Part shown: in pieces, positions 1 to 37,224 of the stretch
Layout of the letters: every line of letters starts with the position of its first letter
Numbering within the stretch: the first letter of the stretch is position 1
Source: a virus
Taxonomy: Duplodnaviria; Heunggongvirae; Uroviricota; Caudoviricetes
Virus record (IMG/VR): IMGVR_UViG_3300029473_000203
Strand: one strand, 5' to 3'
DNA: 37,224 nucleotides
Made by a program: the position numbers and the translations under genes
The notes under the pieces: generated by a model
Seen by the model: only the letters and a program-made list of their open reading frames with translations
The model's database searches: none
Told to the model about the DNA's origin: nothing

Positions 1-1053
1 TTACGGGGTAATGCCAACCGCTGCCGCCACTTTGTCGCCACTTGGCAGCGTTGCCAGAGGATTGAAACGGAGCGCCGTTTCCAGATGATCTGGTGCCAGA
101 TGTGCGTAACGCATAGTCATTTTTATATCGTGGTGTCCGAGAATTTTTTGTAAGGCGAGAATGTTTCCACCCGACATCATGAAGTGCGCCGCAAACGTAT
201 GGCGCAGAACGTGTGTGAGTTGACCGCGAGGGAGCACGATAGACGTTTTTTCCATCACGGATAAAAATTGAAAATAGTAGTCTGTAAAGAAATTGAACCC
301 ATCAAGCGCCATGATCTCTTCGTAAAGCTCTTTACTGATAGGGATGCTTCTGTTTTTCTTCCCCTTCGTTCTGACAAAGGTAATTCGGTATTTGGTCACC
401 TGTGAGCGGGTAAGATTTACGGCTTCACGCCAGCGTGCGCCTGTGCTTAAGCATATCTTAACTACCAGTGCCAGAATTGGGTCCTGACGTTTGCAATCAG
501 CCAGCAATTCAACAATCTGCTCATGGGTAAGCCATGCCATCTCTTTTTCTGCGATGGTGAATTTTCGCATGTTCTCCAGTGGGTTCGGATACGACCATTC
601 GCCCAGACGGGATAGTTCGCTAAAAACACTACTTAGATAGCTTTGCTCCAAGTTAATGGTGACCGGGCTTGCTCCTTTCTTCCATTTCTCGCTGAAGTAG
701 ATCTCGCCTGTCAGGCGTTTATCTCGATAGTGGGCAAACATTTTAGAGGTGAGATCGGTTGCAAGAGGATTACCCAGAGCGTCAACCATCAACAGCAATT
801 TGTCATAGACATGCTGCCCAGCTGTCAGAGATTTACCATGTAGTTTGAACCATAGCTCAACTACGTCTTTCAGTGTTCGACGATCCACTGATTCACCCAG
901 CCAGGGCTTTGCTTCGGTTTCTTCCATCGTGTGGCGCTCAAAAGCCAGAGCTTCGCCTTTGGTGGCGAATTGTTTACGCACACGACGTCCACTACGTCCG
1001 GCGGGGTAACATTCGCAAAGCCATTTCCCTGTGGTGAGTTTTCGTACTGCCAT
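1..1053 (-). CDS. int: Phage tyrosine integrase (P2/186 Int-like)
   Basis: ORF 1..1209 minus; C-terminal region has tyrosine-recombinase motifs (ARWREA, HVLRHTFAAHF, MRYAHL); start placed at ATG giving MAVRKLTTGKW, matching the P2 Int N-terminus from memory; stop codon is at window positions 1-3. Confidence 0.9.
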   Translation of the reverse strand: MAVRKLTTGKWLCECYPAGRSGRRVRKQFATKGEALAFERHTMEETEAKPWLGESVDRRTLKDVVELWFKLHGKSLTAGQHVYDKLLLMVDALGNPLATDLTSKMFAHYRDKRLTGEIYFSEKWKKGASPVTINLEQSYLSSVFSELSRLGEWSYPNPLENMRKFTIAEKEMAWLTHEQIVELLADCKRQDPILALVVKICLSTGARWREAVNLTRSQVTKYRITFVRTKGKKNRSIPISKELYEEIMALDGFNFFTDYYFQFLSVMEKTSIVLPRGQLTHVLRHTFAAHFMMSGGNILALQKILGHHDIKMTMRYAHLAPDHLETALRFNPLATLPSGDKVAAAVGITP

Positions 1054-1241
1054 AAAAAATGCCCTCCAGTAGAGAGCATTTTTACTGTATGTATAACCAG
1101 TGTCAATGTATGAAATCCTACGACCATACATCTCACTGAAGCCATCATGAAGTTGGCTATTCTTTTTGCTATGTGAGCATGTAACTTTTGCGGTTAACCT
1201 GCGGCTCATTTTTATTTTAGACGCAGATATAAAAGCAAAAG

Positions 1242-1433
1242 TTATCGTGAGTTTTTAGTACAGATTTTTTTGGATTTACTAATAGTTCCATCATTGCAAA
1301 CGAATTTGCCATCTGAGGTACAGTGAGAAACACCTCCCTTTTTCCCTGAGCAGGGATAATTTCTAGCATAGGTAGTTAGTGGGTTTAATAACAAAGAACA
1401 TGACAAAACCACAAAAAATACCTTACCAAGCAT
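1242..1433 (-). CDS. Small secreted cysteine-containing protein (63 aa, hypothetical moron)
   Basis: Strong RBS GGGAGGA 5 nt upstream of ATG; N-terminal signal-peptide-like segment [23 protein letters not shown]; putative mature part has 4 Cys and is Lys-rich; AT-rich; sits between cI and int on the same strand. Confidence 0.45.
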
Positions 1434-1448
1434 AGTTTCCTCCCGGTA

Positions 1449-2018
1449 CTATTTAACATACTTGACTGTTAAACTTATAATTTTACCAATTATTTCAATG
1501 TCTTCTATCTTGCATTCGAAGGCTCTGTTTCCACCCTCGACGAAGATTCTTCCACCGGGTAAACGAGTAATGTCACGGATCGTTATTTCGCCATCAATAC
1601 TTATTACCCATTTACCATCACGTATATCATCAAATTCTTTATCACAAATAAATTCAGAATTGTTATCTGTGATGACAAAAGGTTTTTTAAAAGTAGAGGG
1701 TAGAAATCCCTTATCAAAAATATAAAAACCGTCTTTCTGCAATGCTCCATCAGACAATAAATATTTTTCTACTTCTATAGTATTTGTATTTGCTGATGCT
1801 TGCTTTGAACCATGCCCTGTTGTTAGCCAATTAAGCGAGGTGCCCGTTTCAAGGGCGCACTGGATTACCCAATCTGCTGGAAAAATATCACGCATATAGC
1901 GCGTTGCCATGGTGCTCTTAGAAACACCTAAATGATCACAGAGAGCCTGACGGGTACCGAACCCATATGCTTCAACTAAACGTTCTATGGCTTTCTTACC
2001 GCCGCTATTGAAATCCAC
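1449..2018 (-). CDS. cI: CI-type immunity repressor (phage 186 CI-like)
   Basis: Translation resembles 186 CI as I recall it (AYGF ... CALETG ... LxWLxTG ... KLPG ... GG..FEC); start uncertain: GTG at 2018 after GGAGG, ORF track extends to GTG at 2105. Confidence 0.8.
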   Translation of the reverse strand: MDFNSGGKKAIERLVEAYGFGTRQALCDHLGVSKSTMATRYMRDIFPADWVIQCALETGTSLNWLTTGHGSKQASANTNTIEVEKYLLSDGALQKDGFYIFDKGFLPSTFKKPFVITDNNSEFICDKEFDDIRDGKWVISIDGEITIRDITRLPGGRIFVEGGNRAFECKIEDIEIIGKIISLTVKYVK

Positions 2019-2163
2019 AAGTCCTCCAAAGAAATCCAAAATTCGTTGACAGATTCCAAAAGCGATCTTAAAGTTGAACCAGAAGTGTTCTTTTGGAGCC
2101 TTCACTACTAATCACGACAAACAACGGCTCGCCACAAGCCATACCTAGAAGGAATGTTGCCTT

Positions 2164-2367
2164 ATGACACCTAACATTTCAATTACTCTGAATACACCAC
2201 ATGTCACAATCGAACGTTATAGCGAACTGACTGGCCTTTCTATTGATACGATTAACGACATGTTGGCTGATGGCCGACTACCTCGTCATCGTCTTCGTAA
2301 AGACAAAAAACGTGAAAAGGTAATGATTAACCTGGCTGCTCTGACTGTTGATGCTTTGTCTGCTTAA
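2164..2367 (+). CDS. Apl/Cox-like small DNA-binding excisionase/regulator
   Basis: 67-aa basic ORF divergent from cI in the position of 186 apl / P2 cox; assignment by position and size only. Confidence 0.6.
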
Positions 2368-2431
2368 TAGACGTCTATTTTCGCAATAAGACGCTGAGTT
2401 CGATTTTGCGATAAGTTCGGAGTTGAAAACC

Positions 2432-2941
2432 ATGTTTGATTACCAAGTTTCCAAACATCCACATTTTGATGAAGCCTGTCGTGCATTTGCACTGCGCCAC
2501 AATCTGGTGCAACTGGCAGAACGTGCAGGCATGAATGTGCAGATTCTGCGGAACAAGCTGAACCCAGCTCAGCCTCATTTATTAACCGCACCAGAAATCT
2601 GGCTGCTTACCGATCTGACTGAAGATTCAACGCTGGTAGATGGTTTTCTGGCACAGATTCATTGTCTGCCATGTGTACCGATTAATGAGGTGGCAAAAGA
2701 GAAACTGCCACATTACGTCATGAGTGCAACCGCAGAGATCGGGCGTGTTGCTGCAGGTGCGGTGTCTGGCGATGTAAAAACCTGTGCCGGTCGTCGTGAT
2801 GCTATCAGCAGCATTAACTCTGTAACACGACTGATGGCGCTGGCTGCTGTTTCATTGCAGGCCCGTTTACAGGCTAATCCTGCGATGGCGAGTGCAGTTG
2901 ATACCGTGACTGGCCTCGGTGCTTCATTCGGTTTGCTGTGA
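2432..2941 (+). CDS. cII: CII-like lysogeny establishment regulator (phage 186 CII-like)
   Basis: Translation [19 protein letters not shown]...[26 protein letters not shown] closely resembles 186 CII as I recall it; ATG at 2432 inside ORF track 2423..2941. Confidence 0.75.
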
Positions 2942-2948
2942 GGTGCTT

Positions 2949-3245
2949 ATGCTGACGAAAGAACCATCATTTGCATCGCTGCTGGTAAAACAAAGCCCGG
3001 CAATGCACTACGGTCACGGCTGGATCACGGGTGAGGATGGAAAACGCTGGCATCCATGTCATTCACAAGATGAATTGCTGTCTGAATTGACCACGAGGAA
3101 ACGGAGAAAGTCCAAATGTATGCGGCAGAAAGTGAAGTGGTTTATCAGTTTCGTTACAGAGGGGAGAGTTATTCAGTACCTGAAGATGATTTGCTCTGTT
3201 GCTATCCGTCATTGTCGGGAGATGGCAGTTACTTTTTCACGTTAA
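2949..3245 (+). CDS. Hypothetical early-region protein
   Basis: ORF with ATG at 2949 after GAGGTG; 3' part overlaps ORF 3116..3340 in another frame, so the true extent is uncertain. Confidence 0.35.
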   Translation: MLTKEPSFASLLVKQSPAMHYGHGWITGEDGKRWHPCHSQDELLSELTTRKRRKSKCMRQKVKWFISFVTEGRVIQYLKMICSVAIRHCREMAVTFSR

Positions 3246-3340
3246 AGGATGGGACGTTTTTACGGGGAGAGCAGGTTAAAGAGACGATACGAAAAAATGT
3301 ATCTCCTCTTGAGCGTTACCGTAAGAACAAAGAACGATAG
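3116..3340 (+). CDS. Hypothetical early-region protein (74 aa)
   Basis: ATG at 3116 preceded by GGAG about 8 nt upstream; no recognisable motif. Confidence 0.45.
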   Translation: MYAAESEVVYQFRYRGESYSVPEDDLLCCYPSLSGDGSYFFTLKDGTFLRGEQVKETIRKNVSPLERYRKNKER

Positions 3341-3362
3341 CTGCGTTTGGGGAATATGAAGT

Positions 3363-3704
3363 ATGGCAATTAATGGCGCTGCAGCAACTGTTCCATTAAG
3401 CCCAGGTGAACGCCTGAATGGACTTAATCATATTGCGGAATTAAGGGCGAAAGTATTTGGCCTGAATATTGAGTCAGAGCTTGAGCGGTTTATTAAAGAT
3501 ATACGTGATCCACGGGATGTTAATTATGAACGAAATAAACGAGCACTGGCTGCTATATTCTTTATAGCAAAAATTCCAGCTGAACGTCATAGCATCAGCA
3601 TTAATGAGCTGACCACTGACGAAAAGCGGGAGTTGATTAAAGTAATGAATCATCTTCGTGCAGTGGTGAGCTTATTTCCCAGACGGCTAGCCATGCCGAA
3701 TTAA
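3363..3704 (+). CDS. Hypothetical early-region protein (113 aa)
   Basis: Clean ORF in the early operon; no recognisable motif. Confidence 0.5.
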   Translation: MAINGAAATVPLSPGERLNGLNHIAELRAKVFGLNIESELERFIKDIRDPRDVNYERNKRALAAIFFIAKIPAERHSISINELTTDEKRELIKVMNHLRAVVSLFPRRLAMPN

Positions 3705-3771
3705 CCAATTAATGAAATTCATGGCGTAAACCCGCCGGGCATTCCTTTATCTAAATTCAGGAGAATTGATT

Positions 3772-4005
3772 ATGCGTAATATTGAAACCCTCTCGACTAA
3801 AACCGGACCGGATGACGCAGGACTTAATATTTTACTGACAGAGGCTCGTCTGGAAGAACGTCGGGCAAGAGCTGAAGCAATGGCAGCTCGCCTTGATAGC
3901 CTTGCGTGCCATATCACATCCCGCCAGCTAAACCACGTTGAAGCGGCTGAACTGCTGCGTGTGGCAGCTGAAGCAATCCAGAACGAAGCGCAGGAGATCC
4001 ACTAA
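3772..4005 (+). CDS. Hypothetical early-region protein (about 78 aa)
   Basis: ATG at 3772 preceded by AGGAG; Ala/Arg/Glu-rich helical-looking sequence. Confidence 0.5.
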   Translation: MRNIETLSTKTGPDDAGLNILLTEARLEERRARAEAMAARLDSLACHITSRQLNHVEAAELLRVAAEAIQNEAQEIH

Positions 4006-4232
4006 TGGCTGATGCAATGGATCTCGTACAGCAGCGCGTTGAAGAAGAACGCCAGCGTCATATCCGTGCTGCCCGTGCCAAAACGCCGGGCGTGTCCCGC
4101 GTGCTTTGCATTGAGTGTGAAGCGCCAATTCCGCCAGCACGCCGCCGTGCCATTCCGGGTGTGCAGCTTTGCATTACCTGTCAGGAAATCGCAGAGCTGA
4201 AAGGCAAACATTACAACGGAGGTGCTGTATGA
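4005..4232 (+). CDS. TraR/DksA-family C4 zinc-finger protein
   Basis: CIECEAPIPPARRRAIPGVQLCITCQ gives C-x2-C-x17-C-x2-C; stop overlaps the dam start (ATGA). Confidence 0.65.
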   Translation: MADAMDLVQQRVEEERQRHIRAARAKTPGVSRVLCIECEAPIPPARRRAIPGVQLCITCQEIAELKGKHYNGGAV

Positions 4233-5086
4233 GCACCATCCTGAAATGGGCGGGAAATAAAACCGCCATTATGTCCGAACTGAAAAAGCATCTTCCTGCT
4301 GGCCCGCGACTGGTTGAACCTTTCGCGGGTTCCTGTGCAGTGATGATGGAGACGGAGTACCCCAGCTATCTTGTTGCGGATATTAATCCTGATTTAATCA
4401 ACCTCTATAAAAAGGTTGCTGCTGATTGTGAATCGTTTATATCTCGCGCCAGAGTTTTATTTGAGATCGCAAACAGGGGGGTGGCTTATTACAACATAAG
4501 GCAGGAGTTTAATTACTCAACTGAAATTACTGATTTCATGAAAGCGGTATATTTCCTGTATCTCAATCGTCACGGTTACCGTGGTTTATGTCGCTATAAC
4601 AAGAGCGGGCATTTCAACATTCCCTACGGTAATTATAAAAATCCGTATTTCCCTGAAAAAGAAATTCGCGCATTTGCAGAAAAAGCCCAGCGAGCAACGT
4701 TTATCTGCGCCAGCTTTGATGAAACGCTGGCGATGTTGAAGGCGGGGGATGTGGTGTATTGCGATCCGCCGTATGACGGTACGTTTTCCGGCTATCACAC
4801 TGATGGTTTCACTGAAGATGACCAGTATCACCTGGCATCCGTTCTTGAACATCGGTCATCAGAAGGACATCCGGTCATTGTTTCTAACAGTGATACATCC
4901 CTGATCCGTTCGCTGTATCGCAATTTTACTCACCACTATATCAAGGTAAAACGCAGCATCGGTGTGGCAGCTGGCGAGGGTAAATCAGCAACAGAAATCA
5001 TTGCTGTTTCCGGGCCGCGCTGCTGGGTGGGATTTGATTATTCGCGTGGCGTGGATAGTTCTGCCGTGTACGGAGTACGTGCATGA
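4229..5086 (+). CDS. dam: DNA adenine methyltransferase (Dam family)
   Basis: N-terminal LKWAGNK...PFAGS (SAM-binding) and DPPY motif (CDPPYDG); start moved to ATG 4229 (MSTILKWAG) within ORF track 4169..5086; stop overlaps the repA start. Confidence 0.85.
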
Positions 5087-7497
5087 GCCATGCCGATATG
5101 AACAACTGCTGCGGCTTTAACGAGGCTGCCGCAGCGTTCTCATGGAACAGCCCGAAAAAGGCCATTAACCCTTATCTGGACCCGGCGGAAGTTGCGCCGG
5201 TTTCTGCGCTTTCAAACCTGATCGCTCTGTACGCTGCCGATAACGAGCAGGAACACCTGCGCCGCGAGGCACTGAGTGATCAGGTCTGGGAGCGTTATTT
5301 CTTTAATGAATCCCGTGATCCTGTCCAGCGCGAAATGGAGCAGGATAAGCTCATTAGTCGGGCAAAGCTGGCGCATGAGCAGCAGCGTTTTAATCCAGAT
5401 ATGGTCATTCTGGCGGACGTCAATGCCCAGCCTTCCCATATCAGCAAGCCGCTGATGCAACGTATTGAATACTTCAGCAGCTTGGGCAGGCCAAAGGCTT
5501 ATTCCCGCTATTTGCGTGAGACGATTAAGCCATGTTTGGAGCGACTGGAGCATGTACGCGACAGCCAGCTATCTGCATCTTTTCGTTTTATGGCAAGCCA
5601 TGTAGGGCTGGACGGCCTGCTGATTCTGCCTGAAATGAGTCAGGATCAGGTGAAACGCCTGTCTACTCTTGTCGCTGCGCATATGAGCATGTGTCTTGAT
5701 GCCGCTTGTGGTGATTTGTACGCCACCGATGATGTTAAGCCAGAAGAAATCCGCAAGACATGGGAAAAGGTGGCAGCAGAAACCCTGCGACTGGATGTTA
5801 TCCCGCCTGCGTTTGAGCAACTTCGTCGGAAAAGAAACCGCCGTAAACCCGTGCCCTATGAACTCATTCCGGGTTCGCTGGCGCGTATGTTGTGCGCCGA
5901 TTGGTGGTACCGGAAATTATGGAAGATGCGTTGCGAATGGCGGGAAGAGCAGTTGCGTGCTGTTTGCCTGGTCAGCAAAAAAGCATCTCCCTATGTCAGC
6001 TATGAAGCCGTGATGCATAAACGTGAGCAGCGCCGTAAGTCGCTGGAGTTTTTCCGTTCTCATGAACTGGTGAACGAAGACGGCGACACGCTGGACATGG
6101 AGGATGTGGTAAACGCCAGCAGCAGCAACCCGGCGCATCGCCGCAATGAGATGATGGCCTGTGTTAAAGGTCTGGAGCTTATCGCAGAAATGCGCAGTGA
6201 CTGTGCCGTTTTCTACACTATCACCTGTCCGTCGCGTTTCCATTCCACGCTCAATAACGGCAGACCAAACCCGACCTGGACAAACGCGACGGTAAGACAA
6301 AGCAGCGATTATCTGGTCGGCATGTTTGCTGCATTTCGTAAGGCTATGCACAAAGCCGGGTTGCGCTGGTATGGCGTGCGGGTGGCTGAACCGCATCATG
6401 ACGGCACAGTTCACTGGCACCTGTTGTGTTTCATGCGCAAAAAAGACCGCCGCGCCATTACTGCATTGTTGCGTAAGTTTGCCATCCGTGAAGACCGCGA
6501 GGAGCTGGGCAATAACACGGGGCCACGCTTTAAGTCTGAGCTGATAAACCCGCGCAAAGGTACGCCAACAAGCTACATCGCGAAATACATCAGTAAGAAC
6601 ATTGACGGGCGTGGTCTGGCTGGCGAGATCAGCAAGGAAACGGGTAAATCCCTGCGTGATAACGCTGAATACGTTAATGCCTGGGCGTCTCTGCATCGTG
6701 TTCAGCAATTCCGCTTCTTTGGCATTCCGGGGCGTCAGGCTTACCGTGAACTGCGATTGCTGGCTGGTCAGGCGGCAAGGCAACAGGGGGACAAAAAAGC
6801 AGGTGCGCCGGTACTGGATAACCCGCGCCTTGATGCAATCCTGGCTGCTGCTGATGCTGGTTGTTTTGCCACCTACATCATGAAGCAGGGCGGCGTACTG
6901 GTTCCCCGCAAATATCACCTCATCAGAACTGCTTATGAAATCAACGAAGAGCCGACCGCCTATGGCGATCACGGTATTCGTATTTATGGCATCTGGTCAC
7001 CCATTGCAGAGGGCAAGATCTGCACTCATGCGGTGAAGTGGAAAATGGTTCGTAAGGCCGTTGACGTTCAGGAGGCGGCAGCCGACCAGGGCGCTTGCGC
7101 CCCTTGGACTCGTGGCAATAACTGTCCCCTTGCTGAAAATTTGAACCAACAGGAGAAAGATAAATCAGCTGATGGGGACCCCAGAACGGACATTACCAGC
7201 ATGGATGACAAGGAGTTGCACGATTACCTGCACAGTATGAGCAAAAAAGAGCGCCGGGAACTGGCAGCAAGGTTACGCCTGGTGAAACCGAAACGGCGTA
7301 AAGACTACAAACAGCGAATTACAGACCATCAGCGACTGCAGCTCGTGTATGAGCTGAAGTCCAGAGGATTTGATGGCAGCGAGAAAGAGGTCGATTTACT
7401 CCTTCGCGGAGGCAGTATTCCGTCAGGAGCAGGCCTGCGTATCTTCTATCGGAACCAGCATTTGCAGGAAGATGATCAGTGGCGGAACCTGTATTAA
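5083..7497 (+). CDS. Replication initiation endonuclease (P2 gpA / 186 RepA-like, HUH rolling-circle)
   Basis: 804-aa ORF with HUH-like motif VHWHLLCF and tyrosine pair YIAKYISK; position after the early operon as in P2/186. Confidence 0.9.
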
Positions 7498-7589
7498 TTA
7501 CGCGGGTTAACAATTCGTGCTCTTAATAATACCAGACATATCAGGCTGATGAACGTAAAAAAACGTTTTACATCAGTAAGATTATTATA

Positions 7590-7609
7590 TACTGTAAATA
7601 TAAACAGTG
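7590..7609. promoter_or_regulatory. LexA operator (SOS box) upstream of the tum/DinI-like module
   Basis: TACTGTAAATATAAACAGTG matches consensus TACTG(TA)5CAGTA at 17 of 20 positions with correct CTG-N10-CAG spacing. Confidence 0.7.
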
Positions 7610-7650
7610 GTTATGCATACAGCATTGCGTGTGGTGTCATAGGAGGAAAG

Positions 7651-7839
7651 ATGCAGGACTATTTTTTGGAGTCTTTGAAGCTCCAGCGCATTGATTTTTT
7701 TCTTAAGCTTGTAGCGGCTAGTGAGTGTAGTGATGAAGAGAAGGGGCTGGCTCTGCAGTGGGTTTCTGAATTGACTGATGAACTCATGGCAAAAATCAGA
7801 ACCCACGAATACAACCGCTCAATGGATGTCATCAGCTGA
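7651..7839 (+). CDS. Small SOS-controlled protein (62 aa) of tum-like operon, possible antirepressor component
   Basis: ATG at 7651 preceded by AGGAGG, downstream of the LexA box; the upstream part of ORF track 7549..7839 would cover the operator and is rejected. Confidence 0.5.
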   Translation: MQDYFLESLKLQRIDFFLKLVAASECSDEEKGLALQWVSELTDELMAKIRTHEYNRSMDVIS

Positions 7840-7849
7840 GGTGACTTTT

Positions 7850-8083
7850 ATGCGCATTGAAATAATGATCGATAAAGAGCAGAAGATTAGCCAGTCTACC
7901 CTGGACGCCCTTGAATCCGAGCTTTACCGCAATCTGCGCCCCCTGTATCCCAAAACGGTAATTCGCATTCGCAAAGGTAGCTCTAACGGTGTGGAACTAA
8001 CCGGACTGCAACTGGACGAAGAAAGAAAACAAGTGATGAAAATTATGCAGAAGGTGTGGGAAGACGACAGCTGGCTGCATTAA
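7850..8083 (+). CDS. DinI-like protein (Tum C-terminal-domain-like)
   Basis: MRIEIMIDKEQ...LDALESELYRNL...VWEDDSWL resembles E. coli DinI as I recall it; ATG at 7850 within ORF track 7778..8083. Confidence 0.75.
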   Translation: MRIEIMIDKEQKISQSTLDALESELYRNLRPLYPKTVIRIRKGSSNGVELTGLQLDEERKQVMKIMQKVWEDDSWLH

Positions 8084-8088
8084 GAAAC

Positions 8089-8124
8089 GTTGCTGGCGTC
8101 AGTAATTAATTCTGACGCCAGCAC
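8089..8124. terminator. Inverted repeat between convergent operons (candidate bidirectional terminator)
   Basis: GTTGCTGGCGTCAG / loop TAATTAATT / CTGACGCCAGCAC; no strong T-tract. Confidence 0.4.
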
Positions 8125-8176
8125 GTTGAACAGCAATTAAGTCAAGGTGTTAGTTAAAAAACACCTTATAAGCCAT

Positions 8177-8860
8177 CTATGATTGAAGAGCAATCTTTCT
8201 CAACGTATCAAATACAATTTTTGTAAAATTATTTTCATTTTTAACGTCAATGTAAGCAAGAGCGTTATTAGTAATTTTAAGTTTACCAGAATACTCTAAT
8301 GAATTAACGGAGCAAACAAGTTTGTCAATTCTTATTTTCTTCCCCTCTAATTCTTCTTTATAATATTTTCTAAGGTCACTGCTGCCAATTATTTGCATTT
8401 TAGCTGTAGCGTAATCAGCGACTCTAACTCTAGAAATATCCAGCTGTGTTAGATTTATATTCACATTTGAAGATATTTCGTTGAGCCAATCCATCGGATT
8501 TATATCAATCTCTTCTAGGCTAACGCCTAAGCCAAGATTTCTGACTAAGGCCTGTGAAAACGGTTTTAACGTTCGCGGAGGGTTAGTAAGTTGCATTATA
8601 GGAAGAGTATCTAAAGATACACTGAAATTAGTAGTGCGGTATTCGACTCTTTCTACGATAGTTTCGCTTCCGTCAAAATTAGAAACTTGATCGTGATAAA
8701 TAATACGCTCAACAAAGCGTCCATGTGCAGAATCATGACGTATTTTATCAAAAATAAACCCTTTCCCCTTATCCTCGGTAAAAGAATCAAGAGAAAGACG
8801 TTTAACAGCTTTTTCAAATTCAAGCCGTATGTTTAATTTGAGCCACTTAACCTTCTTCAT
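8177..8860 (-). CDS. Cargo gene 3 of three-gene operon (227 aa, unknown function)
   Basis: Start overlaps the end of gene 2 by 14 nt; AT-rich by eye; no recognisable motif. Confidence 0.8.
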   Translation of the reverse strand: MKKVKWLKLNIRLEFEKAVKRLSLDSFTEDKGKGFIFDKIRHDSAHGRFVERIIYHDQVSNFDGSETIVERVEYRTTNFSVSLDTLPIMQLTNPPRTLKPFSQALVRNLGLGVSLEEIDINPMDWLNEISSNVNINLTQLDISRVRVADYATAKMQIIGSSDLRKYYKEELEGKKIRIDKLVCSVNSLEYSGKLKITNNALAYIDVKNENNFTKIVFDTLRKIALQS

Positions 8861-9926
8861 GTTCGTTTACCTCTGGTCCTATTATTATATTATAGGCATT
8901 TTCAGCGGCTGACTCAATTAATTCACTAATATGTCTTTTCTCTTGTGCCGTTGCCGCACGAATTGTCACATTGAATCCGTCTTCTTTTTGATTATTTATC
9001 CCTTTAATTTGATAGGCAAAGTCACAGCAATTTTCAGAGTCTTTGAAAAATGCTTCAACGTTAATTCTGTCACCAACTCCACTTGTCGGTTTTGAAGACC
9101 ATGCGATACGGCCTATATAATAACCTTTCTCGTGTAGTTGAGAAAATATAGGCGAACTATTAACACCTTCACCATTCAAAACAGCTTTCTTGACGAATCC
9201 GGTATCGATTGTTTCTTCTTTGTCTTCATCTTCACTTGCGTCAATACTGCGATTTAATTCTACTTTCGTTACATCATCAGTCTCATAACCATGTAGTCCA
9301 TTCATTAACTCTTGAAAGAACTGGCTTCGCAATGTAGGGTCAGTGATTGCCATTAAAGAAATTTCAAAACGTTCAATAGGCTCAGATTTGATTTTAGACA
9401 GCTCGTTTTGCAGACCCTCAATAACTTTTTTTGCCTCAGGATTCTGTGGCATACGTACTTCAACCTTGTCAACACCAGGGCGAAGTTCTATTATGACATT
9501 CCGTTTATCTATTTGACGCAGAGCGGTTTTAGATAAGTCTATTTCTTCATAGTTATATTCTACTGTCAGAGAACCATCTTTTTTCGCTACGATATTCAAG
9601 CTTTGCCCTTTACTGGGTGAACATGTTTTTTTCAATGCTTCAGCTGCGCTCTTTAATTCGGCCTGATTTGTTGTGGTCTGAAAACTCACACTGGTAATGC
9701 TTTCTCTTGGATCATATGTTTTGACCATCTTTTTTATATGCTCTAATTCATTAAAACCATGGGGGAGTTTTGATATTTCCTCGATAAGTATTTCCTTGTC
9801 GAGTTCTGGTGATAAAAAAACACCTCTATTTAGCAATAATTCATGTAATTTTGCAGGGGTTATTCTTTTATGATGCAAAGCATCATAAATATTCTTGTCA
9901 GTCGCAAAGTATAATTTTTTAGCCAT
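8847..9926 (-). CDS. Cargo gene 2 of three-gene operon (359 aa, unknown function)
   Basis: ATG overlaps gene 1 stop (TAATG on minus strand); acidic, Lys/Glu-rich; no Walker motif. Confidence 0.8.
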   Translation of the reverse strand: MAKKLYFATDKNIYDALHHKRITPAKLHELLLNRGVFLSPELDKEILIEEISKLPHGFNELEHIKKMVKTYDPRESITSVSFQTTTNQAELKSAAEALKKTCSPSKGQSLNIVAKKDGSLTVEYNYEEIDLSKTALRQIDKRNVIIELRPGVDKVEVRMPQNPEAKKVIEGLQNELSKIKSEPIERFEISLMAITDPTLRSQFFQELMNGLHGYETDDVTKVELNRSIDASEDEDKEETIDTGFVKKAVLNGEGVNSSPIFSQLHEKGYYIGRIAWSSKPTSGVGDRINVEAFFKDSENCCDFAYQIKGINNQKEDGFNVTIRAATAQEKRHISELIESAAENAYNIIIGPEVNEHEEG

Positions 9927-10927
9927 TATCGTTGCTCCATCCCAATTTTTTCAAGATTATATTCAACTACAACTTTGTCTGTCTTTTCGAAGTCAAATTT
10001 AAGAAAAAGTCTTTCATCCTCACCTAACAGCCAGTCTGTACTGTATTTCTTTTTAGCTTTTTCAAAATGATGAATAGCATTTTCATTTGGATGGATATGA
10101 CAATGACGTAATAAAATTGGTTTGCCTTCAGTGAGTATCTGATAAGTTGATAGCATGTCAAAAAAGTACACGAATTCATCTAATGAATCACCGGGTTGAT
10201 TGTAATAAACAACATACCCTTCTGGGATATCTTTTTTAAGCCAGCTAAAAGCCTCATGTTTAATTATGATGTATGGCGATGTTAATAATTCAATTGTCGC
10301 AGGTGTTGTTTGGTTGATGGGGTGTTTTATTCTTGTTAAAGAAAGATCTGGGTAATAGTAAGTAAACTTATCAGGCTGTGGAAGTTTTCCAGAGCCTATT
10401 AATTTGGTTATGTCAGAGGATATATTTATTAAATCAGATATTTTATAGGGGTCAAGTAAGTGTAGTTTTATGTTTGGAGGACAATTTATAACGGAATGAT
10501 CTAATTTTTTTGTAATATTTTCATAGAAATCTTTATCATATAGATTATCATGATTATACAAAAATAACAAACCTCTTACATTATAACCTAAAGAATCATC
10601 ATGAACGTATTTCAATCGCCACTCTTTACTTACATTCGCACACTCGGTAGCTAAAGCAAGTGAGGTTAAGGCACCTTCGACCATTTTTTTACCAATAGAT
10701 CCCTCCGCATAGCTCTTTAGATCTGTATTGAGATAGACCATTTCCTCTTCATAAGGGTCTGTGTAGAAAAATACAACATCACTTGGATGGGTTTTCTTGG
10801 AATGTACCTCTTGGCAACATTCCCAATTCATGTCCGCTCTAGCGGCGCGATCCCATTTGAATACAGAGAAAATATCATCAGAAATTTTACCTGCGACTCG
10901 TTGTATAGCCGAAGTTTCTCCACCCAT
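9926..10927 (-). CDS. Cargo gene 1 of three-gene operon (333 aa, unknown function; possible nuclease-like motifs)
   Basis: ATG at 10927 with AAGGAG RBS; tentative PD-(D/E)xK-like pattern (VVFFYTD ... MVYLNTDLK) and a His/Cys-rich patch RHCHIHPNENAIHH; no Walker A. Confidence 0.8.
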   Translation of the reverse strand: MGGETSAIQRVAGKISDDIFSVFKWDRAARADMNWECCQEVHSKKTHPSDVVFFYTDPYEEEMVYLNTDLKSYAEGSIGKKMVEGALTSLALATECANVSKEWRLKYVHDDSLGYNVRGLLFLYNHDNLYDKDFYENITKKLDHSVINCPPNIKLHLLDPYKISDLINISSDITKLIGSGKLPQPDKFTYYYPDLSLTRIKHPINQTTPATIELLTSPYIIIKHEAFSWLKKDIPEGYVVYYNQPGDSLDEFVYFFDMLSTYQILTEGKPILLRHCHIHPNENAIHHFEKAKKKYSTDWLLGEDERLFLKFDFEKTDKVVVEYNLEKIGMEQR

Positions 10928-11145
10928 TTTATAATCGCTCCTTTAAAATTGCTGTGGCAATCTGCCATTAAATCCATCTGATTTGATGTGTAATCTAACC
11001 GTATGGTTTGTATGTGTTTGTTGCATGACTATAGCGCATGAAAATGCATGATCGCAAAGGGATCGTTTATGTCTAGGCACTCCAGTTCTGGAGAGGCTTT
11101 GAAGAGTTCATGCGATTGCATGAAAACCACTATGTGAAGTGAGCA

Positions 11146-11164
11146 GGCGTGGCGGGGATACGAG
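11146..11164. other. cos-like cohesive-end site
   Basis: GGCGTGGCGGGGATACGAG; the first 13 nt match the 186 cos sequence GGCGTGGCGGGGAAAGCAT as I recall it; lies in a 325-bp intergenic gap a few hundred bp upstream of the ParA-like gene. Confidence 0.45.
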
Positions 11165-11261
11165 CGCGCGCATTGAGTTAAAATTTCTTGAGTTGATGAA
11201 AATAAGATGTATTTTAATTTGGCACAGAAAAACCTAATAACTCACAAGGATAATGATAATA

Positions 11262-12188
11262 ATGCAAATAGTTTCCATCATAAATTATAAAGGTGGCGTT
11301 GGTAAAACAACAGTTACGTCTAATTTAGCCGCTGAATTAGCATTCCGAGGAAAGAATGTTTTAGTTCTGGATATGGATGCTCAGGCAAGCCTGACATTTT
11401 CGTTTCTAACTCCCGATTATTGGGATGAACATCTTAAAAATGAAAGGACCATTAAAAACTGGTTTGATTGTATTAGTCAGGGAGAGCAAACAATGCCTCT
11501 TTCGACTCTAAGAGTACGACCTGAACCTGTTAATAGTAGATTTGATAGAAAAGGTGGATGTTTGGATTTAATATCTTCCCACCTCGGGTTGATAAATGTT
11601 GATCTTGAGCTTGCGACTCTTCTAGGAGGGGCTAGCCCCAGTCAAACTCAAAAAAAATATCTTAAAGTTCATGGTAAACTTAGAGAGGAACTTCAAATAC
11701 TAGCTGACGAAATGAATTATGATGTTGTTTTAATTGATTGTCCACCTAACTTTAATATCGTAACAAAAAATGCTTTGATTGCATCAGATAAGATTTTGAT
11801 ACCAGCAAAACCTGATTATTTGTCAACGCTAGGTATTGATTATTTAAAAAGAAGCGTAGATTCTCTAGTTACAGACTATAATTTCTATGCCGATAAAGAT
11901 GAAGATTATGAAAGGGTATCTCCTGAGATTCTCGGAGTAGTTTTTACTATGATTCAAATTCATTCAGAACAACCTATTGCCGCGCAAAGACAGTATATTG
12001 CGCAGACAAAACGTCTAGGTGTTCCCGTATTTGATGCTATTTTTAGGGAGAATAAAACTATCTTTGCTGATGCCCCTAGAGATGGAATTCCTGTAGCATT
12101 AATTGGCTACTCGCATTCAACTCACTCTTCTATTGTAGGAGAGATTGAGGATTTTGTTGATGAATTCCTTCAAAAGATTGGAGAATAA
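11262..12188 (+). CDS. ParA/MinD-family P-loop ATPase
   Basis: Deviant Walker A KGGVGKTT near the N-terminus, VLVLDMDAQASLT, VVLIDCPPN; AT-rich; possible start at 11253 or 11262. Confidence 0.8.
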   Translation: MQIVSIINYKGGVGKTTVTSNLAAELAFRGKNVLVLDMDAQASLTFSFLTPDYWDEHLKNERTIKNWFDCISQGEQTMPLSTLRVRPEPVNSRFDRKGGCLDLISSHLGLINVDLELATLLGGASPSQTQKKYLKVHGKLREELQILADEMNYDVVLIDCPPNFNIVTKNALIASDKILIPAKPDYLSTLGIDYLKRSVDSLVTDYNFYADKDEDYERVSPEILGVVFTMIQIHSEQPIAAQRQYIAQTKRLGVPVFDAIFRENKTIFADAPRDGIPVALIGYSHSTHSSIVGEIEDFVDEFLQKIGE

Positions 12189-12190
12189 AA

Positions 12191-12586
12191 GTGAGTAAAG
12201 CTAAAACTTTAACTGTGCTATTTCGTGAATTACAAGATGCAGTTCTTGAACTCAATGAAGGGGAATTGGAAAAAATTATTTCGGGCGAGTATCAATTCGT
12301 CCTTAAGGTAGTTAAAAAACGTAATAGTACTGGTGCAAAGATAAGTTCAGTAGATAATTTTAGCTATAACGAATTGCTTGTTTTACTTAACCAGTGTGAG
12401 TCAAGAGAACAAGGTTGCGAGCTTTTGTCGCGTGAGCTTAAGACTAAATCTGAGTTTGAAAAATTCGCTCGTCATGTCGAGGTCGCTGTAATGAAAAGCG
12501 ATAAACTCGAGAAAATTAGAGATAATATTATTGAGTCGACAGTAGGTGCTAAACTCCGCTCTGATGCTATTCAGAATAAAAAGTAA
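12191..12586 (+). CDS. Small partner protein (131 aa) of the ParA-like ATPase, unknown function
   Basis: GTG start 2 nt after the ParA-like stop, with GGAGA upstream; charged, helical-looking sequence. Confidence 0.6.
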   Translation: MSKAKTLTVLFRELQDAVLELNEGELEKIISGEYQFVLKVVKKRNSTGAKISSVDNFSYNELLVLLNQCESREQGCELLSRELKTKSEFEKFARHVEVAVMKSDKLEKIRDNIIESTVGAKLRSDAIQNKK

Positions 12587-12589
12587 TTA

Positions 12590-12612
12590 ATAGCCGCCAA
12601 TTTGGCGGCTAT
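12590..12612. terminator. Palindromic hairpin between convergent genes (candidate bidirectional terminator)
   Basis: ATAGCCGCCA / loop / TGGCGGCTAT perfect 10-bp stem flanked by T-rich sequence; sits between the 131-aa gene and the portal gene 3' ends. Confidence 0.55.
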
Positions 12613-12615
12613 TTG

Positions 12616-13644
12616 TCATAGTTCATAGTTCGTAAAATTAATGACATTTTCGCCAAGCCACCTATTTAACTCTTCTAATCGTTTCTGAAGAGGCAATAGT
12701 TCATTACGTACAAAAACCTTACTAGCCTTCTCCACATCCCCAAAACCCCCAACATTATTCGGCATAATCCCCATCATTTGTGGCGGCACACGATGCGCAG
12801 CCATCATGTCATCCCGGCTCACGTTCTTGATATTCAGAAACTCATCCTTCGCCGCGACCTCTGACAACGGGATAATCTGAAGCCCGTCCTTTTTGCCGTT
12901 AGGCGAGTACATAAACAGGTTGCGGAAGTTACCCGGTCCTTTGGCGCTTTTCATCGCGTTGCGGAGGTTGTTCACGTCCTCCTGGTTCTGCGCGGCATCG
13001 GTCATGTACATGATGAAGCCAGCATGACTGCCGTTTATGTAATACTTTCGACGGAACAGCGTGGCGGACTCATTGAGCAGGGCGGACGGAATAGCAGAAA
13101 GATAGCCGGGCAGGCCATAGATCTCCTGATTTATGTCCGGTTCCATCAGATGGAAAATGCTGCCTTTCGTGAACTGATACGGCTGCGTGGTCATGCCGTA
13201 TTGCACAAACCAGTAGGTATCCAGGTCTAACCCGCGTCGGGTGTATTTGGCCAGTGCAGGCTCAAGGGCGATAACTTCACCGAATCGGTTCGTGCGTTTC
13301 TCAAGGTAGGCGTTACCAAATACCAGATAGTCTTGCACAAAACGTGAAAAAGCCTGCTGGCTGAGCAGCGGGTGAGGGATATAGGTGCTGGTCAGAATGT
13401 TGCACTTTACTGCAATCGGTGAGCTGTGGTGTACGGCGGCGCGGAAGGTTCGCGCCAGTCCGTCGAAACTCACAGGCGGCTCATACCAGCGATCCATCTG
13501 TACGCATTCCACATAGTCCAGCAGTTCACGACGGTCCAGAACAGGAACGGGATCGCCGAAGCTGAATGCTTCGGCTGAAGTCTGGCTTTTATGCTGGATC
13601 TGATTCATCGCCGCTACGCGGTTTTTTTTACTCTTTCCCATCAA
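12616..13644 (-). CDS. Q: Portal protein (P2 gpQ-like)
   Basis: 342 aa, size and position as P2 Q, downstream of and overlapping the terminase gene on the same strand. Confidence 0.9.
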   Translation of the reverse strand: MMGKSKKNRVAAMNQIQHKSQTSAEAFSFGDPVPVLDRRELLDYVECVQMDRWYEPPVSFDGLARTFRAAVHHSSPIAVKCNILTSTYIPHPLLSQQAFSRFVQDYLVFGNAYLEKRTNRFGEVIALEPALAKYTRRGLDLDTYWFVQYGMTTQPYQFTKGSIFHLMEPDINQEIYGLPGYLSAIPSALLNESATLFRRKYYINGSHAGFIMYMTDAAQNQEDVNNLRNAMKSAKGPGNFRNLFMYSPNGKKDGLQIIPLSEVAAKDEFLNIKNVSRDDMMAAHRVPPQMMGIMPNNVGGFGDVEKASKVFVRNELLPLQKRLEELNRWLGENVINFTNYEL

Positions 13645-15407
13645 AAAATCTCCACAATATTGCTGGTATTGGCAGACTCGCCCTGCAGCGGTTCGTTAAA
13701 CAGTGCGTGCATTGTTGCCCATGCCAGATCCGCATGGCTGGCTTCTTCGCTGCGGCTGGCTTCATAGGTCGGACGGTTGCCGCTGGCGGTGGTGGCGCGA
13801 CGGATTGCCATAAAGGACTGCGCTATGTCGGTGTGTCCGGCGTCAAACTCCAGACGGCGGTGGCTGATAATGTCGTAGGCCTTGAGTACCAGGGCGTTTT
13901 TAACGTTGGGGTTGTAGACAAACTCCCGCACGGCAGGAAAGAACGCTTTCACGTTCTCGTAGACACCGTGACCGACGCCGGTCGAGTCGATGCCGATATA
14001 GGTCACGTTGTACTGCTGCGTCAGTTTTTTAATGGCGTCAGCCTGGGCGCGGAAGTCCATCCCGCGCCACTGGTGTCGCTCCAGAATGCGGAACTTGCCG
14101 CCCGGCACGGTTGGCGGTGCCACCACCACGCACCCGGCGCTGTCACCGTTCTGCGTGCCTTTCGCCGGGTCGTATCCGATCCAGACCTCGCGCCAGCCAA
14201 ACGGGCGCAGCGCCAGAGCCTGAAAATCGGTCCAGACTTCCCAGCTGTCCACCATGCACGCCTGCAATTCGCTGAGCGGGAACACGGACGCGAGATCGTC
14301 CACGAACTCGCACATCAGCAGGTTCTGGTATTCGTCAGGGCTGTACTCCATGCGCAACTGGTCAAGGTCGAACAGGTTACAGCCGCCGCGCACCGCATCT
14401 TCCACGGTGACTATCTGGCGGTATTGCCCGTCTGCGCACAGCAGGCCGGGGGCCAGATTGCTGTGGGACAGGTCGATGTCCACCTTATCGGCTTTGTTGC
14501 GCCCACGGTTGAACAGCGCACCGGACCAGAACGGATAAGCACTGTGTGTCAGACTGGATGGCGTGGAAAAATAGGTCTGTCGCCATTTCTTGTGAATAGC
14601 CATACCGGAAGCCACTTTGCGCAGCTCCTGGAATTTCGGTATCCAGAAATATTCATCCAGATACAGGTTGCCGTGGTAACTCTGGGCCGTGCGGGCATTG
14701 GTGCCGAGGAAGTACAGCGTGGCCCCGTTAGGAAGCACCATCGGATCGCCTTTCAGCTCCACCTCCACTTCTTTGGCGAAGTCGATGATGTACTGCTTAA
14801 AGACGTGGGCCTGTGCCTTGCTGGCGGAAAGGAAAATCTGGTTACGCCCGGTTAGCAGGGCGTCAATCAGGGCTTCACGGGCAAAATAGAAGGTCGCGCC
14901 GATCTGGCGTGACTTCAGCAGGTTGCGGATGCGGTTGGTTTTTCCGGCTTCCCACCAGTGGCGCTGGTAGTTGAACATGGAGGAATGGAAGATTTCTTCC
15001 AGCTTCTCAATCTGTTCATCGGTGAAAACGTTCTTTTCCGGCTGACGGCGCGGGCCTTTGTTGCGGTTGGCGACGTTAGGGTTTAAGTCGGCTTCGTTGC
15101 CGCCATTGTTAAACTTGCCGATCCGCGCATGGCGCTCCGACTGGCGCGCCAGCAGGTCAATCTCTTTGAAATCTTTCCCTTCTTTGTGCTCCTTCATAAT
15201 GAGCTGGCAGTAGCGTGCGGCGGTGGTGAGCTGCATCTGATCCAGCGGCCCATAGTCACTCCACTTGTCGCGTTTTTTCCAGCTGTGAACGGTTGCAACT
15301 TTCTCGCCCAGCATTTCAGCAATGCGGGCTACGCGGTATCCCTGAAAGTACAGCAGCATGGCCTGCCGACGGGGATCGAGATCTGCGGGTGTCAGTGTGG
15401 TGTTCAT
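13641..15407 (-). CDS. P: Terminase large (ATPase) subunit (P2 gpP-like)
   Basis: 588 aa, divergent from the scaffold gene as in P2; N-terminal MNTTLTPADL. Confidence 0.9.
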   Translation of the reverse strand: MNTTLTPADLDPRRQAMLLYFQGYRVARIAEMLGEKVATVHSWKKRDKWSDYGPLDQMQLTTAARYCQLIMKEHKEGKDFKEIDLLARQSERHARIGKFNNGGNEADLNPNVANRNKGPRRQPEKNVFTDEQIEKLEEIFHSSMFNYQRHWWEAGKTNRIRNLLKSRQIGATFYFAREALIDALLTGRNQIFLSASKAQAHVFKQYIIDFAKEVEVELKGDPMVLPNGATLYFLGTNARTAQSYHGNLYLDEYFWIPKFQELRKVASGMAIHKKWRQTYFSTPSSLTHSAYPFWSGALFNRGRNKADKVDIDLSHSNLAPGLLCADGQYRQIVTVEDAVRGGCNLFDLDQLRMEYSPDEYQNLLMCEFVDDLASVFPLSELQACMVDSWEVWTDFQALALRPFGWREVWIGYDPAKGTQNGDSAGCVVVAPPTVPGGKFRILERHQWRGMDFRAQADAIKKLTQQYNVTYIGIDSTGVGHGVYENVKAFFPAVREFVYNPNVKNALVLKAYDIISHRRLEFDAGHTDIAQSFMAIRRATTASGNRPTYEASRSEEASHADLAWATMHALFNEPLQGESANTSNIVEIF

Positions 15408-15453
15408 GGCACAAACCTACAGCCTTGAATGAAGGCTTTCCCCGCCTGCGGTT

Positions 15454-15471
15454 TGTGTGGTTGTCGGTACA
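15454..15471. promoter_or_regulatory. Ogr-type late-activator binding dyad (TGT-N12-ACA) in the P/O divergent region
   Basis: TGTGTGGTTGTCGGTACA centred about 88 bp upstream of the gpO start codon. Confidence 0.45.
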
Positions 15472-15549
15472 AATACCGCGCATTGTTTCACTGCCCCTAT
15501 CACCGCAACCATAAGGCTCCAGTAAGTTTTTTCTAACGGAGCACGGCTC

Positions 15550-16383
15550 ATGACAGTGAAAGCAAAGCGTTTTCGCATCGGGGTGGAAGGTGCCACCACC
15601 GACGGACGCGAAATCCAGCGTGAATGGCTGGAACAGATGGCAGCCAGCTATAACCCGGCGGTGTATACCGCGCTGATTAACCTTGAGCACATCAAGTCTT
15701 ATCTGCCGGACAGCACCTTTAACCGCTACGGCAAGGTGACGGCGCTGTTTGCTGAAGAAATCACGGAAGGTCCGCTGGCAGGCAAGATGGCGCTGTATGC
15801 TGACGTTGAGCCAACGGAGTCCCTGGTGGAACTGGTGAAAAAAGGCCAGAAATTATTCACCTCTATGGAAGTCAGCCCGAAGTTCGCTGATACGGGCAAA
15901 GCCTACCTGGTCGGCCTGGCTGCCACTGATGACCCTGCCAGTCTGGGTACGGAAATGCTGACATTCAGCGCCAGTGCAGCCCATAACCCGCTGGCAAACC
16001 GCAAGCAGAATCCTGCCAATCTCTTTACCGCTGCAGAGGAAACGGTGATCGAACTGGAAGAAATCCAGGACGACAAACCGTCCCTGTTTGCCCGCGTCAC
16101 GGCGCTGTTTACCAAAAAAGAGCAGTCCGATGACGCCCGGTTCTCTGATGTGCATAAGGCCGTGGAGCTGGTCGCCACTGAGCAGCAAAACCTGAGCGCA
16201 CGCACCGAAAAATCCCTGTCTGAGCAGGAAGAACGCCTGTCTGAGCTGGAGACTGCCCTGCAGGCACAGCAGACCGCCTTTAACGAACTGGTGAATAAGC
16301 TGAGTCATGAAGACAGCCGCCAGGACTACCGCCAGCGAGCAACAGGCGGTAACGCCCCCGCTGACACTCTGACCAATTGCTGA
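15550..16383 (+). CDS. O: Capsid scaffolding protein (P2 gpO-like)
   Basis: 277 aa; position before the major capsid gene; coiled-coil-like C-terminal half. Confidence 0.85.
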   Translation: MTVKAKRFRIGVEGATTDGREIQREWLEQMAASYNPAVYTALINLEHIKSYLPDSTFNRYGKVTALFAEEITEGPLAGKMALYADVEPTESLVELVKKGQKLFTSMEVSPKFADTGKAYLVGLAATDDPASLGTEMLTFSASAAHNPLANRKQNPANLFTAAEETVIELEEIQDDKPSLFARVTALFTKKEQSDDARFSDVHKAVELVATEQQNLSARTEKSLSEQEERLSELETALQAQQTAFNELVNKLSHEDSRQDYRQRATGGNAPADTLTNC

Positions 16384-16399
16384 TGGAGCACAAAACCTG

Positions 16400-17458
16400 A
16401 TGAAGAAGAATACCCGCTTTGCTTTTAACGCTTACCTGCAGCAGCTGGCGCGTCTGAACGGTGTGGCAGTTGAAGAACTGTCCAGCAAGTTCACTGTGGA
16501 GCCGTCTGTGCAGCAGACGCTGGAAGACCAGATCCAGCAGTCCGCCGCTTTCCTGACGCTGATTAATGTCACCCCAGTGACTGAGCAGTCCGGTCAGCTG
16601 CTGGGGCTGGGTGTTGGCAGCACCATTGCCGGAACCACTGACACCACCGCGAAAGAGCGTGAACCTGTCGATCCGACGCTGATGGTCGATGTGGAATATA
16701 AATGCGAGCAGACCAACTTTGACACGGTGCTGACCTACGCGAAGCTGGACCTGTGGGCGAAGTTTCAGGATTTCCAGGTGCGTATCCGTGACGCCATCGT
16801 GAAACGTCAGGCACTGGACCGCATCATGATCGGCTTTAACGGCGTGAAGCGTGCGAAAACCTCCAACCGTAGTGAAAACCCGCTGTTGCAGGATGTAAAC
16901 AAAGGCTGGCTGCAGAAAATCCGTGAGGATGCACCGGATCACGTCATGGGCAGCACCACCACGGGCGGTGAAACCACACCGAGCGCGGTGAAAGTCGGTA
17001 AAGGTGGCGAATATGCCAACCTGGACGCCGTGGTGATGGATGCCGTTAATGAGCTTATCGACGTGGTCTACCAGGACGATGACGATCTGGTGGTGATTTG
17101 CGGTCGTGAACTGCTGTCTGACAAGTATTTCCCGCTAGTCAACAAAGAGCAGGAAAACAGTGAAAAACTCGCTGCCGATATGATCATCAGTCAGAAACGC
17201 ATGGGTGGCCTGCAGGCCGTGCGTGCGCCGTTCTTCCCGCCGAATGCACTGCTGATCACCCGTCTGGATAACCTGTCCATCTACTGGCAGGAAGACACCC
17301 GCCGCCGTTCAGTTATCGACAACCCGAAACGTGACCGGATTGAAAACTTTGAATCCGTTAATGAAGCCTATGTGGTTGAGGACTACCGCTGCGCCGCACT
17401 GGTGGAAAACATCCAGATTGGTGATTTCAGCGCCGCCGCAGCCGAAACCGGAGCGTAA
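16400..17458 (+). CDS. N: Major capsid protein (P2 gpN-like)
   Basis: 352 aa; strong similarity to P2 N as I recall it (TRFAFNAYL ... KFTVEPSVQQTL ... GFNGVKRA ... DYVVEDY). Confidence 0.9.
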   Translation: MKKNTRFAFNAYLQQLARLNGVAVEELSSKFTVEPSVQQTLEDQIQQSAAFLTLINVTPVTEQSGQLLGLGVGSTIAGTTDTTAKEREPVDPTLMVDVEYKCEQTNFDTVLTYAKLDLWAKFQDFQVRIRDAIVKRQALDRIMIGFNGVKRAKTSNRSENPLLQDVNKGWLQKIREDAPDHVMGSTTTGGETTPSAVKVGKGGEYANLDAVVMDAVNELIDVVYQDDDDLVVICGRELLSDKYFPLVNKEQENSEKLAADMIISQKRMGGLQAVRAPFFPPNALLITRLDNLSIYWQEDTRRRSVIDNPKRDRIENFESVNEAYVVEDYRCAALVENIQIGDFSAAAAETGA

Positions 17459-17461
17459 TCC

Positions 17462-18112
17462 ATGAGCCTGAGTCCCGCACGGCAGCATCGCCTGCGCGTT
17501 CAGGCTGAACAGGCCGCCCGCGAGGGCGGCAGTGTTCGCCACGCATCGGGCTATGACCTGATGCTGCTGCAACTGGCGGAAGACCGCCGCCGTCTCAAGG
17601 GCGTTCAGTCCACGGTCAAAAAAGCGGAAATCAAGGTGGAGCTGCTGCCGAAATATGCCGCCTGGGCGGAGGGAGTCCTGGCTGCCGGAGGCGCTCAACA
17701 GGATGACGTGCTGATGTACGTGATGCTGTGGCGCATTGATGCCGGAGATTATGCCGGGGCGCTGGAGATCGGGCGTCATGCCCTGCGTCATGGCTGGGTG
17801 ATGCCGCTGGGTAACCGCAATGTGCAGACCGTGCTGGCAGAGGAAATGGCAGACGCGGCACAGAGCGCAATGCTTGCCACTACCGGGTTTGATGCCGATC
17901 TGTTGCTGCAGACGCTGGAGCTGACAGACGGTCTGGATATGCCGGACCAGTCACGGGCGCGTCTGCATAAAGCGATTGGCGCTGTCCTGAGTGAAAGCAA
18001 TCCGGCTTCCGCCCTTAATCATCTCAACCAGGCGTTACAGCTCGATCCCCGCTGTGGCGTGAAAAAAGACAAACAGCAGCTGGAGCGCAGACTGCGCAAT
18101 GACAGCCGCTGA
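17462..18112 (+). CDS. M: Terminase small/endonuclease subunit (P2 gpM-like)
   Basis: 216 aa; position after the capsid gene as in P2. Confidence 0.85.
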   Translation: MSLSPARQHRLRVQAEQAAREGGSVRHASGYDLMLLQLAEDRRRLKGVQSTVKKAEIKVELLPKYAAWAEGVLAAGGAQQDDVLMYVMLWRIDAGDYAGALEIGRHALRHGWVMPLGNRNVQTVLAEEMADAAQSAMLATTGFDADLLLQTLELTDGLDMPDQSRARLHKAIGAVLSESNPASALNHLNQALQLDPRCGVKKDKQQLERRLRNDSR

Positions 18113-18207
18113 CAGAACGTGCCCCCGCGCACGGGCGGCACGGGGTGGCGAAAGGCACTGCCACATCAAAACCCCGTCCACCGCCCTCTATTTCAGGAGA
18201 AAGCAGC

Positions 18208-18672
18208 ATGAAGTTTGTTGCGCCAGAACAGGCACCGGAACAGGCGGAAATCATCAGGAATACGCCGTTCTGGCCTGATGTGGACTTGTCGGAGTTTCGC
18301 AGTGTCATGCGCACTGACGGCACGGTGACGCAGCCGCGTTTAAAGCAGGTTGCGCTGTCGGCAATTTCGGAGGTCAACGCAGAGCTGTATGAGTTTCGCA
18401 GACGCCAGCAGATGCTGGGGTATGCCTCGCTGGCAGAGGTTCCGGCAGAACAGCTGGACGGGAAAAGTGAGCGCATTCAGCACTATTTCAACGCGGTTTA
18501 CTGCTGGGCACGCGCCATGCTCAACGAACGATACCAGGACTATGACGCCACGGCGTCTGGTGTGAAGCGAGGCGAGGAACTGGCGGAAGCCAGCGGTGAT
18601 TTATGGCGTGACGCCCGCTGGGCCATCAGCCGGGTACAGGACGCGCCGCACTGTACAGTGGAGCTTATCTGA
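18208..18672 (+). CDS. L: Head completion/stabilisation protein (P2 gpL-like)
   Basis: ATG at 18208 after AGGAGA; stop overlaps the X start (ATGA). Confidence 0.85.
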   Translation: MKFVAPEQAPEQAEIIRNTPFWPDVDLSEFRSVMRTDGTVTQPRLKQVALSAISEVNAELYEFRRRQQMLGYASLAEVPAEQLDGKSERIQHYFNAVYCWARAMLNERYQDYDATASGVKRGEELAEASGDLWRDARWAISRVQDAPHCTVELI

Positions 18673-18875
18673 TGAAAGTGCGTGCGCATCAGTATGACAC
18701 GGTGGACGCGCTTTGCTGGCGTCATTACGGGCGCACGCAGGGTGTCACGGAGCAGGTACTGAAGGCAAATCCGGGGCTTGCCGAATACGGCCCCTTTTTA
18801 CCTCACGGGCTGCAGGTGGAGCTGCCGGACATTCCGACTACCACCACCGTGCAGACCGTCCAGCTATGGGACTGA
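18672..18875 (+). CDS. X: Tail protein X (P2 gpX-like)
   Basis: 67 aa, same size as P2 gpX; position between L and the lysis cassette. Confidence 0.8.
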   Translation: MKVRAHQYDTVDALCWRHYGRTQGVTEQVLKANPGLAEYGPFLPHGLQVELPDIPTTTTVQTVQLWD

Positions 18876-18878
18876 ATT

Positions 18879-19094
18879 ATGACGCTTGAGCGAATCAGCG
18901 CCTTTATCACGTACTGCATCGCCGTTGTGCTGGCCTGGCTGGGCGATTTGTCCATCAAGGATGCCTCAACGCTGGGCGGCCTGATGATTGGTGTGCTGAT
19001 GCTGGCTATCAACTGGTACTACAAACACAAAGCCTACCAGCTTCTGCGCGACGGGCAGATCTCGCGGGAGGACTATGAATCCATCAATCGTTAA
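18879..19094 (+). CDS. Holin (small, 71 aa)
   Basis: Hydrophobic segments (ISAFITYCIAVVLAWLG, LGGLMIGVLMLAI) and a charged C-terminus; immediately upstream of and overlapping the endolysin. Confidence 0.65.
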   Translation: MTLERISAFITYCIAVVLAWLGDLSIKDASTLGGLMIGVLMLAINWYYKHKAYQLLRDGQISREDYESINR

Positions 19095-19587
19095 ACGCTG
19101 CCTTGTCGGGGCCGTGCTGGCTATTGCTGCCACGCTGCCGGGTTTTCAGCAGCTTCACACCTCCGTGGAGGGGCTGAAACTGATTGCCGATTACGAAGGC
19201 TGTCGTCTGCAGCCGTATCAGTGCAGCGCGGGCGTCTGGACCGACGGCATTGGTAATACATCTGGCGTCATTCCCGGCAAAATTATTACGGAACGACAGG
19301 CAGCTGAAGGGCTGATCTCCAACGTGCTACGAGTGGAGCGGGCGCTGGAAAGGTGTGTGAAGCAACAGCCGCCGCAGAAGGTGTATGACGCTGCGGTGTC
19401 GTTTGCCTTCAACGTGGGAACGGGCAATGCCTGCAGTTCCACGCTGGTGAAATTACTCAATCAGCGGCGCTGGGCAGATGCGTGCCGACAGTTGCCGCGC
19501 TGGGTTTATGTGAAAGGTGTTTTTAATCAGGGGCTGGATAACCGCCGTGCGCGGGAGATGGCCTGGTGTTTACAGGGAGCAAACTGA
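19075..19587 (+). CDS. Endolysin, T4-lysozyme fold with N-terminal SAR (signal-anchor-release) domain
   Basis: N-terminus KRCLVGAVLAIAATLPGF (Gly/Ala-rich, weakly hydrophobic) followed by an E-D-T catalytic region; resembles phage 21 R SAR endolysin as I recall it. Confidence 0.85.
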   Translation: MNPSIVKRCLVGAVLAIAATLPGFQQLHTSVEGLKLIADYEGCRLQPYQCSAGVWTDGIGNTSGVIPGKIITERQAAEGLISNVLRVERALERCVKQQPPQKVYDAAVSFAFNVGTGNACSSTLVKLLNQRRWADACRQLPRWVYVKGVFNQGLDNRRAREMAWCLQGAN

Positions 19588-19588
19588 A

Positions 19589-19966
19589 ATGAAAAAGAAA
19601 TTAATCAGCGGGCTGTTTCTGATGTTATGGATGGCGTTGTTAATCGCCGCAATGGTGTATCCGCAGGGGATTTTTCCGGTACTGGCAGCGTCCGGCGTTT
19701 GGGTAGCCTGTTTGCTGACATGGGCGGTAATTCCGGTAGCACTGGCTGTGTTAATTAAGAATGGCCCGCTTTGGCAGGAGTTGAGGGCATCTTTGCTGAA
19801 GACAATTACCCGAAAAGAAAACGTATTTATCAGCTGGGTGATGCGATTGCTGATTGTCGTCAGTCTCGCCTGGACGGGGTGGGCTATTACCCTGGTCTTT
19901 TATCTACTGACCGTTATTGCCTTCTGGATCACCCGTAATCAGATGGCGCAACAGGTAGCAGCATGA
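19589..19966 (+). CDS. LysA-like membrane protein (lysis accessory)
   Basis: Multi-TM hydrophobic 125-aa ORF after the endolysin, as P2 lysA; ATG at 19589 within ORF track 19517..19966. Confidence 0.65.
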   Translation: MKKKLISGLFLMLWMALLIAAMVYPQGIFPVLAASGVWVACLLTWAVIPVALAVLIKNGPLWQELRASLLKTITRKENVFISWVMRLLIVVSLAWTGWAITLVFYLLTVIAFWITRNQMAQQVAA

Positions 19967-20391
19967 ACCGGTTGCTGCTGGTTGTGCTGACGTTATTACT
20001 GGCGGCGCTGGGCTGGCAGACGTGGCGGCTGGCTGATGCCAGCCAGACCATCAGCACGCAGGCAGACGAGCTGCAGAGCAAAAGCCAGGCACTGGCAAAG
20101 AGCAACAGCCAGCTTATCAGCCTGTCCATTCTGACTGAAACCAATAACCGGGAGCAGGCGCGGCTCTATGCCGAAGCAGAACAGACCAGCACGCTGCTGA
20201 GACAACGACAACACCGGATCGAGGAACTGAAACGTGAGAACGAGGATTTACGCCGCTGGGCTGATACTCCTTTGCCTGCTGACATTATCCGGCTGCGGAA
20301 ACGTCCGGCACTCACCGGAGGTATGGCTTACCGTCAGTGGTTGTCCGCGAGTGACGCCGTGTCGGCTGGATCAGGCAACGCCGCGCACTAA
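19963..20391 (+). CDS. LysB / Rz-like inner-membrane spanin
   Basis: N-terminal TM segment then a coiled-coil-like periplasmic domain. Confidence 0.7.
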   Translation: MNRLLLVVLTLLLAALGWQTWRLADASQTISTQADELQSKSQALAKSNSQLISLSILTETNNREQARLYAEAEQTSTLLRQRQHRIEELKRENEDLRRWADTPLPADIIRLRKRPALTGGMAYRQWLSASDAVSAGSGNAAH

Positions 20392-20524
20392 CGGTGATCT
20401 GAACGCGTTGCTGGATGAAACGGAGGCCGCCTGGGCGGTCTGTGCAGACAAAGTGGACATGATTATTGCGTGTCAGGAGCGAAACAGTGAACAAACCACA
20501 ATCCCTGCGCCACGCCCTCAATAA
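20234..20524 (+). CDS. LysC / Rz1-like outer-membrane lipoprotein spanin, partly embedded in lysB
   Basis: GTG start after GAGGAA; signal peptide with lipobox LTLSGC; Pro-rich mature part; overlaps the lysB 3' end in another frame. Confidence 0.65.
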   Translation: MRTRIYAAGLILLCLLTLSGCGNVRHSPEVWLTVSGCPRVTPCRLDQATPRTNGDLNALLDETEAAWAVCADKVDMIIACQERNSEQTTIPAPRPQ

Positions 20525-20918
20525 AGCGGTGCCTTATGTCCGCAATAACCCGGACAAACTGCATCTGTTTGTGGATAACGGTTCGCTGGTTGCCACGGGG
20601 GCCAGCTCCATGTCGTGGGAGTACCGTTACACACTGAACGCGGTGATTGAGGATTTCAGCGGCGACCAGAATCTGCTGATGGCCCCGGTTTTGCTGTGGC
20701 TGAGGGATAACCAGCCCGATGCCATCAATAACCCGGCGTTACGGGAAAAGCTATTCACCTTTGAGGTGGATATTCTGCGCAACGATGTCTGTGATATCAG
20801 CCTGAACCTGCAACTGACGGAACGTGTGCTGGTCAGCACTGACGGCAGTGTGTCGAGCGTTGAAGCTATAGCGGAACCTGATGCACCTGAAGAAATGTGG
20901 ACGGTGAAACGTGGCTGA
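20487..20918 (+). CDS. R: Tail completion protein (P2 gpR-like)
   Basis: GTG at 20487 after AGGAG; N-terminus resembles P2 R as I recall it (SLRHAL ... LHLFVDNGS). Confidence 0.8.
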   Translation: MNKPQSLRHALNKAVPYVRNNPDKLHLFVDNGSLVATGASSMSWEYRYTLNAVIEDFSGDQNLLMAPVLLWLRDNQPDAINNPALREKLFTFEVDILRNDVCDISLNLQLTERVLVSTDGSVSSVEAIAEPDAPEEMWTVKRG

Positions 20919-21357
20919 ACTGCAGAAGGTGGACGACTGGCTGAGTGCCTTGCTGGCGAATCTGGAACCAGCCTCGAGAAGCCGCATGATGCGCCAGCTG
21001 GCGCAGGAACTTCGCCGGACACAGCAGCAGAATATCAGGATGCAGCGCAACCCTGACGGCAGCAGCTATGAACCGCGACGGGTAACAGCACGCAGTAAAA
21101 AAGGCCGTATCAAACGTCAGATGTTTGCAAAGCTGCGCACCACAAAATACCTGAAAACTGCCGCCAGCACCGACTCTGCCAGCGTGCAGTTTGAAGGCAA
21201 GGTGCAGCGCATTGCCCGCGTTCACCATTACGGCCTGCGAGATCGCGTCAGTCGTAAGGGACCGGAGGTGCGTTACGCAGAGCGTCGCCTTCTGGGTGTA
21301 AATGATGATGTTGAGGCAATGACCCGCGACATGATTCTGCAATGGCTGGCGGGGTGA
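20911..21357 (+). CDS. S: Tail completion protein (P2 gpS-like)
   Basis: 148 aa following R with overlapping start/stop. Confidence 0.8.
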   Translation: MAELQKVDDWLSALLANLEPASRSRMMRQLAQELRRTQQQNIRMQRNPDGSSYEPRRVTARSKKGRIKRQMFAKLRTTKYLKTAASTDSASVQFEGKVQRIARVHHYGLRDRVSRKGPEVRYAERRLLGVNDDVEAMTRDMILQWLAG

Positions 21358-21361
21358 TCTT

Positions 21362-21379
21362 TGTATCAGCACTGATACA
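21362..21379. promoter_or_regulatory. Ogr-type late-activator binding dyad upstream of the V-W-J-I-H operon
   Basis: TGTATCAGCACTGATACA is a perfect TGT-N12-ACA palindrome. Confidence 0.5.
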
Positions 21380-21425
21380 AGTTGCAGCACTGCCGCCTTT
21401 CTTCCCCTGATGGCAACCTTTCCCT

Positions 21426-22004
21426 ATGAACGCACAATTAACCGAAATCATGCGCCTTATCACCAACCTGATCCGCACAGGGGTAGTCACCGAAGTGGAC
21501 AGGGAAAACTGGCTTTGCCGGGTGAAAACGGGCGAGCTTGAAACCAACTGGATCAGCTGGCTGACGCTGCGTGCCGGGAATGCCCGTACATGGTGGCGAC
21601 CATCGGAAGGTGAGCAGGTGGTGCTGCTGAGTCTGGGCGGCAATCTGGAAACCGCCTTTGCGCTGCCCGCTGTCTATTCGAATCAGTTCGCACCACCGTC
21701 GACGTCGGCGGACGCCTGCGTGACAGAACATCCTGACGGTGGCTGGTTTGAATACGAACCCGCCACCGGGCGCTGGTATGTCAGGGGCATCAAATCAATG
21801 GTCATTGAGGCTGCTGACAACATCACCATGAAAACCAGTGAGTTTGTACTGGAGGCTGACCGCACGCGCATTAACAGCGAAGTGGTGATCAATGGTGGCG
21901 TTACCCAGGGCGGCGGAGCGATGAGTTCTAACGGGATCGTGGTTGATGCGCATCAGCATACTGGCGTCCTGAAAGGCGGCGATACAACCGGAGCCCCGGT
22001 ATGA
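21426..22004 (+). CDS. V: Baseplate spike/assembly protein (P2 gpV-like)
   Basis: 192 aa; position and size as P2 V. Confidence 0.85.
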   Translation: MNAQLTEIMRLITNLIRTGVVTEVDRENWLCRVKTGELETNWISWLTLRAGNARTWWRPSEGEQVVLLSLGGNLETAFALPAVYSNQFAPPSTSADACVTEHPDGGWFEYEPATGRWYVRGIKSMVIEAADNITMKTSEFVLEADRTRINSEVVINGGVTQGGGAMSSNGIVVDAHQHTGVLKGGDTTGAPV

Positions 22005-22360
22005 CGCTTTATAGCGGGATGAACAATACCAGCGGCAAAGTCATTACTGATATTGATCATCTGCGCCAGTCGGTGCGGGACATTCTGCTGACACCGCAGG
22101 GTAGCCGTATTGCCCGCCGGGAATATGGTTCCCTGCTGTCGGCACTGATAGATCAGCCACAAAATCCGGCATTACGCCTGCAGGTCATGTCGGCAGTGTA
22201 TGTGGCGCTGAGTCGCTGGGAGCCACGGTTGACGCTGGATTCCATCACCATCAACAGCAATTTTGACGGTTCAATGGTGGTGGAGCTGACCGGGCGGCGG
22301 AATAACGGTGTGCCTGTGTCCCTTTCCGTATCAACAGGAGCAGAGAATGGCAGTGATTGA
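22001..22360 (+). CDS. W: Baseplate protein (P2 gpW-like)
   Basis: 119 aa, overlapping start/stop with V; lysozyme-like baseplate wedge family by position. Confidence 0.85.
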   Translation: MTLYSGMNNTSGKVITDIDHLRQSVRDILLTPQGSRIARREYGSLLSALIDQPQNPALRLQVMSAVYVALSRWEPRLTLDSITINSNFDGSMVVELTGRRNNGVPVSLSVSTGAENGSD

Positions 22361-23255
22361 CCTTTCGCAGTTGCCTGCACCGCAGATTGTGGATGTGCCG
22401 GACTTTGAGACGCTGCTTGCCGAACGCAAGGCAGAATTTGTGGCGCTTCATCCGAAAGATGAGCAGGAAGCAGTGATCCGCACGCTGGAACTGGAATCTG
22501 AACCCGCCACTAAATTGTTGCAGGAGAACGCTTACCGTGAGTTGCTTCTGCGCCAGCGCATTAACGAAGCCGCGCAGGCGGTGATGGTGGCTTACGCGAT
22601 GGGCGGCGATCTTGACCAGCTCGCTGCCAACTACAACGTGACACGCCTGACGGTGACGCCTGCTGATAATGATGCTGTGCCGCCCGTTGCAGCTGTGATG
22701 GAAAGCGATGAAGCGTTGCGCCTGCGTGTGCCTGCAGCCTTTGAAGGGCTTTCTGTTGCGGGGCCAACTGCAGCTTATGAATTTCATGCCCGAAGCGCCG
22801 ACGGTCGGGTGGCGGATGCCAGTGCAACCAGCCCGGCACCTGCAGAGGTGGTGCTGACTGTCCTTAGCCGCGAAGGCGATGGAACTGCAGAAAAAGACCT
22901 GCTGGACGTGGTGGAAAAAGCTCTGAACAGTGAGAACGTCCGCCCGGTGGCTGACCGTCTTACGGTTCGCAGCGCAGAAATCATCCCGTATCGCGTGGAA
23001 GCCACCATTTTTCTCTATCCTGGACCGGAAGCAGAGCCGGTAATGGCAGCGGCAAAAGCCAGCCTGCAGAAGTACATCGCCAGTCAGACGCGTCTTGGTC
23101 GGGATATTCGCCGTAGCGCCATCTTTGCCGCCCTGCATGTTGAGGGGGTGCAGCGTGTGGAGCTGGCTTCTCCTCTGGCGGATGTGGTCCTGAACAAAAC
23201 ACAGGCGGCATCATGTACGCAGTGGAGCGTAACCAACGGAGGAACGGATGAATAG
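22347..23255 (+). CDS. J: Baseplate protein (P2 gpJ-like)
   Basis: ATG at 22347 after CAGGAG (MAVIDLSQLPAP); about 302 aa as P2 J. Confidence 0.85.
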   Translation: MAVIDLSQLPAPQIVDVPDFETLLAERKAEFVALHPKDEQEAVIRTLELESEPATKLLQENAYRELLLRQRINEAAQAVMVAYAMGGDLDQLAANYNVTRLTVTPADNDAVPPVAAVMESDEALRLRVPAAFEGLSVAGPTAAYEFHARSADGRVADASATSPAPAEVVLTVLSREGDGTAEKDLLDVVEKALNSENVRPVADRLTVRSAEIIPYRVEATIFLYPGPEAEPVMAAAKASLQKYIASQTRLGRDIRRSAIFAALHVEGVQRVELASPLADVVLNKTQAASCTQWSVTNGGTDE

Positions 23256-23853
23256 TCTGCTGCCACCGGGTTCAACACCACTGGAGCGCCGACTGGCGCA
23301 AACCTGCAGCGGGATTTCTGATCTGCAGGTGCCGCTTCGTGACTTGTGGAATCCGGCAACCTGTCCGGTCAGTTTCCTGCCTTATCTCGCCTGGGCGTTC
23401 TCTGTGGATCGCTGGGACGAGGGCTGGACAGAAAGCGTCAAGCGCCAGGTGGTGAAGGATGCTTTTTATATTCATCAGCATAAAGGGACCACCAGTGCCG
23501 TGCGGCGGGTGGTGGAGCCGTTCGGATTCCTGATCCGCATTATTGAGTGGTGGCAGACCGGAGAAACACCGGGCACGTTTCGCCTGGATATCGGCGTGCA
23601 GGACCAGGGCATCACTGAAGATACCTATCTGGAACTTGAGCGACTGATAAGCGATGCCAAACCATGTAGCCGCCACATGATCGGCATGTCCATCAATCTG
23701 CAGACCAGCGGCCCGCATTGGGTGGGAGCCGCCAGCTATCATGGCGAAGAAATCACGATCTATCCGTATATCAACGAAACGATTATTTCCGGTGGCACCG
23801 CGCATGAAGGCGGGGCGGTCCATGTTATTGACACAATGAGAGTGAATCCATGA
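23248..23853 (+). CDS. I: Baseplate/tail protein (P2 gpI-like)
   Basis: 201 aa; position between J and the tail fibre gene. Confidence 0.85.
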   Translation: MNSLLPPGSTPLERRLAQTCSGISDLQVPLRDLWNPATCPVSFLPYLAWAFSVDRWDEGWTESVKRQVVKDAFYIHQHKGTTSAVRRVVEPFGFLIRIIEWWQTGETPGTFRLDIGVQDQGITEDTYLELERLISDAKPCSRHMIGMSINLQTSGPHWVGAASYHGEEITIYPYINETIISGGTAHEGGAVHVIDTMRVNP

Positions 23854-25265
23854 GCACAAAATTTTATACCCTGCTGACGGATATTGGCGCGGCGAAACTT
23901 GCCAGCGCCGCCGCGCTCGGTGTGCCGCTAAAAATTACCCATATGGCGGTGGGCGATGGCGGTGGAGTATTGCCAACGCCGGACGCAAAGCAGACGGCAC
24001 TGGTAAATGAGAAACGCCGGGCTGCGCTGAATATGCTTTATATCGACCCGCAGAACAGCAGCCAGATTATTGCCGAACAGGTGATCCCTGAAAACGAGGG
24101 CGGTTGGTGGATACGTGAAGTGGGCTTGTTTGATGAGTCCGGGGCATTGATTGCCGTGGGCAACTGCCCGGAAAGCTATAAGCCGCAACTGGCTGAAGGT
24201 AGCGGGCGCACTCAGACCGTGCGCATGGTGCTGATTACCAGCAGCACGGACAATATCACCCTGAAAATCGACCCTGCTGTAGTGCTGGCAACCCGCAAGT
24301 ATGTGGATGACAAGGCACTGGAGCTGAAAGTGTACGCGGATGATCAGATGGCAAAACATCTTGCCGCACCGGACCCGCATTCACAGTACGCGCCAAAAGC
24401 CAGCCCGACATTTACCGGAACCCCCAAAGCGCCAACGCCAGCGGCGGGGAATAATACCACGCAGGTTGCGACCACTGCGTTTGTACAGGCGGCACTGACG
24501 GCCCTTATTAATGGTGCGCCAGCCACGCTGGACACGCTGAAAGAAATAGCCGCAGCCATTAACAATGATCCGAATTTCAGTACCACCATTAACAATGCGC
24601 TGGCACTAAAAGCACCGTTGTCGAGTCCGGCACTCACCGGAACGCCAACAGCCCCCACGGCGGCGCAGTCGGTCAACAATACACAGATTGCCACTACGGC
24701 TTTTGTGAAATCGGCGATTGCAGGAATGGTGGGTTCTGCACCTGCTGCACTGGATACACTGAACGAACTGGCGGCGGCACTGGGGAATGATCCGAACTTT
24801 GCCACGACAATGCTTAATGCGCTGGCAGGTAAACAACCGCTGGACAATACGCTTACCAATTTGAGTGGAAAGGATGTAGCTGGTCTTCTCACATACCTTG
24901 GTTTAGGAGATGCGGCAAAAAAAAATGTTGGCACTGGTTCCGGACAGATTCCGGACATGTCTTCATTTGGTAATCAGCGAGCCGATTCGGGGTATCAATA
25001 CCTGCCAGGCGGGTTAATTCTTCAATGGGCAATAGCCATAACGAGAACATCCCCAGAAACAGTATCATTCCCGATTGCGTTTCCAACCAGGGCGCTATGT
25101 GTTGTTGCAACAGACCAGAGTGTTGGGGGTACAGGTCAAGGTTTTGCGTTAACCGCCCAGGATTTTACGAGAACTAATTTCCAGCTACGCGCTTATCAGA
25201 CAGGAACCTACGCTGAATCATCCATCGGCGCTGGCGGGTTTAACTATTTTGCTGTGGGGTATTAA
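23850..25265 (+). CDS. H: Tail fibre protein (P2 gpH-like) with constant N-terminus and invertible C-terminal cassette
   Basis: N-terminus MSTKFYTLLTDIGAAKLA...MAVGDGGG is typical of P2-family H; contains two tandem repeats of about 73 aa; the C-terminus lies inside the invertible segment. Confidence 0.85.
   Translation: MSTKFYTLLTDIGAAKLASAAALGVPLKITHMAVGDGGGVLPTPDAKQTALVNEKRRAALNMLYIDPQNSSQIIAEQVIPENEGGWWIREVGLFDESGALIAVGNCPESYKPQLAEGSGRTQTVRMVLITSSTDNITLKIDPAVVLATRKYVDDKALELKVYADDQMAKHLAAPDPHSQYAPKASPTFTGTPKAPTPAAGNNTTQVATTAFVQAALTALINGAPATLDTLKEIAAAINNDPNFSTTINNALALKAPLSSPALTGTPTAPTAAQSVNNTQIATTAFVKSAIAGMVGSAPAALDTLNELAAALGNDPNFATTMLNALAGKQPLDNTLTNLSGKDVAGLLTYLGLGDAAKKNVGTGSGQIPDMSSFGNQRADSGYQYLPGGLILQWAIAITRTSPETVSFPIAFPTRALCVVATDQSVGGTGQGFALTAQDFTRTNFQLRAYQTGTYAESSIGAGGFNYFAVGY
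24402..24842 (+). repeat. Tandem repeat (2 x about 220 nt / 73 aa) inside the tail fibre gene
   Basis: Repeat 1 SPTFTGTPKAPT...NNTTQVATTAFV...APATLDTLKEIAAAINNDPNFSTT; repeat 2 SPALTGTPTAPT...NNTQIATTAFV...APAALDTLNELAAALGNDPNFATT. Confidence 0.6.
24886..24911. repeat. Invertase crossover site (gix/cix-like), left, inside gene H
   Basis: TTCTCACATACC-TT-GGTTTAGGAGAT resembles the Mu gix site (TTCCTGTAAACC-GA-GGTTTTGGATAA, from memory) and is inverted relative to the site at 26433-26458. Confidence 0.6.
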
Positions 25266-25268
25266 TAA

Positions 25269-25700
25269 ATGGCTTATTTTTATTCAGCATTAAATAACGC
25301 TTTCTACCCTGATGAGCTCAGAGATGTTTATGAAGCGAGTAGAAACTGGCCTGACGATCTCATAGCCGTCTCAGATGAGACATTCACTGAATATTCGGGG
25401 ATGCCACCAGAGGGTAAAACTCGTGGAGCTACTGAGGATGGAATGCCGGCATGGGTAGACATTCCACCTTTAAGCCATGAGGAGGAAATCGCAGCAGCTG
25501 AAGCTGAAAAACAGTATCGTATCGATCAGGCTAATGAGTATATAAACAGCAAGCAGTGGCCGGGTAAAGCTGCGCTGGGGCGACTTACAGACGACGAGAA
25601 GGCCCAGTATAACGAGTGGCTGGATTATCTCGATGCGCTGGAATCTGTGGACATATCCAGCGCACCAGATATCAACTGGCCTGAGTCGCCGGAGGAGTAG
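25269..25700 (+). CDS. Tail fibre assembly chaperone (P2 gpG / Tfa-like)
   Basis: N-terminus [16 protein letters not shown] typical of the Tfa family; directly after H. Confidence 0.8.
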
Positions 25701-26091
25701 GCCAGTCCGGGTCTGCTGTATCAACTCGCATCAGCAGCACCCGGTATTTTTTCCATTCGGCTAATGAAACAGTTTCTTCTTCCGTCGCGATCCCCGCATC
25801 AACGGCGTCCTGCCGCCATTCTATTTCAGAGTCAGCTGAAGCACGCAGTCGCGATTTTTCGGCTTCTGCCAACGCAATAATTTCCTCTTCAGTTGGTTCG
25901 GGAATATCTATCCATTCAGGTAAACCATCAGAATTAGGAGCGCGTAATTTTCCGTTAGGTGATTCTCCGGCAAACTCAACGAATACGGAATAGTCTACTT
26001 CAACGGCATCGTCAGGCCAGCTACCTGCATTTTCATAAATACTTTTTAGCTCATCAGCGTAGAACGCATTTTCTTTTGCAGAATAAAACAT
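25672..26091 (-). CDS. Alternative tail fibre assembly chaperone (tfa') of the inverted orientation
   Basis: N-terminus [14 protein letters not shown] parallels the plus-strand Tfa; its 3' end overlaps the tfa 3' end convergently (25672-25700). Confidence 0.75.
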
Positions 26092-26096
26092 ATTAA

Positions 26097-26444
26097 TCAC
26101 CATCCAATCGCGAAAACTCTAAAGCCACCGTAGCCAGCACATGTAATCTGAGTTCTTGTTACCGTCGTATAGTATGATCGGCCCACCGCTAAGCTATATG
26201 CGGCTGTAGAACTCAAATCAACTGCCCCAGTTGATACATCACTAAATAACGGAATCATGCACTCATTTGGGAATGCAATAGGGAAATTCGCAGTTACTGG
26301 TGTCACATAATCAGTTGTAGCAGCACCAAACCACTGCAATATGATCACCCGTTCTTTCCCGGCGACCATTGCCGGGATAGTCATATAGCCTGTAGAGCCG
26401 GTCACACACACCGCTGCGCCTAATTTTGCTCCCTCTCCCAAACC
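26097..26444 (-). other. Alternative tail-fibre C-terminal cassette (start-less; fused to H constant part after inversion)
   Basis: Minus-strand frame ...NVGLGEGAKLGAAV... ends GFRVFAIGW, compared with the current H end GFNYFAVGY; the reading frame is continuous with H across the crossover core. Confidence 0.65.
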
Positions 26445-26458
26445 AACGTTTATGAAAA
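26433..26458. repeat. Invertase crossover site (gix/cix-like), right, just upstream of the invertase gene
   Basis: Reverse complement TTTTCATAAACG-TT-GGTTTGGGAGAG; shares the GGTTT(A/G)GGAGA half-site and TT core with the left site. Confidence 0.6.
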
Positions 26459-26513
26459 TGCAGAGATAATGGCTAACTGGCATCATCCCCGGTTTTTATT
26501 CAGGGGATTGATC

Positions 26514-27080
26514 ATGCTTATTGGCTATGTACGCGTGTCAACAAATGACCAGAACACCGATTTGCAACGTAATGCACTGAACTGCGCGGGATGTGAGCGG
26601 ATTTTTGAGGACAAAATCAGTGGTACTAAGTCCGACAGACCGGGGCTTAAAAAACTGCTCAGGACACTATCGGCAGGTGACACACTGGTTGTCTGGAAGC
26701 TGGACAGGTTGGGGCGCAGTATGCGGCATCTTGTTACTCTGATAGAAGAGTTGCGCCAGCGCGGCGTGAATTTCAGAAGTCTGACTGACAGTATTGATAC
26801 CAGTACCCCAATGGGCCGTTTCTTTTTTCATGTCATGGGTGCCCTGGCTGAAATGGAACGCGAACTGATAGTTGAACGTACCAGGGCAGGGCTGGCTGCA
26901 GCTCGTGCTAAAGGCAGAGTAGGTGGACGCCGTCCTAAGTTGACTACCGAACAGTGGGCACAGATTGGACGTTTACTCGAGGCCGGAGAATCAAGACAGC
27001 GTATTGCACTGATTTTTGATGTGGGCGTTTCTACCATTTATAGAAAATTTCCGGCGAATGAGAACAATGAATCGCCCTGA
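26514..27080 (+). CDS. Serine recombinase DNA invertase (Gin/Cin/Hin/Pin family)
   Basis: N-terminus MLIGYVRVSTNDQNTDLQ with catalytic-Ser context, C-terminal HTH; ATG at 26514 within ORF track 26469..27080. Confidence 0.9.
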   Translation: MLIGYVRVSTNDQNTDLQRNALNCAGCERIFEDKISGTKSDRPGLKKLLRTLSAGDTLVVWKLDRLGRSMRHLVTLIEELRQRGVNFRSLTDSIDTSTPMGRFFFHVMGALAEMERELIVERTRAGLAAARAKGRVGGRRPKLTTEQWAQIGRLLEAGESRQRIALIFDVGVSTIYRKFPANENNESP

Positions 27081-27128
27081 GTCAGCATTATTTTGATTTT
27101 TCCTGTAAGCGGACAAATACCGTTATTT

Positions 27129-27146
27129 TGTGTGAATAACGACACA
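27129..27146. promoter_or_regulatory. Ogr-type late-activator binding dyad upstream of the FI-FII-E-T-U-D operon
   Basis: TGTGTGAATAACGACACA (TGT-N12-ACA) centred about 86 bp upstream of the FI start. Confidence 0.45.
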
Positions 27147-27222
27147 ACTGCGCTTAGCTGTTTGTCAGGCACAATCACTTCAACATAGGGCGAAGCCTAA
27201 TCCAATCAGGAGGTTCGCCACT

Positions 27223-28395
27223 ATGGCTCAGGATTACCACCACGGAGTGCGCGTTGTTGAAGTCAACGAAGGCACCCGATCCATTACCACGGTGAGCACC
27301 GCCATCGTGGGTATGGTCTGCACGGGCGATGATGCCGATGCAAAAATGTTTCCTCTTAATAAACCCGTGCTGATCACTGATGTGCTGACAGCCAGCGGTA
27401 AAGCGGGTGAGTCCGGTACGCTGGCCCGTTCTCTGGACGCCATCGCTGACCAGGCAAAACCCGTGACCGTTGTTGTGCGTGTGCCGCAGGGTGAAACGGA
27501 AGAAGAAACCACGACCAATATCATCGGAGCAGTGACCGCTGAAGGTAAAAAAACAGGCATGAAAGCCCTGTTATCTGCCCAGTCACAGCTCGGCGTTAAA
27601 CCGCGCATTCTCGGCGTGCCAGGCCACGACACCAAGGCGGTAGCTACTGAGTTGCTGAGCGTGGCGCAAAGCCTGCGTGGATTTGCTTACCTGTCAGCGT
27701 ATGGCTGCAAGACGGTACAGGAGGCGATCACTTACCGTGAAAACTTTAGCCAGCGCGAAGGGATGCTGATCTGGCCTGACTTTACTGGCTGGGACACGGT
27801 GCTGAATGCCGAAGCAACGGCATATGCCACCGCCCGTGCGCTTGGTCTGCGCGCCAAAATTGACGAGCAGACCGGATGGCACAAAAGCCTGTCCAACGTG
27901 GGCGTGAACGGTGTCACCGGAATTTCTGCTGATGTGTTCTGGGATCTGCAGGACCCGGCAACCGATGCAGGTCTGCTGAACCAGAACGACGTCACCACGC
28001 TTGTGCGTAAAGACGGTTTCCGCTTCTGGGGTTCCCGCTGCCTGAGTGATGACCCGCTCTTTGCCTTCGAAAACTACACCCGCACGGCGCAGGTGCTGAT
28101 GGACACGATGGCAGAAGCACACATGTGGGCGGTGGATAAACCGCTTAACCCGTCGCTGGCCCGCGACATTATCGAGGGTATCCGCGCCAAAATGCGCAGC
28201 CTGGTCAGTCAGGGCTATCTCATTGGTGGTGATTGCTGGCTGGATGAGTCGGTGAACGACAAAGACACGCTGAAAGCCGGAAAACTCACCATCGACTACG
28301 ACTACACGCCAGTGCCGCCACTTGAAAACCTGATGCTGCGTCAGCGCATCACCGATCAGTACCTGGTGAATTTCTCTAGCCAGGTCAGCGCGTAA
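27223..28395 (+). CDS. FI: Contractile tail sheath protein (P2 gpFI-like)
   Basis: 390 aa; AGGAGG RBS; position and size as P2 FI. Confidence 0.9.
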
Positions 28396-28404
28396 GGGGA
28401 CAAC

Positions 28405-28920
28405 ATGGCTTTACCACGCAAATTAAAACACCTGAACCTGTTTAATGACGGGAACAACTGGCAGGGGATCGTTGAGTCGCTGACGCTGCCGAAATTCACC
28501 CGCAAATATGAGAAGTATCGCGGCGGCGGAATGCCGGGTGCAGTGGATGTGGATCTGGGGCTTGATGACAGTGCGCTGGACACAGAATTTTCCATTGGTG
28601 GTACTGAACTGCTGCTGTTTAAACAGATGGGCAAAGCCACGGTGGATGGCATCCAGTTGCGCTTCACCGGCTCTATCCAGCGTGACGATACCGGAGAAGT
28701 GCAGGCCGTGGAGCTTGTGGTGCGTGGACGTCACAAAGAAGTGGATTCCGGCGAGTGGAAGACGGGCGAAAGCAACACCACCAAAGTGACCAGTACCAAC
28801 AGCTACGCGAAGCTGACTATCAATGGAGAGGTGCTCTATGAAGTGGACCTTATCAACATGGTGGAAATTGTGGACGGTGTGGACCTGATGGAAGCGCACC
28901 GCAACGCCCTCGGCCTCTGA
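28405..28920 (+). CDS. FII: Tail tube protein (P2 gpFII-like)
   Basis: 171 aa immediately after the sheath gene. Confidence 0.9.
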   Translation: MALPRKLKHLNLFNDGNNWQGIVESLTLPKFTRKYEKYRGGGMPGAVDVDLGLDDSALDTEFSIGGTELLLFKQMGKATVDGIQLRFTGSIQRDDTGEVQAVELVVRGRHKEVDSGEWKTGESNTTKVTSTNSYAKLTINGEVLYEVDLINMVEIVDGVDLMEAHRNALGL

Positions 28921-28974
28921 TGTATCTGAACGGCGCGGAATGCCGCGCCAGAACCCAATTTACAGGACAGCAAA

Positions 28975-29277
28975 ATGAGCGATAAGCAGACTGAAAAGAC
29001 TATTAAACTGGATACTCCCATCATGCGCGGTAAAACAGAAATTACCGAAATTGTGCTGCGTAAACCGCAGTCCGGTGCGCTGCGCGGCACACGCCTGCAG
29101 GCCATTATGGATATGGATGTGAACGCGATGATGACCGTGATCCCCCGCATCTCCAGTCCGGCACTGACTGCACAGGAAATCGCAGAGATGGACCCGGCAG
29201 ATCTCACTGCCATGTCGGTTGAGGTTGTCACTTTTTTGTTGAAGAAGTCGGTGCTTGCCGGTTTACCGACAGCCTGA
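28975..29277 (+). CDS. E: Tail assembly chaperone (P2 gpE-like)
   Basis: 100-aa ORF before the tape measure gene; contains slippery TTTTTTG near its 3' end. Confidence 0.8.
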   Translation: MSDKQTEKTIKLDTPIMRGKTEITEIVLRKPQSGALRGTRLQAIMDMDVNAMMTVIPRISSPALTAQEIAEMDPADLTAMSVEVVTFLLKKSVLAGLPTA

Positions 29278-29411
29278 CGGTTGACGATCTGGTGGCAGAT
29301 ATCGCCACCATCTTTCACTGGCCGCCATCCGTTACTGACGTTATGCCGCTGACCGAAGTGCTGGAATGGCGGTATAAAGCGATTCAGAGAAGCGGGGCCA
29401 GTCATGAGTGA
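28975..29411 (+). CDS. gpE+E' extended product via programmed -1 ribosomal frameshift
   Basis: Slippery heptamer TTTTTTG at 29232-29238; the -1 frame stays open to TGA at 29409-29411, encoding ...DLVADIATIFHWPPSVTDVMPLTEVLEWRYKAIQRSGASHE; analogous to P2 E/E+E'. Confidence 0.55.
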
Positions 29412-32400
29412 CAATAACCTGCGTCTGCAGGTGATTCTGAATGCGGTTGACAAGCTCACCCGCCCATTTCGTGCTGCACAGGCCAGTTCGAAAGAGCTGG
29501 CTGGCGCAATCAGAAACTCCCGTGACGCATTAAAGCAACTCAATCAGGCGGGTAACAGCCTGGAAAAATTTCGCAAACTGCAGGCCGATAACAAGAAGTT
29601 AGGCGACAGGCTGAACTATGCCAGACAGAAGGCTAATTTGCTTAGCTCTGAGCTGGAGGCGATGGAACAACCATCACAACGGCACCTTGTGGCTTTAGGT
29701 CGGCAAACGCTGGCAGTCCAACGCCTGGAAGAACAACAAAAATATTTGCAGAAGCAAACGGCGCTTGTGCGTGCAGAACTGTACCGGGCGGGAATTTCTG
29801 CGAAAGATGATGCGGGAGCAACCGCCCGTTTAGCCCGTGAAACATCACGTTATAACCAGGAACTTTCGAAACAGGAGGCGCGGCTGAAGCGACTGGGGGA
29901 AGCTCAGCGCAGGATGAATGCGGCACGTGCCAGTTATGCCCGTTCGCTGGAGGTGCGCGATCGTATTGCAGGTGCCGGAGCCACCACCACGGCTGCAGGG
30001 CTGGCAATGGGCGCACCAGTGATGGCGGCAGTAAAAAGCTATACCAGCATGGAAGATGCCATGAAAGGTGTGGCAAAGCAGGTCAATGGTCTGCGTGACG
30101 ATAATGGCAACCGCACTGCACGTTTTTATGAAATGCAGGATGCCATCAAGGCTGCCAGCGAACAGTTGCCGATGGAAAACGGTGCGGTGGATTTCGCTGC
30201 ACTGGTTGAAGGTGGTGCGCGCATGAACGTCGCAAACCCTGACGACAGCTGGGAAGACCAGAAACGTGACCTGCTGGCCTTCGCCAGTACGGCAGCAAAG
30301 GCGGCAACAGCCTTTGAGCTGCCAGCGGATGAACTGTCAGAAAGTCTGGGGAAAATCGCCCAGCTCTACAAAATACCTACCCGCAATATTGAACAGCTCG
30401 GCGATGCGCTGAACTATCTGGATGATAACGCCATGTCGAAAGGGGCGGACATCATTGATGTGATGCAACGTCTGGGCGGTGTGGCTGACCGTCTGGATTA
30501 TCGTAAAGCGGCGGCACTGGGTTCCACCTTTCTGACACTGGGCGCTGCGCCGGAGGTTGCAGCCAGTGCAGCAAACGCGATGGTGCGTGAATTGTCCATT
30601 GCCACCATGCAAAGCAAGAGTTTCTTTGAAGGGATGAATCTGCTGAAACTCAATCCTGAAGTGATTGAAAAGCAGATGACGAAGGATGCGATGGGAACTA
30701 TCCAGCGCGTACTGGAGAAGGTGAACGCACTGCCGCAGGATAAACGTCTGTCTGCCATGACCATGTTGTTTGGTAAAGAGTTTGGCGATGACGCGGCGAA
30801 ACTGGCAAACAACCTGCCGGAACTGCAGCGCCAGCTAAAACTGACAGCGGGCAATGATGCGCTCGGCTCCATGCAGAAAGAATCCGACATTAACAAGGAC
30901 TCACTTTCTGCGCAGTGGTTGCTGGTCAAAACCGGAGCGCAGAACACCTTCAGCAGCCTGGGCGAAACGCTGCGCCAGCCGCTGATGGATATTCTGTACA
31001 CGGTGAAAAGCATCACGGGGGCGTTGCGCCGCTGGGTGGAAGCTAACCCGGAACTGACAGGCACACTGATGAAAGTAGCCGCTGTGGTGGCTGCGGTTAC
31101 CGTAGGTCTCGGAACCTTAGCGGTGGCGCTGGCTGCAGTGCTGGGGCCGCTGGCAGTGATTCGTCTGGGATTCTCTGTGCTGGGTATCAAAACGTTACCT
31201 TCCGTTACGGCAGCAGTAACCCGAACCAGCAGCGCGTTGTCCTGGCTGGCTGGCGCACCACTGGCACTGCTGCGACGCGGGCTTGCTTCATCGGGCAACG
31301 CCGCAGGTTTACTTACTGCGCCGTTGTCGTCTTTGCGCCGCACGGCATTACTGACGGGAAATGTCCTGAAAACTGTAGCAGGTGCGCCGGTTGCACTTTT
31401 GCGGTCTGGATTATCCGGTTTACGTGCTGTTGCTGTGATGTTTATGAATCCTCTGGCGGTACTGCGCGGTGGACTGGCCGCCGCAGGCACGGTGCTGCGA
31501 GTACTGGCATCTGGTCCACTGGCGATGCTGCGCGTTGCCCTGTATGCCGTATCTGGTCTGTTAGGTGCTCTGCTCAGTCCGATAGGTCTTGTGGTTACTG
31601 CACTGGCGGGCGTGGCGCTGGTTGTCTGGAAATACTGGCAACCCATCACCGCATTTCTTGGTGGCGTGGTGGAGGGATTCAAAGCGGCGGCAGGTCCCGT
31701 CAGTGAAGCATTCGAACCGCTTAAGCCCGTGTTCCAGTGGATTGGCGACAAAGTACAGGCGCTGTGGGGCTGGTTTACTGATCTGCTGACGCCCGTTAAG
31801 TCGACCTCTGCCGAACTGCAGAGTGCAGCGGCAATGGGGCGACGATTCGGGGAGGCACTGGCGGAAGGGCTAAATATGGTCATGCATCCGCTGGACTCCC
31901 TGAAATCCGGCGTTTCCTGGTTGCTGGAGAAGCTCGGCATTGTCAGTAAAGAGGCCGCAAAGGCAAAACTGCCGGAAAGCGTGACGCGTCAGCAACCTGC
32001 GACGGTGAATGCAGACGGTAAAGTGATGATGCCATCGGGTGGTTTTCCATCATGGGGATATGGCTTTGCGGGGATGTATGACAGCGGCGGGTATATCCCG
32101 CGCGGGCAGTTTGGCATCGTCGGTGAAAACGGGCCGGAAATTGTTAACGGCCCGGCAAATGTGACCAGCCGGAGAAATACAGCTGCACTGGCTGCCGTTG
32201 TTACCGGAATGATGGGAGTTGCTGCCGCGCCAGCAGAGCTTCCACCGTTGCACCCTTTGGCACTTCCCGCGAAAGGTGGAGAAGCAATTGTGAGTCGCGC
32301 AGCCACTGTGTCGCCCGTTTACAGGATTGAGGCACCGACGCAGATCATCATCCAGACGCAGCCAGGACAAAGTGCGCAGGATATTGCGCGGGAGGTGGCC

Positions 32401-32481
32401 CGCCAGCTTGATGAACGTGAACGCAGGCTGAAGGCAAAGGCCAGGAGTAACTACAGCGATCAGGGGGGATACGACGCATGA
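29404..32481 (+). CDS. T: Tail tape measure protein (P2 gpT-like), 1025 aa
   Basis: Long helical-looking ORF after E/E' with degenerate periodic PLAxLRxGL repeats. Confidence 0.9.
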   Translation: MSDNNLRLQVILNAVDKLTRPFRAAQASSKELAGAIRNSRDALKQLNQAGNSLEKFRKLQADNKKLGDRLNYARQKANLLSSELEAMEQPSQRHLVALGRQTLAVQRLEEQQKYLQKQTALVRAELYRAGISAKDDAGATARLARETSRYNQELSKQEARLKRLGEAQRRMNAARASYARSLEVRDRIAGAGATTTAAGLAMGAPVMAAVKSYTSMEDAMKGVAKQVNGLRDDNGNRTARFYEMQDAIKAASEQLPMENGAVDFAALVEGGARMNVANPDDSWEDQKRDLLAFASTAAKAATAFELPADELSESLGKIAQLYKIPTRNIEQLGDALNYLDDNAMSKGADIIDVMQRLGGVADRLDYRKAAALGSTFLTLGAAPEVAASAANAMVRELSIATMQSKSFFEGMNLLKLNPEVIEKQMTKDAMGTIQRVLEKVNALPQDKRLSAMTMLFGKEFGDDAAKLANNLPELQRQLKLTAGNDALGSMQKESDINKDSLSAQWLLVKTGAQNTFSSLGETLRQPLMDILYTVKSITGALRRWVEANPELTGTLMKVAAVVAAVTVGLGTLAVALAAVLGPLAVIRLGFSVLGIKTLPSVTAAVTRTSSALSWLAGAPLALLRRGLASSGNAAGLLTAPLSSLRRTALLTGNVLKTVAGAPVALLRSGLSGLRAVAVMFMNPLAVLRGGLAAAGTVLRVLASGPLAMLRVALYAVSGLLGALLSPIGLVVTALAGVALVVWKYWQPITAFLGGVVEGFKAAAGPVSEAFEPLKPVFQWIGDKVQALWGWFTDLLTPVKSTSAELQSAAAMGRRFGEALAEGLNMVMHPLDSLKSGVSWLLEKLGIVSKEAAKAKLPESVTRQQPATVNADGKVMMPSGGFPSWGYGFAGMYDSGGYIPRGQFGIVGENGPEIVNGPANVTSRRNTAALAAVVTGMMGVAAAPAELPPLHPLALPAKGGEAIVSRAATVSPVYRIEAPTQIIIQTQPGQSAQDIAREVARQLDERERRLKAKARSNYSDQGGYDA

Positions 32482-32963
32482 TGATGGTGCTGGGATTGTA
32501 CGTGTTTATGCTGCGCACCGTGCCGTATCAGGAACTGCAGTATCAGCGCAGCTGGCGACATGCGGCTAACAGCCGGGTAAATCGTCGTCCGTCCACGCAG
32601 TTTCTGGGACCGGACAACGACATGCTGACGCTTTCCGGTGTTCTTATGCCGGAGATAACAGGCGGCAGGCTGTCGTTGCTGGCACTGGAGCAGATGGCAG
32701 AACAGGGGAAAGCATGGCCTCTGATTGAAGGCAGCGGCACGATTTACGGCATGTATGTGATTGAGGGACTGAATCAGACTAAAACGGAGTTTTTCCGCGA
32801 CGGTATGCCGCGCCGGATTGAGTTCACCCTGTCGCTCAAACGGGTGGATGAATCCCTGTCCGATATGTTCGGTGATCTCAGTGCGCAGCTGAATAATCTG
32901 CAGGGAACGGCAACATCAGCCTTAAGCGATATCAGTAAAACGGTGGGAGGGCTTCTGTCGTGA
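32478..32963 (+). CDS. U: Tail protein (P2 gpU-like)
   Basis: 161 aa; ATGA overlap with the T stop. Confidence 0.85.
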   Translation: MMMVLGLYVFMLRTVPYQELQYQRSWRHAANSRVNRRPSTQFLGPDNDMLTLSGVLMPEITGGRLSLLALEQMAEQGKAWPLIEGSGTIYGMYVIEGLNQTKTEFFRDGMPRRIEFTLSLKRVDESLSDMFGDLSAQLNNLQGTATSALSDISKTVGGLLS

Positions 32964-34060
32964 ATTTCAGCTCTGAACTGCTTAACAAAGGCAACAAAAC
33001 TCCGGCATTCAGCATCAGTATTGAAGGCAGGGATATCACCACTGTGCTGGACAACCGCCTGATGGGGCTGACGCTGACGGATAACCGGGGATTTGAAGCG
33101 GACCAGCTTGATCTGGAGCTGGACGACGCCGATGGAAAAATCGTGCTGCCGCGCCGTGGTGCGGTCATTACGCTGGCGCTGGGCTGGAAGGGGCAGCCGC
33201 TTTTCCCGAAAGGGGCATTCACGGTGGACGAGATTGAACACACTGGCGCACCGGACCGCCTGACTATCCGGGCGCGAAGTGCTGATTTTCGGGAAACCCT
33301 GAATACCCGCCGTGAAAAATCTTGGCACAAGACCACCGTCGGGGAAGTGGTAAAGGAAATAGCCGCGCGTCACAAGCTGAAGATGGCGCTGGGTAAAGAC
33401 CTGTCGGATAAGCCCGTGGAACATATAGACCAGACTAATGAGAGTGACGGCAGTTTTCTGATGCGGCTGGCGCGACAGTACGGTGCCATCGCGTCGGTGA
33501 AAAATGGCAATCTGCTATTCATCCGGAAGGGGCAGGGCAAAAGCGCCACTGGTAAACCACTGCCAGTGATCACTATCACACGCAAGGACGGCGACAGTCA
33601 CCGCTTTACCCTGGCAGATCGCGGAGCCTACACGGGCGTAATTGCCAGCTGGTTGCATACCCGCGAACCTGCGAAGAAAGAAAGCACCACGGTGAAGCGT
33701 AAGCGCAGAACTAAGAAGCAGAAGAAAGAGCCAGAAGCGAAGCAGGGCGATTACCTGGTGGGTACGGATGAAAACGTGCTGGTACTTAATCGCACTTATG
33801 CCAACCGGAGCAACGCCGAACGAGCGGCGAAAATGCAGTGGGAACGCCTGCAACGCGGCGTTGCGTCATTCTCGCTACAACTGGCAGAAGGGCGGGCAGA
33901 TCTCTACACGGAAATGCCAGTGAAAGTCAGTGGCTTTAAACAGCCGATAGATGATGCGGAATGGACCATTACGACTCTGACGCATACCGTCAGCCCGGAT
34001 AACGGTTTTACGACCAGTCTGGAGCTTGAAGTGAGGATTGATGATTTCGAAATGGAATGA
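32960..34060 (+). CDS. D: Tail protein / late control protein D (P2 gpD-like)
   Basis: 366 aa; GTG start overlapping the U stop; last structural gene before ogr. Confidence 0.85.
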   Translation: MNFSSELLNKGNKTPAFSISIEGRDITTVLDNRLMGLTLTDNRGFEADQLDLELDDADGKIVLPRRGAVITLALGWKGQPLFPKGAFTVDEIEHTGAPDRLTIRARSADFRETLNTRREKSWHKTTVGEVVKEIAARHKLKMALGKDLSDKPVEHIDQTNESDGSFLMRLARQYGAIASVKNGNLLFIRKGQGKSATGKPLPVITITRKDGDSHRFTLADRGAYTGVIASWLHTREPAKKESTTVKRKRRTKKQKKEPEAKQGDYLVGTDENVLVLNRTYANRSNAERAAKMQWERLQRGVASFSLQLAEGRADLYTEMPVKVSGFKQPIDDAEWTITTLTHTVSPDNGFTTSLELEVRIDDFEME

Positions 34061-34150
34061 TTCTTCGCAATGGAGAACTTTTAAGTTTGCAAAATGGAAT
34101 AATGCGGTATCATTATTGTGAATTTAGCAAAAATGGGGAGAACTCGAAAA

Positions 34151-34369
34151 ATGATGATTTGCCCACTGTGTGGAAGTGCCGCCCATACTCGCAGCAGTTT
34201 TCAGGTATCTTCATTGACCAAAGAGCGTTACAACCAGTGCCAGAACATTAACTGCAGCCATACTTTTGTTACCCATGAAACTTTTGTTCGTTCGATTGCA
34301 ACGCCAAAAGAGTCAAATCCGGTTCAGCCGCATCCAATGAAATCAGGACAGGTGGCGCTCTCTCTTTGA
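34151..34369 (+). CDS. ogr: Late gene transcriptional activator Ogr (zinc-finger)
   Basis: MMICPLCGSAAHTRSS...KERYNQCQNINCSHTF has the C-x2-C-x22-C-x4-C pattern and resembles P2 Ogr as I recall it; start at 34151 within ORF track 34118..34369. Confidence 0.8.
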   Translation: MMICPLCGSAAHTRSSFQVSSLTKERYNQCQNINCSHTFVTHETFVRSIATPKESNPVQPHPMKSGQVALSL

Positions 34370-34455
34370 CGCTGCCGCCATTTTGTCGCCATCGTTAAAA
34401 AACAGTGTTTCTAACATCATGATTTTAAACAGCTTAAATTTCAGGCAACAAAAAA

Positions 34456-34492
34456 CCCATCAACCTTGAACCGAAATGGCGGGGTTGATGGG
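34456..34492 (-). terminator. Hairpin plus T-tract on the minus strand (candidate ybjL terminator / prophage-host junction region)
   Basis: CCCATCAACC ... GGTTGATGGG inverted repeat, followed on the minus strand by TTTTTTG; the loop is long (about 17 nt), so the structure is uncertain. Confidence 0.35.
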
Positions 34493-34604
34493 CTCCACAA
34501 AATGGGGACATCAAAGAAAAGCAGTGGCACTAATTAAGACTGATGCCCTGCGGAAAAGTTCTGCGGTTGTGCAAAAAAATTTCATTTTCAGGGCAACTTC
34601 AGTT

Positions 34605-36290
34605 TTATCCTAATCCTGGCCATACCATGACGATGATTGTCCCTGCCAGCGTCAGCAGGACGTTGGCGATTGCATAGGTGCCCGCATAGCCCAGCGCCGG
34701 GATGTTACTGCGAGCTGTATCACTGATGATCTCCATTGCCGGCGCGCAGGTACGTGCGCCCATCATTGCGCCGAACAACAGCGCGCGGTTCATTCGCAAT
34801 ACATAAGCACCGAACAAGAAACAGATAACCACGGGCACCAGACTGACAATCAATCCGGCAATCAACATCTGACCGCCAATCGCGCCCAAGCCGTTATTAA
34901 TACCGCTACCGGCGCTCAGACCAACGCCTGCCATAAACACCATCAAGCCGAACTCTTTCACCATGCTTAATGCACCCTGCGGAATGTAACCGAAGGTCGG
35001 GTGGTTAGCACGCATAAAGCCCAGCATAATTCCGGCGAATAACAACCCGGCAGCGTTCCCCATGCCGAAACTGAATGTGCTGAACTGGAAGGTGATCATC
35101 CCGATCATCAGCCCAATAACAAAGAAGGCGCAAAATGCCAGCAGGTCAGTGACCTGGCTGTGAATCGAGATAAAGCCGATGCGATCGGCGATGGTTTTTA
35201 CGCGACGGGCATCACCGCTGACTTGTAAAACGTCACCTTTGTTAAGCACGACGTTGTCATCTATCGGCATCTCAATCTGGCTACGAATGACGCGGTTAAG
35301 GAAGCAACCGTGATCGGTCAACTTCAGTTGTGCGAGACGTTTACCTACAGCGTTATGGTTTTTAACGACCACTTCTTCAGTGACGATACGCATGTCGAGA
35401 AGGTCACGATCGAAAACTTCTTTACCGTTACGGAAGCTGGGATCGAGTCGGGCATGGGCGTCGGGATAGCCTACCAACGCTATTTCATCGCCCATTTGTA
35501 GCACGGCATCACCGTCTGGATTTGCCAGAATCCCGTTACGTCGAATACGTTCAATGTAGCAGCCGGTTTGTCGATAAATACCCAGTTCACGCAGATTTTT
35601 GCCGTCGGTCCAGGCCACCAGCTCCGGGCCGACGCGATAGGCGCGGATCACCGGTAAATAAACCTTACGGTTGGCATCAGTGTCCAGGCCACGTTCGCGG
35701 GCGATTTGCTGGGCGCTGGTCTGTAAGTCCTGATGCTGCAATTTCGGCAAGTAACGCGCACCAACAATCAAACTCACCAGACCGATTAAATAGGTTAAGG
35801 CATACCCGAGGCTCAGATTATCCAGTGCCAGTGAGAGCTGCCTGCTTTCCATGCCGGAATGACGCAGTGTATCGCCAGCACCGACCAGAACCGGTGTCGA
35901 CGTCATAGAGCCTGCTAACATACCGGCCGTCAGGCCAATATCCCAGCCAAACAGCTTACCTAACCCTAAGGCGATCACCAGCGCACTGCCAACCATCACC
36001 AGTGCTAACATTAGGTAATTTTTCCCATCGCGAAAAAAAATGGAAAAAAAGTTCGGTCCGGCTTCAACCCCAACACAGAAAATAAACAGCATAAAGCCAA
36101 GATTAAGCGCATCGGTGTTAATGCTGAAATGTTGTTGGCCTAATAACAGCGATACGACTAAAACGCCAATGGAATTACCCAGTTGGATCGAACCAAGTCG
36201 TAACTTTCCGAGACATAGCCCAAGCGCGAGGACCACAAATAATAACAGAATGTAATTCCCATTTAACAATTCGGCGACGTTTATATTCAC
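34605..36290 (-). CDS. ybjL: Putative transporter YbjL (host gene)
   Basis: 561-aa polytopic membrane protein with a central soluble region; matches E. coli YbjL by size and remembered sequence. Confidence 0.85.
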
Positions 36291-36559
36291 GGAGGCTAAC
36301 TTCTTGTTTACTAGTAAGCTGTTGAAAGAAATGGTAATTTACGATAATGTTTTTTACCAGAATTCAGGGCGCAGATTCATTCAGCGCACCTAAACGATAG
36401 TAAAGTAACAATATATTTTACTAGTGTAATCACATTAGGTATCAACGGCTATATGAATTGCGTTGGCCTATATTAGCATGGAATGCGAAGCGGCTTTATC
36501 TTACTGAACGCCACACTGGCGAAAAATGTGTTCGATAGACGCAGTGTCAGGAGGAACGA

Positions 36560-36937
36560 GTGAAACATAAACAACGTTGGGCGGGGGCAATCTGCTGTTT
36601 TGTCCTCTTCATTGTGGTGTGCCTTTTTCTGGCGACGCACATGAAAGGCGCTTTTCGGGCTGCCGGGCATCCTGAAATCGGCTTGCTATTTTTCATTCTT
36701 CCTGGAGCAGTCGCCAGCTTCTTTTCACAGCGTAGAGAAGTCCTGAAACCTCTGTTTGGCGCAATGCTGGCGGCACCCTGTTCGATGCTCATTATGCGGC
36801 TGTTTTTTTCACCGACGCGCTCATTCTGGCAAGAGCTGGCATGGTTATTAAGTGCGGTGTTCTGGTGTGCGCTGGGGGCACTGTGTTTCTTATTTATCAG
36901 TAGTTTGTTTAAACCACAGCACAGAAAAAATCAGTAA
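36560..36937 (+). CDS. ybjM: Inner membrane protein YbjM (host gene)
   Basis: 125-aa hydrophobic protein; GTG start; located between ybjL and grxA as in E. coli K-12. Confidence 0.8.
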   Translation: MKHKQRWAGAICCFVLFIVVCLFLATHMKGAFRAAGHPEIGLLFFILPGAVASFFSQRREVLKPLFGAMLAAPCSMLIMRLFFSPTRSFWQELAWLLSAVFWCALGALCFLFISSLFKPQHRKNQ

Positions 36938-36957
36938 AGCCCTCAACGCGAGGGCTT
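36937..36957. terminator. Hairpin between convergent ybjM and grxA (candidate bidirectional terminator)
   Basis: AAGCCCTC / loop AACGC / GAGGGCTT. Confidence 0.5.
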
Positions 36958-36966
36958 GTCAGACGA

Positions 36967-37224
36967 TCAGGCGTCCAGATTTTCTTTCACCCATGCAGCA
37001 AAATCGGTATAGCCGCCGATATGTTGCTGATCGACAAAAATCTGCGGCACGGTTTCTACGGGTTTACCTGCCTTTTGTTGTAGATCTTCTTTAGTGATCC
37101 CTTCCGCACGAATATCTACATAGTGATACTGAAAATCATCGTGTTCATTGCTCAATTTCTCAGCCAGATCTTTTGCACGCACACAGTAAGGGCAACCCGG
37201 ACGACCAAAAATAACGGTTTGCAT
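36967..37224 (-). CDS. grxA: Glutaredoxin 1 (host gene)
   Basis: 85 aa with CPYC active site (MQTVIFGRPGCPYCVRAKDL...); matches E. coli GrxA almost exactly as I recall it. Confidence 0.9.
   Translation of the reverse strand: MQTVIFGRPGCPYCVRAKDLAEKLSNEHDDFQYHYVDIRAEGITKEDLQQKAGKPVETVPQIFVDQQHIGGYTDFAAWVKENLDA

Follow-up and report, generated by a model that had tools for sequence, protein, structure and literature searches.

What is the short open reading frame (ORF) that lies between the immunity repressor gene cI and the integrase gene int of this prophage, and what might it do for the lysogen? A sequence-only reading of the window (the whole stretch of 37,224 nucleotides that was analyzed, a Caudoviricetes record) had pointed to a small, secreted, Cys-containing product encoded within the lysogenic cI-int transcription unit, and had suggested lysogenic conversion or exclusion as its role. 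The features relevant to this question are as follows.

1..1053, minus strand: int, a P2-family tyrosine integrase gene (Pfam Int_N, E 3e-32; Phage_integrase, E 5e-22)
1054..1084, minus strand: terminator-like hairpin (A5-stem-U6), which ends at the int start codon and is part of the conserved int module
1142..1241, minus strand: cargo-specific 3' untranslated region of the ydcA-like gene, with a long hairpin (approximately 1182..1244) without a U-tract
1242..1433, minus strand: the ydcA-like gene, with an ATG start, 63 codons and a TAA stop (ORF listing, profile matches, dN/dS and family alignment)
1245..1364, minus strand: codons of the predicted mature 40-aa peptide
1365..1433, minus strand: codons of the predicted signal peptide (aa 1-23)
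1438..1444, minus strand: Shine-Dalgarno sequence GGGAGGA of the ydcA-like gene, read from the sequence, inside the 15-nt gap after the cI stop
1449..2018, minus strand: cI, a 186-type immunity repressor gene (Pfam Phage_CI_repr, E 3e-31; Phage_CI_C, E 5e-29)
2046..2074, plus strand: putative pR-like sigma-70 promoter TTGACA-17-TAAAGT (consensus scan, 10/12 positions), facing the apl/cox-like gene
2164..2367, plus strand: apl/cox-like excisionase-repressor gene (weak Pfam HTH_17 and Phage_Cox matches; synteny with 186 apl)
2423..2941, plus strand: cII, 186-type (Pfam Phage_CP76, E 4e-42)

The ORF is exactly where it had been placed, on the same strand as cI and int, 15 nt after the cI stop codon (1451..1449) and 188 nt before the int ATG (1053). 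Translation of 1242..1433 (minus strand) gives a protein of 63 residues. The ribosome-binding site, described as strong, holds up as well: the GGAGG core of the GGGAGGA at 1444..1438 is spaced 5 nt from the ATG (1433), and the start region is unstructured (folding dG -4.5 kcal/mol, z 0.05). For cI, the RefSeq start is the GTG at 2018, while the open frame reaches up to 2105. This start is taken from the annotation of a 99.8%-identical RefSeq locus, where int is annotated as 'phage integrase' and adjoins rcdA. Both cI (38% GC) and the ydcA-like ORF (35%) are AT-rich compared to the whole prophage (51%). The arrangement of cI, the apl/cox-like gene (the first gene of the lytic operon) and cII agrees with that of phage 186, and so does the position of the candidate pR-like promoter.

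Does the frame matter as a protein? Between the window and the allele of the E. coli BL21(DE3) prophage (93.6% identical) there are 12 differences, of which 11 are synonymous and one is a conservative non-synonymous change (R24K). The resulting dN/dS of 0.02, compared with 0.05 for int and 0.15 for cI, indicates strong purifying selection on the gene. The 86 close copies that we fetched represent 11 nucleotide alleles and keep the frame intact in all but strain 730V1, in which it is cut by IS5; one further allele has an altered C-terminus. It might be argued that translation of the frame is needed only in cis, for instance as a spacer for the tuning of int expression, or that it is a chance ORF, since it lies between cI and int and structured RNA precedes int. 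However, its amino acids are conserved over Alpha-, Beta- and Gammaproteobacteria, where the family members are mostly far from any int gene, and the dN/dS value implies that the peptide sequence itself is selected. Both versions of this argument are thus effectively refuted.

Homology searches of the BLASTP/HHpred type, which had been proposed as a check, assign the ORF to a named family. For NCBIfam NF007463 (PRK10040.1-2) the window protein scores 115.8 bits (curated cut-off 93, E 5e-34), with the entire model covered (positions 1-58 of 58). A second match is to PHROG 6000 ('unknown function', E 2e-34), and close homologs of the protein have precomputed matches to Pfam PF27300, the name of which is 'YdcA'. 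A search of our local Pfam-A copy gave no significant match for the ORF because the PF27300 model is newer than that copy; the GULLO2-like hit in Pfam-A (E 0.075) is noise, and the NCBIfam hit lpg1681_fam (E 0.11) was dismissed as compositional. A fold search against viral predicted structures (BFVD) yielded nothing below E 0.36. The gene is already annotated in RefSeq, either as 'hypothetical protein' (WP_000900883.1) or as 'YdcA family protein'. Collectively, the matches to PF27300, NF007463 and PHROG 6000 confirm the ORF as a real, prophage-borne gene of the known YdcA family, which is functionally uncharacterized.

The reference member of the family is the chromosomal paralog of E. coli K-12, ydcA (b1419), located between rydC/cybB and hokB. 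Its 57-aa product is a periplasmic protein with a signal sequence and without an assigned function (PMC11340327). K-12 YdcA has the same architecture (a signal peptide followed by a core of about 35 aa) and the same domain, PCSGxKGG(V/I)SHC...F(V/I)CxDG(T/S)xSxSKKxC, with the same four Cys, and the mature parts of the two proteins are about 70% identical. What differs is the setting: K-12 ydcA adjoins cybB/rydC, whereas the prophage copy is found in the lysogenic cI-int unit and has a different signal peptide.

The N-terminus, which had been judged signal-peptide-like, shows the canonical features: an n-region MLGK, a hydrophobic core (residues 5-16), Pro at position -6 and a T-Y-A cleavage motif followed by R. 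In an alignment of 27-28 homologs the N-terminal 20 or so residues vary freely yet remain hydrophobic, and Ala23 (position -1) is invariant. So are, in 27-28 sequences including K-12 YdcA, P27, C28, S29, K32, G33, G34, C38, F44, C46, D48, G49, S52, S54, K55 and C58. A variable hydrophobic N-terminus, an invariant Ala at -1 and a frozen core make up the pattern of a cleaved Sec signal followed by a folded domain. An alternative reading as a lipoprotein (L-S-C12) was rejected: this Cys is only 11 residues from the start and is missing in many homologs, and it is the AxA site at 23 that is conserved instead. The mature part, described earlier as Lys-rich with four Cys, is a 40-mer of 4.29 kDa with a pI of 9.7, nine K/R against two D/E, and indeed four Cys; a fifth one, C12, lies inside the signal peptide. 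In 223 family proteins with 225 domains, 216 domains contain four Cys; the medians are +4 for the net charge and residue 25 for the start of the domain. A moderately confident AlphaFold2 model of the window protein (mean pLDDT 77, and 85-89 over residues 31-50) consists of the signal helix and a small beta-hairpin core. The sequence features thus support a Sec-exported, strongly basic mini-protein with four Cys and a predicted signal peptide.

A small, cationic, disulfide-rich peptide could also be a secreted antimicrobial, bacteriocin-like or addiction peptide that harms non-lysogens. We consider this very unlikely. Having a Sec signal only, the protein would get no further than the periplasm, and genes for immunity, export or processing are not found next to it. 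In addition, most E. coli have a chromosomal paralog.

We then asked what occupies the interval between cI and int elsewhere. In 186 the two genes overlap by one base, in Salmonella phage RE-2010 they are 3 nt apart, and in P2 a gene-free gap of 115 nt separates C from int; neither P2 nor 186 thus has a gene at this position, in agreement with the sequence-only reading. Comparison of the int-cI regions of other relatives reveals that the order cI, ydcA-like gene, int recurs. It is found in prophages of Yersinia alsatica, Y. aldovae and Y. nurmii, the cI and int products of which are only about 37% and 48% identical, respectively, to those of the window. In the Haemophilus phages HP2 and S2 a 60-aa homolog, unannotated in the RefSeq record, begins at the cI stop (TAATG overlap) and is followed by a secreted 254-aa ORF and then int. 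In Buttiauxella a cI gene is followed by a homolog at a distance of about 450 nt. Three further elements show how the content of the interval changes.

E. coli JA0072: ydcA-like gene kept beside cI, plus a KAP NTPase gene (PADLOC PDC-S20, E 2e-171) before int
Phage vB_EcoM-813R9, which shares int and the rcdA attachment site: PD-Lambda-1 (E 3e-120), without a ydcA-like gene
Klebsiella phage 4LV2017: an unrelated 349-aa ORF

In JA0072 the PDC-S20 cassette replaces the segment 1142..1264. Together, these comparisons support the view of the cI-int interval as a variable cargo slot, in which sister prophages with the same int carry known or candidate anti-phage genes (PD-Lambda-1 and PDC-S20). A 2026 survey reported the int-primase interval as a minor defense hotspot of P2-like prophages, with no mention of YdcA (PMC13586616). 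The ydcA-like gene resembles the defense cargo of P2-like hotspots (Rousset et al. 2022, PMC9122126; PMC13586616) in occupying a variable slot of a P2-like prophage. It differs from that cargo in staying beside cI even when a cassette is inserted downstream and in having no PADLOC match (0 families at E <= 0.01 for the window protein). The window also carries a 3HP system in the classic hotspot.

Outside prophages, none of the deposited enterobacterial phage genomes has the ydcA-like gene. Phage-borne homologs were found in 20 Moraxella, three Acinetobacter, three Haemophilus and one Pseudomonas phage records. The Moraxella and Acinetobacter phage homologs reside inside the head-tail module, and the copies in Moraxella, Acinetobacter and Pseudomonas phages occupy moron positions other than cI-int. 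With its phage copies at differing positions, the gene behaves as a mobile moron.

Is the gene expressed in the lysogen? In the annotation of 186, cI, int and orf69 are transcribed from pL (maintenance) and from the CII-activated pE (establishment). A consensus scan of the minus strand yielded neither promoter-like nor terminator-like sites in the stretch from cI to the ydcA-like ORF. Together with the 15-nt gap this bears out the proposed position inside the lysogenic cI-int unit, and by analogy with 186 we infer that the gene is co-transcribed with cI. Lysogens therefore probably make the YdcA-like protein. The lysogenic promoter pL itself was not identified within the window.

The RNA downstream of the gene is a different matter. 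The 188-nt spacer before int folds into strong structure (z -5.5). One hairpin directly follows the ydcA-like stop (dG -20.5 kcal/mol, z -4.4). The other, at 1084..1054 (dG -17.5 kcal/mol, z -6.0; 0/200 shuffles fold as well), includes in its 3' arm the int Shine-Dalgarno sequence GGAGGG (1067..1062), and its run of U directly adjoins the int ATG. This second hairpin is absent from the consensus-scan output and was established by folding. Homology with phages carrying other cargo extends up to 1111-1141, which assigns the hairpin at 1084..1054 to the conserved int module. Its form resembles that of an intrinsic terminator, which would in addition mask the translation of int. If it does terminate transcription, a cI-ydcA transcript would be the main lysogenic message and int expression would be attenuated.

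To see how far the gene extends beyond this prophage, we searched 5426 complete E. coli genomes with a 251-nt query spanning the ORF. Matches were found in 648 genomes. In 632 of them (about 12% of complete E. coli genomes) the identity is at least 90% and the match is the prophage gene; in the other 16 it is 60-80% and the match is chromosomal ydcA. The prophage gene is carried, among others, by BL21(DE3), ATCC 8739 and HS, and in BL21(DE3) it is intact even though the prophage is decayed and defective. Two 100%-identical E. coli matches labeled 'plasmid' turned out to be chromosome fragments carrying rcdA-ybjJ. On a larger scale, a profile search of 1.84 billion representatives identified 462 clusters with E <1e-3. 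A word-indexed search gave 932 clusters at the 90% identity level; each of the 120 listed has a length of 46-77 aa and consists of the single domain. Most members of the YdcA family are chromosomal or occur in mixed, non-phage contexts. The genes flanking family members in 78 species loci (145 ORFs) include no recurrent partner: the commonest neighbors, cytochrome b561 and HTH regulators, account for 5/145 each, and the cytochrome b561 neighbors reflect Escherichia synteny.

Another explanation is that the gene is a host-fitness moron that adds to or backs up chromosomal ydcA, for example under envelope or acid/organic-acid stress, and has no effect on other phages. The close similarity of the mature K-12 and prophage proteins fits with such a role, and so do the mostly non-phage contexts of the family and the retention of the gene in a defective prophage. 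There are also experimental hints: an E. coli W delta-ydcA mutant was reported to be sensitive to 3-hydroxypropionate, and ydcA to be regulated by YdcI and induced by acid (PMC7642389). However, the published phenotypes are indirect and come without a mechanism, phage genomes of four other genera carry the family, and the slot itself holds defense genes in sister prophages. We regard a pure host-fitness role as possible but less likely than not.

Clues to the mode of action come from the longer family members, in which the domain always follows the signal peptide. Fusions to nucleases are rare, with four among the 14 long proteins of the 150 best representatives: two to Endonuclease_NS, one to a staphylococcal-nuclease (SNase) fold and one to a PLD-type nuclease fold. 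The SNase fusion is located in a P2-like phage contig, beside tail genes; the contexts of the PLD and Endonuclease_NS fusions are uninformative, the contigs being short or unrelated. In other members the domain is joined to a C-terminal fragment of VasL (type VI secretion) or, at a sub-threshold level (E 0.003-0.006), to a PBCV basic-adaptor-like Cys module, and some members contain two or three tandem repeats of the YdcA domain. That three unrelated nuclease folds share one small, basic module at the N-terminus speaks for a role of this module in binding or targeting. Its target might be nucleic acid, another polyanion or the envelope, and the same domain arrangements argue against an enzyme or a specific inhibitor.

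A further clue comes from structure. A search of PDB sequences with the family profile (hmmsearch) detected chain AN of 7MUC/7MUD with E 1.3e-4, both lobes being aligned. This chain is Dis2 (Lpg0823), an outer-membrane cap subunit of the Dot/Icm type IVB secretion system of Legionella pneumophila. Foldseek returned the same chain as the top match of the AlphaFold2 model (probability 0.84, 38% identity over 37 columns), with a weak E-value of 0.22, and hhalign of the family against Dis2 gave a probability of 93.8%. No other PDB entry gave a meaningful match, and Dis2 ranks first by fold as well as by profile. It shares the Cys-rich lobe (CCSKMGGINYC..GRLVCNNGFYS) and an AxA-type signal, and it is likewise periplasmic and disulfide-pinned. 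The profile evidence supports homology between the YdcA family and the Dis2 lobes, although the fold E-value is weak. There are also differences. Dis2 is a stoichiometric part of the secretion machine with two lobes and five disulfides (PMC8486379), and it is less basic, whereas the prophage protein has a single lobe and four Cys.

The Dis2 relationship might mean that the prophage protein is an adaptor or structural subunit that docks on an outer-membrane-associated machine and acts by modulating it. A secretion system, a pilus, a receptor complex or the lysis or entry apparatus of the phage itself are possible targets. The fusion to a VasL fragment points in the same direction, as does the UniRef name of the exact window protein, 'Conjugal transfer protein'. 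We found no visible basis for that name, including any type IV secretion (T4SS) context on plasmids, and rejected it. T4SS genes are absent from the prophage, from the neighbors in the 78 species loci and from the Acinetobacter plasmid p3ABAYE, and more generally no secretion-system genes lie beside family members in these loci or on the plasmid. Given also the two lobes and five disulfides of Dis2 against one lobe here, we consider an adaptor of this kind improbable.

A more specific version of the binding hypothesis is that the YdcA domain is a periplasmic DNA- or polyanion-binding module, and that the prophage copy traps or blocks foreign DNA crossing the periplasm. Co-transcribed with the repressor gene like rexAB of lambda, it would then be a novel type of factor for superinfection exclusion or against mobile elements. 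In the same reading, the domain would target secreted nucleases to DNA, and Dis2 would be a substrate- or envelope-contacting element. To our knowledge, Dis2 has no known DNA binding. Taken jointly, this set of propositions seems doubtful to us.

Our preferred reading is broader. The ORF would be a YdcA-family cargo gene (moron) of the cI-int slot. As in 186, the maintenance promoter would drive its transcription together with cI in lysogens, and a CII-dependent promoter would do so at establishment. Most lysogenic transcripts may stop at the hairpin before int, leaving cI-ydcA as the main lysogenic mRNA. The peptide would be exported by Sec, cleaved after Ala23 and oxidized in the periplasm to form two disulfides. 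The mature product would have no catalytic site; small and cationic, it would act close to the outer membrane as a binding module for a polyanion, which may be DNA in transit or anionic components of the envelope, for example. The lysogen would gain exclusion of incoming phage or foreign DNA, or another envelope-level conversion. We estimate the probability of this reading as a whole, gene and mechanism together, at about 0.5.

Its parts differ in strength. It is, in our judgment, highly probable that the ORF is a cargo gene expressed in the lysogen and that its product is a cationic YdcA-family protein of 40 aa, exported by Sec to the periplasm and bearing disulfide bonds. The mode of action is another matter: a non-catalytic polyanion or outer-membrane-proximal binder that brings about exclusion or conversion is the most likely mode, and we propose it only tentatively. 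The idea of a binding module is based on the four Cys in 216/225 domains, the net charge of +4, the fusions with nucleases, VasL and the PBCV module, the tandem repeats and the homology to Dis2. The idea of exclusion or conversion, also put forward in the sequence-only reading, is plausible by location only. It draws on the presence of PD-Lambda-1 or PDC-S20 in the same slot of sister prophages, the report of a minor hotspot in the int-primase interval (PMC13586616), the intact gene in the decayed BL21(DE3) prophage and the other moron positions taken by the Moraxella, Acinetobacter and Pseudomonas phage copies. Counting against exclusion are the missing PADLOC match and the mostly chromosomal or mixed settings of the family, together with the chromosomal ydcA of E. 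coli; these settings would fit a general housekeeping or stress role just as well. The rarity of the nuclease fusions, the less basic nature of Dis2 and the moderate confidence of the AlphaFold2 model count against the binding module.

The arrangement has well-known parallels. In the cI-rexA-rexB operon of phage lambda, rex is co-transcribed with the immunity repressor gene. Envelope conversion or exclusion genes include lambda bor and lom, cor of phi80 and N15, and llp of T5, and the products of bor, cor and llp are small exported envelope proteins. Lambda cI-rexAB and Bor/Cor/Llp follow the same logic, that of an accessory gene expressed in the lysogen. The likeness ends there, as the YdcA-like protein has no sequence or fold relation to the products of rex, bor, lom, cor or llp, and is neither a lipoprotein nor membrane-spanning.

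On present evidence the system is not of a new kind, and the gene already has annotations in public genomes. Several observations nevertheless appear not to have been described in the literature searched: the recurrent placement after cI, the unannotated HP2 copy, the Dis2 homology and the nuclease fusions. That literature contained no paper linking the YdcA family to Dis2 or linking YdcA to prophages. For the family, the Dis2 homology means that a protein called a 'species-specific' secretion-system subunit gains a wide family, and the nuclease fusions offer a concrete hypothesis, periplasmic binding of DNA or another polyanion. For E. coli, about one in eight complete genomes, including those of BL21(DE3), ATCC 8739 and HS, carries directly behind a prophage repressor a gene that is more constrained than the repressor and yet belongs to a conserved orphan family. 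Located in the lysogenic operon, at a site taken by anti-phage genes in sister prophages, the gene provides a clean, testable handle on this family. Should the protein indeed exclude phages or other DNA on entry, it would represent an immunity factor of very small size, encoded by a single gene, acting at the level of the envelope and widespread in clinical and laboratory E. coli.

The window was aligned with E. coli MS 115-1. There the related prophage is flanked by rcdA and ybjL, which shows that the right end of the window (about 34400..37224) is host chromosome (the ybjL, ybjM, grxA side). At the left end the first position of the window is exactly the int stop codon; therefore, attL lies outside. 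The two prophages, otherwise 97% identical, differ in the tail-fibre region (window 24911..26423) and in the cargo of the classic P2 hotspot. Since in MS 115-1 a recombinase gene adjoins duplicated tail-fibre assembly genes, the former difference suggests an invertible host-range segment.

The P2 hotspot, bounded by the replication gene (5083..7497) on one side and the portal gene on the other, carries the following in the window:

8177..10927 (minus), with 11253..12586 (plus): three ORFs matching Hp3, Hp2 and Hp1 (PADLOC models), trailed by a ParA-like ATPase (AAA_31) and a 131-aa ORF

The three matches are full-length (E-values 5e-144, 1e-245 and 9e-234 for Hp3, Hp2 and Hp1, respectively). 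Judging from the model names, we take these ORFs to make up ‘3HP’, an anti-phage system with three genes (Rousset et al.).

The interval between cI and int, occupied in the window by the ydcA-like gene, was compared with that of other phages and prophages, and a hairpin preceding int was mapped:

Haemophilus phage HP2 (L001, NC_003315), 2920..3102: 60-aa YdcA-family ORF, its start overlapping the cI stop (TAATG)
E. coli JA0072 (L169), 2142..3473: PDC-S20 (KAP NTPase) between cI and int
Phage vB_EcoM-813R9 (L175), 5636..7312: PD-Lambda-1 between cI and int
Window, 1054..1084, minus strand: terminator-like A5-stem-U6 hairpin (dG -17.5 kcal/mol, z -6.0)

Neither the HP2 record nor that of S2 annotates this 60-aa ORF. 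After it come orf1(S) (254 aa, with a signal-peptide-like N-terminus) and then int. The rcdA-site prophage of E. coli BL21(DE3) (NC_012892.2, 872-877 kb) is decayed, with truncated cII and replication genes; int, the ydcA-like gene and cI are intact in it. The family also includes longer members of 100-150 aa (P0058, P0060, P0062 and P0098), a subfamily with an extra C-terminal module, CxCxxxxxC(T/A)GP(R/K)GGxYC..G.K.Y, found for example in Herbaspirillum. This module matches the Pfam ‘PBCV-specific basic adaptor domain’ below threshold (E-values 0.003-0.006).

The hairpin was not picked up by a consensus terminator scan of the window. Its 3' arm contains the int Shine-Dalgarno site and its U-run abuts the int ATG. 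On the lysogenic transcript the hairpin may dampen int expression at two levels, transcription and translation. In phages having other cargo, the hairpin is kept together with the int module.

JA0072 and vB_EcoM-813R9 share both int and the rcdA attachment site with the window. With PDC-S20 or PD-Lambda-1 sitting there in these sister prophages, the cI-int junction is a slot for defence cargo in this lineage.

Follow-up and report, generated by a model that had tools for sequence, protein, structure and literature searches.

The window (the whole stretch of DNA analysed, 37,224 nucleotides) is a complete P2/186-like prophage in which the replication gene A ends the early operon. The gap of 153 nt between gene A and the next gene, ORF1, holds the LexA box TACTGTAAATATAAACAGTG at 7590–7609, and ORF1 is followed on the same strand by a second small gene, ORF2. 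The features of the module and its left neighbour are listed below.

5083–7497, + strand: replication gene A, left neighbour of the module (Pfam Phage_GPA, E = 6.8e-127)
7567–7572, + strand: −35 hexamer TTTACA of the putative SOS promoter, counterpart of 186 p95 (from the conservation footprint and the 186 layout)
7590–7595, + strand: putative −10 hexamer TACTGT, also the left arm of LexA box 1 (matches the annotated −10 of 186 p95)
7590–7609, no strand assigned: LexA box 1, TACTGTAAATATAAACAGTG, three mismatches to the 20 bp consensus TACTGTATATATATACAGTA (17/20)
7605–7624, no strand assigned: LexA box 2, CAGTGGTTATGCATACAGCA, degenerate, seven mismatches
7651–7839, + strand: ORF1, tumA-like, 62 residues, predicted antirepressor of the prophage CI (phrog_698; profile links to the N-terminal half of Tum)
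7850–8083, + strand: ORF2, tumB/DinI-like, 77 residues (Pfam DinI)
8086–8127, no strand assigned: strong hairpin between ORF2 and the convergent cargo genes (−27.3 and −26.3 kcal/mol for the + and − strands, z of roughly −6 to −7)

Box 1 is the sole site of its kind in the 37 kb window, and none was found in 100 shuffles; the looser core CTGT-N8-ACAG is by itself not significant (one found in the window versus 0.45 expected). Of 38 related genome loci, taken from one representative genome for each species of the collection that was scanned, nearly all have a box with at most five mismatches 20–77 nt 5′ of the start of ORF1. An initial annotation of this DNA had described a LexA box ahead of a 62-residue ORF and a DinI-like ORF, and all three were confirmed at the positions given for them (17/20 agreement for the box with no occurrence by chance, and a Pfam DinI match). 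The box described there is the first of two that overlap, with cores spanning 7592–7622; the second had been missed.

Box 1 covers the −10 hexamer, is non-random and is phylogenetically footprinted, as would be expected of a LexA operator. Among 41 sequences in which box 1 was located, the hexamer 17 nt 5′ of TACTGT is TTTACA in 26 and TTCACA in four more, and TACTGT itself is invariant in nearly all relatives. The 17 nt spacer between the two hexamers drifts freely in sequence, while an upstream A-rich tract and the downstream AGGAGG site persist. The −35 hexamer, the 17 nt spacing, the box and the Shine–Dalgarno sequence are conserved across Escherichia, Citrobacter, Klebsiella, Enterobacter, Pantoea, Erwinia and Tatumella. 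A generic promoter scanner called nothing at the operator, because TACTGT agrees with TATAAT at only three of six positions, and the promoter is assigned from the comparison with 186 p95 together with the conservation footprint. Since the box overlaps the −10 hexamer, bound LexA would occlude it.

The 16 bp core of box 2 (GTGG-N8-ACAG) follows directly after box 1, with G7607 common to both. The composite CTGT-N8-MCAGTGK-N8-ACAG has one match in the window versus none expected. Of the 38 related loci, 20 have the double box at the same position, as do Fels-2 and phage 813R9; a single box ∼40 nt 5′ of the start is present in 186, PSP3 and the Pantoea and Erwinia relatives. Two 16 bp LexA cores overlapping by one base at a promoter are the arrangement of the colicin-type double operator. 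In the colicin E1 gene (cea) of ColE1, CTGT-N8-MCAG is likewise followed by GTGG-N8-ACAG with one shared base (TGCTGTATATAAAACCAGTGGTTATATGTACAGTAT, compared with TACTGTAAATATAAACAGTGGTTATGCATACAGCAT in the window), and the double box ends ∼45 nt 5′ of the start codon. The two sequences are nearly the same, with three additional substitutions in box 2 of the window, and the ColE1 operator controls a plasmid toxin gene whereas that of the window would control a prophage switch. The colicin boxes have been described as binding two LexA dimers and thereby preventing untimely lethal expression (PMC2994835). Two LexA dimers most likely bind here as well, one to each overlapping box. Box 2 has three to six mismatches in the relatives compared with seven in the window, so that double occupancy in this particular prophage is uncertain.

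The ATG of ORF1 is preceded by AGGAGG at 7641–7646. ORF1 keeps exactly 62 codons in 33 of the 38 loci, with a median dN/dS of 0.07 at a dS of ∼1.1, which is near saturation; it is a real gene under strong purifying selection. Its matches in PHROG are phrog_698 (3.6e-38), phrog_8554 (2.4e-8) and phrog_1993 (2.2e-3), and the first 70 residues of 186 Tum match the same three profiles in the opposite order (phrog_1993, 2e-23; phrog_8554, 3.3e-12; phrog_698, 6.7e-6). Aligning the 49-sequence ORF1 family with the 33-sequence family of Tum N-terminal halves and TumA in hhalign gave an E value of 4e-4 at a probability of only 35%; the match is collinear over residues 4–42, with Cys26 and Ala-Leu 34–35 shared. 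The alignment of both ORFs to 186 Tum, proposed with the initial annotation, gave 41% identity for ORF2; for ORF1, BLASTP returned no alignment and the similarity showed only with profiles. The negative pairwise result marks the relationship of ORF1 to the N-terminal half of Tum as remote; given the profile links and the identical synteny, the homology is nevertheless well supported.

The AlphaFold2 model of ORF1 (mean pLDDT 90) is a helical hairpin formed by helices at residues 2–23 and 28–61. A Foldseek search of the PDB with this model returned nothing at E ≤ 0.001 and only generic helical hairpins, a sequence search of the PDB found nothing with ORF1 and only the DinI half with Tum (1ghh), and no Pfam or NCBIfam model matched in the family search. 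ORF1 has no experimentally characterised close homologue and is labelled ‘hypothetical protein’ in the RefSeq E. coli records listed. One source names it ‘levan regulatory protein’, which nothing here supports. Public protein collections also contain many versions of ORF1 with 84–109 residues. Starting at ATG 7549, a 96-residue form in the window would begin 5′ of the −35 hexamer and have the operator within its reading frame; a 101-residue form of ORF2 (7778–8083) is open, but the annotated genes of Fels-2 and 813R9 start where the Shine–Dalgarno sequences stand. These long forms are most likely to be gene-caller artefacts.

ORF2 has its own ribosome-binding site (GAGGTG, 7838–7843), which overlaps the stop codon of ORF1. 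It matches Pfam DinI (PF06183) with an E value of 6.6e-23 and 81 bits (cut-off 24), covers positions 71–148 of the 151-position profile phrog_189 and aligns with residues 71–145 of 186 Tum at 41% identity (E = 3e-24); compared with the C-terminal half of Tum it is 42% identical. Its start coincides exactly with the point at which the annotated DinI-like product of 186 is initiated from an internal GTG. Against the NCBIfam equivalog for chromosomal DinI (NF007893) it scores 42.7 bits, below the cut-off of 111, and is thus a Pfam DinI-family paralogue rather than an orthologue of host DinI. The LexA box and ORF1 occur without a DinI match in 14 of the 38 loci, and two more have a truncated or frame-disrupted DinI; the box and ORF1 are therefore the conserved core of the module. 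Non-polar dinI deletions left induction of the Gifsy prophages unchanged (PMC3121763). From this result, the loci that do without DinI and the frequency of stand-alone N-terminal halves, ORF2 is most likely to be a dispensable modulator.

Two further links between the genes were considered. A fused Tum made by programmed frameshifting finds no support, the open stretch of 24 codons in the ORF2 frame before 7850 being unremarkable by chance (∼0.3, an estimate). Structure-mediated translational coupling was likewise set aside, as the hairpin at 7828–7845 over the ORF2 ribosome-binding site is no better than in shuffled sequence (z = −1.2). Downstream of ORF2, the strong hairpin at 8086–8127 is probably the end of the two-gene operon, where it would act as a terminator; no canonical U-tract follows it on the + strand.

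The repressor that such a module would act upon is encoded on the opposite strand.

1449–2018, − strand: cI, 186-type immunity repressor, predicted target of ORF1 (Pfam Phage_CI_repr and Phage_CI_C)

The probable start of cI is GTG 2018, which has GGAGGA before it. The protein contains Phage_CI_repr (PF07022, 2.5e-31) and Phage_CI_C (PF16452, 3.4e-29) domains with only a sub-threshold trace of Peptidase_S24, and is 33% identical to the CI of 186 and 39% to that of Fels-2. This domain composition would fit a 186-type repressor that stays uncleaved on induction. Lacking a credible S24 protease domain, this CI would need an antirepressor for its inactivation rather than RecA-stimulated cleavage.

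Gene A, a LexA-controlled promoter, the N-terminal half of Tum and the DinI half follow one another in the window, 186, Fels-2 and PSP3 alike. The C-terminus of gpA lies 5′ of the ORF1 homologue in 34 of the 38 loci, in the same order as in those three phages, and the near-identical phage vB_EcoM-813R9 also has the order of the window: cI, cox, cII, fil, B, orf80, a zinc-finger gene, dam, A, the 62-residue ORF and an ‘SOS induction modulator’. This synteny can be read directly from the genomes, as can the sequence features, the degree to which these are conserved, and the homologies. Taken together, they make it probable (roughly 0.8) that a Fels-2/186-type P2-like prophage has its SOS induction operon here, in the split tumA–tumB form. 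The suggestion in the initial annotation of a tum-like function divided between two ORFs is supported on both sides, ORF2 corresponding to the C-terminal half of Tum and ORF1, through profiles, to the N-terminal half, in the same syntenic position.

The switch would operate as follows. In the lysogen, LexA would sit on the operator overlapping the −10 hexamer of the σ70 promoter (TTTACA-17 nt-TACTGT) and keep the operon silent. Upon DNA damage, activated RecA would promote the self-cleavage of LexA and both genes would be transcribed. ORF1, the 62-residue homologue of PSP3 TumA and of the Tum N-terminal half, modelled as a helical hairpin, is then predicted to bind the presumably non-cleavable 186-type CI and to block its binding to operators. 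With CI off its operators, the early lytic promoter would fire and the prophage would be induced. ORF2 stands alone as a DinI-like protein and corresponds to the short product that 186 tum yields from its internal start. Rather than trigger induction, it would probably act as a modulator of the RecA filament or of the SOS signal and thereby adjust how strong induction is or how long it lasts. The LexA binding, the antirepressor activity and the modulating role of ORF2 in this scheme are extrapolated from work on 186, PSP3 and Fels-2. In 186, SOS derepression of p95 leads to Tum, which sequesters CI and reversibly derepresses pR (PMC7708051). For PSP3, antirepressor activity has been reported for the upstream gene, on the basis of a personal communication cited second-hand (PMC3121763). 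Binding of CI so as to keep it off its operators, in a prophage inducible by SOS, is known only for 186 and reported for PSP3 and Fels-2 (PMC3121763). By this analogy, ORF1 is most likely the antirepressor.

Phage 186 resembles the window in having a LexA box over a TACTGT −10 hexamer, an antirepressor that acts on a 186-type CI (PMC7708051), as predicted for the window, and a DinI-like C-terminal half that is also made alone; this ‘truncated Tum’ from the internal GTG is annotated as ‘modulates SOS induction’. It differs in its fused 146-residue protein, single box and additional orf97 in the operon. The layout of its annotated p95, TTCACA-18 nt-TACTGT and a LexA site that begins at the −10 hexamer, matches the TTTACA-17 nt-TACTGT of the window. 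PSP3 shares the two-gene split: in GenBank its tumA is annotated as ‘similar to 5′ end 186 tum; UV induction of prophage’ and its tumB as DinI-like. PSP3 TumB is 78% identical to ORF2, whereas identity between TumA and ORF1 is only 22%, TumA having aligned with the 186-type set instead of the ORF1 set. In PSP3, tumA and tumB share a frame, with a stop codon and one codon between them; in the window, 10 nt separate the two ORFs and their frames differ. Where the window has two overlapping LexA boxes, PSP3 has one.

Fels-2 is the closest match. STM2728.Fels2 is 98.4% identical to ORF1 and STM2726.1.Fels2 is 100% identical to ORF2, both in the same place after gene A, and the promoter region is the same as that of the window, including box 1. 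Its box 2 has five mismatches, compared with seven in the window, and is letter for letter that of ColE1. Fels-2 and 186 both have a 243-residue gene downstream on the same strand (in Fels-2, of the length of 186 orf97), whereas the SOS operon of the window has two genes only and probably ends at the hairpin facing the defence island. The LexA-repressed dinI–gfoA/gftA operons of Gifsy prophages 1, 2 and 3 also combine a homologue of DinI with a small antirepressor directed at a repressor that is not cleavable, but they belong to lambdoid phages and have the reverse order, with dinI first (PMC3121763).

Judged by these identities, the module of the window is the Fels-2 module, an arrangement that was already known. 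The split of tum into two genes in Fels-2 and PSP3 was noted by Lemire et al. (2011; PMC3121763), who cited Bunny et al. (2002) together with a personal communication of G. E. Christie, and it also stands in the PSP3 tumA/tumB annotation; the novelty of the split architecture implied by the initial annotation was therefore not borne out. The colicin-like double operator and the constancy of TumA across CI types are modest additions. No mention of either was found in the literature searched, a scope outside which Bunny et al. (2002) lies, and a search for TumA/TumB returned unrelated papers only.

The constancy of TumA is apparent in phages with an ORF1 98–100% identical to that of the window. 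Their CI proteins are 57% (813R9), 50% (Kp4860-7), 43.5% (Kp4846-2, Cartapus and RE2010), 40% (Kp4865-2) and 39% (Fels-2) identical to the CI of the window. Splitting five of the CI alignments by domain gave 71–82% identity for the N-terminal DNA-binding domain and 23–41% for the linker and C-terminal region. The N-terminal domain of 186 CI is 41% identical to that of the window, and the N-terminal half of 186 Tum is remote from ORF1. Either ORF1 is broad-spectrum or some of these pairings are non-functional. A near-constant ORF1 beside diverse CI proteins would fit an antirepressor that docks on the conserved DNA-binding domain of CI, a speculative reading of a handful of sequences. Its extension is tentative, more a conjecture than an expectation: TumA may be broad-spectrum by way of the CI helix-turn-helix domain and cross-induce heteroimmune co-resident Fels-2-like prophages, with a colicin-style double LexA lock making induction late and all-or-none. 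Antirepressor cross-talk between prophages has been shown for Gifsy (PMC3121763).

The same pairing of identical ORF1 proteins with very different CI repressors could be expected if the operon were an SOS-induced accessory unit, tuning host mutagenesis through DinI or acting through ORF1 on a host protein, with the prophage induced by another route. Such a role is allowed by the lack of a characterised close homologue or curated family for ORF1 and would suit an operon at the edge of a low-GC cargo island. We nonetheless regard it as unlikely. The module always adjoins gene A, part of the conserved backbone, and does not lie within the variable island; ORF1 is homologous to the N-terminal half of Tum; and pattern searches of the window found no other LexA box able to couple the SOS response to induction.

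It is very unlikely that the DinI-like ORF2 is itself the inducing factor, for example through RecA filaments, with ORF1 a small SOS protein that is accessory or unrelated. No part other than the DinI-like half has a curated family, and this half is the better conserved between the window and 186 (42% identity versus ∼20% for the N-terminal half), but the box and ORF1 are kept in the loci with no DinI match or a disrupted one, and CI has no credible autocleavage domain on which RecA could act. The short DinI-like products of 186 are annotated as modulators only, and neither the Gifsy dinI deletions, with no effect on induction, nor the antirepressor activity reported for the upstream gene of PSP3 (PMC3121763) fits such a trigger.

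A 186-like fused tum broken by a stop or frameshift, leaving the prophage no longer inducible, would account for two ORFs in different frames 10 nt apart where 186 has a single 146-residue Tum, but is scarcely credible given a Shine–Dalgarno sequence for each ORF, the constant length and low dN/dS of ORF1 at near-saturated dS, the conservation of the two-ORF arrangement from Escherichia to Pantoea and Erwinia, the frequent occurrence of stand-alone proteins of 63–78 residues in close relatives of the 186 Tum N-terminal half as well, and a Salmonella lexA null reported as lethal because of Fels-2, a carrier of the same module, in the title of Bunny et al. (2002).

We return to the split tumA–tumB operon and its distribution. 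None of the best 120 matches to the N-terminal half of 186 Tum is full length: most have 63–92 residues, and the few DinI-bearing proteins among them are fragments on short contigs or partial records. Proteins 74–96% identical to the 186 Tum N-terminal half are mostly stand-alone, with 63–92 residues, and end before the DinI part. Since stand-alone N-terminal halves predominate even among these close relatives of the 186 Tum N-terminal half, split and fused forms alternate within one clade and are evidently interchangeable; the textbook fused form of 186 does not look to be the commoner one.

A stretch at least 80% identical to 7540–8130 is present in 1,125 of 5,426 complete E. coli genomes, and the module is also found in dozens of Klebsiella and Salmonella phage records. 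With a near-identical stretch in about one-fifth of complete E. coli genomes, the module is real but ordinary. It would set when a very common enterobacterial prophage family leaves lysogeny and, being so common, would affect phage release under DNA-damaging antibiotics. The understanding of how these phages are induced is unchanged; the value of the assignment is for annotation, as ORF1, most likely the antirepressor, is without a model in Pfam or NCBIfam.

Beyond the operon, GC content falls from ∼53% to ∼35% between roughly 8.1 and 12.6 kb. This low-GC stretch lies between the tum module and the genes annotated as portal and terminase in 813R9, and contains the following genes.

8177–10927, − strand: three low-GC genes of 227, 359 and 333 residues (PADLOC Hp3, Hp2 and Hp1, full length, E = 5e-144 to 1.5e-245)
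11253–12586, + strand: ParA/MinD-like P-loop ATPase (Pfam AAA_31, 7.6e-36; weak PADLOC PDC-M28B match), then a 131-residue ORF of no assigned family

The genes matching Hp3, Hp2 and Hp1 are convergent to the tum operon; we take these PADLOC models to be those of the three-hypothetical-protein anti-phage system of the P2 variable hotspot. The ATPase and the 131-residue ORF may constitute another defence system or a partition-like accessory system.

Follow-up and report, generated by a model that had tools for sequence, protein, structure and literature searches.

Rousset et al. 2022 (Cell Host Microbe, PMC9122126) took the three-gene system 3HP ("hp + hp + hp") from a P2-like prophage, in which it occupied the gpA-gpQ hotspot, and cloned it as plasmid pFR109. 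The system was described as three genes without predicted domains, and Escherichia coli carrying the 3HP plasmid resists phage P1, with one out of eight tested phages affected (PMC9122126). PADLOC labels the system 3HP, and the DefenseFinder label, Rst_3HP, is in use across several surveys. Our literature search found no published mechanism for 3HP, no stated link between 3HP and GAPS4, and no stated fold for Hp3.

GAPS4 (GapS4a/GapS4b) was described by Mahata et al. (bioRxiv 2023.03.28.534373 and 2025.09.07.674715). Two genes suffice for defense, over a broad phage range. The GAPS4a/b proteins form an a2b2 complex, a non-selective DNase that aborts infection once broken or linear DNA has triggered it; incoming lambda DNA is degraded, host DNA is degraded too, and viability falls at high multiplicity of infection (bioRxiv 10.1101/2025.09.07.674715). 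GAPS4 also sensitizes cells to nalidixic acid. Neither GAPS4 paper mentions 3HP. Shedu and Hachiman are further PD-(D/E)xK defenses that sense DNA ends or DNA states. RdgC is a toroidal dimer that binds double-stranded DNA (dsDNA) (PMC1885664), and the RdgC-like RexA of phage lambda belongs to a phage exclusion system (PMC11077077).

Here, we compare these systems with a three-gene operon in IMG/VR record IMGVR_UViG_3300029473_000203 (37,224 nucleotides, analyzed as a whole and called the window below). The best explanation overall, to which we assign a probability of about 85%, is a copy of 3HP that acts as a GAPS4-related DNA-sensing nuclease complex.

Identity and setting of the operon

All three PADLOC models of 3HP matched the window proteins from end to end: Hp1 (PDLC03004) with the 333-amino-acid (aa) protein (E 9e-234, 773 bits, 1-333/333), Hp2 (PDLC03005) with the 359-aa protein (E 1.5e-245, 811 bits, 1-359/359), and Hp3 (PDLC03006) with the 227-aa protein (E 5e-144, 476 bits, 1-227/227). 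An earlier note on this DNA, made from the sequence alone, had called the operon uncharacterized and unlike any named system and had suggested PADLOC as a check; the check returned 3HP, published in 2022, and that description falls. PHROG matches were phrog_7059 (Hp1), phrog_6531 (Hp2), and phrog_5850 (Hp3). The genes are adjacent and co-directional in the 3HP order, Hp1-Hp2-Hp3, with 1 nt in common at the Hp1/Hp2 junction (CGATAATGG, containing TAATG) and a 14-nt overlap between Hp2 and Hp3 (8847-8860). The same protein set (WP_063123438, WP_001579965, and WP_000756243) is present identically in Table S5A of Rousset et al. 2022. RefSeq names Hp1 (WP_063123438.1) a "PD-(D/E)XK nuclease domain-containing protein" and the other two proteins "hypothetical."

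Protein identity to the tested pFR109 allele (E. coli E1114) was 94.6% for Hp1, 95.3% for Hp2, and 87.7% for Hp3, with 18, 17, and 28 substitutions, respectively (the last over 227 residues). The two loci share proteins, gene order, overlaps, the gpA-gpQ hotspot, and the upstream region, and they differ allelically only; the window hotspot also holds a ParA-type pair, on the opposite side of cos from the trio. The trio is almost certainly an allelic copy of 3HP with a defense function, and the anti-phage activity of the window allele would be that of its ~95%-identical counterpart, protection from P1. As a defense system, it is already known, named, and validated (2022), and as a catalogued copy in the canonical slot, the locus has little discovery value.

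Feature coordinates are given in Table 1.

Table 1. Features of the 3HP locus and its surroundings, in positions of the window
Feature	Position	Strand	Product	Remark
P2 A-type replication gene	5083-7497			
DinI-like gene	end at 8083			
AT-rich island	8084-12615			GC 0.359
Hp3 gene	8177-8860	-	227 aa	ORF call
Hp2 gene	8847-9926	-	359 aa	ORF call
Hp1 gene	9926-10927	-	333 aa	ORF call
5' leader/promoter region of operon	10928-11145	-		Between cos-like site and Hp1 start
cos-like core GGCGTGGCGGGGATACGAG	11146-11164	.		Upstream border of 3HP cargo; ~220 nt upstream of Hp1 gene
Portal gene Q	12616-13644			

Much of the earlier description of the locus stands. The three coupled minus-strand ORFs have the coordinates and both overlaps claimed for them, and the AT-richness that had been judged by eye is now computed (GC content, 0.352 for the trio and 0.359 for the whole AT-rich island, versus 0.526 for the remaining window). 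The placement in the cargo slot before cos is right because gene A and the DinI-like gene lie on one side and the cos-like core and Q on the other. The proposal that the operon is anti-phage cargo of the accessory slot of P2 is likewise borne out, by the full PADLOC matches and the published P1 protection. In P2, this slot (gene A to cos/Q) carries old and tin, which have the same role as phage exclusion cargo. Old is an ATPase-nuclease. The proteins of old and tin are nonetheless unrelated to 3HP, and profile searches with the trio gave no Old match. As cargo of the cos-proximal gpA-gpQ hotspot, 3HP would shield the lysogen of the P2-like prophage from other phages.

The cos variant was located by comparison with the pFR109 insert, with which the cos-like site has the block CGCGCGCTCGTATCCCCGCCACGCC in common. 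The core, GGCGTGGCGGGGATACGAG, matched once in the window (0 expected by chance). The exact P2 cos 19-mer had no match in the window at ≤3 mismatches, and we therefore regard the site as a variant of P2 cos, where cutting would take place. The leader is 85% identical to the upstream DNA of pFR109 (186/219 aligned positions, cos-like site counted in), and the functional clone carries its own upstream region (Rousset et al. 2022, PMC9122126). Sigma-70-like sequences at 11075-11048 and 11057-11028 (minus strand) are consensus matches only.

Homologues occur in the order Hp1-Hp2-Hp3 at 81/86 fetched loci, and the five exceptions are contig ends. Since this order is kept across many phyla, the trio does not consist of chance ORFs. 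No untruncated locus (~10 phyla) lacks any of the three genes, and Hp3 always lies beside Hp2, a constancy that argues for a function of the third gene. Out of 5,426 complete E. coli genomes, 18 carry the trio; portal/DinI-flank matches (markers of P2-like prophages) occur in ~1,244 genomes, which makes the trio variable cargo and not a core P2 function. In other taxa, the trio adjoins integrases and other defense-type genes, e.g., Abi_2.

Hp1 and Hp2 as predicted relatives of GAPS4a and GAPS4b

Hp1 is predicted, from sequence comparison, to be a PD-(D/E)xK nuclease, the effector of the system, and a distant homologue of GAPS4a. Among 138 Hp1-family sequences, E4, H47, P48, D50, D69, and K71 are 99 to 100% conserved (D69 and K71, 100%); E4 is on helix 1, strand 2 (51-57) follows D50, and strand 3 (62-73) contains D69/K71, the arrangement of the canonical fold. 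A restriction-endonuclease-like fold together with the E/D/(D/E)xK residues places Hp1 in the PD-(D/E)xK superfamily. The PD-(D/E)xK-like pattern that the earlier note had tentatively picked out was right in part: D69/K71 of its "DLK" are the fully conserved pair, whereas D57 of its "YTD" is rejected as the catalytic Asp because it is less conserved (89%; n = 138) than the invariant D50 of HPSD, which aligns with D49 of GAPS4a-RiKo. The alanine mutant of D49 is reported to be inactive (bioRxiv 10.1101/2025.09.07.674715). A His-rich patch of gene 1 (residues 275-288), also singled out in that note, is not conserved in the Hp1 family; its reading of the trio as lacking Walker A and HNH signatures agrees with our profile scans.

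Alignment of the Hp1 family with the GAPS4a family (hhalign) gave a probability of 97.4 (E 9e-12, 212 columns), and the Hp1 HMM matched 8/8 true GAPS4a sequences. NCBIfam GapS4a (NF047933; cut-off, 270 bits) had no match to window Hp1 at E ≤0.1; it matched 26 out of 63 Hp1-family members weakly (best E, 2.4e-13) and true GAPS4a with 291 bits. Precomputed matches to PF26115 (PDDEXK_GAPS4) are recorded for the Hp1 cluster representative (95% identical) and for distant relatives. A local Pfam scan of Hp1-Hp3 found no meaningful match in a Pfam copy without PF26115 and PF26110, against which true GAPS4a/b also score nothing. Searches of PDB sequences with the single proteins and the family profiles had no match for Hp1, Hp2, or Hp3. 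Shedu and Hachiman were among the matches of an Hp1 fold search. The likeness of 3HP to Shedu (SduA) and Hachiman (HamA) is conceptual, a nuclease restrained until aberrant or linear DNA appears; Shedu, however, is a single gene, Hachiman comes with a helicase, and no family relationship to 3HP was detected at the sequence level.

Hp2, a weaker relative, is predicted to be the GAPS4b-like partner, as a scaffold or sensor. For comparison, GAPS4b sequences came from two sources, the AF3 file of the GAPS4 preprint and an E. coli genome with annotation. NCBIfam GapS4b (NF047934) matched Hp2 with E 4e-5 and 22.6 bits (cut-off, 300), aligning 14-311 with 8-326/355, versus 324 bits for true GAPS4b. 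The same family matched 16/77 Hp2-family representatives, and no second family recurs. The Hp2 family aligned with two GAPS4b sequences at a probability of 58% (hhalign; E 1e-4, 209 columns), and a search of 459 ORF fragments with the Hp2 HMM had gapS4b as its sole match (E 1.3e-5). PF26110 (GAPS4b_N) has precomputed matches on the Hp2 cluster representative (94% identical) and on distant relatives. A representative-library search with the Hp2 profile found 3HP-type Hp2 only, among the best 150 matches.

The homology of Hp1 to GAPS4a covers ~210 N-terminal residues, including the catalytic Asp, and the weaker relationship of Hp2 to GAPS4b covers at least the N-terminal domain. In both systems, the nuclease gene comes first, the proteins are of similar size (333 + 359 aa in 3HP versus 308 + 385 aa in GAPS4-RiKo), and the genes are cargo of phage or satellite hotspots in E. 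coli. The differences are an active site of HPxD...DxK (with the canonical D/ExK) in Hp1 versus HGxD...SxK in GAPS4, Hp1 and Hp2 scores far below the GapS4a/b cut-offs (270/300 bits), and a third gene that all untruncated 3HP loci have and GAPS4 lacks; within 50 kb of the GAPS4 genes of E. coli PapRG-06-3, there is no Hp3-like ORF. GAPS4 is also broad in range, whereas 3HP acted on P1 only in its test.

Hp3 and the RdgC fold

Hp3 is predicted to be an RdgC-fold protein and a DNA-binding or clamp component. Structure prediction and Foldseek, which the earlier note had proposed for each protein, were run for Hp3 and found the RdgC fold: the AF2 model (pLDDT 93.3, pTM 0.85) had RdgC as its best three matches (E 1.8e-6, probability 1.00, TMq 0.54; E. 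coli and Pseudomonas aeruginosa RdgC). Two independent methods found this fold; the identity was 10% and the root mean square deviation 4.7 Å. Hp3 is ~75 residues shorter than RdgC and shares the fold without sequence similarity: hhalign of the Hp3 family with E. coli RdgC gave no signal (E 0.18 over 17 columns), and Pfam and NCBIfam had no match for Hp3. Almost no residues are conserved across the Hp3 family. Descent of Hp3 as a paralogue of Hp2, or as a part of GAPS4a/b, was considered and rejected (hhalign E 0.07-0.45).

The pI is 5.6 for Hp1, 5.3 for Hp2, and 9.1 for Hp3, and only this last, basic value is consistent with a possible ring-shaped Hp3 dimer that would bind dsDNA in its central hole. 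RexA of lambda is a parallel in that an RdgC-like DNA binder can serve in prophage exclusion.

Proposed mechanism and alternatives

What is new here is the predicted placing of Hp1 and Hp2 as distant relatives of GAPS4a/b and of Hp3 in the RdgC fold, and the remaining value of the locus is mechanistic, as these links and the strict conservation of the trio across ~10 phyla give a testable model of 3HP. In this model, Hp1 would be an Mg2+-dependent PD-(D/E)xK DNase with E4, D50, and D69-x-K71 in its active site and would pair with Hp2 after the GAPS4a/GAPS4b a2b2 model. Hp3 may supply or gate DNA recognition, e.g., by threading onto free ends or aberrant phage DNA. That Hp1 and Hp2 form a DNA-cleaving effector complex seems probable; the target may also be a nucleic acid other than DNA. 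We are more tentative about the trigger, proposed as DNA ends or damage, and about Hp3 as the DNA-binding sensor or regulator; because 3HP affected P1 only (1/8 phages) and GAPS4 is broad, the trigger may differ from that of GAPS4. An equally speculative extension has 3HP as a three-component elaboration of a GAPS4-type nuclease, in which a fast-evolving RdgC-like Hp3 ring would be the sensor of DNA ends or DNA state, or the safety clamp, that licenses the Hp1/Hp2 DNase. If true, an immune nuclease has acquired its trigger module from a bacterial fold for recombination control.

Alternatively, defense could be a non-abortive, restriction-like exclusion: Hp3 rings would thread onto linear phage DNA at its free ends as it enters and would recruit Hp1/Hp2 to degrade this DNA only, so that the host and the resident P2 prophage are spared. 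The predicted RdgC-like ring fold of Hp3 and the narrow published range (P1 only) would suit such a mode, GAPS4 also degrades incoming lambda DNA, and Shedu and Hachiman, both among the Hp1 fold matches, sense DNA ends or states. We consider it unlikely, however, in view of the attack of GAPS4 on host DNA, with lower viability at high multiplicity of infection, and a self/non-self mark for 3HP was reported in no paper that we found.

Still less likely is that the trio is a subtype of GAPS4, with Hp1/Hp2 as an a2b2 break-triggered abortive DNase and Hp3 as a dispensable passenger. The GAPS4-named Pfam families that cover Hp1 and Hp2 relatives, the profile-profile homology of Hp1 to GAPS4a and of Hp2 to GAPS4b, and the similar protein sizes (333 + 359 versus 308 + 385 aa) all fit. 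Against this, true GAPS4a/b score 291/270 and 324/300 bits, whereas Hp1 has no match and Hp2 reaches 22.6 bits; the Hp3 gene is translationally coupled and present in all untruncated loci across ~10 phyla, while GAPS4 works with two genes and has no Hp3-like ORF within 50 kb in PapRG-06-3; and both the active-site motif and the reported phage range differ.

A trio that serves the prophage, as a recombination/replication-control or addiction module made of a nuclease and an RdgC-like RecA modulator, would suit the DinI-like neighbor gene and the adjacent ParA pair, which suggests maintenance functions in the hotspot. It is highly improbable, given that a ~95%-identical allele alone on a plasmid has an anti-phage phenotype, that 18/5,426 complete E. 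coli genomes carry the trio while portal/DinI-flank matches occur in ~1,244 genomes, and that the trio elsewhere adjoins integrases and defense-type genes (Abi_2). The view that the trio is an anti-phage system new to the literature and unlike any named one would agree with two "hypothetical" RefSeq products and with no above-threshold family for Hp1-Hp3 in local Pfam and NCBIfam, but its likelihood is negligible beside full-length PADLOC matches, the 2022 publication with the exact locus in Table S5A, and a DefenseFinder name (Rst_3HP) used in several surveys.

From the comparison of 3HP with GAPS4, the GAPS4 family seems to extend beyond the two genes that define it, and the P2 and P4 hotspots both seem to house relatives of a single nuclease system. 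In E. coli, the two-gene GAPS4 is found in a hotspot of the satellite P4, and the three-gene 3HP is found in a hotspot of P2, the helper of P4.

A 3HP locus in the P2 hotspot

The three AT-rich minus-strand genes of the window (proteins Hp1, Hp2, and Hp3) are a copy, already catalogued, of the known and validated defence system 3HP at its canonical position, because they match its PADLOC models, resemble a tested clone in protein and upstream DNA, and coincide with a published P2 locus. Hp1, Hp2, and Hp3 scored 773, 811, and 476 bits, all end to end, against the PADLOC-DB models of those names, which we take to be the three genes of the system called 3HP in PADLOC and Rst_3HP in DefenseFinder. 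The latter name appears in several surveys. The earlier note had matched the trio to no named system and proposed a PADLOC search, which returned full-length matches to a known one. Clone pFR109 (listed as "hp + hp + hp" from E. coli E1114, with three protein sequences, in Table S2A of Rousset et al. 2022 [PMC9122126]) encodes proteins with 94.6%, 95.3%, and 87.7% gap-free identity to Hp1, Hp2, and Hp3, and its insert was 85% identical to the DNA upstream of gene 1 (219 aligned bases with the cos-like block). RefSeq accessions for the window proteins, taken from an E. coli chromosome (100% identical), form one P2 locus in Table S5A of the same study. The trio thus agreed with 3HP in all sequence and architecture criteria. 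P1 defence is documented for a ~95% identical allele, whose range was narrow at one out of eight phages (PMC9122126); the anti-phage role first proposed was right in kind and the observation is confirmed, but the claim of novelty is wrong, since the system was already known.

ORF coordinates, strand, sizes, and coupling were as originally described: genes 1 and 2 have one base in common at a TAATG junction, and the overlap of genes 2 and 3 is 14 nt long. The trio is indeed AT-rich against the phage backbone (GC content, 35.2%; AT-rich island 8084-12615, 35.9%; remainder of the window, 52.6%) and lies in the slot before cos, between the DinI-like gene and the cos-like core, with Q beyond. Two mechanically called plus-strand ORFs (7549-7839 and 7778-8083) exceed the RefSeq genes of an identical genome (a 189-nt hypothetical gene, phrog_698, and a 234-nt DinI-like gene); the real starts probably lie inside the ORFs, making their overlap an artefact. 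Other low-GC patches (0.37 to 0.43; 1001-2500, 34001-34500, and 36001-36500) were found toward the prophage ends, adjoining a 402-aa ORF (1-1209, minus strand) or past ~34 kb.

Features of the AT-rich hotspot and its surroundings in the window
Feature	Coordinates	Strand	Remarks
P2 A-type replication endonuclease gene	5083-7497	+	upstream of trio
Small ORF		+	between A-type gene and DinI-like gene
DinI-like gene	ends at 8083	+	
Gene 3 (Hp3)	8177-8860	-	ORF, 227 aa
Gene 2 (Hp2)	8847-9926	-	ORF, 359 aa
Gene 1 (Hp1)	9926-10927	-	ORF, 333 aa
cos-like core GGCGTGGCGGGGATACGAG	11146-11164		~220 nt upstream of gene 1
ParA/AAA_31-family ATPase gene	11253-12188	+	311 aa; second AT-rich cargo pair, GC 0.36
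131-aa ORF	12191-12586	+	without family; coupled to ParA-type ATPase gene
Perfect 11-bp G+C-rich hairpin	12589-12613		in 29-nt gap between 131-aa ORF (+) and Q (-)
Portal gene Q	12616-13644	-	

Hp1, Hp2, and the GAPS4 system

Authentic GAPS4a sequences, from the two-gene GAPS4a/GAPS4b defence system, were taken from File S1 and the AlphaFold3 file of the GAPS4 preprint (bioRxiv 10.1101/2025.09.07.674715). The Hp1 family profile matched the GAPS4a profile (probability, 97.4%; E, 9e-12; 212 columns), and the Hp1 HMM matched 8/8 GAPS4a sequences. RefSeq names Hp1 a PD-(D/E)XK nuclease domain protein, and every listed relative carries precomputed Pfam PF26115 (PDDEXK_GAPS4). Residues E4, H42, H47, P48, D50, D69, and K71 were 99 to 100% conserved (n = 138 non-identical members) and map to helix 1, the start of strand 51-57, and strand 62-73, the pattern expected for E...D...(D/E)xK. 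The tentative PD-(D/E)xK call for gene 1 was therefore right in kind (E4, D50, D69, and K71), including its DLK motif (D69 and K71). D57, the first Asp of the pattern proposed, is probably not catalytic; D50 pairs with D49 of GAPS4a-RiKo, whose D49A mutant is inactive, the conserved Asp being needed for protection (bioRxiv 10.1101/2025.09.07.674715). A His-rich patch also pointed out in gene 1 is without conservation in the Hp1 family.

Evidence linking Hp2 to GAPS4b was weaker than that linking Hp1 to GAPS4a, yet consistent with a GAPS4b-like partner. Hp2 relatives carry precomputed Pfam PF26110 (GAPS4b_N), and the NCBIfam GapS4b model, which covers Hp2 almost full length (E, 4e-5), was the sole family matched repeatedly by Hp2-family representatives (16/77). 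Compared with two authentic GAPS4b sequences (RiKo and the annotated gapS4b of E. coli PapRG-06-3), the Hp2 profile gave an E of 1e-4 over 209 columns (hhalign; cross-controls, ~0.45), and the Hp2 HMM matched the GAPS4b N-terminal domain (E, 3e-8). In a blind search of 459 ORF fragments from a 50-kb PapRG-06-3 region, gapS4a alone was significant with the Hp1 HMM (E, 9e-16), gapS4b was the sole match of the Hp2 HMM (E, 1.3e-5), and the Hp3 HMM had no significant match.

Membership in the NCBI-defined GapS4a and GapS4b families was rejected: Hp1 had no score against the GapS4a model and Hp2 reached 22.6 bits, whereas authentic GAPS4a and GAPS4b scored 291 and 324 bits, exceeding the cut-offs. 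The trio also fails the two-gene definition of GAPS4, having three genes; the active-site motif of Hp1 is unlike that of GAPS4; and the range of 3HP is narrow where that of GAPS4 is broad, a warning that the trigger may differ. We would best place 3HP beside GAPS4, as a sister lineage that has an RdgC-fold protein as an additional, obligatory subunit. 3HP is mentioned in neither of the GAPS4 papers, and no publication on its mechanism was found in the literature searched.

The annotated canonical gapS4a-gapS4b of PapRG-06-3 (NZ_CP048604.1:3057004-3059028; 37004-39028 of the 50-kb region, L090) lies in a P4-like satellite, between an integrase gene (next to tRNA-Sec) and psu, where a third gene would have no space, and no ORF within 50 kb is Hp3-like. 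This slot corresponds to the satellite hotspot for defence genes in Rousset et al. (PMC9122126); with 3HP in the P2 hotspot, a single nuclease system therefore has relatives in the hotspots of both helper phage and satellite.

Hp3 and a proposed mechanism

Hp3 had no match by sequence in family libraries or the PDB, and no sequence-level similarity to RdgC. Its AF2 model was confident (pLDDT, 93.3; pTM, 0.85), and Foldseek independently placed three RdgC chains at the top (E, about 2e-6; TMq, 0.5 to 0.54). RdgC forms a dimeric ring whose ~30 Å hole is proposed to hold dsDNA (PMC1885664), and RexA, which is the DNA-binding component of Rex exclusion in lambda, is reported to be RdgC-like (PMC11077077). 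Hp3 is basic (pI 9.1), whereas Hp1 and Hp2 are acidic. It diverges faster than its partners at all distances compared: against the tested allele (87.7% identity; partners, ~95%), against Vibrio (E, 3e-18; partners, 3e-82 and 7e-60), and family-wide (about 5 columns at least 85% conserved; Hp1, 78). Across the family, conservation is limited to a few Gly/Pro positions, a pattern that would suit a binding or scaffolding role more than catalysis.

GAPS4 defence needs both genes, is triggered by DNA breaks (e.g., from nalidixic acid), and is abortive; the a2b2 complex, in which the GAPS4b pair makes a ring-like structure, degrades phage and host DNA (bioRxiv 10.1101/2025.09.07.674715). By homology, Hp1 and Hp2 would form an equivalent nuclease complex, and Hp3 may add or gate DNA recognition, e.g., by loading onto free ends. 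Complex formation, substrate, and trigger are what we infer for 3HP, beside the demonstrated P1 defence of the ~95% identical allele. The remaining value of the trio lies in mechanistic leads only, which are cheaply testable.

Distribution and the second cargo pair

Of 5,426 complete E. coli genomes, 18 had the trio, in two allelic forms (at least 99% and ~86% nucleotide identity); the trio was also present in four Klebsiella phage records. Hp1 relatives occurred in 236 species (one genome scanned per species), and an exhaustive Hp2 profile search yielded 639 clusters at 50% identity. Iterated profiles made from alignments were used to examine 86 related loci, 81 of which had all three homologues in the order 1-2-3 on the same strand, overlapping or almost abutting; a contig end interrupts the trio in the remaining 5. 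Host groups included Gamma- and Betaproteobacteria, Desulfobacterota, Cyanobacteria, Bacteroidota, Caldiserica, Patescibacteria, Bacillota, and Verrucomicrobiota. Strict conservation of this rare, widespread three-gene unit argues for a functional Hp3. Not all 18 E. coli records are chromosomes: NZ_CP148400.1 and NZ_CP148585.1, both with the ~86% allele, are plasmids of ~55 kb and may be P2-like elements maintained in that form.

The cos-like core cuts the AT-rich hotspot into two parts, leaving 3HP toward gene A and the ParA pair toward Q, and the two would consequently lie at opposite ends of the packaged linear genome. The core is not identical to the P2 cos 19-mer. The sole PADLOC match of the ParA-type pair was a weak P-loop one to PDC-M28B; the pair is probably the "putative plasmid partitioning system" reported in roughly one in four P2-like phages (Rousset et al., PMC9122126). 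The hairpin beyond it resembles a terminator serving both the 131-aa ORF and Q, which converge there.

Follow-up and report, generated by a model that had tools for sequence, protein, structure and literature searches.

ATPases of the ParA/MinD family are positioning machines that act on chromosomes, plasmids, the divisome, flagella, chemoreceptor arrays, and carboxysomes. ParI (PP_3700), encoded on a genomic island of P. putida KT2440, is an orphan ParA that destabilizes IncP-7 plasmids, and its ATPase is needed for this effect (Miyakoshi et al. 2012). The ParA-Shi pair of ICEclc arrests growth; its ParA is located on the nucleoid, the Walker A motif is needed, and Shi resembles HicA toxins in its secondary structure (Takano et al. 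2019, PMC6812849). Together, ParI and ICEclc ParA-Shi set a precedent for island-borne ParAs that do not serve partitioning. In McdA, the published motif table gives SGGQGKT, in which the signature lysine is missing.

In P2-like phages, the region between gpA and Q is described as a defense hotspot, and about one-third of the hotspot candidates that were assayed were active (Rousset et al. 2022). The pair of genes described here is catalogued in the same work as P2-hotspot system #129, with 19 occurrences and no note, apparently without having been assayed (Rousset et al. 2022).

Organization of the cassette

We analyzed a 37,224-nucleotide stretch of viral DNA (the window) from a P2-like prophage, in which two coupled ORFs, encoding a ParA-like ATPase and a 131-aa partner, lie between the P2 cos region and the portal gene Q. 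A preliminary description, made from the sequence alone, had placed the pair between cos and the portal gene of a P2-like prophage and had described an ATPase with the motif KGGVGKTT, a 131-aa ORF 2 nt further on, an AT-rich composition, and a palindromic terminator. Each of these features holds up. The GC content of the cassette is 0.35-0.39 vs ~0.55 for the phage backbone.

On its left, the cargo slot is bounded by a P2-type cos region (11022-11172, no strand), which includes the cos-like sequence GGCGTGGCGGGGATACGAG at 11146-11164, similar to the cos ends of P2 and 186. The stretch 11022-11172 recurs in P2-like prophages and also matches Fels-2-like phages and Klebsiella P2-like phages. Next to it is an upstream region specific to the cassette (11173-11261, + strand), as read from the sequence. 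Here we find a candidate promoter (TTGAGT at 11188-11193, a 16-nt spacer, and TATTTT at 11210-11215), which scores under the threshold of a consensus scan, together with a direct repeat of TTGAGTT (11173 and 11188) and AAGGA at 11246-11250, ahead of the ParA start. No iteron-like array was found within 11173-11261, and the copy of the cassette in E. coli XH988, which is 75% identical, does not share this upstream region.

ORF 1 (11253-12188, + strand) encodes 311 aa if read from its upstream start and contains the motif NYKGGVGKTT. From the sequence comparison, the ATG at 11262 (308 aa) is more likely to be the ParA start than 11253, because RefSeq uses ATG 11262 and all 22 of the 22 aligned subfamily sequences begin MxI/V..(V/I)INYKGG at that point. 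The partner gene (12191-12586, + strand) starts with GTG 2 nt past the ParA stop, with GGAG at 12180-12183, and belongs to a family without a Pfam entry. A perfect 12+12 hairpin (12589-12613) separates the stop codon of the partner gene from that of portal gene Q (12616); it is terminator-like and common to the cassette (+) and Q (-).

The ATPase and its partner protein

ORF 1 matches the Pfam families AAA_31 (7.6e-36; score of 124 bits, cut-off 27) and CbiA (2.2e-19), as well as PHROG 164, "ParA-like" (8.6e-47). Its motif supplies both the signature lysine, K10, and the catalytic lysine, K15 (NYK10GGVGK15TT), and D37, D39, and D159 are invariant among 22 aligned subfamily members. These motifs, with a ParA-type fold, place the protein among the ParA/MinD deviant Walker A (SIMIBI) ATPases. 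The top structural matches are ParA 8ray, McdA, delta, ParA2, and pNOB8 ParA. Thus, of the earlier label "ParA/MinD-type," the deviant Walker A ATPase stands and MinD does not, since the fold is that of the nucleoid-type ParA clade. A conserved 50-residue insertion follows the Walker A' region (the Asp37/Asp39 motif). With Walker A beginning at residue 10, the protein lacks an N-terminal domain.

The partner is basic (pI 8.5) and is modeled as all-helical, with a predicted N-terminal helical hairpin, a disordered Lys-rich linker (45-54), and a C-terminal helical domain containing a motif that resembles HeH/SAP helix-extended-helix domains. While the N-terminal half evolves fast, the C-terminal tail (TxGxxLRSxAI) is nearly invariant, with the conserved positions T117-x-G119-x-x-L-R123-S124-x-A126-I127. 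The preliminary description had asked whether this protein is ParB-like; no RHH or ParB fold or domain was found in it, and its model is all-helical.

We found no recognizable effector domain (nuclease, NADase, pore, or protease) in either protein. Against PADLOC-DB v2, the partner has no match and the pair has no full-length component match. The sole PADLOC hit, to PDC-M28B, was rejected, as it covers 34 residues and only the ParA Walker A.

A widespread two-gene family

Both proteins have hundreds of homologues, and both genes are under purifying selection (dN/dS 0.02-0.11 for ParA and 0.07-0.22 for the partner). With low dN/dS for both genes and this many homologues of each, the cassette is not a product of chance. 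Across ~14 phyla, ParAs of the subfamily are at least 49-52% identical, while other ParAs reach at most 34%; mean pairwise identity across phyla is 57% for ParA and 27% for the partner. In a sample of 80 loci (80 genomes/species, ~14 phyla), the partner follows ParA in 79, and all-against-all clustering of the neighbors at these loci revealed no third conserved gene or cargo. The pair is therefore a discrete, sharply delimited two-gene family, stand-alone and obligately paired. It is also an autonomous module that has spread horizontally. The pair is not confined to P2-like phages, and the prophage copy belongs to a stand-alone family that is very widespread.

Within E. coli, the distribution is patchy. 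A sensitive blastn search detected the pair in 8 of 5,426 complete genomes, always on the chromosome. Of these, the five copies whose surroundings were analyzed lie in P2-like prophages or on the XH988 island, and none is in a P4-like context. By comparison, 1,178 of the 5,426 genomes match a query spanning 10928-12620, nearly all of them via the cos flank only. This agrees with the suggestion in the preliminary description that the pair is accessory: it is rare, swappable accessory cargo and not a core P2 morphogenetic gene pair.

Genomic contexts of the pair

In the prophage studied, a complete Rst_3HP system adjoins the pair. Comparison of neighborhoods shows that sister prophages replace the pair by a retron, AbiU, a PIN protein, a nucleotidyltransferase, or other genes. 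Prophages that have the 3HP system and the cos flank in common with this one carry retron St85, a 422-aa unknown, or an LPO_1073-family gene in the cos-Q slot; those with a more divergent flank carry a nucleotidyltransferase cassette or a PIN protein there. In Fels-2, the slot holds AbiU (PADLOC 2.7e-112). The pair combines independently with other hotspot cargo. We considered whether the two genes could be fourth and fifth components of 3HP and rejected this, since 3HP occurs without the pair and the pair without 3HP.

Elsewhere, annotated contexts are often defense islands (3HP, OLD, QatABCD, restriction-modification, TIR). An OLD nuclease adjoins the pair in degraded P2 remnants of Klebsiella, where the pair is still intact, and in Vibrio the pair is directly downstream of QatABCD in five different outer contexts. 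Integrative mobilizable elements of Pectobacterium carry the pair with Cap4 and AAA_21 cargo, and E. coli XH988 carries it with TcpC/TIR/macro. Eco29kI restriction-modification and methylases are near the pair at one further context, and a HEPN-MNT/ParE/WYL islet at another. At the edge of elements in Salmonella, E. coli XH988, and Vibrio, a tyrosine integrase directly precedes the pair.

Across the broad sample, most immediate neighbors are housekeeping genes, many loci sit among metabolic genes, and several are solitary insertions. A PADLOC-type match lies within two genes of the pair in ~15-18 of 80 loci, a rough estimate from per-family tallies without a control set. Most family members are outside recognizable mobile elements. 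An iterative integrase HMM search located a tyrosine integrase within 10 kb in only 7 of the 80 loci, and an ARAGORN scan located a tRNA in 10; on these counts we rejected a general link to integrative elements.

Possible functions of the pair

We give even chances to the cassette being a stand-alone ParA-switch/adaptor conflict module and thus a candidate defense, exclusion, or anti-plasmid system. The cos-Q anti-phage slot, the large multi-phylum family, and the near-complete absence from plasmids suggest that the pair is probably a conflict or defense module and not a DNA-partition system. The autonomy and horizontal spread of the pair, its ParA-clade fold and intact ATPase motifs, the purifying selection on both genes, and the precedents of ParI and ParA-Shi also speak for a conflict module. 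Only genomic position and context favor defense or exclusion. Weighing against this reading are the lack of a recognizable effector domain and of a full-length PADLOC match, the housekeeping genes that make up most immediate neighbors, the small share of loci with a PADLOC-type match close by, the solitary insertions, and the activity of only about one-third of the assayed hotspot candidates. The modest significance of the plasmid depletion after allowing for database composition counts against it as well, as does one copy of the pair on a 138-kb Segatella "plasmid."

As such a module, the cassette would be self-contained, probably with its own promoter and with its own terminator, like other lysogen-expressed cos-proximal hotspot cargo. 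It would be dispensable for P2 morphogenesis and would not act as a partition system of the prophage. From the properties of its family, the ATPase may be a ParA-type ATP switch that dimerizes on ATP through the signature Lys10 and binds the nucleoid. The basic partner could be its dedicated adaptor and activator: through its Arg123-containing tail it would make contact with ParA and stimulate hydrolysis of ATP, and the N-terminal half and C-terminal helical domain would engage a target, probably DNA. As its output, the pair may interfere with competing DNA, whether that of an infecting phage or of a plasmid, possibly by mis-positioning or sequestering that DNA or by arresting the host cell cycle.

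We found nothing in the literature on a ParA-type defense system. Somewhat short of an even chance, and so put forward tentatively, is the possibility that the pair is the founding example of a ParA-family immune or exclusion device, two-gene and effector-less, that has spread horizontally through ~14 phyla. Such a device would protect the prophage, island, or chromosome that carries it by means of an ATP switch on the nucleoid and an adaptor that evolves fast, which together would mis-position, exclude, or destabilize the DNA of invading phages or plasmids or stop the cell cycle upon infection.

A different role, which we consider unlikely, is arrest of the host cell cycle on induction or excision, in the manner of ICEclc ParA-Shi, which would block division and so prevent loss of the element or improve its transfer. 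ParA-Shi is likewise a ParA with a small protein at the end of an element, its ParA is on the nucleoid, and its arrest depends on Walker A. The integrase-adjacent location of the pair in integrative mobilizable elements is similar, and with no effector domain in the pair, the output must come from ParA. However, Shi is HicA-like according to the published description, while the partner here is modeled as all-alpha and unrelated. The location of most family members outside recognizable mobile elements also counts against this role, as does the cassette's apparent possession of its own promoter, separate from a late or transfer operon.

We attach a similarly low probability to the pair acting against plasmids as a ParI-type incompatibility factor, which would upset ParA-based partition in plasmids that enter the cell or in satellites in the plasmid state (such as P4). 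The destabilization of IncP-7 plasmids by the ATPase-dependent orphan ParI of the P. putida island is the model for this role, and the subfamily is essentially missing from plasmids, as expected if carriage harms a plasmid. This plasmid depletion could nonetheless be a sampling effect; it is only modestly significant after allowing for database composition. ParI also differs (a gene of ~1.1 kb, KGGVGKS, and no described partner), and at no more than 34% identity to any plasmid ParA, the prophage ATPase has no obvious cognate to mimic.

Less probable again is an unusual but genuine partition or maintenance system for an excised or episomal prophage or integrative mobilizable element, with the partner as centromere-binding protein. 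The fold is indeed that of nucleoid-type partition ParAs, and the partner is basic and has, in its C-terminal domain, a motif like that of HeH/SAP DNA-binding domains. The location next to a tyrosine integrase at the edge of the element (Salmonella, E. coli XH988, Vibrio) is consistent with this role, and PAPI-1 Soj has a similar integrase-adjacent edge position. Plasmid-like maintenance of P2-like phages is raised by Rousset et al., but for StbA/Plasmid_stab_B, a different system. Against this role, neither the partner nor a full-length subfamily ParA was detected among 72,556 plasmids, and both proteins were absent from 50,697 phage genomes, phage-plasmids included. The best plasmid or phage ParA is at most 34% identical to the prophage ATPase. 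No centromere-like repeats were found in the cassette, and upstream repeats were not enriched in the 80 loci (z 0.4) relative to control upstream regions (0.29). The partner's lack of an RHH or ParB fold, the 73 of 80 loci with no integrase within 10 kb, and the retention of an intact pair in non-excisable remnants further argue against partition. Classical partition was rejected, as the plasmid, phage, and repeat searches (cassette, and 80 loci vs controls) were all negative. The preliminary description had doubted plasmid partition, and absence from plasmids and the repeat results bear this out.

Finally, a housekeeping-type positioning system for cellular cargo (in the style of McdAB or ParC/ParP) that hitch-hikes on mobile DNA would fit the many loci among metabolic genes and the very strong conservation of ParA, but it is very improbable given the lack of a conserved neighboring cargo gene, the very patchy distribution, the repeated occurrence of the pair in hotspots and defense islands, and the presence in the prophage ATPase of the signature lysine that is missing from McdA.

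Comparison with known systems

If the conflict-module reading is correct for defense or anti-plasmid activity, the pair would represent a class with a new mechanism, one that has the ATP switch itself as its output and uses no enzyme effector, and it would account for one of the many cargo types of P2/P4 hotspots that have no assignment. If partition of an excised element were correct instead, the partner would be a new centromere-binding fold.

Compared with type Ia partition systems (P1 ParA/F SopA), the prophage pair has neither the N-terminal HTH extension, nor the large ParB/SopB, nor, judged by the absence of repeats, an adjacent parS. Type Ib systems (ParF-ParG, pB171 ParA-ParB, delta-omega) have an RHH partner, upstream repeats, and plasmid carriage, all of which are missing from the prophage pair. 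In general layout, type Ib ParA-ParG/ParF, pSM19035 delta-omega, and McdA-McdB are like the prophage pair, each being a two-gene operon with a small basic partner after the ATPase, and type Ib ParAs and delta share with the prophage ATPase a deviant Walker A with the signature lysine. The prophage pair differs from these systems by the 308-aa length and the 50-residue insertion of its ATPase, an all-helical partner (as modeled), and the lack of centromere repeats and of plasmid carriage. McdA-McdB is further set apart by its carboxysome operon neighborhood and the missing signature lysine, whereas the prophage family has the lysine and no conserved neighbor.

ICEclc ParA-Shi is similar as a ParA with a small protein near the end of an integrative element and a function other than partition; by its published description, it differs in its HicA-like Shi, and the prophage family also occurs outside mobile elements. 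ParI is similarly a chromosomal, island-borne ParA-family ATPase, one that acts against another replicon. By its description, ParI is an orphan of ~365 aa with KGGVGKS and of another subfamily, whereas the prophage ATPase has 308 aa, KGGVGKT, and a partner in 79 of 80 loci. Other cargo of the P2 hotspot (old, tin, Rst_3HP, retrons, AbiU) has no homology to the pair but shares the hypervariable gpA-cos-Q region, where the pair likewise forms an AT-rich cassette with its own signals and is allelic to known defense genes. Altogether, the family is unusual in combining sharp delimitation, very strong conservation, constant pairing, and near-absence from plasmids with recurrence in phage and chromosomal defense hotspots.

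Position and structure of the gene pair

The gene map of the window is that of a P2-like (Fels-2/186-type) prophage, with an integrase (1-1209, minus strand), CI repressor (1449-2105, minus strand), Dam methylase (4169-5086), replication protein gpA (5083-7497), and a small hypothetical gene plus DinI (7778-8083). Three minus-strand genes that constitute Rst_3HP (8177-10927) are followed by the cos region, the pair, and portal gene Q (12616-13644, minus strand), and then by terminase P, scaffold O, capsid N, and tail genes. The prophage is flanked by a host gene for a ybjL-like permease (Asp-Al_Ex/TrkA_C; 34605-36290, minus strand); this neighbor is common to Klebsiella remnants, which suggests an attachment site shared across genera. 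The arrangement past the tail-fibre genes (25672-27080) suggests an invertible host-range segment, because the opposite strand there encodes a second tail-fibre tip (Gp53-like_C, 26097-26486) plus a tail-fibre assembly protein (Caudo_TAP, 25672-26103), adjoining a plus-strand 203-aa ORF (26469-27080).

The preliminary description placed the two ORFs correctly at 11253-12188 and 12191-12586. The first encodes the Walker motif NYKGGVGKTT, and the GTG start of the second lies 2 nt past its TAA, with GGAG at 12180-12183. The ATPase start is corrected: not 11253 but ATG 11262 (308 aa) is most likely, because the RefSeq start and all 22 aligned subfamily sequences begin there. The reported palindromic terminator is a perfect 12+12 hairpin (12589-12613) between the pair and the converging portal gene, and the cassette is indeed AT-rich (GC 0.35-0.39 versus about 0.55 in the phage backbone). 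Upstream, GGCGTGGCGGGGATACGAG at 11146-11164, which we take to resemble the P2 and 186 cohesive ends, falls within a widely recurring stretch (11022-11172) also matched by Fels-2-type phages. Thus, with this cos-like flank 5' and Q beyond, the pair sits between cos and Q, as originally proposed.

ATPase and partner proteins

The ATPase is an intact ParA-clade ATP switch. It matches AAA_31 (7.6e-36), CbiA, and PHROG 164 ("ParA-like partition protein") and scores far under every cut-off of the named NCBIfam equivalogs, including RepA, ParA_partition, MinD, SopA, and BcsQ. The signature Lys10, catalytic Lys15, Asp37/Asp39, and Asp159 are invariant across the subfamily. This protein is acidic (median pI 5.5), and its identity to any solved ParA does not exceed about 27%. 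Subfamily identity is ≥49%, versus ≤34% to any other ParA from plasmids, phages, or viral contigs.

The partner has zero matches in Pfam, NCBIfam, PHROG, and PADLOC. Its AF2 model (pLDDT 81.8) is all-helical (residues 3-19, 23-30, 56-67, 72-82, 86-95, and 106-129), with a Lys-rich disordered linker at residues 45-54. In the C-terminal half, the family consensus, SRExG...L...K..LE..AR.LD.PV.K.DK....R.KIIEATVGARLRS.AIQG, reads like a helix-extended-helix (HeH/SAP-like) motif and then a tail, in which T117, G119, R123, S124, A126, and I127 are nearly invariant. Some relatives repeat this C-terminal unit two or three times in tandem, which marks it as a domain in its own right. Whether the partner is ParB-like or an adaptor had been left open; it is not a ribbon-helix-helix or ParB-like protein, and we infer an adaptor.

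Distribution and co-evolution

In a search of 1.84 billion representatives, the partner profile matched 944 clusters (50% identity) at E ≤ 1e-3, and almost all of these are 125-145 aa long. The ATPase subfamily stands out for its conservation, with members of 67-97% identity in Vibrio, Aeromonas, Shewanella, Pseudoalteromonas, a betaproteobacterium, and Desulfobacteraceae. Scanning one genome per species gave matches in at least 583 species, of which the best 80 loci (52-93% identity to the query) were analyzed further. These represent Alpha-, Beta-, Gamma-, and Deltaproteobacteria, Myxococcota, Actinomycetota, Cyanobacteria, Bacteroidota, Ignavibacteria, Verrucomicrobiota, Planctomycetota, Acidobacteriota, Gemmatimonadota, Spirochaetota, Bacillota, Chloroflexota, Saccharimonadales, and others. 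A partner homolog lies directly 3' of ParA in 79 of the best 80 (the remaining one is a contig end). These loci have no conserved third gene, with any neighbor family common to at most four of the 80.

ParA sequences share a mean pairwise identity of 57% and partner sequences one of 27%, with correlated values (r = 0.63); dN/dS is 0.02-0.11 and 0.07-0.22, respectively. Together with the pairing, this indicates a co-evolving two-gene unit consisting of a highly constrained ATPase and a faster-evolving adaptor. The partner is obligate, co-evolving, and basic (family median pI 9.0); its N-terminal half varies, whereas its C-terminal tail is conserved.

Tests of partition

The early doubt about plasmid partition is supported by the surveys as well as by the partner fold. 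Among 72,556 plasmids, not one encodes the partner or a full-length subfamily ATPase; the sole match is a 45%-coverage fragment in a Vibrio plasmid. Neither protein occurs in 50,697 phage genomes, and a survey of 2.9 million viral contigs gave just seven with the ATPase, three of them P2-like (two degraded remnants and one apparently intact prophage). The cassette-specific upstream region contains no iteron array, and repeats upstream of the best 80 loci show no excess (median z 0.4 versus 0.29 upstream of control genes). A tyrosine integrase is detectable within 10 kb in only seven of these 80. A degraded Klebsiella P2 remnant, present in >1,500 assembly blocks, keeps the pair at the same ybjL-side site (int, OLD, CI, ParA, partner, portal fragment); its ParA is intact at five of the six places shown and split into two ORFs at the sixth (L008). 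This evidence argues against a partition system of an excised or episomal element.

Remnant loci (L004-L009 from Klebsiella, L104, and L105) have lost most structural genes; int, the OLD nuclease, CI, and the ParA pair persist in them at that ybjL-side site.

Cargo of the cos-Q slot and contexts in other genomes

The pair is accessory, as suggested: positions 10928-12620 matched 1,178 of 5,426 complete E. coli genomes, nearly all via the cos flank only, versus eight with the cassette, every copy chromosomal. Across cos, in the same AT-rich hotspot, the minus-strand genes are a complete Rst_3HP anti-phage system by PADLOC (Hp1 9e-234, Hp2 1.5e-245, Hp3 5e-144). In strain 17MR471, other cargo lies upstream of the pair, and several prophages have 3HP and lack the pair; because each occurs without the other, the two are independent.

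Neighborhood comparison across P2-like prophages favors the idea of a second accessory system, as the slot content swaps, often among defense genes. Fels-2 (STM2723.1; L103, 3218-4915) encodes a 565-aa protein matching AbiU (2.7e-112). Sister prophages with 3HP hold a retron St85 effector and RT (L149, 4246-6351), a 422-aa protein of unassigned function (L148, 5353-6621), or an LPO_1073-family cassette (L150, 3799-4911), and those with a more divergent cos flank hold a nucleotidyltransferase cassette (L151, 3766-5396) or a PIN-domain cassette (L152, 3720-5367). The cos-Q gap is hypervariable in related prophages, and transcription of its cargo always runs towards Q.

The whole gpA-cos-Q interval is a defense hotspot (Rousset et al., 2022). 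Table S5A of that study contains the exact arrangement of WP_063123439, WP_000030309, and the 3HP genes, and Table S5B lists the pair, unannotated, as system #129 (19 occurrences); there is no sign of it among the systems tested there. The "putative partition system" reported in a quarter of P2-likes (Rousset et al., 2022) is StbA/Plasmid_stab_B (system #1), not the present pair. P2 hotspots also contain another ParA-like protein (MKIISIFNNKGGVGKS...), unrelated to this one and accompanied by a RelA_SpoT protein (Table S5B rows 110, 129); it is the cluster representative used for the system #129 ATPase (Rousset et al., 2022). It has a KGGVGKS Walker A variant in common with ParI (see below) and may be another non-partition ParA of the same hotspot.

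Annotated contexts elsewhere are of three kinds: integrative elements, defense islands, and solitary insertions with housekeeping genes on either side. Integrative-element copies lie directly after the integrase in Salmonella, E. coli XH988, Vibrio, and Pectobacterium. The Salmonella and XH988 islands are mobilizable (relaxase, TraD, and pilin genes) with TcpC/TIR/macro cargo, and the Pectobacterium islands carry Cap4-nuclease and AAA_21 cargo. In Pectobacterium loci L012-L015, the pair is directly preceded on its own strand by a conserved 299-aa ORF (6094-6993) that lacks any Pfam match and is missing from every other context. Defense islands account for the next copies. In Vibrio loci L137-L141 (5182-11327), the pair is directly 3' of a complete QatABCD with five different outer flanks; the two move as a block across at least five outer contexts. 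A Desulfobacteraceae contig has the pair among Eco29kI restriction-modification genes, methylases, a HATPase protein, and an M78/HTH pair, and one islet combines it with HEPN-MNT, ParE/Phd, an IS, and a WYL protein.

Among the best 80 loci, the two genes per side are mostly housekeeping, with scattered defense or mobile matches (C5 methylases, Mrr, UvrD, AAA_21, DndB, AbiEii, AbiTii, IS110, and several PADLOC candidate families). About 15-18 of the 80 have such neighbors, a rough, uncontrolled estimate from per-family tallies. Therefore, the defense association is strong in Gammaproteobacteria and this phage slot and moderate overall. Altogether, the module is autonomous, is carried as cargo in defense slots, and is essentially absent from plasmids.

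Potential mechanism and comparison with known systems

ParA-family systems form ATP-dependent sandwich dimers on nucleoid DNA, hydrolysis is stimulated by a peptide of the cognate partner in which one Arg or Lys is key, and cargo is set by an adaptor. Because these systems work in this way, we propose that ParA-ATP would sit on the nucleoid and that the conserved partner tail (Arg123) would stimulate it; the variable part and HeH/SAP-like domain may engage the target, probably DNA. With no enzymatic effector, the output must be ParA-type: a competing replicon might be mis-positioned or sequestered, or the cell cycle arrested.

There is roughly an even chance that the pair is a stand-alone conflict module (defense, exclusion, or anti-plasmid) and not a partition system of the prophage. 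ParI-like anti-plasmid incompatibility as the specific mechanism and ParA-Shi-like arrest in service of the element, each with an island-borne precedent from a different family, are both unlikely. A true maintenance or partition system is slightly less probable again. Neutral positioning of cellular cargo is the most improbable reading.

The ATPase class is known, and the ParA-adaptor pair was already catalogued as an unannotated hotspot system. New here are the delimitation of the family (how large and how widely spread it is, and that it is obligately paired and autonomous); the partner as an uncharacterized fold family; the failure of the pair in partition tests; and its allelism, in the cos-Q slot, with cassettes for a retron, AbiU, and a PIN protein. 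It is possible, if somewhat doubtful, that the pair exemplifies a new class of immune or exclusion systems. Among known systems, the island-borne ParI of P. putida destabilizes IncP-7 plasmids (Miyakoshi et al., 2012), and the island-borne ParA of ICEclc ParA-Shi arrests division (PMC6812849). These are precedents for replicon destabilization and for arrest by a ParA, respectively, but each belongs to a different family from the pair.

Follow-up and report, generated by a model that had tools for sequence, protein, structure and literature searches.

A 37,224-nucleotide stretch of viral DNA, the whole of which is referred to here as the window, carries a recombinase gene next to two sets of tail-fibre tip and chaperone sequences that converge from opposite strands. 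The question raised by this locus is whether one set can still be exchanged for the other, or whether the arrangement is a locked relic, serves the lysogen, or consists of diverged duplicates beside a recombinase that is otherwise employed. An earlier note on this DNA had proposed a Gin-family invertible tail-fibre switch, and this proposal is supported here by the anatomy of the locus, by its protein families, by the layout of the sites and by genome comparison. It is considered highly probable that the late tail operon of this E. coli prophage contains a site-specific inversion switch which has two states and is functional.

The prophage of the window is P2-like, belongs to E. coli and adjoins rybB/ybjL, and window flanks share 94-97% DNA identity with P2-like phage records. 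The gene order is of the P2 type (int, CI-type repressor, A, Q-P/O-N-M-L, V-W-J-I-H-G, FI-FII-E-T-U-D, ogr), and to judge from its genes the prophage looks complete from int to ogr. The integrase, CI repressor and GPA were assigned from the ORF map and Pfam, the V-W-J-I genes and the tail genes from the sheath gene to D take their names from near-identical annotated relatives, ogr was named from the annotation of E. coli records matching the right end of the window, and the head genes Q-P and O-N-M-L were assigned from ORF size and position alone. Rfam gave no match at the switch locus, and in the window as a whole just the host RybB was recognized (34447-34525).

Crossover sites, fibre tips and chaperones

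The left crossover site (26 bp, 24886-24911, plus strand) reads TTCTCACATACC TT GGTTTAGGAGAT, with its TT core at 24898-24899, and sits within the reading frame of the fibre gene H at the codons Y-L-G-L-G-D. The right site (26 bp, 26433-26458, minus strand) reads CTCTCCCAAACC AA CGTTTATGAAAA on the plus strand, with its core at 26445-26446, and its reverse complement is TTTTCATAAACG TT GGTTTGGGAGAG. Since the core dinucleotides are asymmetric, with TT on the left and AA on the right of the plus strand, the sites are inverted relative to each other, and in this orientation they agree at 20 of 26 positions. The segment that they delimit measures 1573 bp between outer ends, in keeping with the 1.57 kb given earlier, and 1545 bp from core to core (24900-26444). 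Within it lie two convergent cassettes, each composed of a gp53-like fibre C-terminus and a Tfa chaperone gene.

The inverted gix-like sites with TT cores described in the earlier note were confirmed, and the window contains no others. Searched with a degenerate 25-mer allowing three mismatches or fewer, the 37-kb window gave two matches (0.00 expected from 100 shuffles), and a half-site scan recovered the same two sites only (shuffle mean 0.03, n = 100). A repeat search of the window did not list the pair, probably because the longest exact run that the sites share is only 7 bases. No third or cryptic site was found in the window with the degenerate 25-mer, a 12-mer core pattern or the half-site scan at any threshold tried; the extra 12-mer matches at 4576 and 36746 are at chance level (7 found, 3.9 expected). 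With two sites in the window, a multi-site inversion system of at least three sites, such as the Min type of p15B or the three-site EPEC P2-like locus, was rejected; Min has six sites and many cassettes.

That the sites would align with those of known Gin-family systems had also been anticipated, and they do, being nearer to e14 pix and P1 cix than to Mu gix. The 12-2-12 layout is shared by Mu gix, P1 cixL and e14 pix. The e14 pix sites have the TT core and match the window sites at 20-25 of 26 positions, the highest figure being that of the e14 Pin-proximal site against the right site of the window (25/26); P1 cixL also has a TT core and matches a window site at 18/26, whereas Mu gix has a TC core and the window sites match it at 16-17/26. 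The left outer half-site of the window differs in two positions from the consensus of the family, and the right site has C for G beside the core, a feature that it shares with the functional site of e14.

The fibre gene H (23850-25265, plus strand) encodes 471 aa and is crossed by the left site. Its constant N-terminal part of about 350 aa (23850-24899) lies outside the invertible segment, contains the Pfam Phage_tail_fib N-terminal domain (E=5e-65), and, as far as the left site, is 97-99.7% identical to its counterpart in other P2-like prophages of E. coli. In the orientation found here it is continued by an Sv-like C-terminus of about 120 aa (24900-25265, plus strand; Pfam Gp53-like_C, E=1e-16). 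The alternative C-terminus, Sv', of about 115 aa (26097-26444, minus strand), is also a Gp53-like_C domain (E=7.5e-10), has no start codon of its own inside the segment and is 33% identical to Sv. Over the sites, ...LLTYLGLGDAAKK is read on the plus strand and ...FINVGLGEGAKLG on the minus strand, and the convergence of the two fibre frames at the sites, noted earlier, is borne out by inversion in silico: the constant part of H continues in frame into Sv', giving an open H' of 465 aa. The crossover thus falls within the fibre ORF, and the frame stays open in both orientations. This predicted H' shares 450 of 465 residues with the H annotated in Ecol_224; over the displayed stretch, which starts 20 residues ahead of the junction and extends to the C-terminus, there is one difference (T/A), three positions before the junction.

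The tfa gene of the expressed cassette (25269-25700, plus strand; Pfam Caudo_TAP, E=2e-38) is the analogue of P2 G and Mu U. Its silent counterpart, tfa' (25672-26091, minus strand; Caudo_TAP, E=9e-34), encodes a protein 41% identical to Tfa. The convergent overlap of the two 3' ends, reported previously, amounts to 29 bp. The minus-strand cassette had been placed at 26097-26444 with tfa' at 25672-26091, and both elements are present, but their boundaries are less firm: taken formally, the ORF of the tip begins beyond the right site, with an ATG at 26486 (129 aa), and tfa' may start at 26103, the choice made by RefSeq in relatives. RefSeq also annotates the counterpart of the 129-aa ORF in relatives, in either orientation, as a separate 'gp53-like domain-containing protein'.

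The 29-bp overlap was considered as a bidirectional terminator hairpin and rejected, its fold being unremarkable (z = -1.35); the 8-bp inverted repeat that it contains is due to two Trp-Pro codon pairs. In 24700-27300 there are 6 terminator-like sites, where 2.4 would be expected (sd 1.8). A 57-nt inverted repeat of 77% identity is present in the 5' ends of the two tfa genes.

The invertase and its putative enhancer

The gene at 26514-27080 (plus strand), which had been called a serine invertase, encodes a 188-aa protein of the Gin/Cin/Pin/Hin family with Pfam Resolvase (E=2e-53) and HTH_7 (E=1e-15) domains; the right site lies upstream, 55 bp from the start of the gene. The protein is 75% identical to Mu Gin, 77% to P1 Cin and 85% to e14 Pin, and matches the Gin crystal structure 3UJ3 with E=2e-92. 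The catalytic Ser9 is present (YVRVS(9)TNDQ), and D64, R65 and R68 occupy alignment columns that do not vary between this protein and Gin, Cin and Pin. The numbering of Hin is offset by one residue from that of the window protein, as derived from the match of the latter to the Hin DNA-binding-domain chain, which we take to begin at Hin 139. In Hin, the residues K47, K/R48, K/R51, Q151, R154 and L155 contact Fis or the enhancer and are conserved only in Fis/enhancer-dependent invertases (PMC3798978). The window invertase has K46, K47 and R50 at the positions of Hin K47/R48/K51, and Q150, R153 and L154 at those of Hin Q151/R154/L155.

The putative Fis-dependent recombinational enhancer, assigned purely by homology, is located at 26532-26603 (plus strand), corresponding to nucleotides 19-90 of the gene; a gapless alignment pairs it with the stretch of cin (nt 19-90) that is marked as an enhancer in the P1 record. 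The putative enhancer is 72/78/88% identical to gin/cin/pin, against 66/68/75% for the remainder of the gene, a comparison confounded by coding constraint. Identity at synonymous codons over invertase codons 1-15 is 69%, against about 42% elsewhere, a modest excess that is not decisive. Two candidate G-N13-C cores, at nt 22 and nt 71, are present in the window gene and in gin and pin alike. The same region also encodes the catalytic N-terminus of the invertase and is therefore under coding constraint. In the interval 24700-27300, no invertase promoter was found above chance (4 promoter-like sites, 3.2 expected in shuffles).

On comparative evidence, the Gin-family invertase is predicted to catalyse inversion between the two sites. 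Here dimers of the invertase would bind both 26-bp sites and synapse them; the DNA would then be cut at the central 2-bp TT core and the ends rotated by 180 degrees, so that 24900-26444 is inverted. The reaction probably requires host Fis bound to the putative enhancer in the 5' end of the invertase gene. In the present state, the late transcript would specify H (471 aa, tip Sv) followed by Tfa, and in the inverted state the same promoter and the same 350-aa constant N-terminus would serve H' (465 aa, tip Sv') followed by Tfa'.

Orientation of the segment in public genomes

The existence of both orientations among natural isolates, on which the earlier proposal depended, was shown by genome comparison. 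Neither the arrangement of the window nor its in-silico flip, together with the invertase, was found at a query coverage of at least 80% in any record among 5,426 complete E. coli genomes; the evidence for two orientations is therefore taken from relatives that lack the invertase and from a sister family with another cassette. None of the matches in 50,697 phage records extended over more than 20% of the 1.5-kb segment, and similarity to the window cassette amounted to about 70% identity over the 3' half of tfa.

The same cassette pair (99.6% identity) is inverted in five E. coli genomes, Ecol_224, MS6192, MS6193, CH468 and NCTC11023, the flanks of which are 95.8-97.2% identical to the window. 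All five have both recombinant sites as predicted, with junctions at the predicted core, and the annotated H of flipped-cassette relatives corresponds to the predicted 465-aa H'. The opposite-orientation relatives with the exact cassette pair of the window have no invertase gene, and the inversion in them may date from an earlier time or be due to an invertase supplied in trans.

The sister prophage family, with its other cassette, is represented by 48 genomes in one orientation and 36 that match the in-silico flip, and the best matches to each orientation are full length and in one piece. Its H-constant DNA is 99.7% identical to that of the window, and the invertase protein of WGI31CT is 100% identical to that encoded here. 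The sharpest comparison is that of the near-isogenic GPEC1366 and GPEC673: the flanks are 100% identical, the sole difference is a flip of their own cassette pair, and the flipped 1.9-kb segment shows one mismatch. Both share the left outer half-site of the window, and their invertase is identical to that of the window at 186 of 188 residues.

These observations bear on the reading that the switch is a fossil or locked, with sites, enhancer or invertase expression degenerate, so that the present H/Tfa pair alone is ever made. The agreement of the site arms at just 20/26, the two consensus departures of the left outer half-site and the lack of a promoter-like match upstream of the invertase would fit such a state, and the relatives without an invertase show that decay of the module is possible. 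Yet the invertase ORF is intact, its product being the one shared with WGI31CT; GPEC673 and GPEC1366 differ by a clean flip and use the same left outer half-site; the right site is almost that of e14, which flips in culture (PMC4272514); and both cassettes retain open frames and intact domains. A locked switch is hence judged very unlikely, and the functional two-state switch, which probably flips in the source strain as well, is preferred.

The junctions also bear on whether these are mere diverged duplicate fibre and chaperone genes, with flips produced by RecA-dependent recombination or assembly error and a recombinase employed elsewhere. The cassettes are indeed paralogous, with the inverted repeat in the tfa 5' ends. 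However, the flip junctions of the relatives lie in the 26-bp sites and not in this longer repeat, the exchange interval is confined to the common TTGGTTT at the core, the same junctions recur across many independent complete genomes, and the recombinase is closely homologous to dedicated invertases. This explanation is regarded as extremely improbable.

Known switches and exchange of cassettes

The site-specific switch supported by these junctions is an ordinary one of the Mu G, P1 C and e14 P type, the principle of which has been textbook knowledge since those three systems. The e14 P segment of E. coli K-12 (stfP-tfaP/tfaE-stfE/pinE) has the identical layout of fibre, tfa, convergent tfa', alternative tip and invertase, and tfaP and tfaE overlap by the same 29 bp; its cassette sequences differ from those of the window, and e14 is defective, a remnant in which stfP is short (209 aa by annotated coordinates), whereas the window is a seemingly complete prophage with a 471-aa H. 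Mu G likewise combines a constant fibre N-terminus (Sc) with Sv/U and Sv'/U' cassettes and has Gin just outside the segment, and the crossover falls in homologous codons (N-L-G-L in Mu, Y-L-G-L in the window); but in Mu the segment has a length of about 3 kb, the tips are much larger, U does not overlap U', and the phage itself is a transposable myovirus, unlike this P2-like prophage. The P1 C segment is about 4.2 kb, and cin lies on its other side, with cixL overlapping the cin 3' end. The P2-like loci of the EPEC E2348/69 prophages, Escherichia phage 500465-1 and Klebsiella Kp48xx are likewise located between H and the sheath gene FI, with invertase and H-constant DNA 94-97% identical to the window, but have another cassette pair. 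Experiments have demonstrated inversion in e14 and also in P2-like EPEC prophages, the latter with two-variant and four-variant inversions documented by sequencing and PCR (PMC4272514).

The closeness of the right site and the invertase to those of e14 also raises a role in the lysogen, whereby inversion, or the short ORF from ATG 26486, would yield a free or chimeric receptor-binding protein that masks the receptor and blocks other phages. Such masking has been reported for PinQ and for e14 StfE2, and inversion of the e14 P segment yields StfE2, which blocks T2 adsorption (PMC12529663); in addition, RefSeq annotates the short ORF across the right site in relatives of either orientation. Since the prophage looks complete with P2 gene order, however, H belongs to the late operon and should be silent in the lysogen, and the short ORF has a weak ribosome-binding context and no promoter-like site. 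A lysogen role would moreover be compatible with a host-range function in the virion. It is judged very unlikely to be the main role of the locus, and a switch acting on the virion remains the favoured reading.

The same 1.55-kb cassette pair (99.6-99.9%) occurs in four contexts, of which the window prophage is one; the others are a second P2-like lineage (CM151386), P2-like prophages that lack the invertase but retain both sites, and, in NCTC11023, an unrelated tail cluster beside tonB with a recombinase just 54% identical. Where a relative carries another cassette or the flipped one, homology to it breaks within the left site, and homology likewise stops inside the 26-bp sites where the flanks are unrelated or different, as in the tonB cluster, in the invertase-less prophages with a flipped segment and in the sister prophage that has another cassette. 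The site-bounded segment behaves as a horizontally traded module. It is possible, if doubtful, that invertases trade cassettes intermolecularly between co-resident prophages and flip those of invertase-less ones in trans. The literature was also searched for a '3HP' hotspot system, and none came up.

The locus matters chiefly for annotation: a single fibre gene that has two possible C-termini should be recorded here, not separate 'gp53-like' proteins, and assemblies of such strains may differ by the flip alone. The genomes compared illustrate cleanly, in natural isolates, both flipping and the exchange of cassettes at crossover sites; if intermolecular exchange and trans flipping do take place, they would amount to a host-wide network that diversifies fibre tips. 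By homology to the known switches, the two tips, which are diverged, may differ in receptor specificity, and a population of lysogens would then release two types of virion with different receptor-binding tips, a bet-hedging host-range switch. Prediction of the host range of such prophages should take in both tips.

Prophage setting and the two fibre cassettes

The window is a piece of E. coli chromosome with a P2-like prophage that is seemingly complete. At the right end, positions 34100-37224 match the ogr-ybjL-ybjM-grxA DNA of E. coli at 100% identity. The gene for the host sRNA RybB (34447-34525, minus strand; Rfam RF00110, 105 bits) is situated between the prophage ogr position, which was placed through annotated E. 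coli records matching this stretch, and ybjL; the rybB region may be the prophage attachment site. The ORF map starts with an integrase, a CI-type repressor and gene A (Pfam matches), continues with ORFs at P2 head-gene positions, assigned by size and position only, and includes in its later part V-W-J-I-H, tfa and the sheath gene, on to D, with tail-gene names taken from near-identical annotated relatives. Anti-phage defence cargo occupies the P2 hotspot that separates gene A from the portal gene Q, where three successive minus-strand ORFs of 227, 359 and 333 aa (8177-10927) match the PADLOC models Hp3, Hp2 and Hp1 over their full length (E 5e-144 to 1.5e-245); a Pfam search of the three returned no match. 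We take this trio to be the three-gene ‘3HP’ candidate system. The same hotspot contains, immediately before the portal gene, a plus-strand ParA/MinD-like AAA_31 ATPase (311 aa) followed by a 131-aa ORF without a family match (11253-12586 for the pair).

The invertible locus is placed between H and the sheath gene FI. The earlier note had read it as a tail-fibre switch, and each element that it named was found where it had been placed. The tail-fibre gene H (23850-25265, plus strand, 471 aa) combines a Phage_tail_fib N-terminal domain with a Gp53-like_C tip and the next gene, tfa (25269-25700, plus strand), encodes a Caudo_TAP chaperone. Another Caudo_TAP gene, the silent tfa′ (25672-26091 or -26103), lies on the minus strand, as does another Gp53-like_C tip (26097-26444), for which the segment contains no start codon. 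The two tips are 33% identical and the two chaperones 41%. The 3′ ends of tfa and tfa′ overlap by 29 bp, exactly as do those of tfaP and tfaE of e14, and the overlap is also kept in sister prophages (WGI31CT-type P2-like prophages with near-identical H-constant DNA and another cassette pair). An inverted repeat, ACTGGCCT...AGGCCAGT (25668-25699), is found within this overlap because Trp-Pro codons occur in both C-termini, and the RNA fold of the overlap is not unusual (z = -1.35). A 129-aa minus-strand ORF (26097-26486) begins upstream of the invertase gene, at an ATG that the segment does not include, and crosses the right site to continue into the silent tip. Whichever the orientation, RefSeq lists its counterparts in relatives as ‘gp53-like domain-containing protein’. 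The ORF is probably an artefact of annotation, a free receptor-binding domain being a possible alternative.

Crossover sites and invertase

The segment is bounded by two 26-bp sites, TTCTCACATACC-TT-GGTTTAGGAGAT on the plus strand at 24886-24911 and, read as the reverse complement, TTTTCATAAACG-TT-GGTTTGGGAGAG on the minus strand at 26433-26458, which agree at 20 of 26 positions. No other matches were found in the 37 kb (0.00 expected, 100 shuffles), and a half-site scan of the window yielded two matches against a shuffle mean of 0.03. The site sequences of Mu, P1 and e14 were read from public records, and the same scan, run on these records, returned only those sites that adjoin the invertase gene or fall within the fibre gene: two each in Mu and e14, and one in the P1 stretch. 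The Mu sites coincide with annotated segment boundaries and the P1 site with cixL; the e14 record has no annotated sites. A 12-2-12 layout is common to all four systems. The TT core of the window sites is that of P1 cix and e14 pix, whereas the Mu core is TC, and the Pin-proximal site of e14 matches the window’s right site at 25/26 positions. The left site falls at a homologous place in the fibre gene, within codons N-L-G-L of S in Mu and Y-L-G-L of H in the window. Because of these matches in layout, core and position, the objection that the earlier note had raised against its own reading, that the sites might be unlike those of the Gin family, does not hold.

The adjoining gene (26514-27080, plus strand) encodes a 188-aa serine invertase with Resolvase and HTH_7 domains that matches the Mu Gin crystal structure 3UJ3 (E=2e-92), shares 75% identity with Gin, 77% with Cin and 85% with e14 Pin, and conserves the catalytic Ser9. 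A longer ORF from an ATG at 26469 is probably unused; annotation of relatives begins at MLIGY. Residues K46, K47, R50, Q150, R153 and L154 are the counterparts of Hin K47/R48/K51 and Q151/R154/L155, a set that McLean et al. (PMC3798978) reported to be conserved in Fis/enhancer-dependent invertases only. The P1 record annotates an enhancer to which nt 19-90 of the window’s gene can be aligned gap-free, with identities for this stretch of 72/78/88% to gin/cin/pin versus 66/68/75% for the remaining gene; synonymous codon identity is raised in codons 1-15, and the gene shares with gin and pin two G-N13-C candidate Fis cores, at nt 22 and nt 71. These signals are only suggestive of a putative enhancer, since nt 19-90 also codes for the catalytic N-terminus.

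By homology to the Gin, Hin and Cin systems, dimers of the invertase on the two sites would synapse and cleave at the 2-bp core, followed by exchange through subunit rotation, with site polarity set by the asymmetric TT core. Fibre tip and cognate chaperone would thus be swapped together, the promoter and N-terminus remaining unchanged. A change of host range upon inversion of the fibre segment is established for Mu and P1, and from these two phages we infer that the two orientations would differ in host range.

Both orientations among natural isolates

The question of flipping was addressed through natural variation among genomes. Five E. coli genomes (Ecol_224, MS6192, MS6193, CH468 and NCTC11023) carry a P2-like prophage with flanks related to the window (97.2% identity over 21001-24920 and 96.6% over 27095-29000), in which window 24895-26446 is present on the opposite strand at 99.6%. 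The junctions, TTCTCGCATACC-TT-GGTTTGGGAGAG and ATCTCCTAAACC-AA-CGTTTATAAAAA, correspond exactly to the recombinant sites that exchange at the core would produce. The annotated 465-aa H of this group is the fibre predicted from an in-silico flip of the window (450/465 identical), with a single T/A difference, three residues before the junction, from 20 residues ahead of the junction to the C-terminus. These prophages show a clean absence of 628 bp (window 26469-27096), comprising the invertase gene with 45 bp upstream and 16 bp downstream; GAT occurs at both edges of the deletion, and both 26-bp sites are intact (comparison loci L003 3985-4001 and L008 3646-3665). Any flipping of such invertase-less prophages would have to be done in trans.

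The sister prophage of WGI31CT shares H-constant DNA (99.7%) and an identical invertase protein (100%) with the window, and has another cassette pair, homology ending at 24910 and restarting at 26434. With its region as found as the query, 48 complete genomes gave at least 80% coverage; with the in-silico flip, 36 others reached that level, and the top matches to either query were full length and in one piece. Isolates GPEC1366 and GPEC673 have flanks that are 100% identical and a 1.9-kb fibre segment that is flipped with a single mismatch. Both were obtained from chickens in a single US state, Georgia. Their left outer half-site is the window’s TTCTCACATACC and their invertase is identical to the window’s at 186/188 residues. 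They provide a natural before/after comparison for this family of invertases. Inversion in culture has been documented by sequencing and PCR for e14 and two P2-like prophage loci (PMC4272514).

A mobile cassette pair

The cassette pair, that is the two convergent units of tip and chaperone, behaves as a mobile module. Four contexts contain it with 99.6-99.9% identity: the window itself; another P2-like lineage (CM151386), in the same orientation and with a 197-aa invertase; the invertase-less P2-like prophages of the Ecol_224 group; and a non-P2 tail cluster beside yciI-tonB in NCTC11023 (L001 3741-6177; 99.9%). The recombinase of the tonB-side cluster is only 54% identical to the window’s invertase, and the outer half-sites there differ from those of the window. 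Where the flanks are unrelated or different, homology breaks inside the sites: in the tonB cluster, in the flipped invertase-less prophages and in the sister prophage with the other cassette. Genes of the tonB-side cluster include a spike, baseplate J, DUF2612 and a 211-aa gp53-like fibre, and NCTC11023 also has an invertase-less P2-like copy of the cassette pair. The window’s exact combination was not found in either orientation among 5,426 complete E. coli genomes, nor was its cassette found in 50,697 phage records, except for about 70% identity in the 3′ half of tfa.

Both the observation of the earlier note and its interpretation as a Gin-family invertible fibre switch were correct. Systems of this kind are thoroughly known, the closest being the P/Pin module of e14 and the loci of P2-like prophages for which inversion has already been demonstrated; the only mildly new angle is possible trafficking of cassettes and flipping in trans among co-resident prophages.
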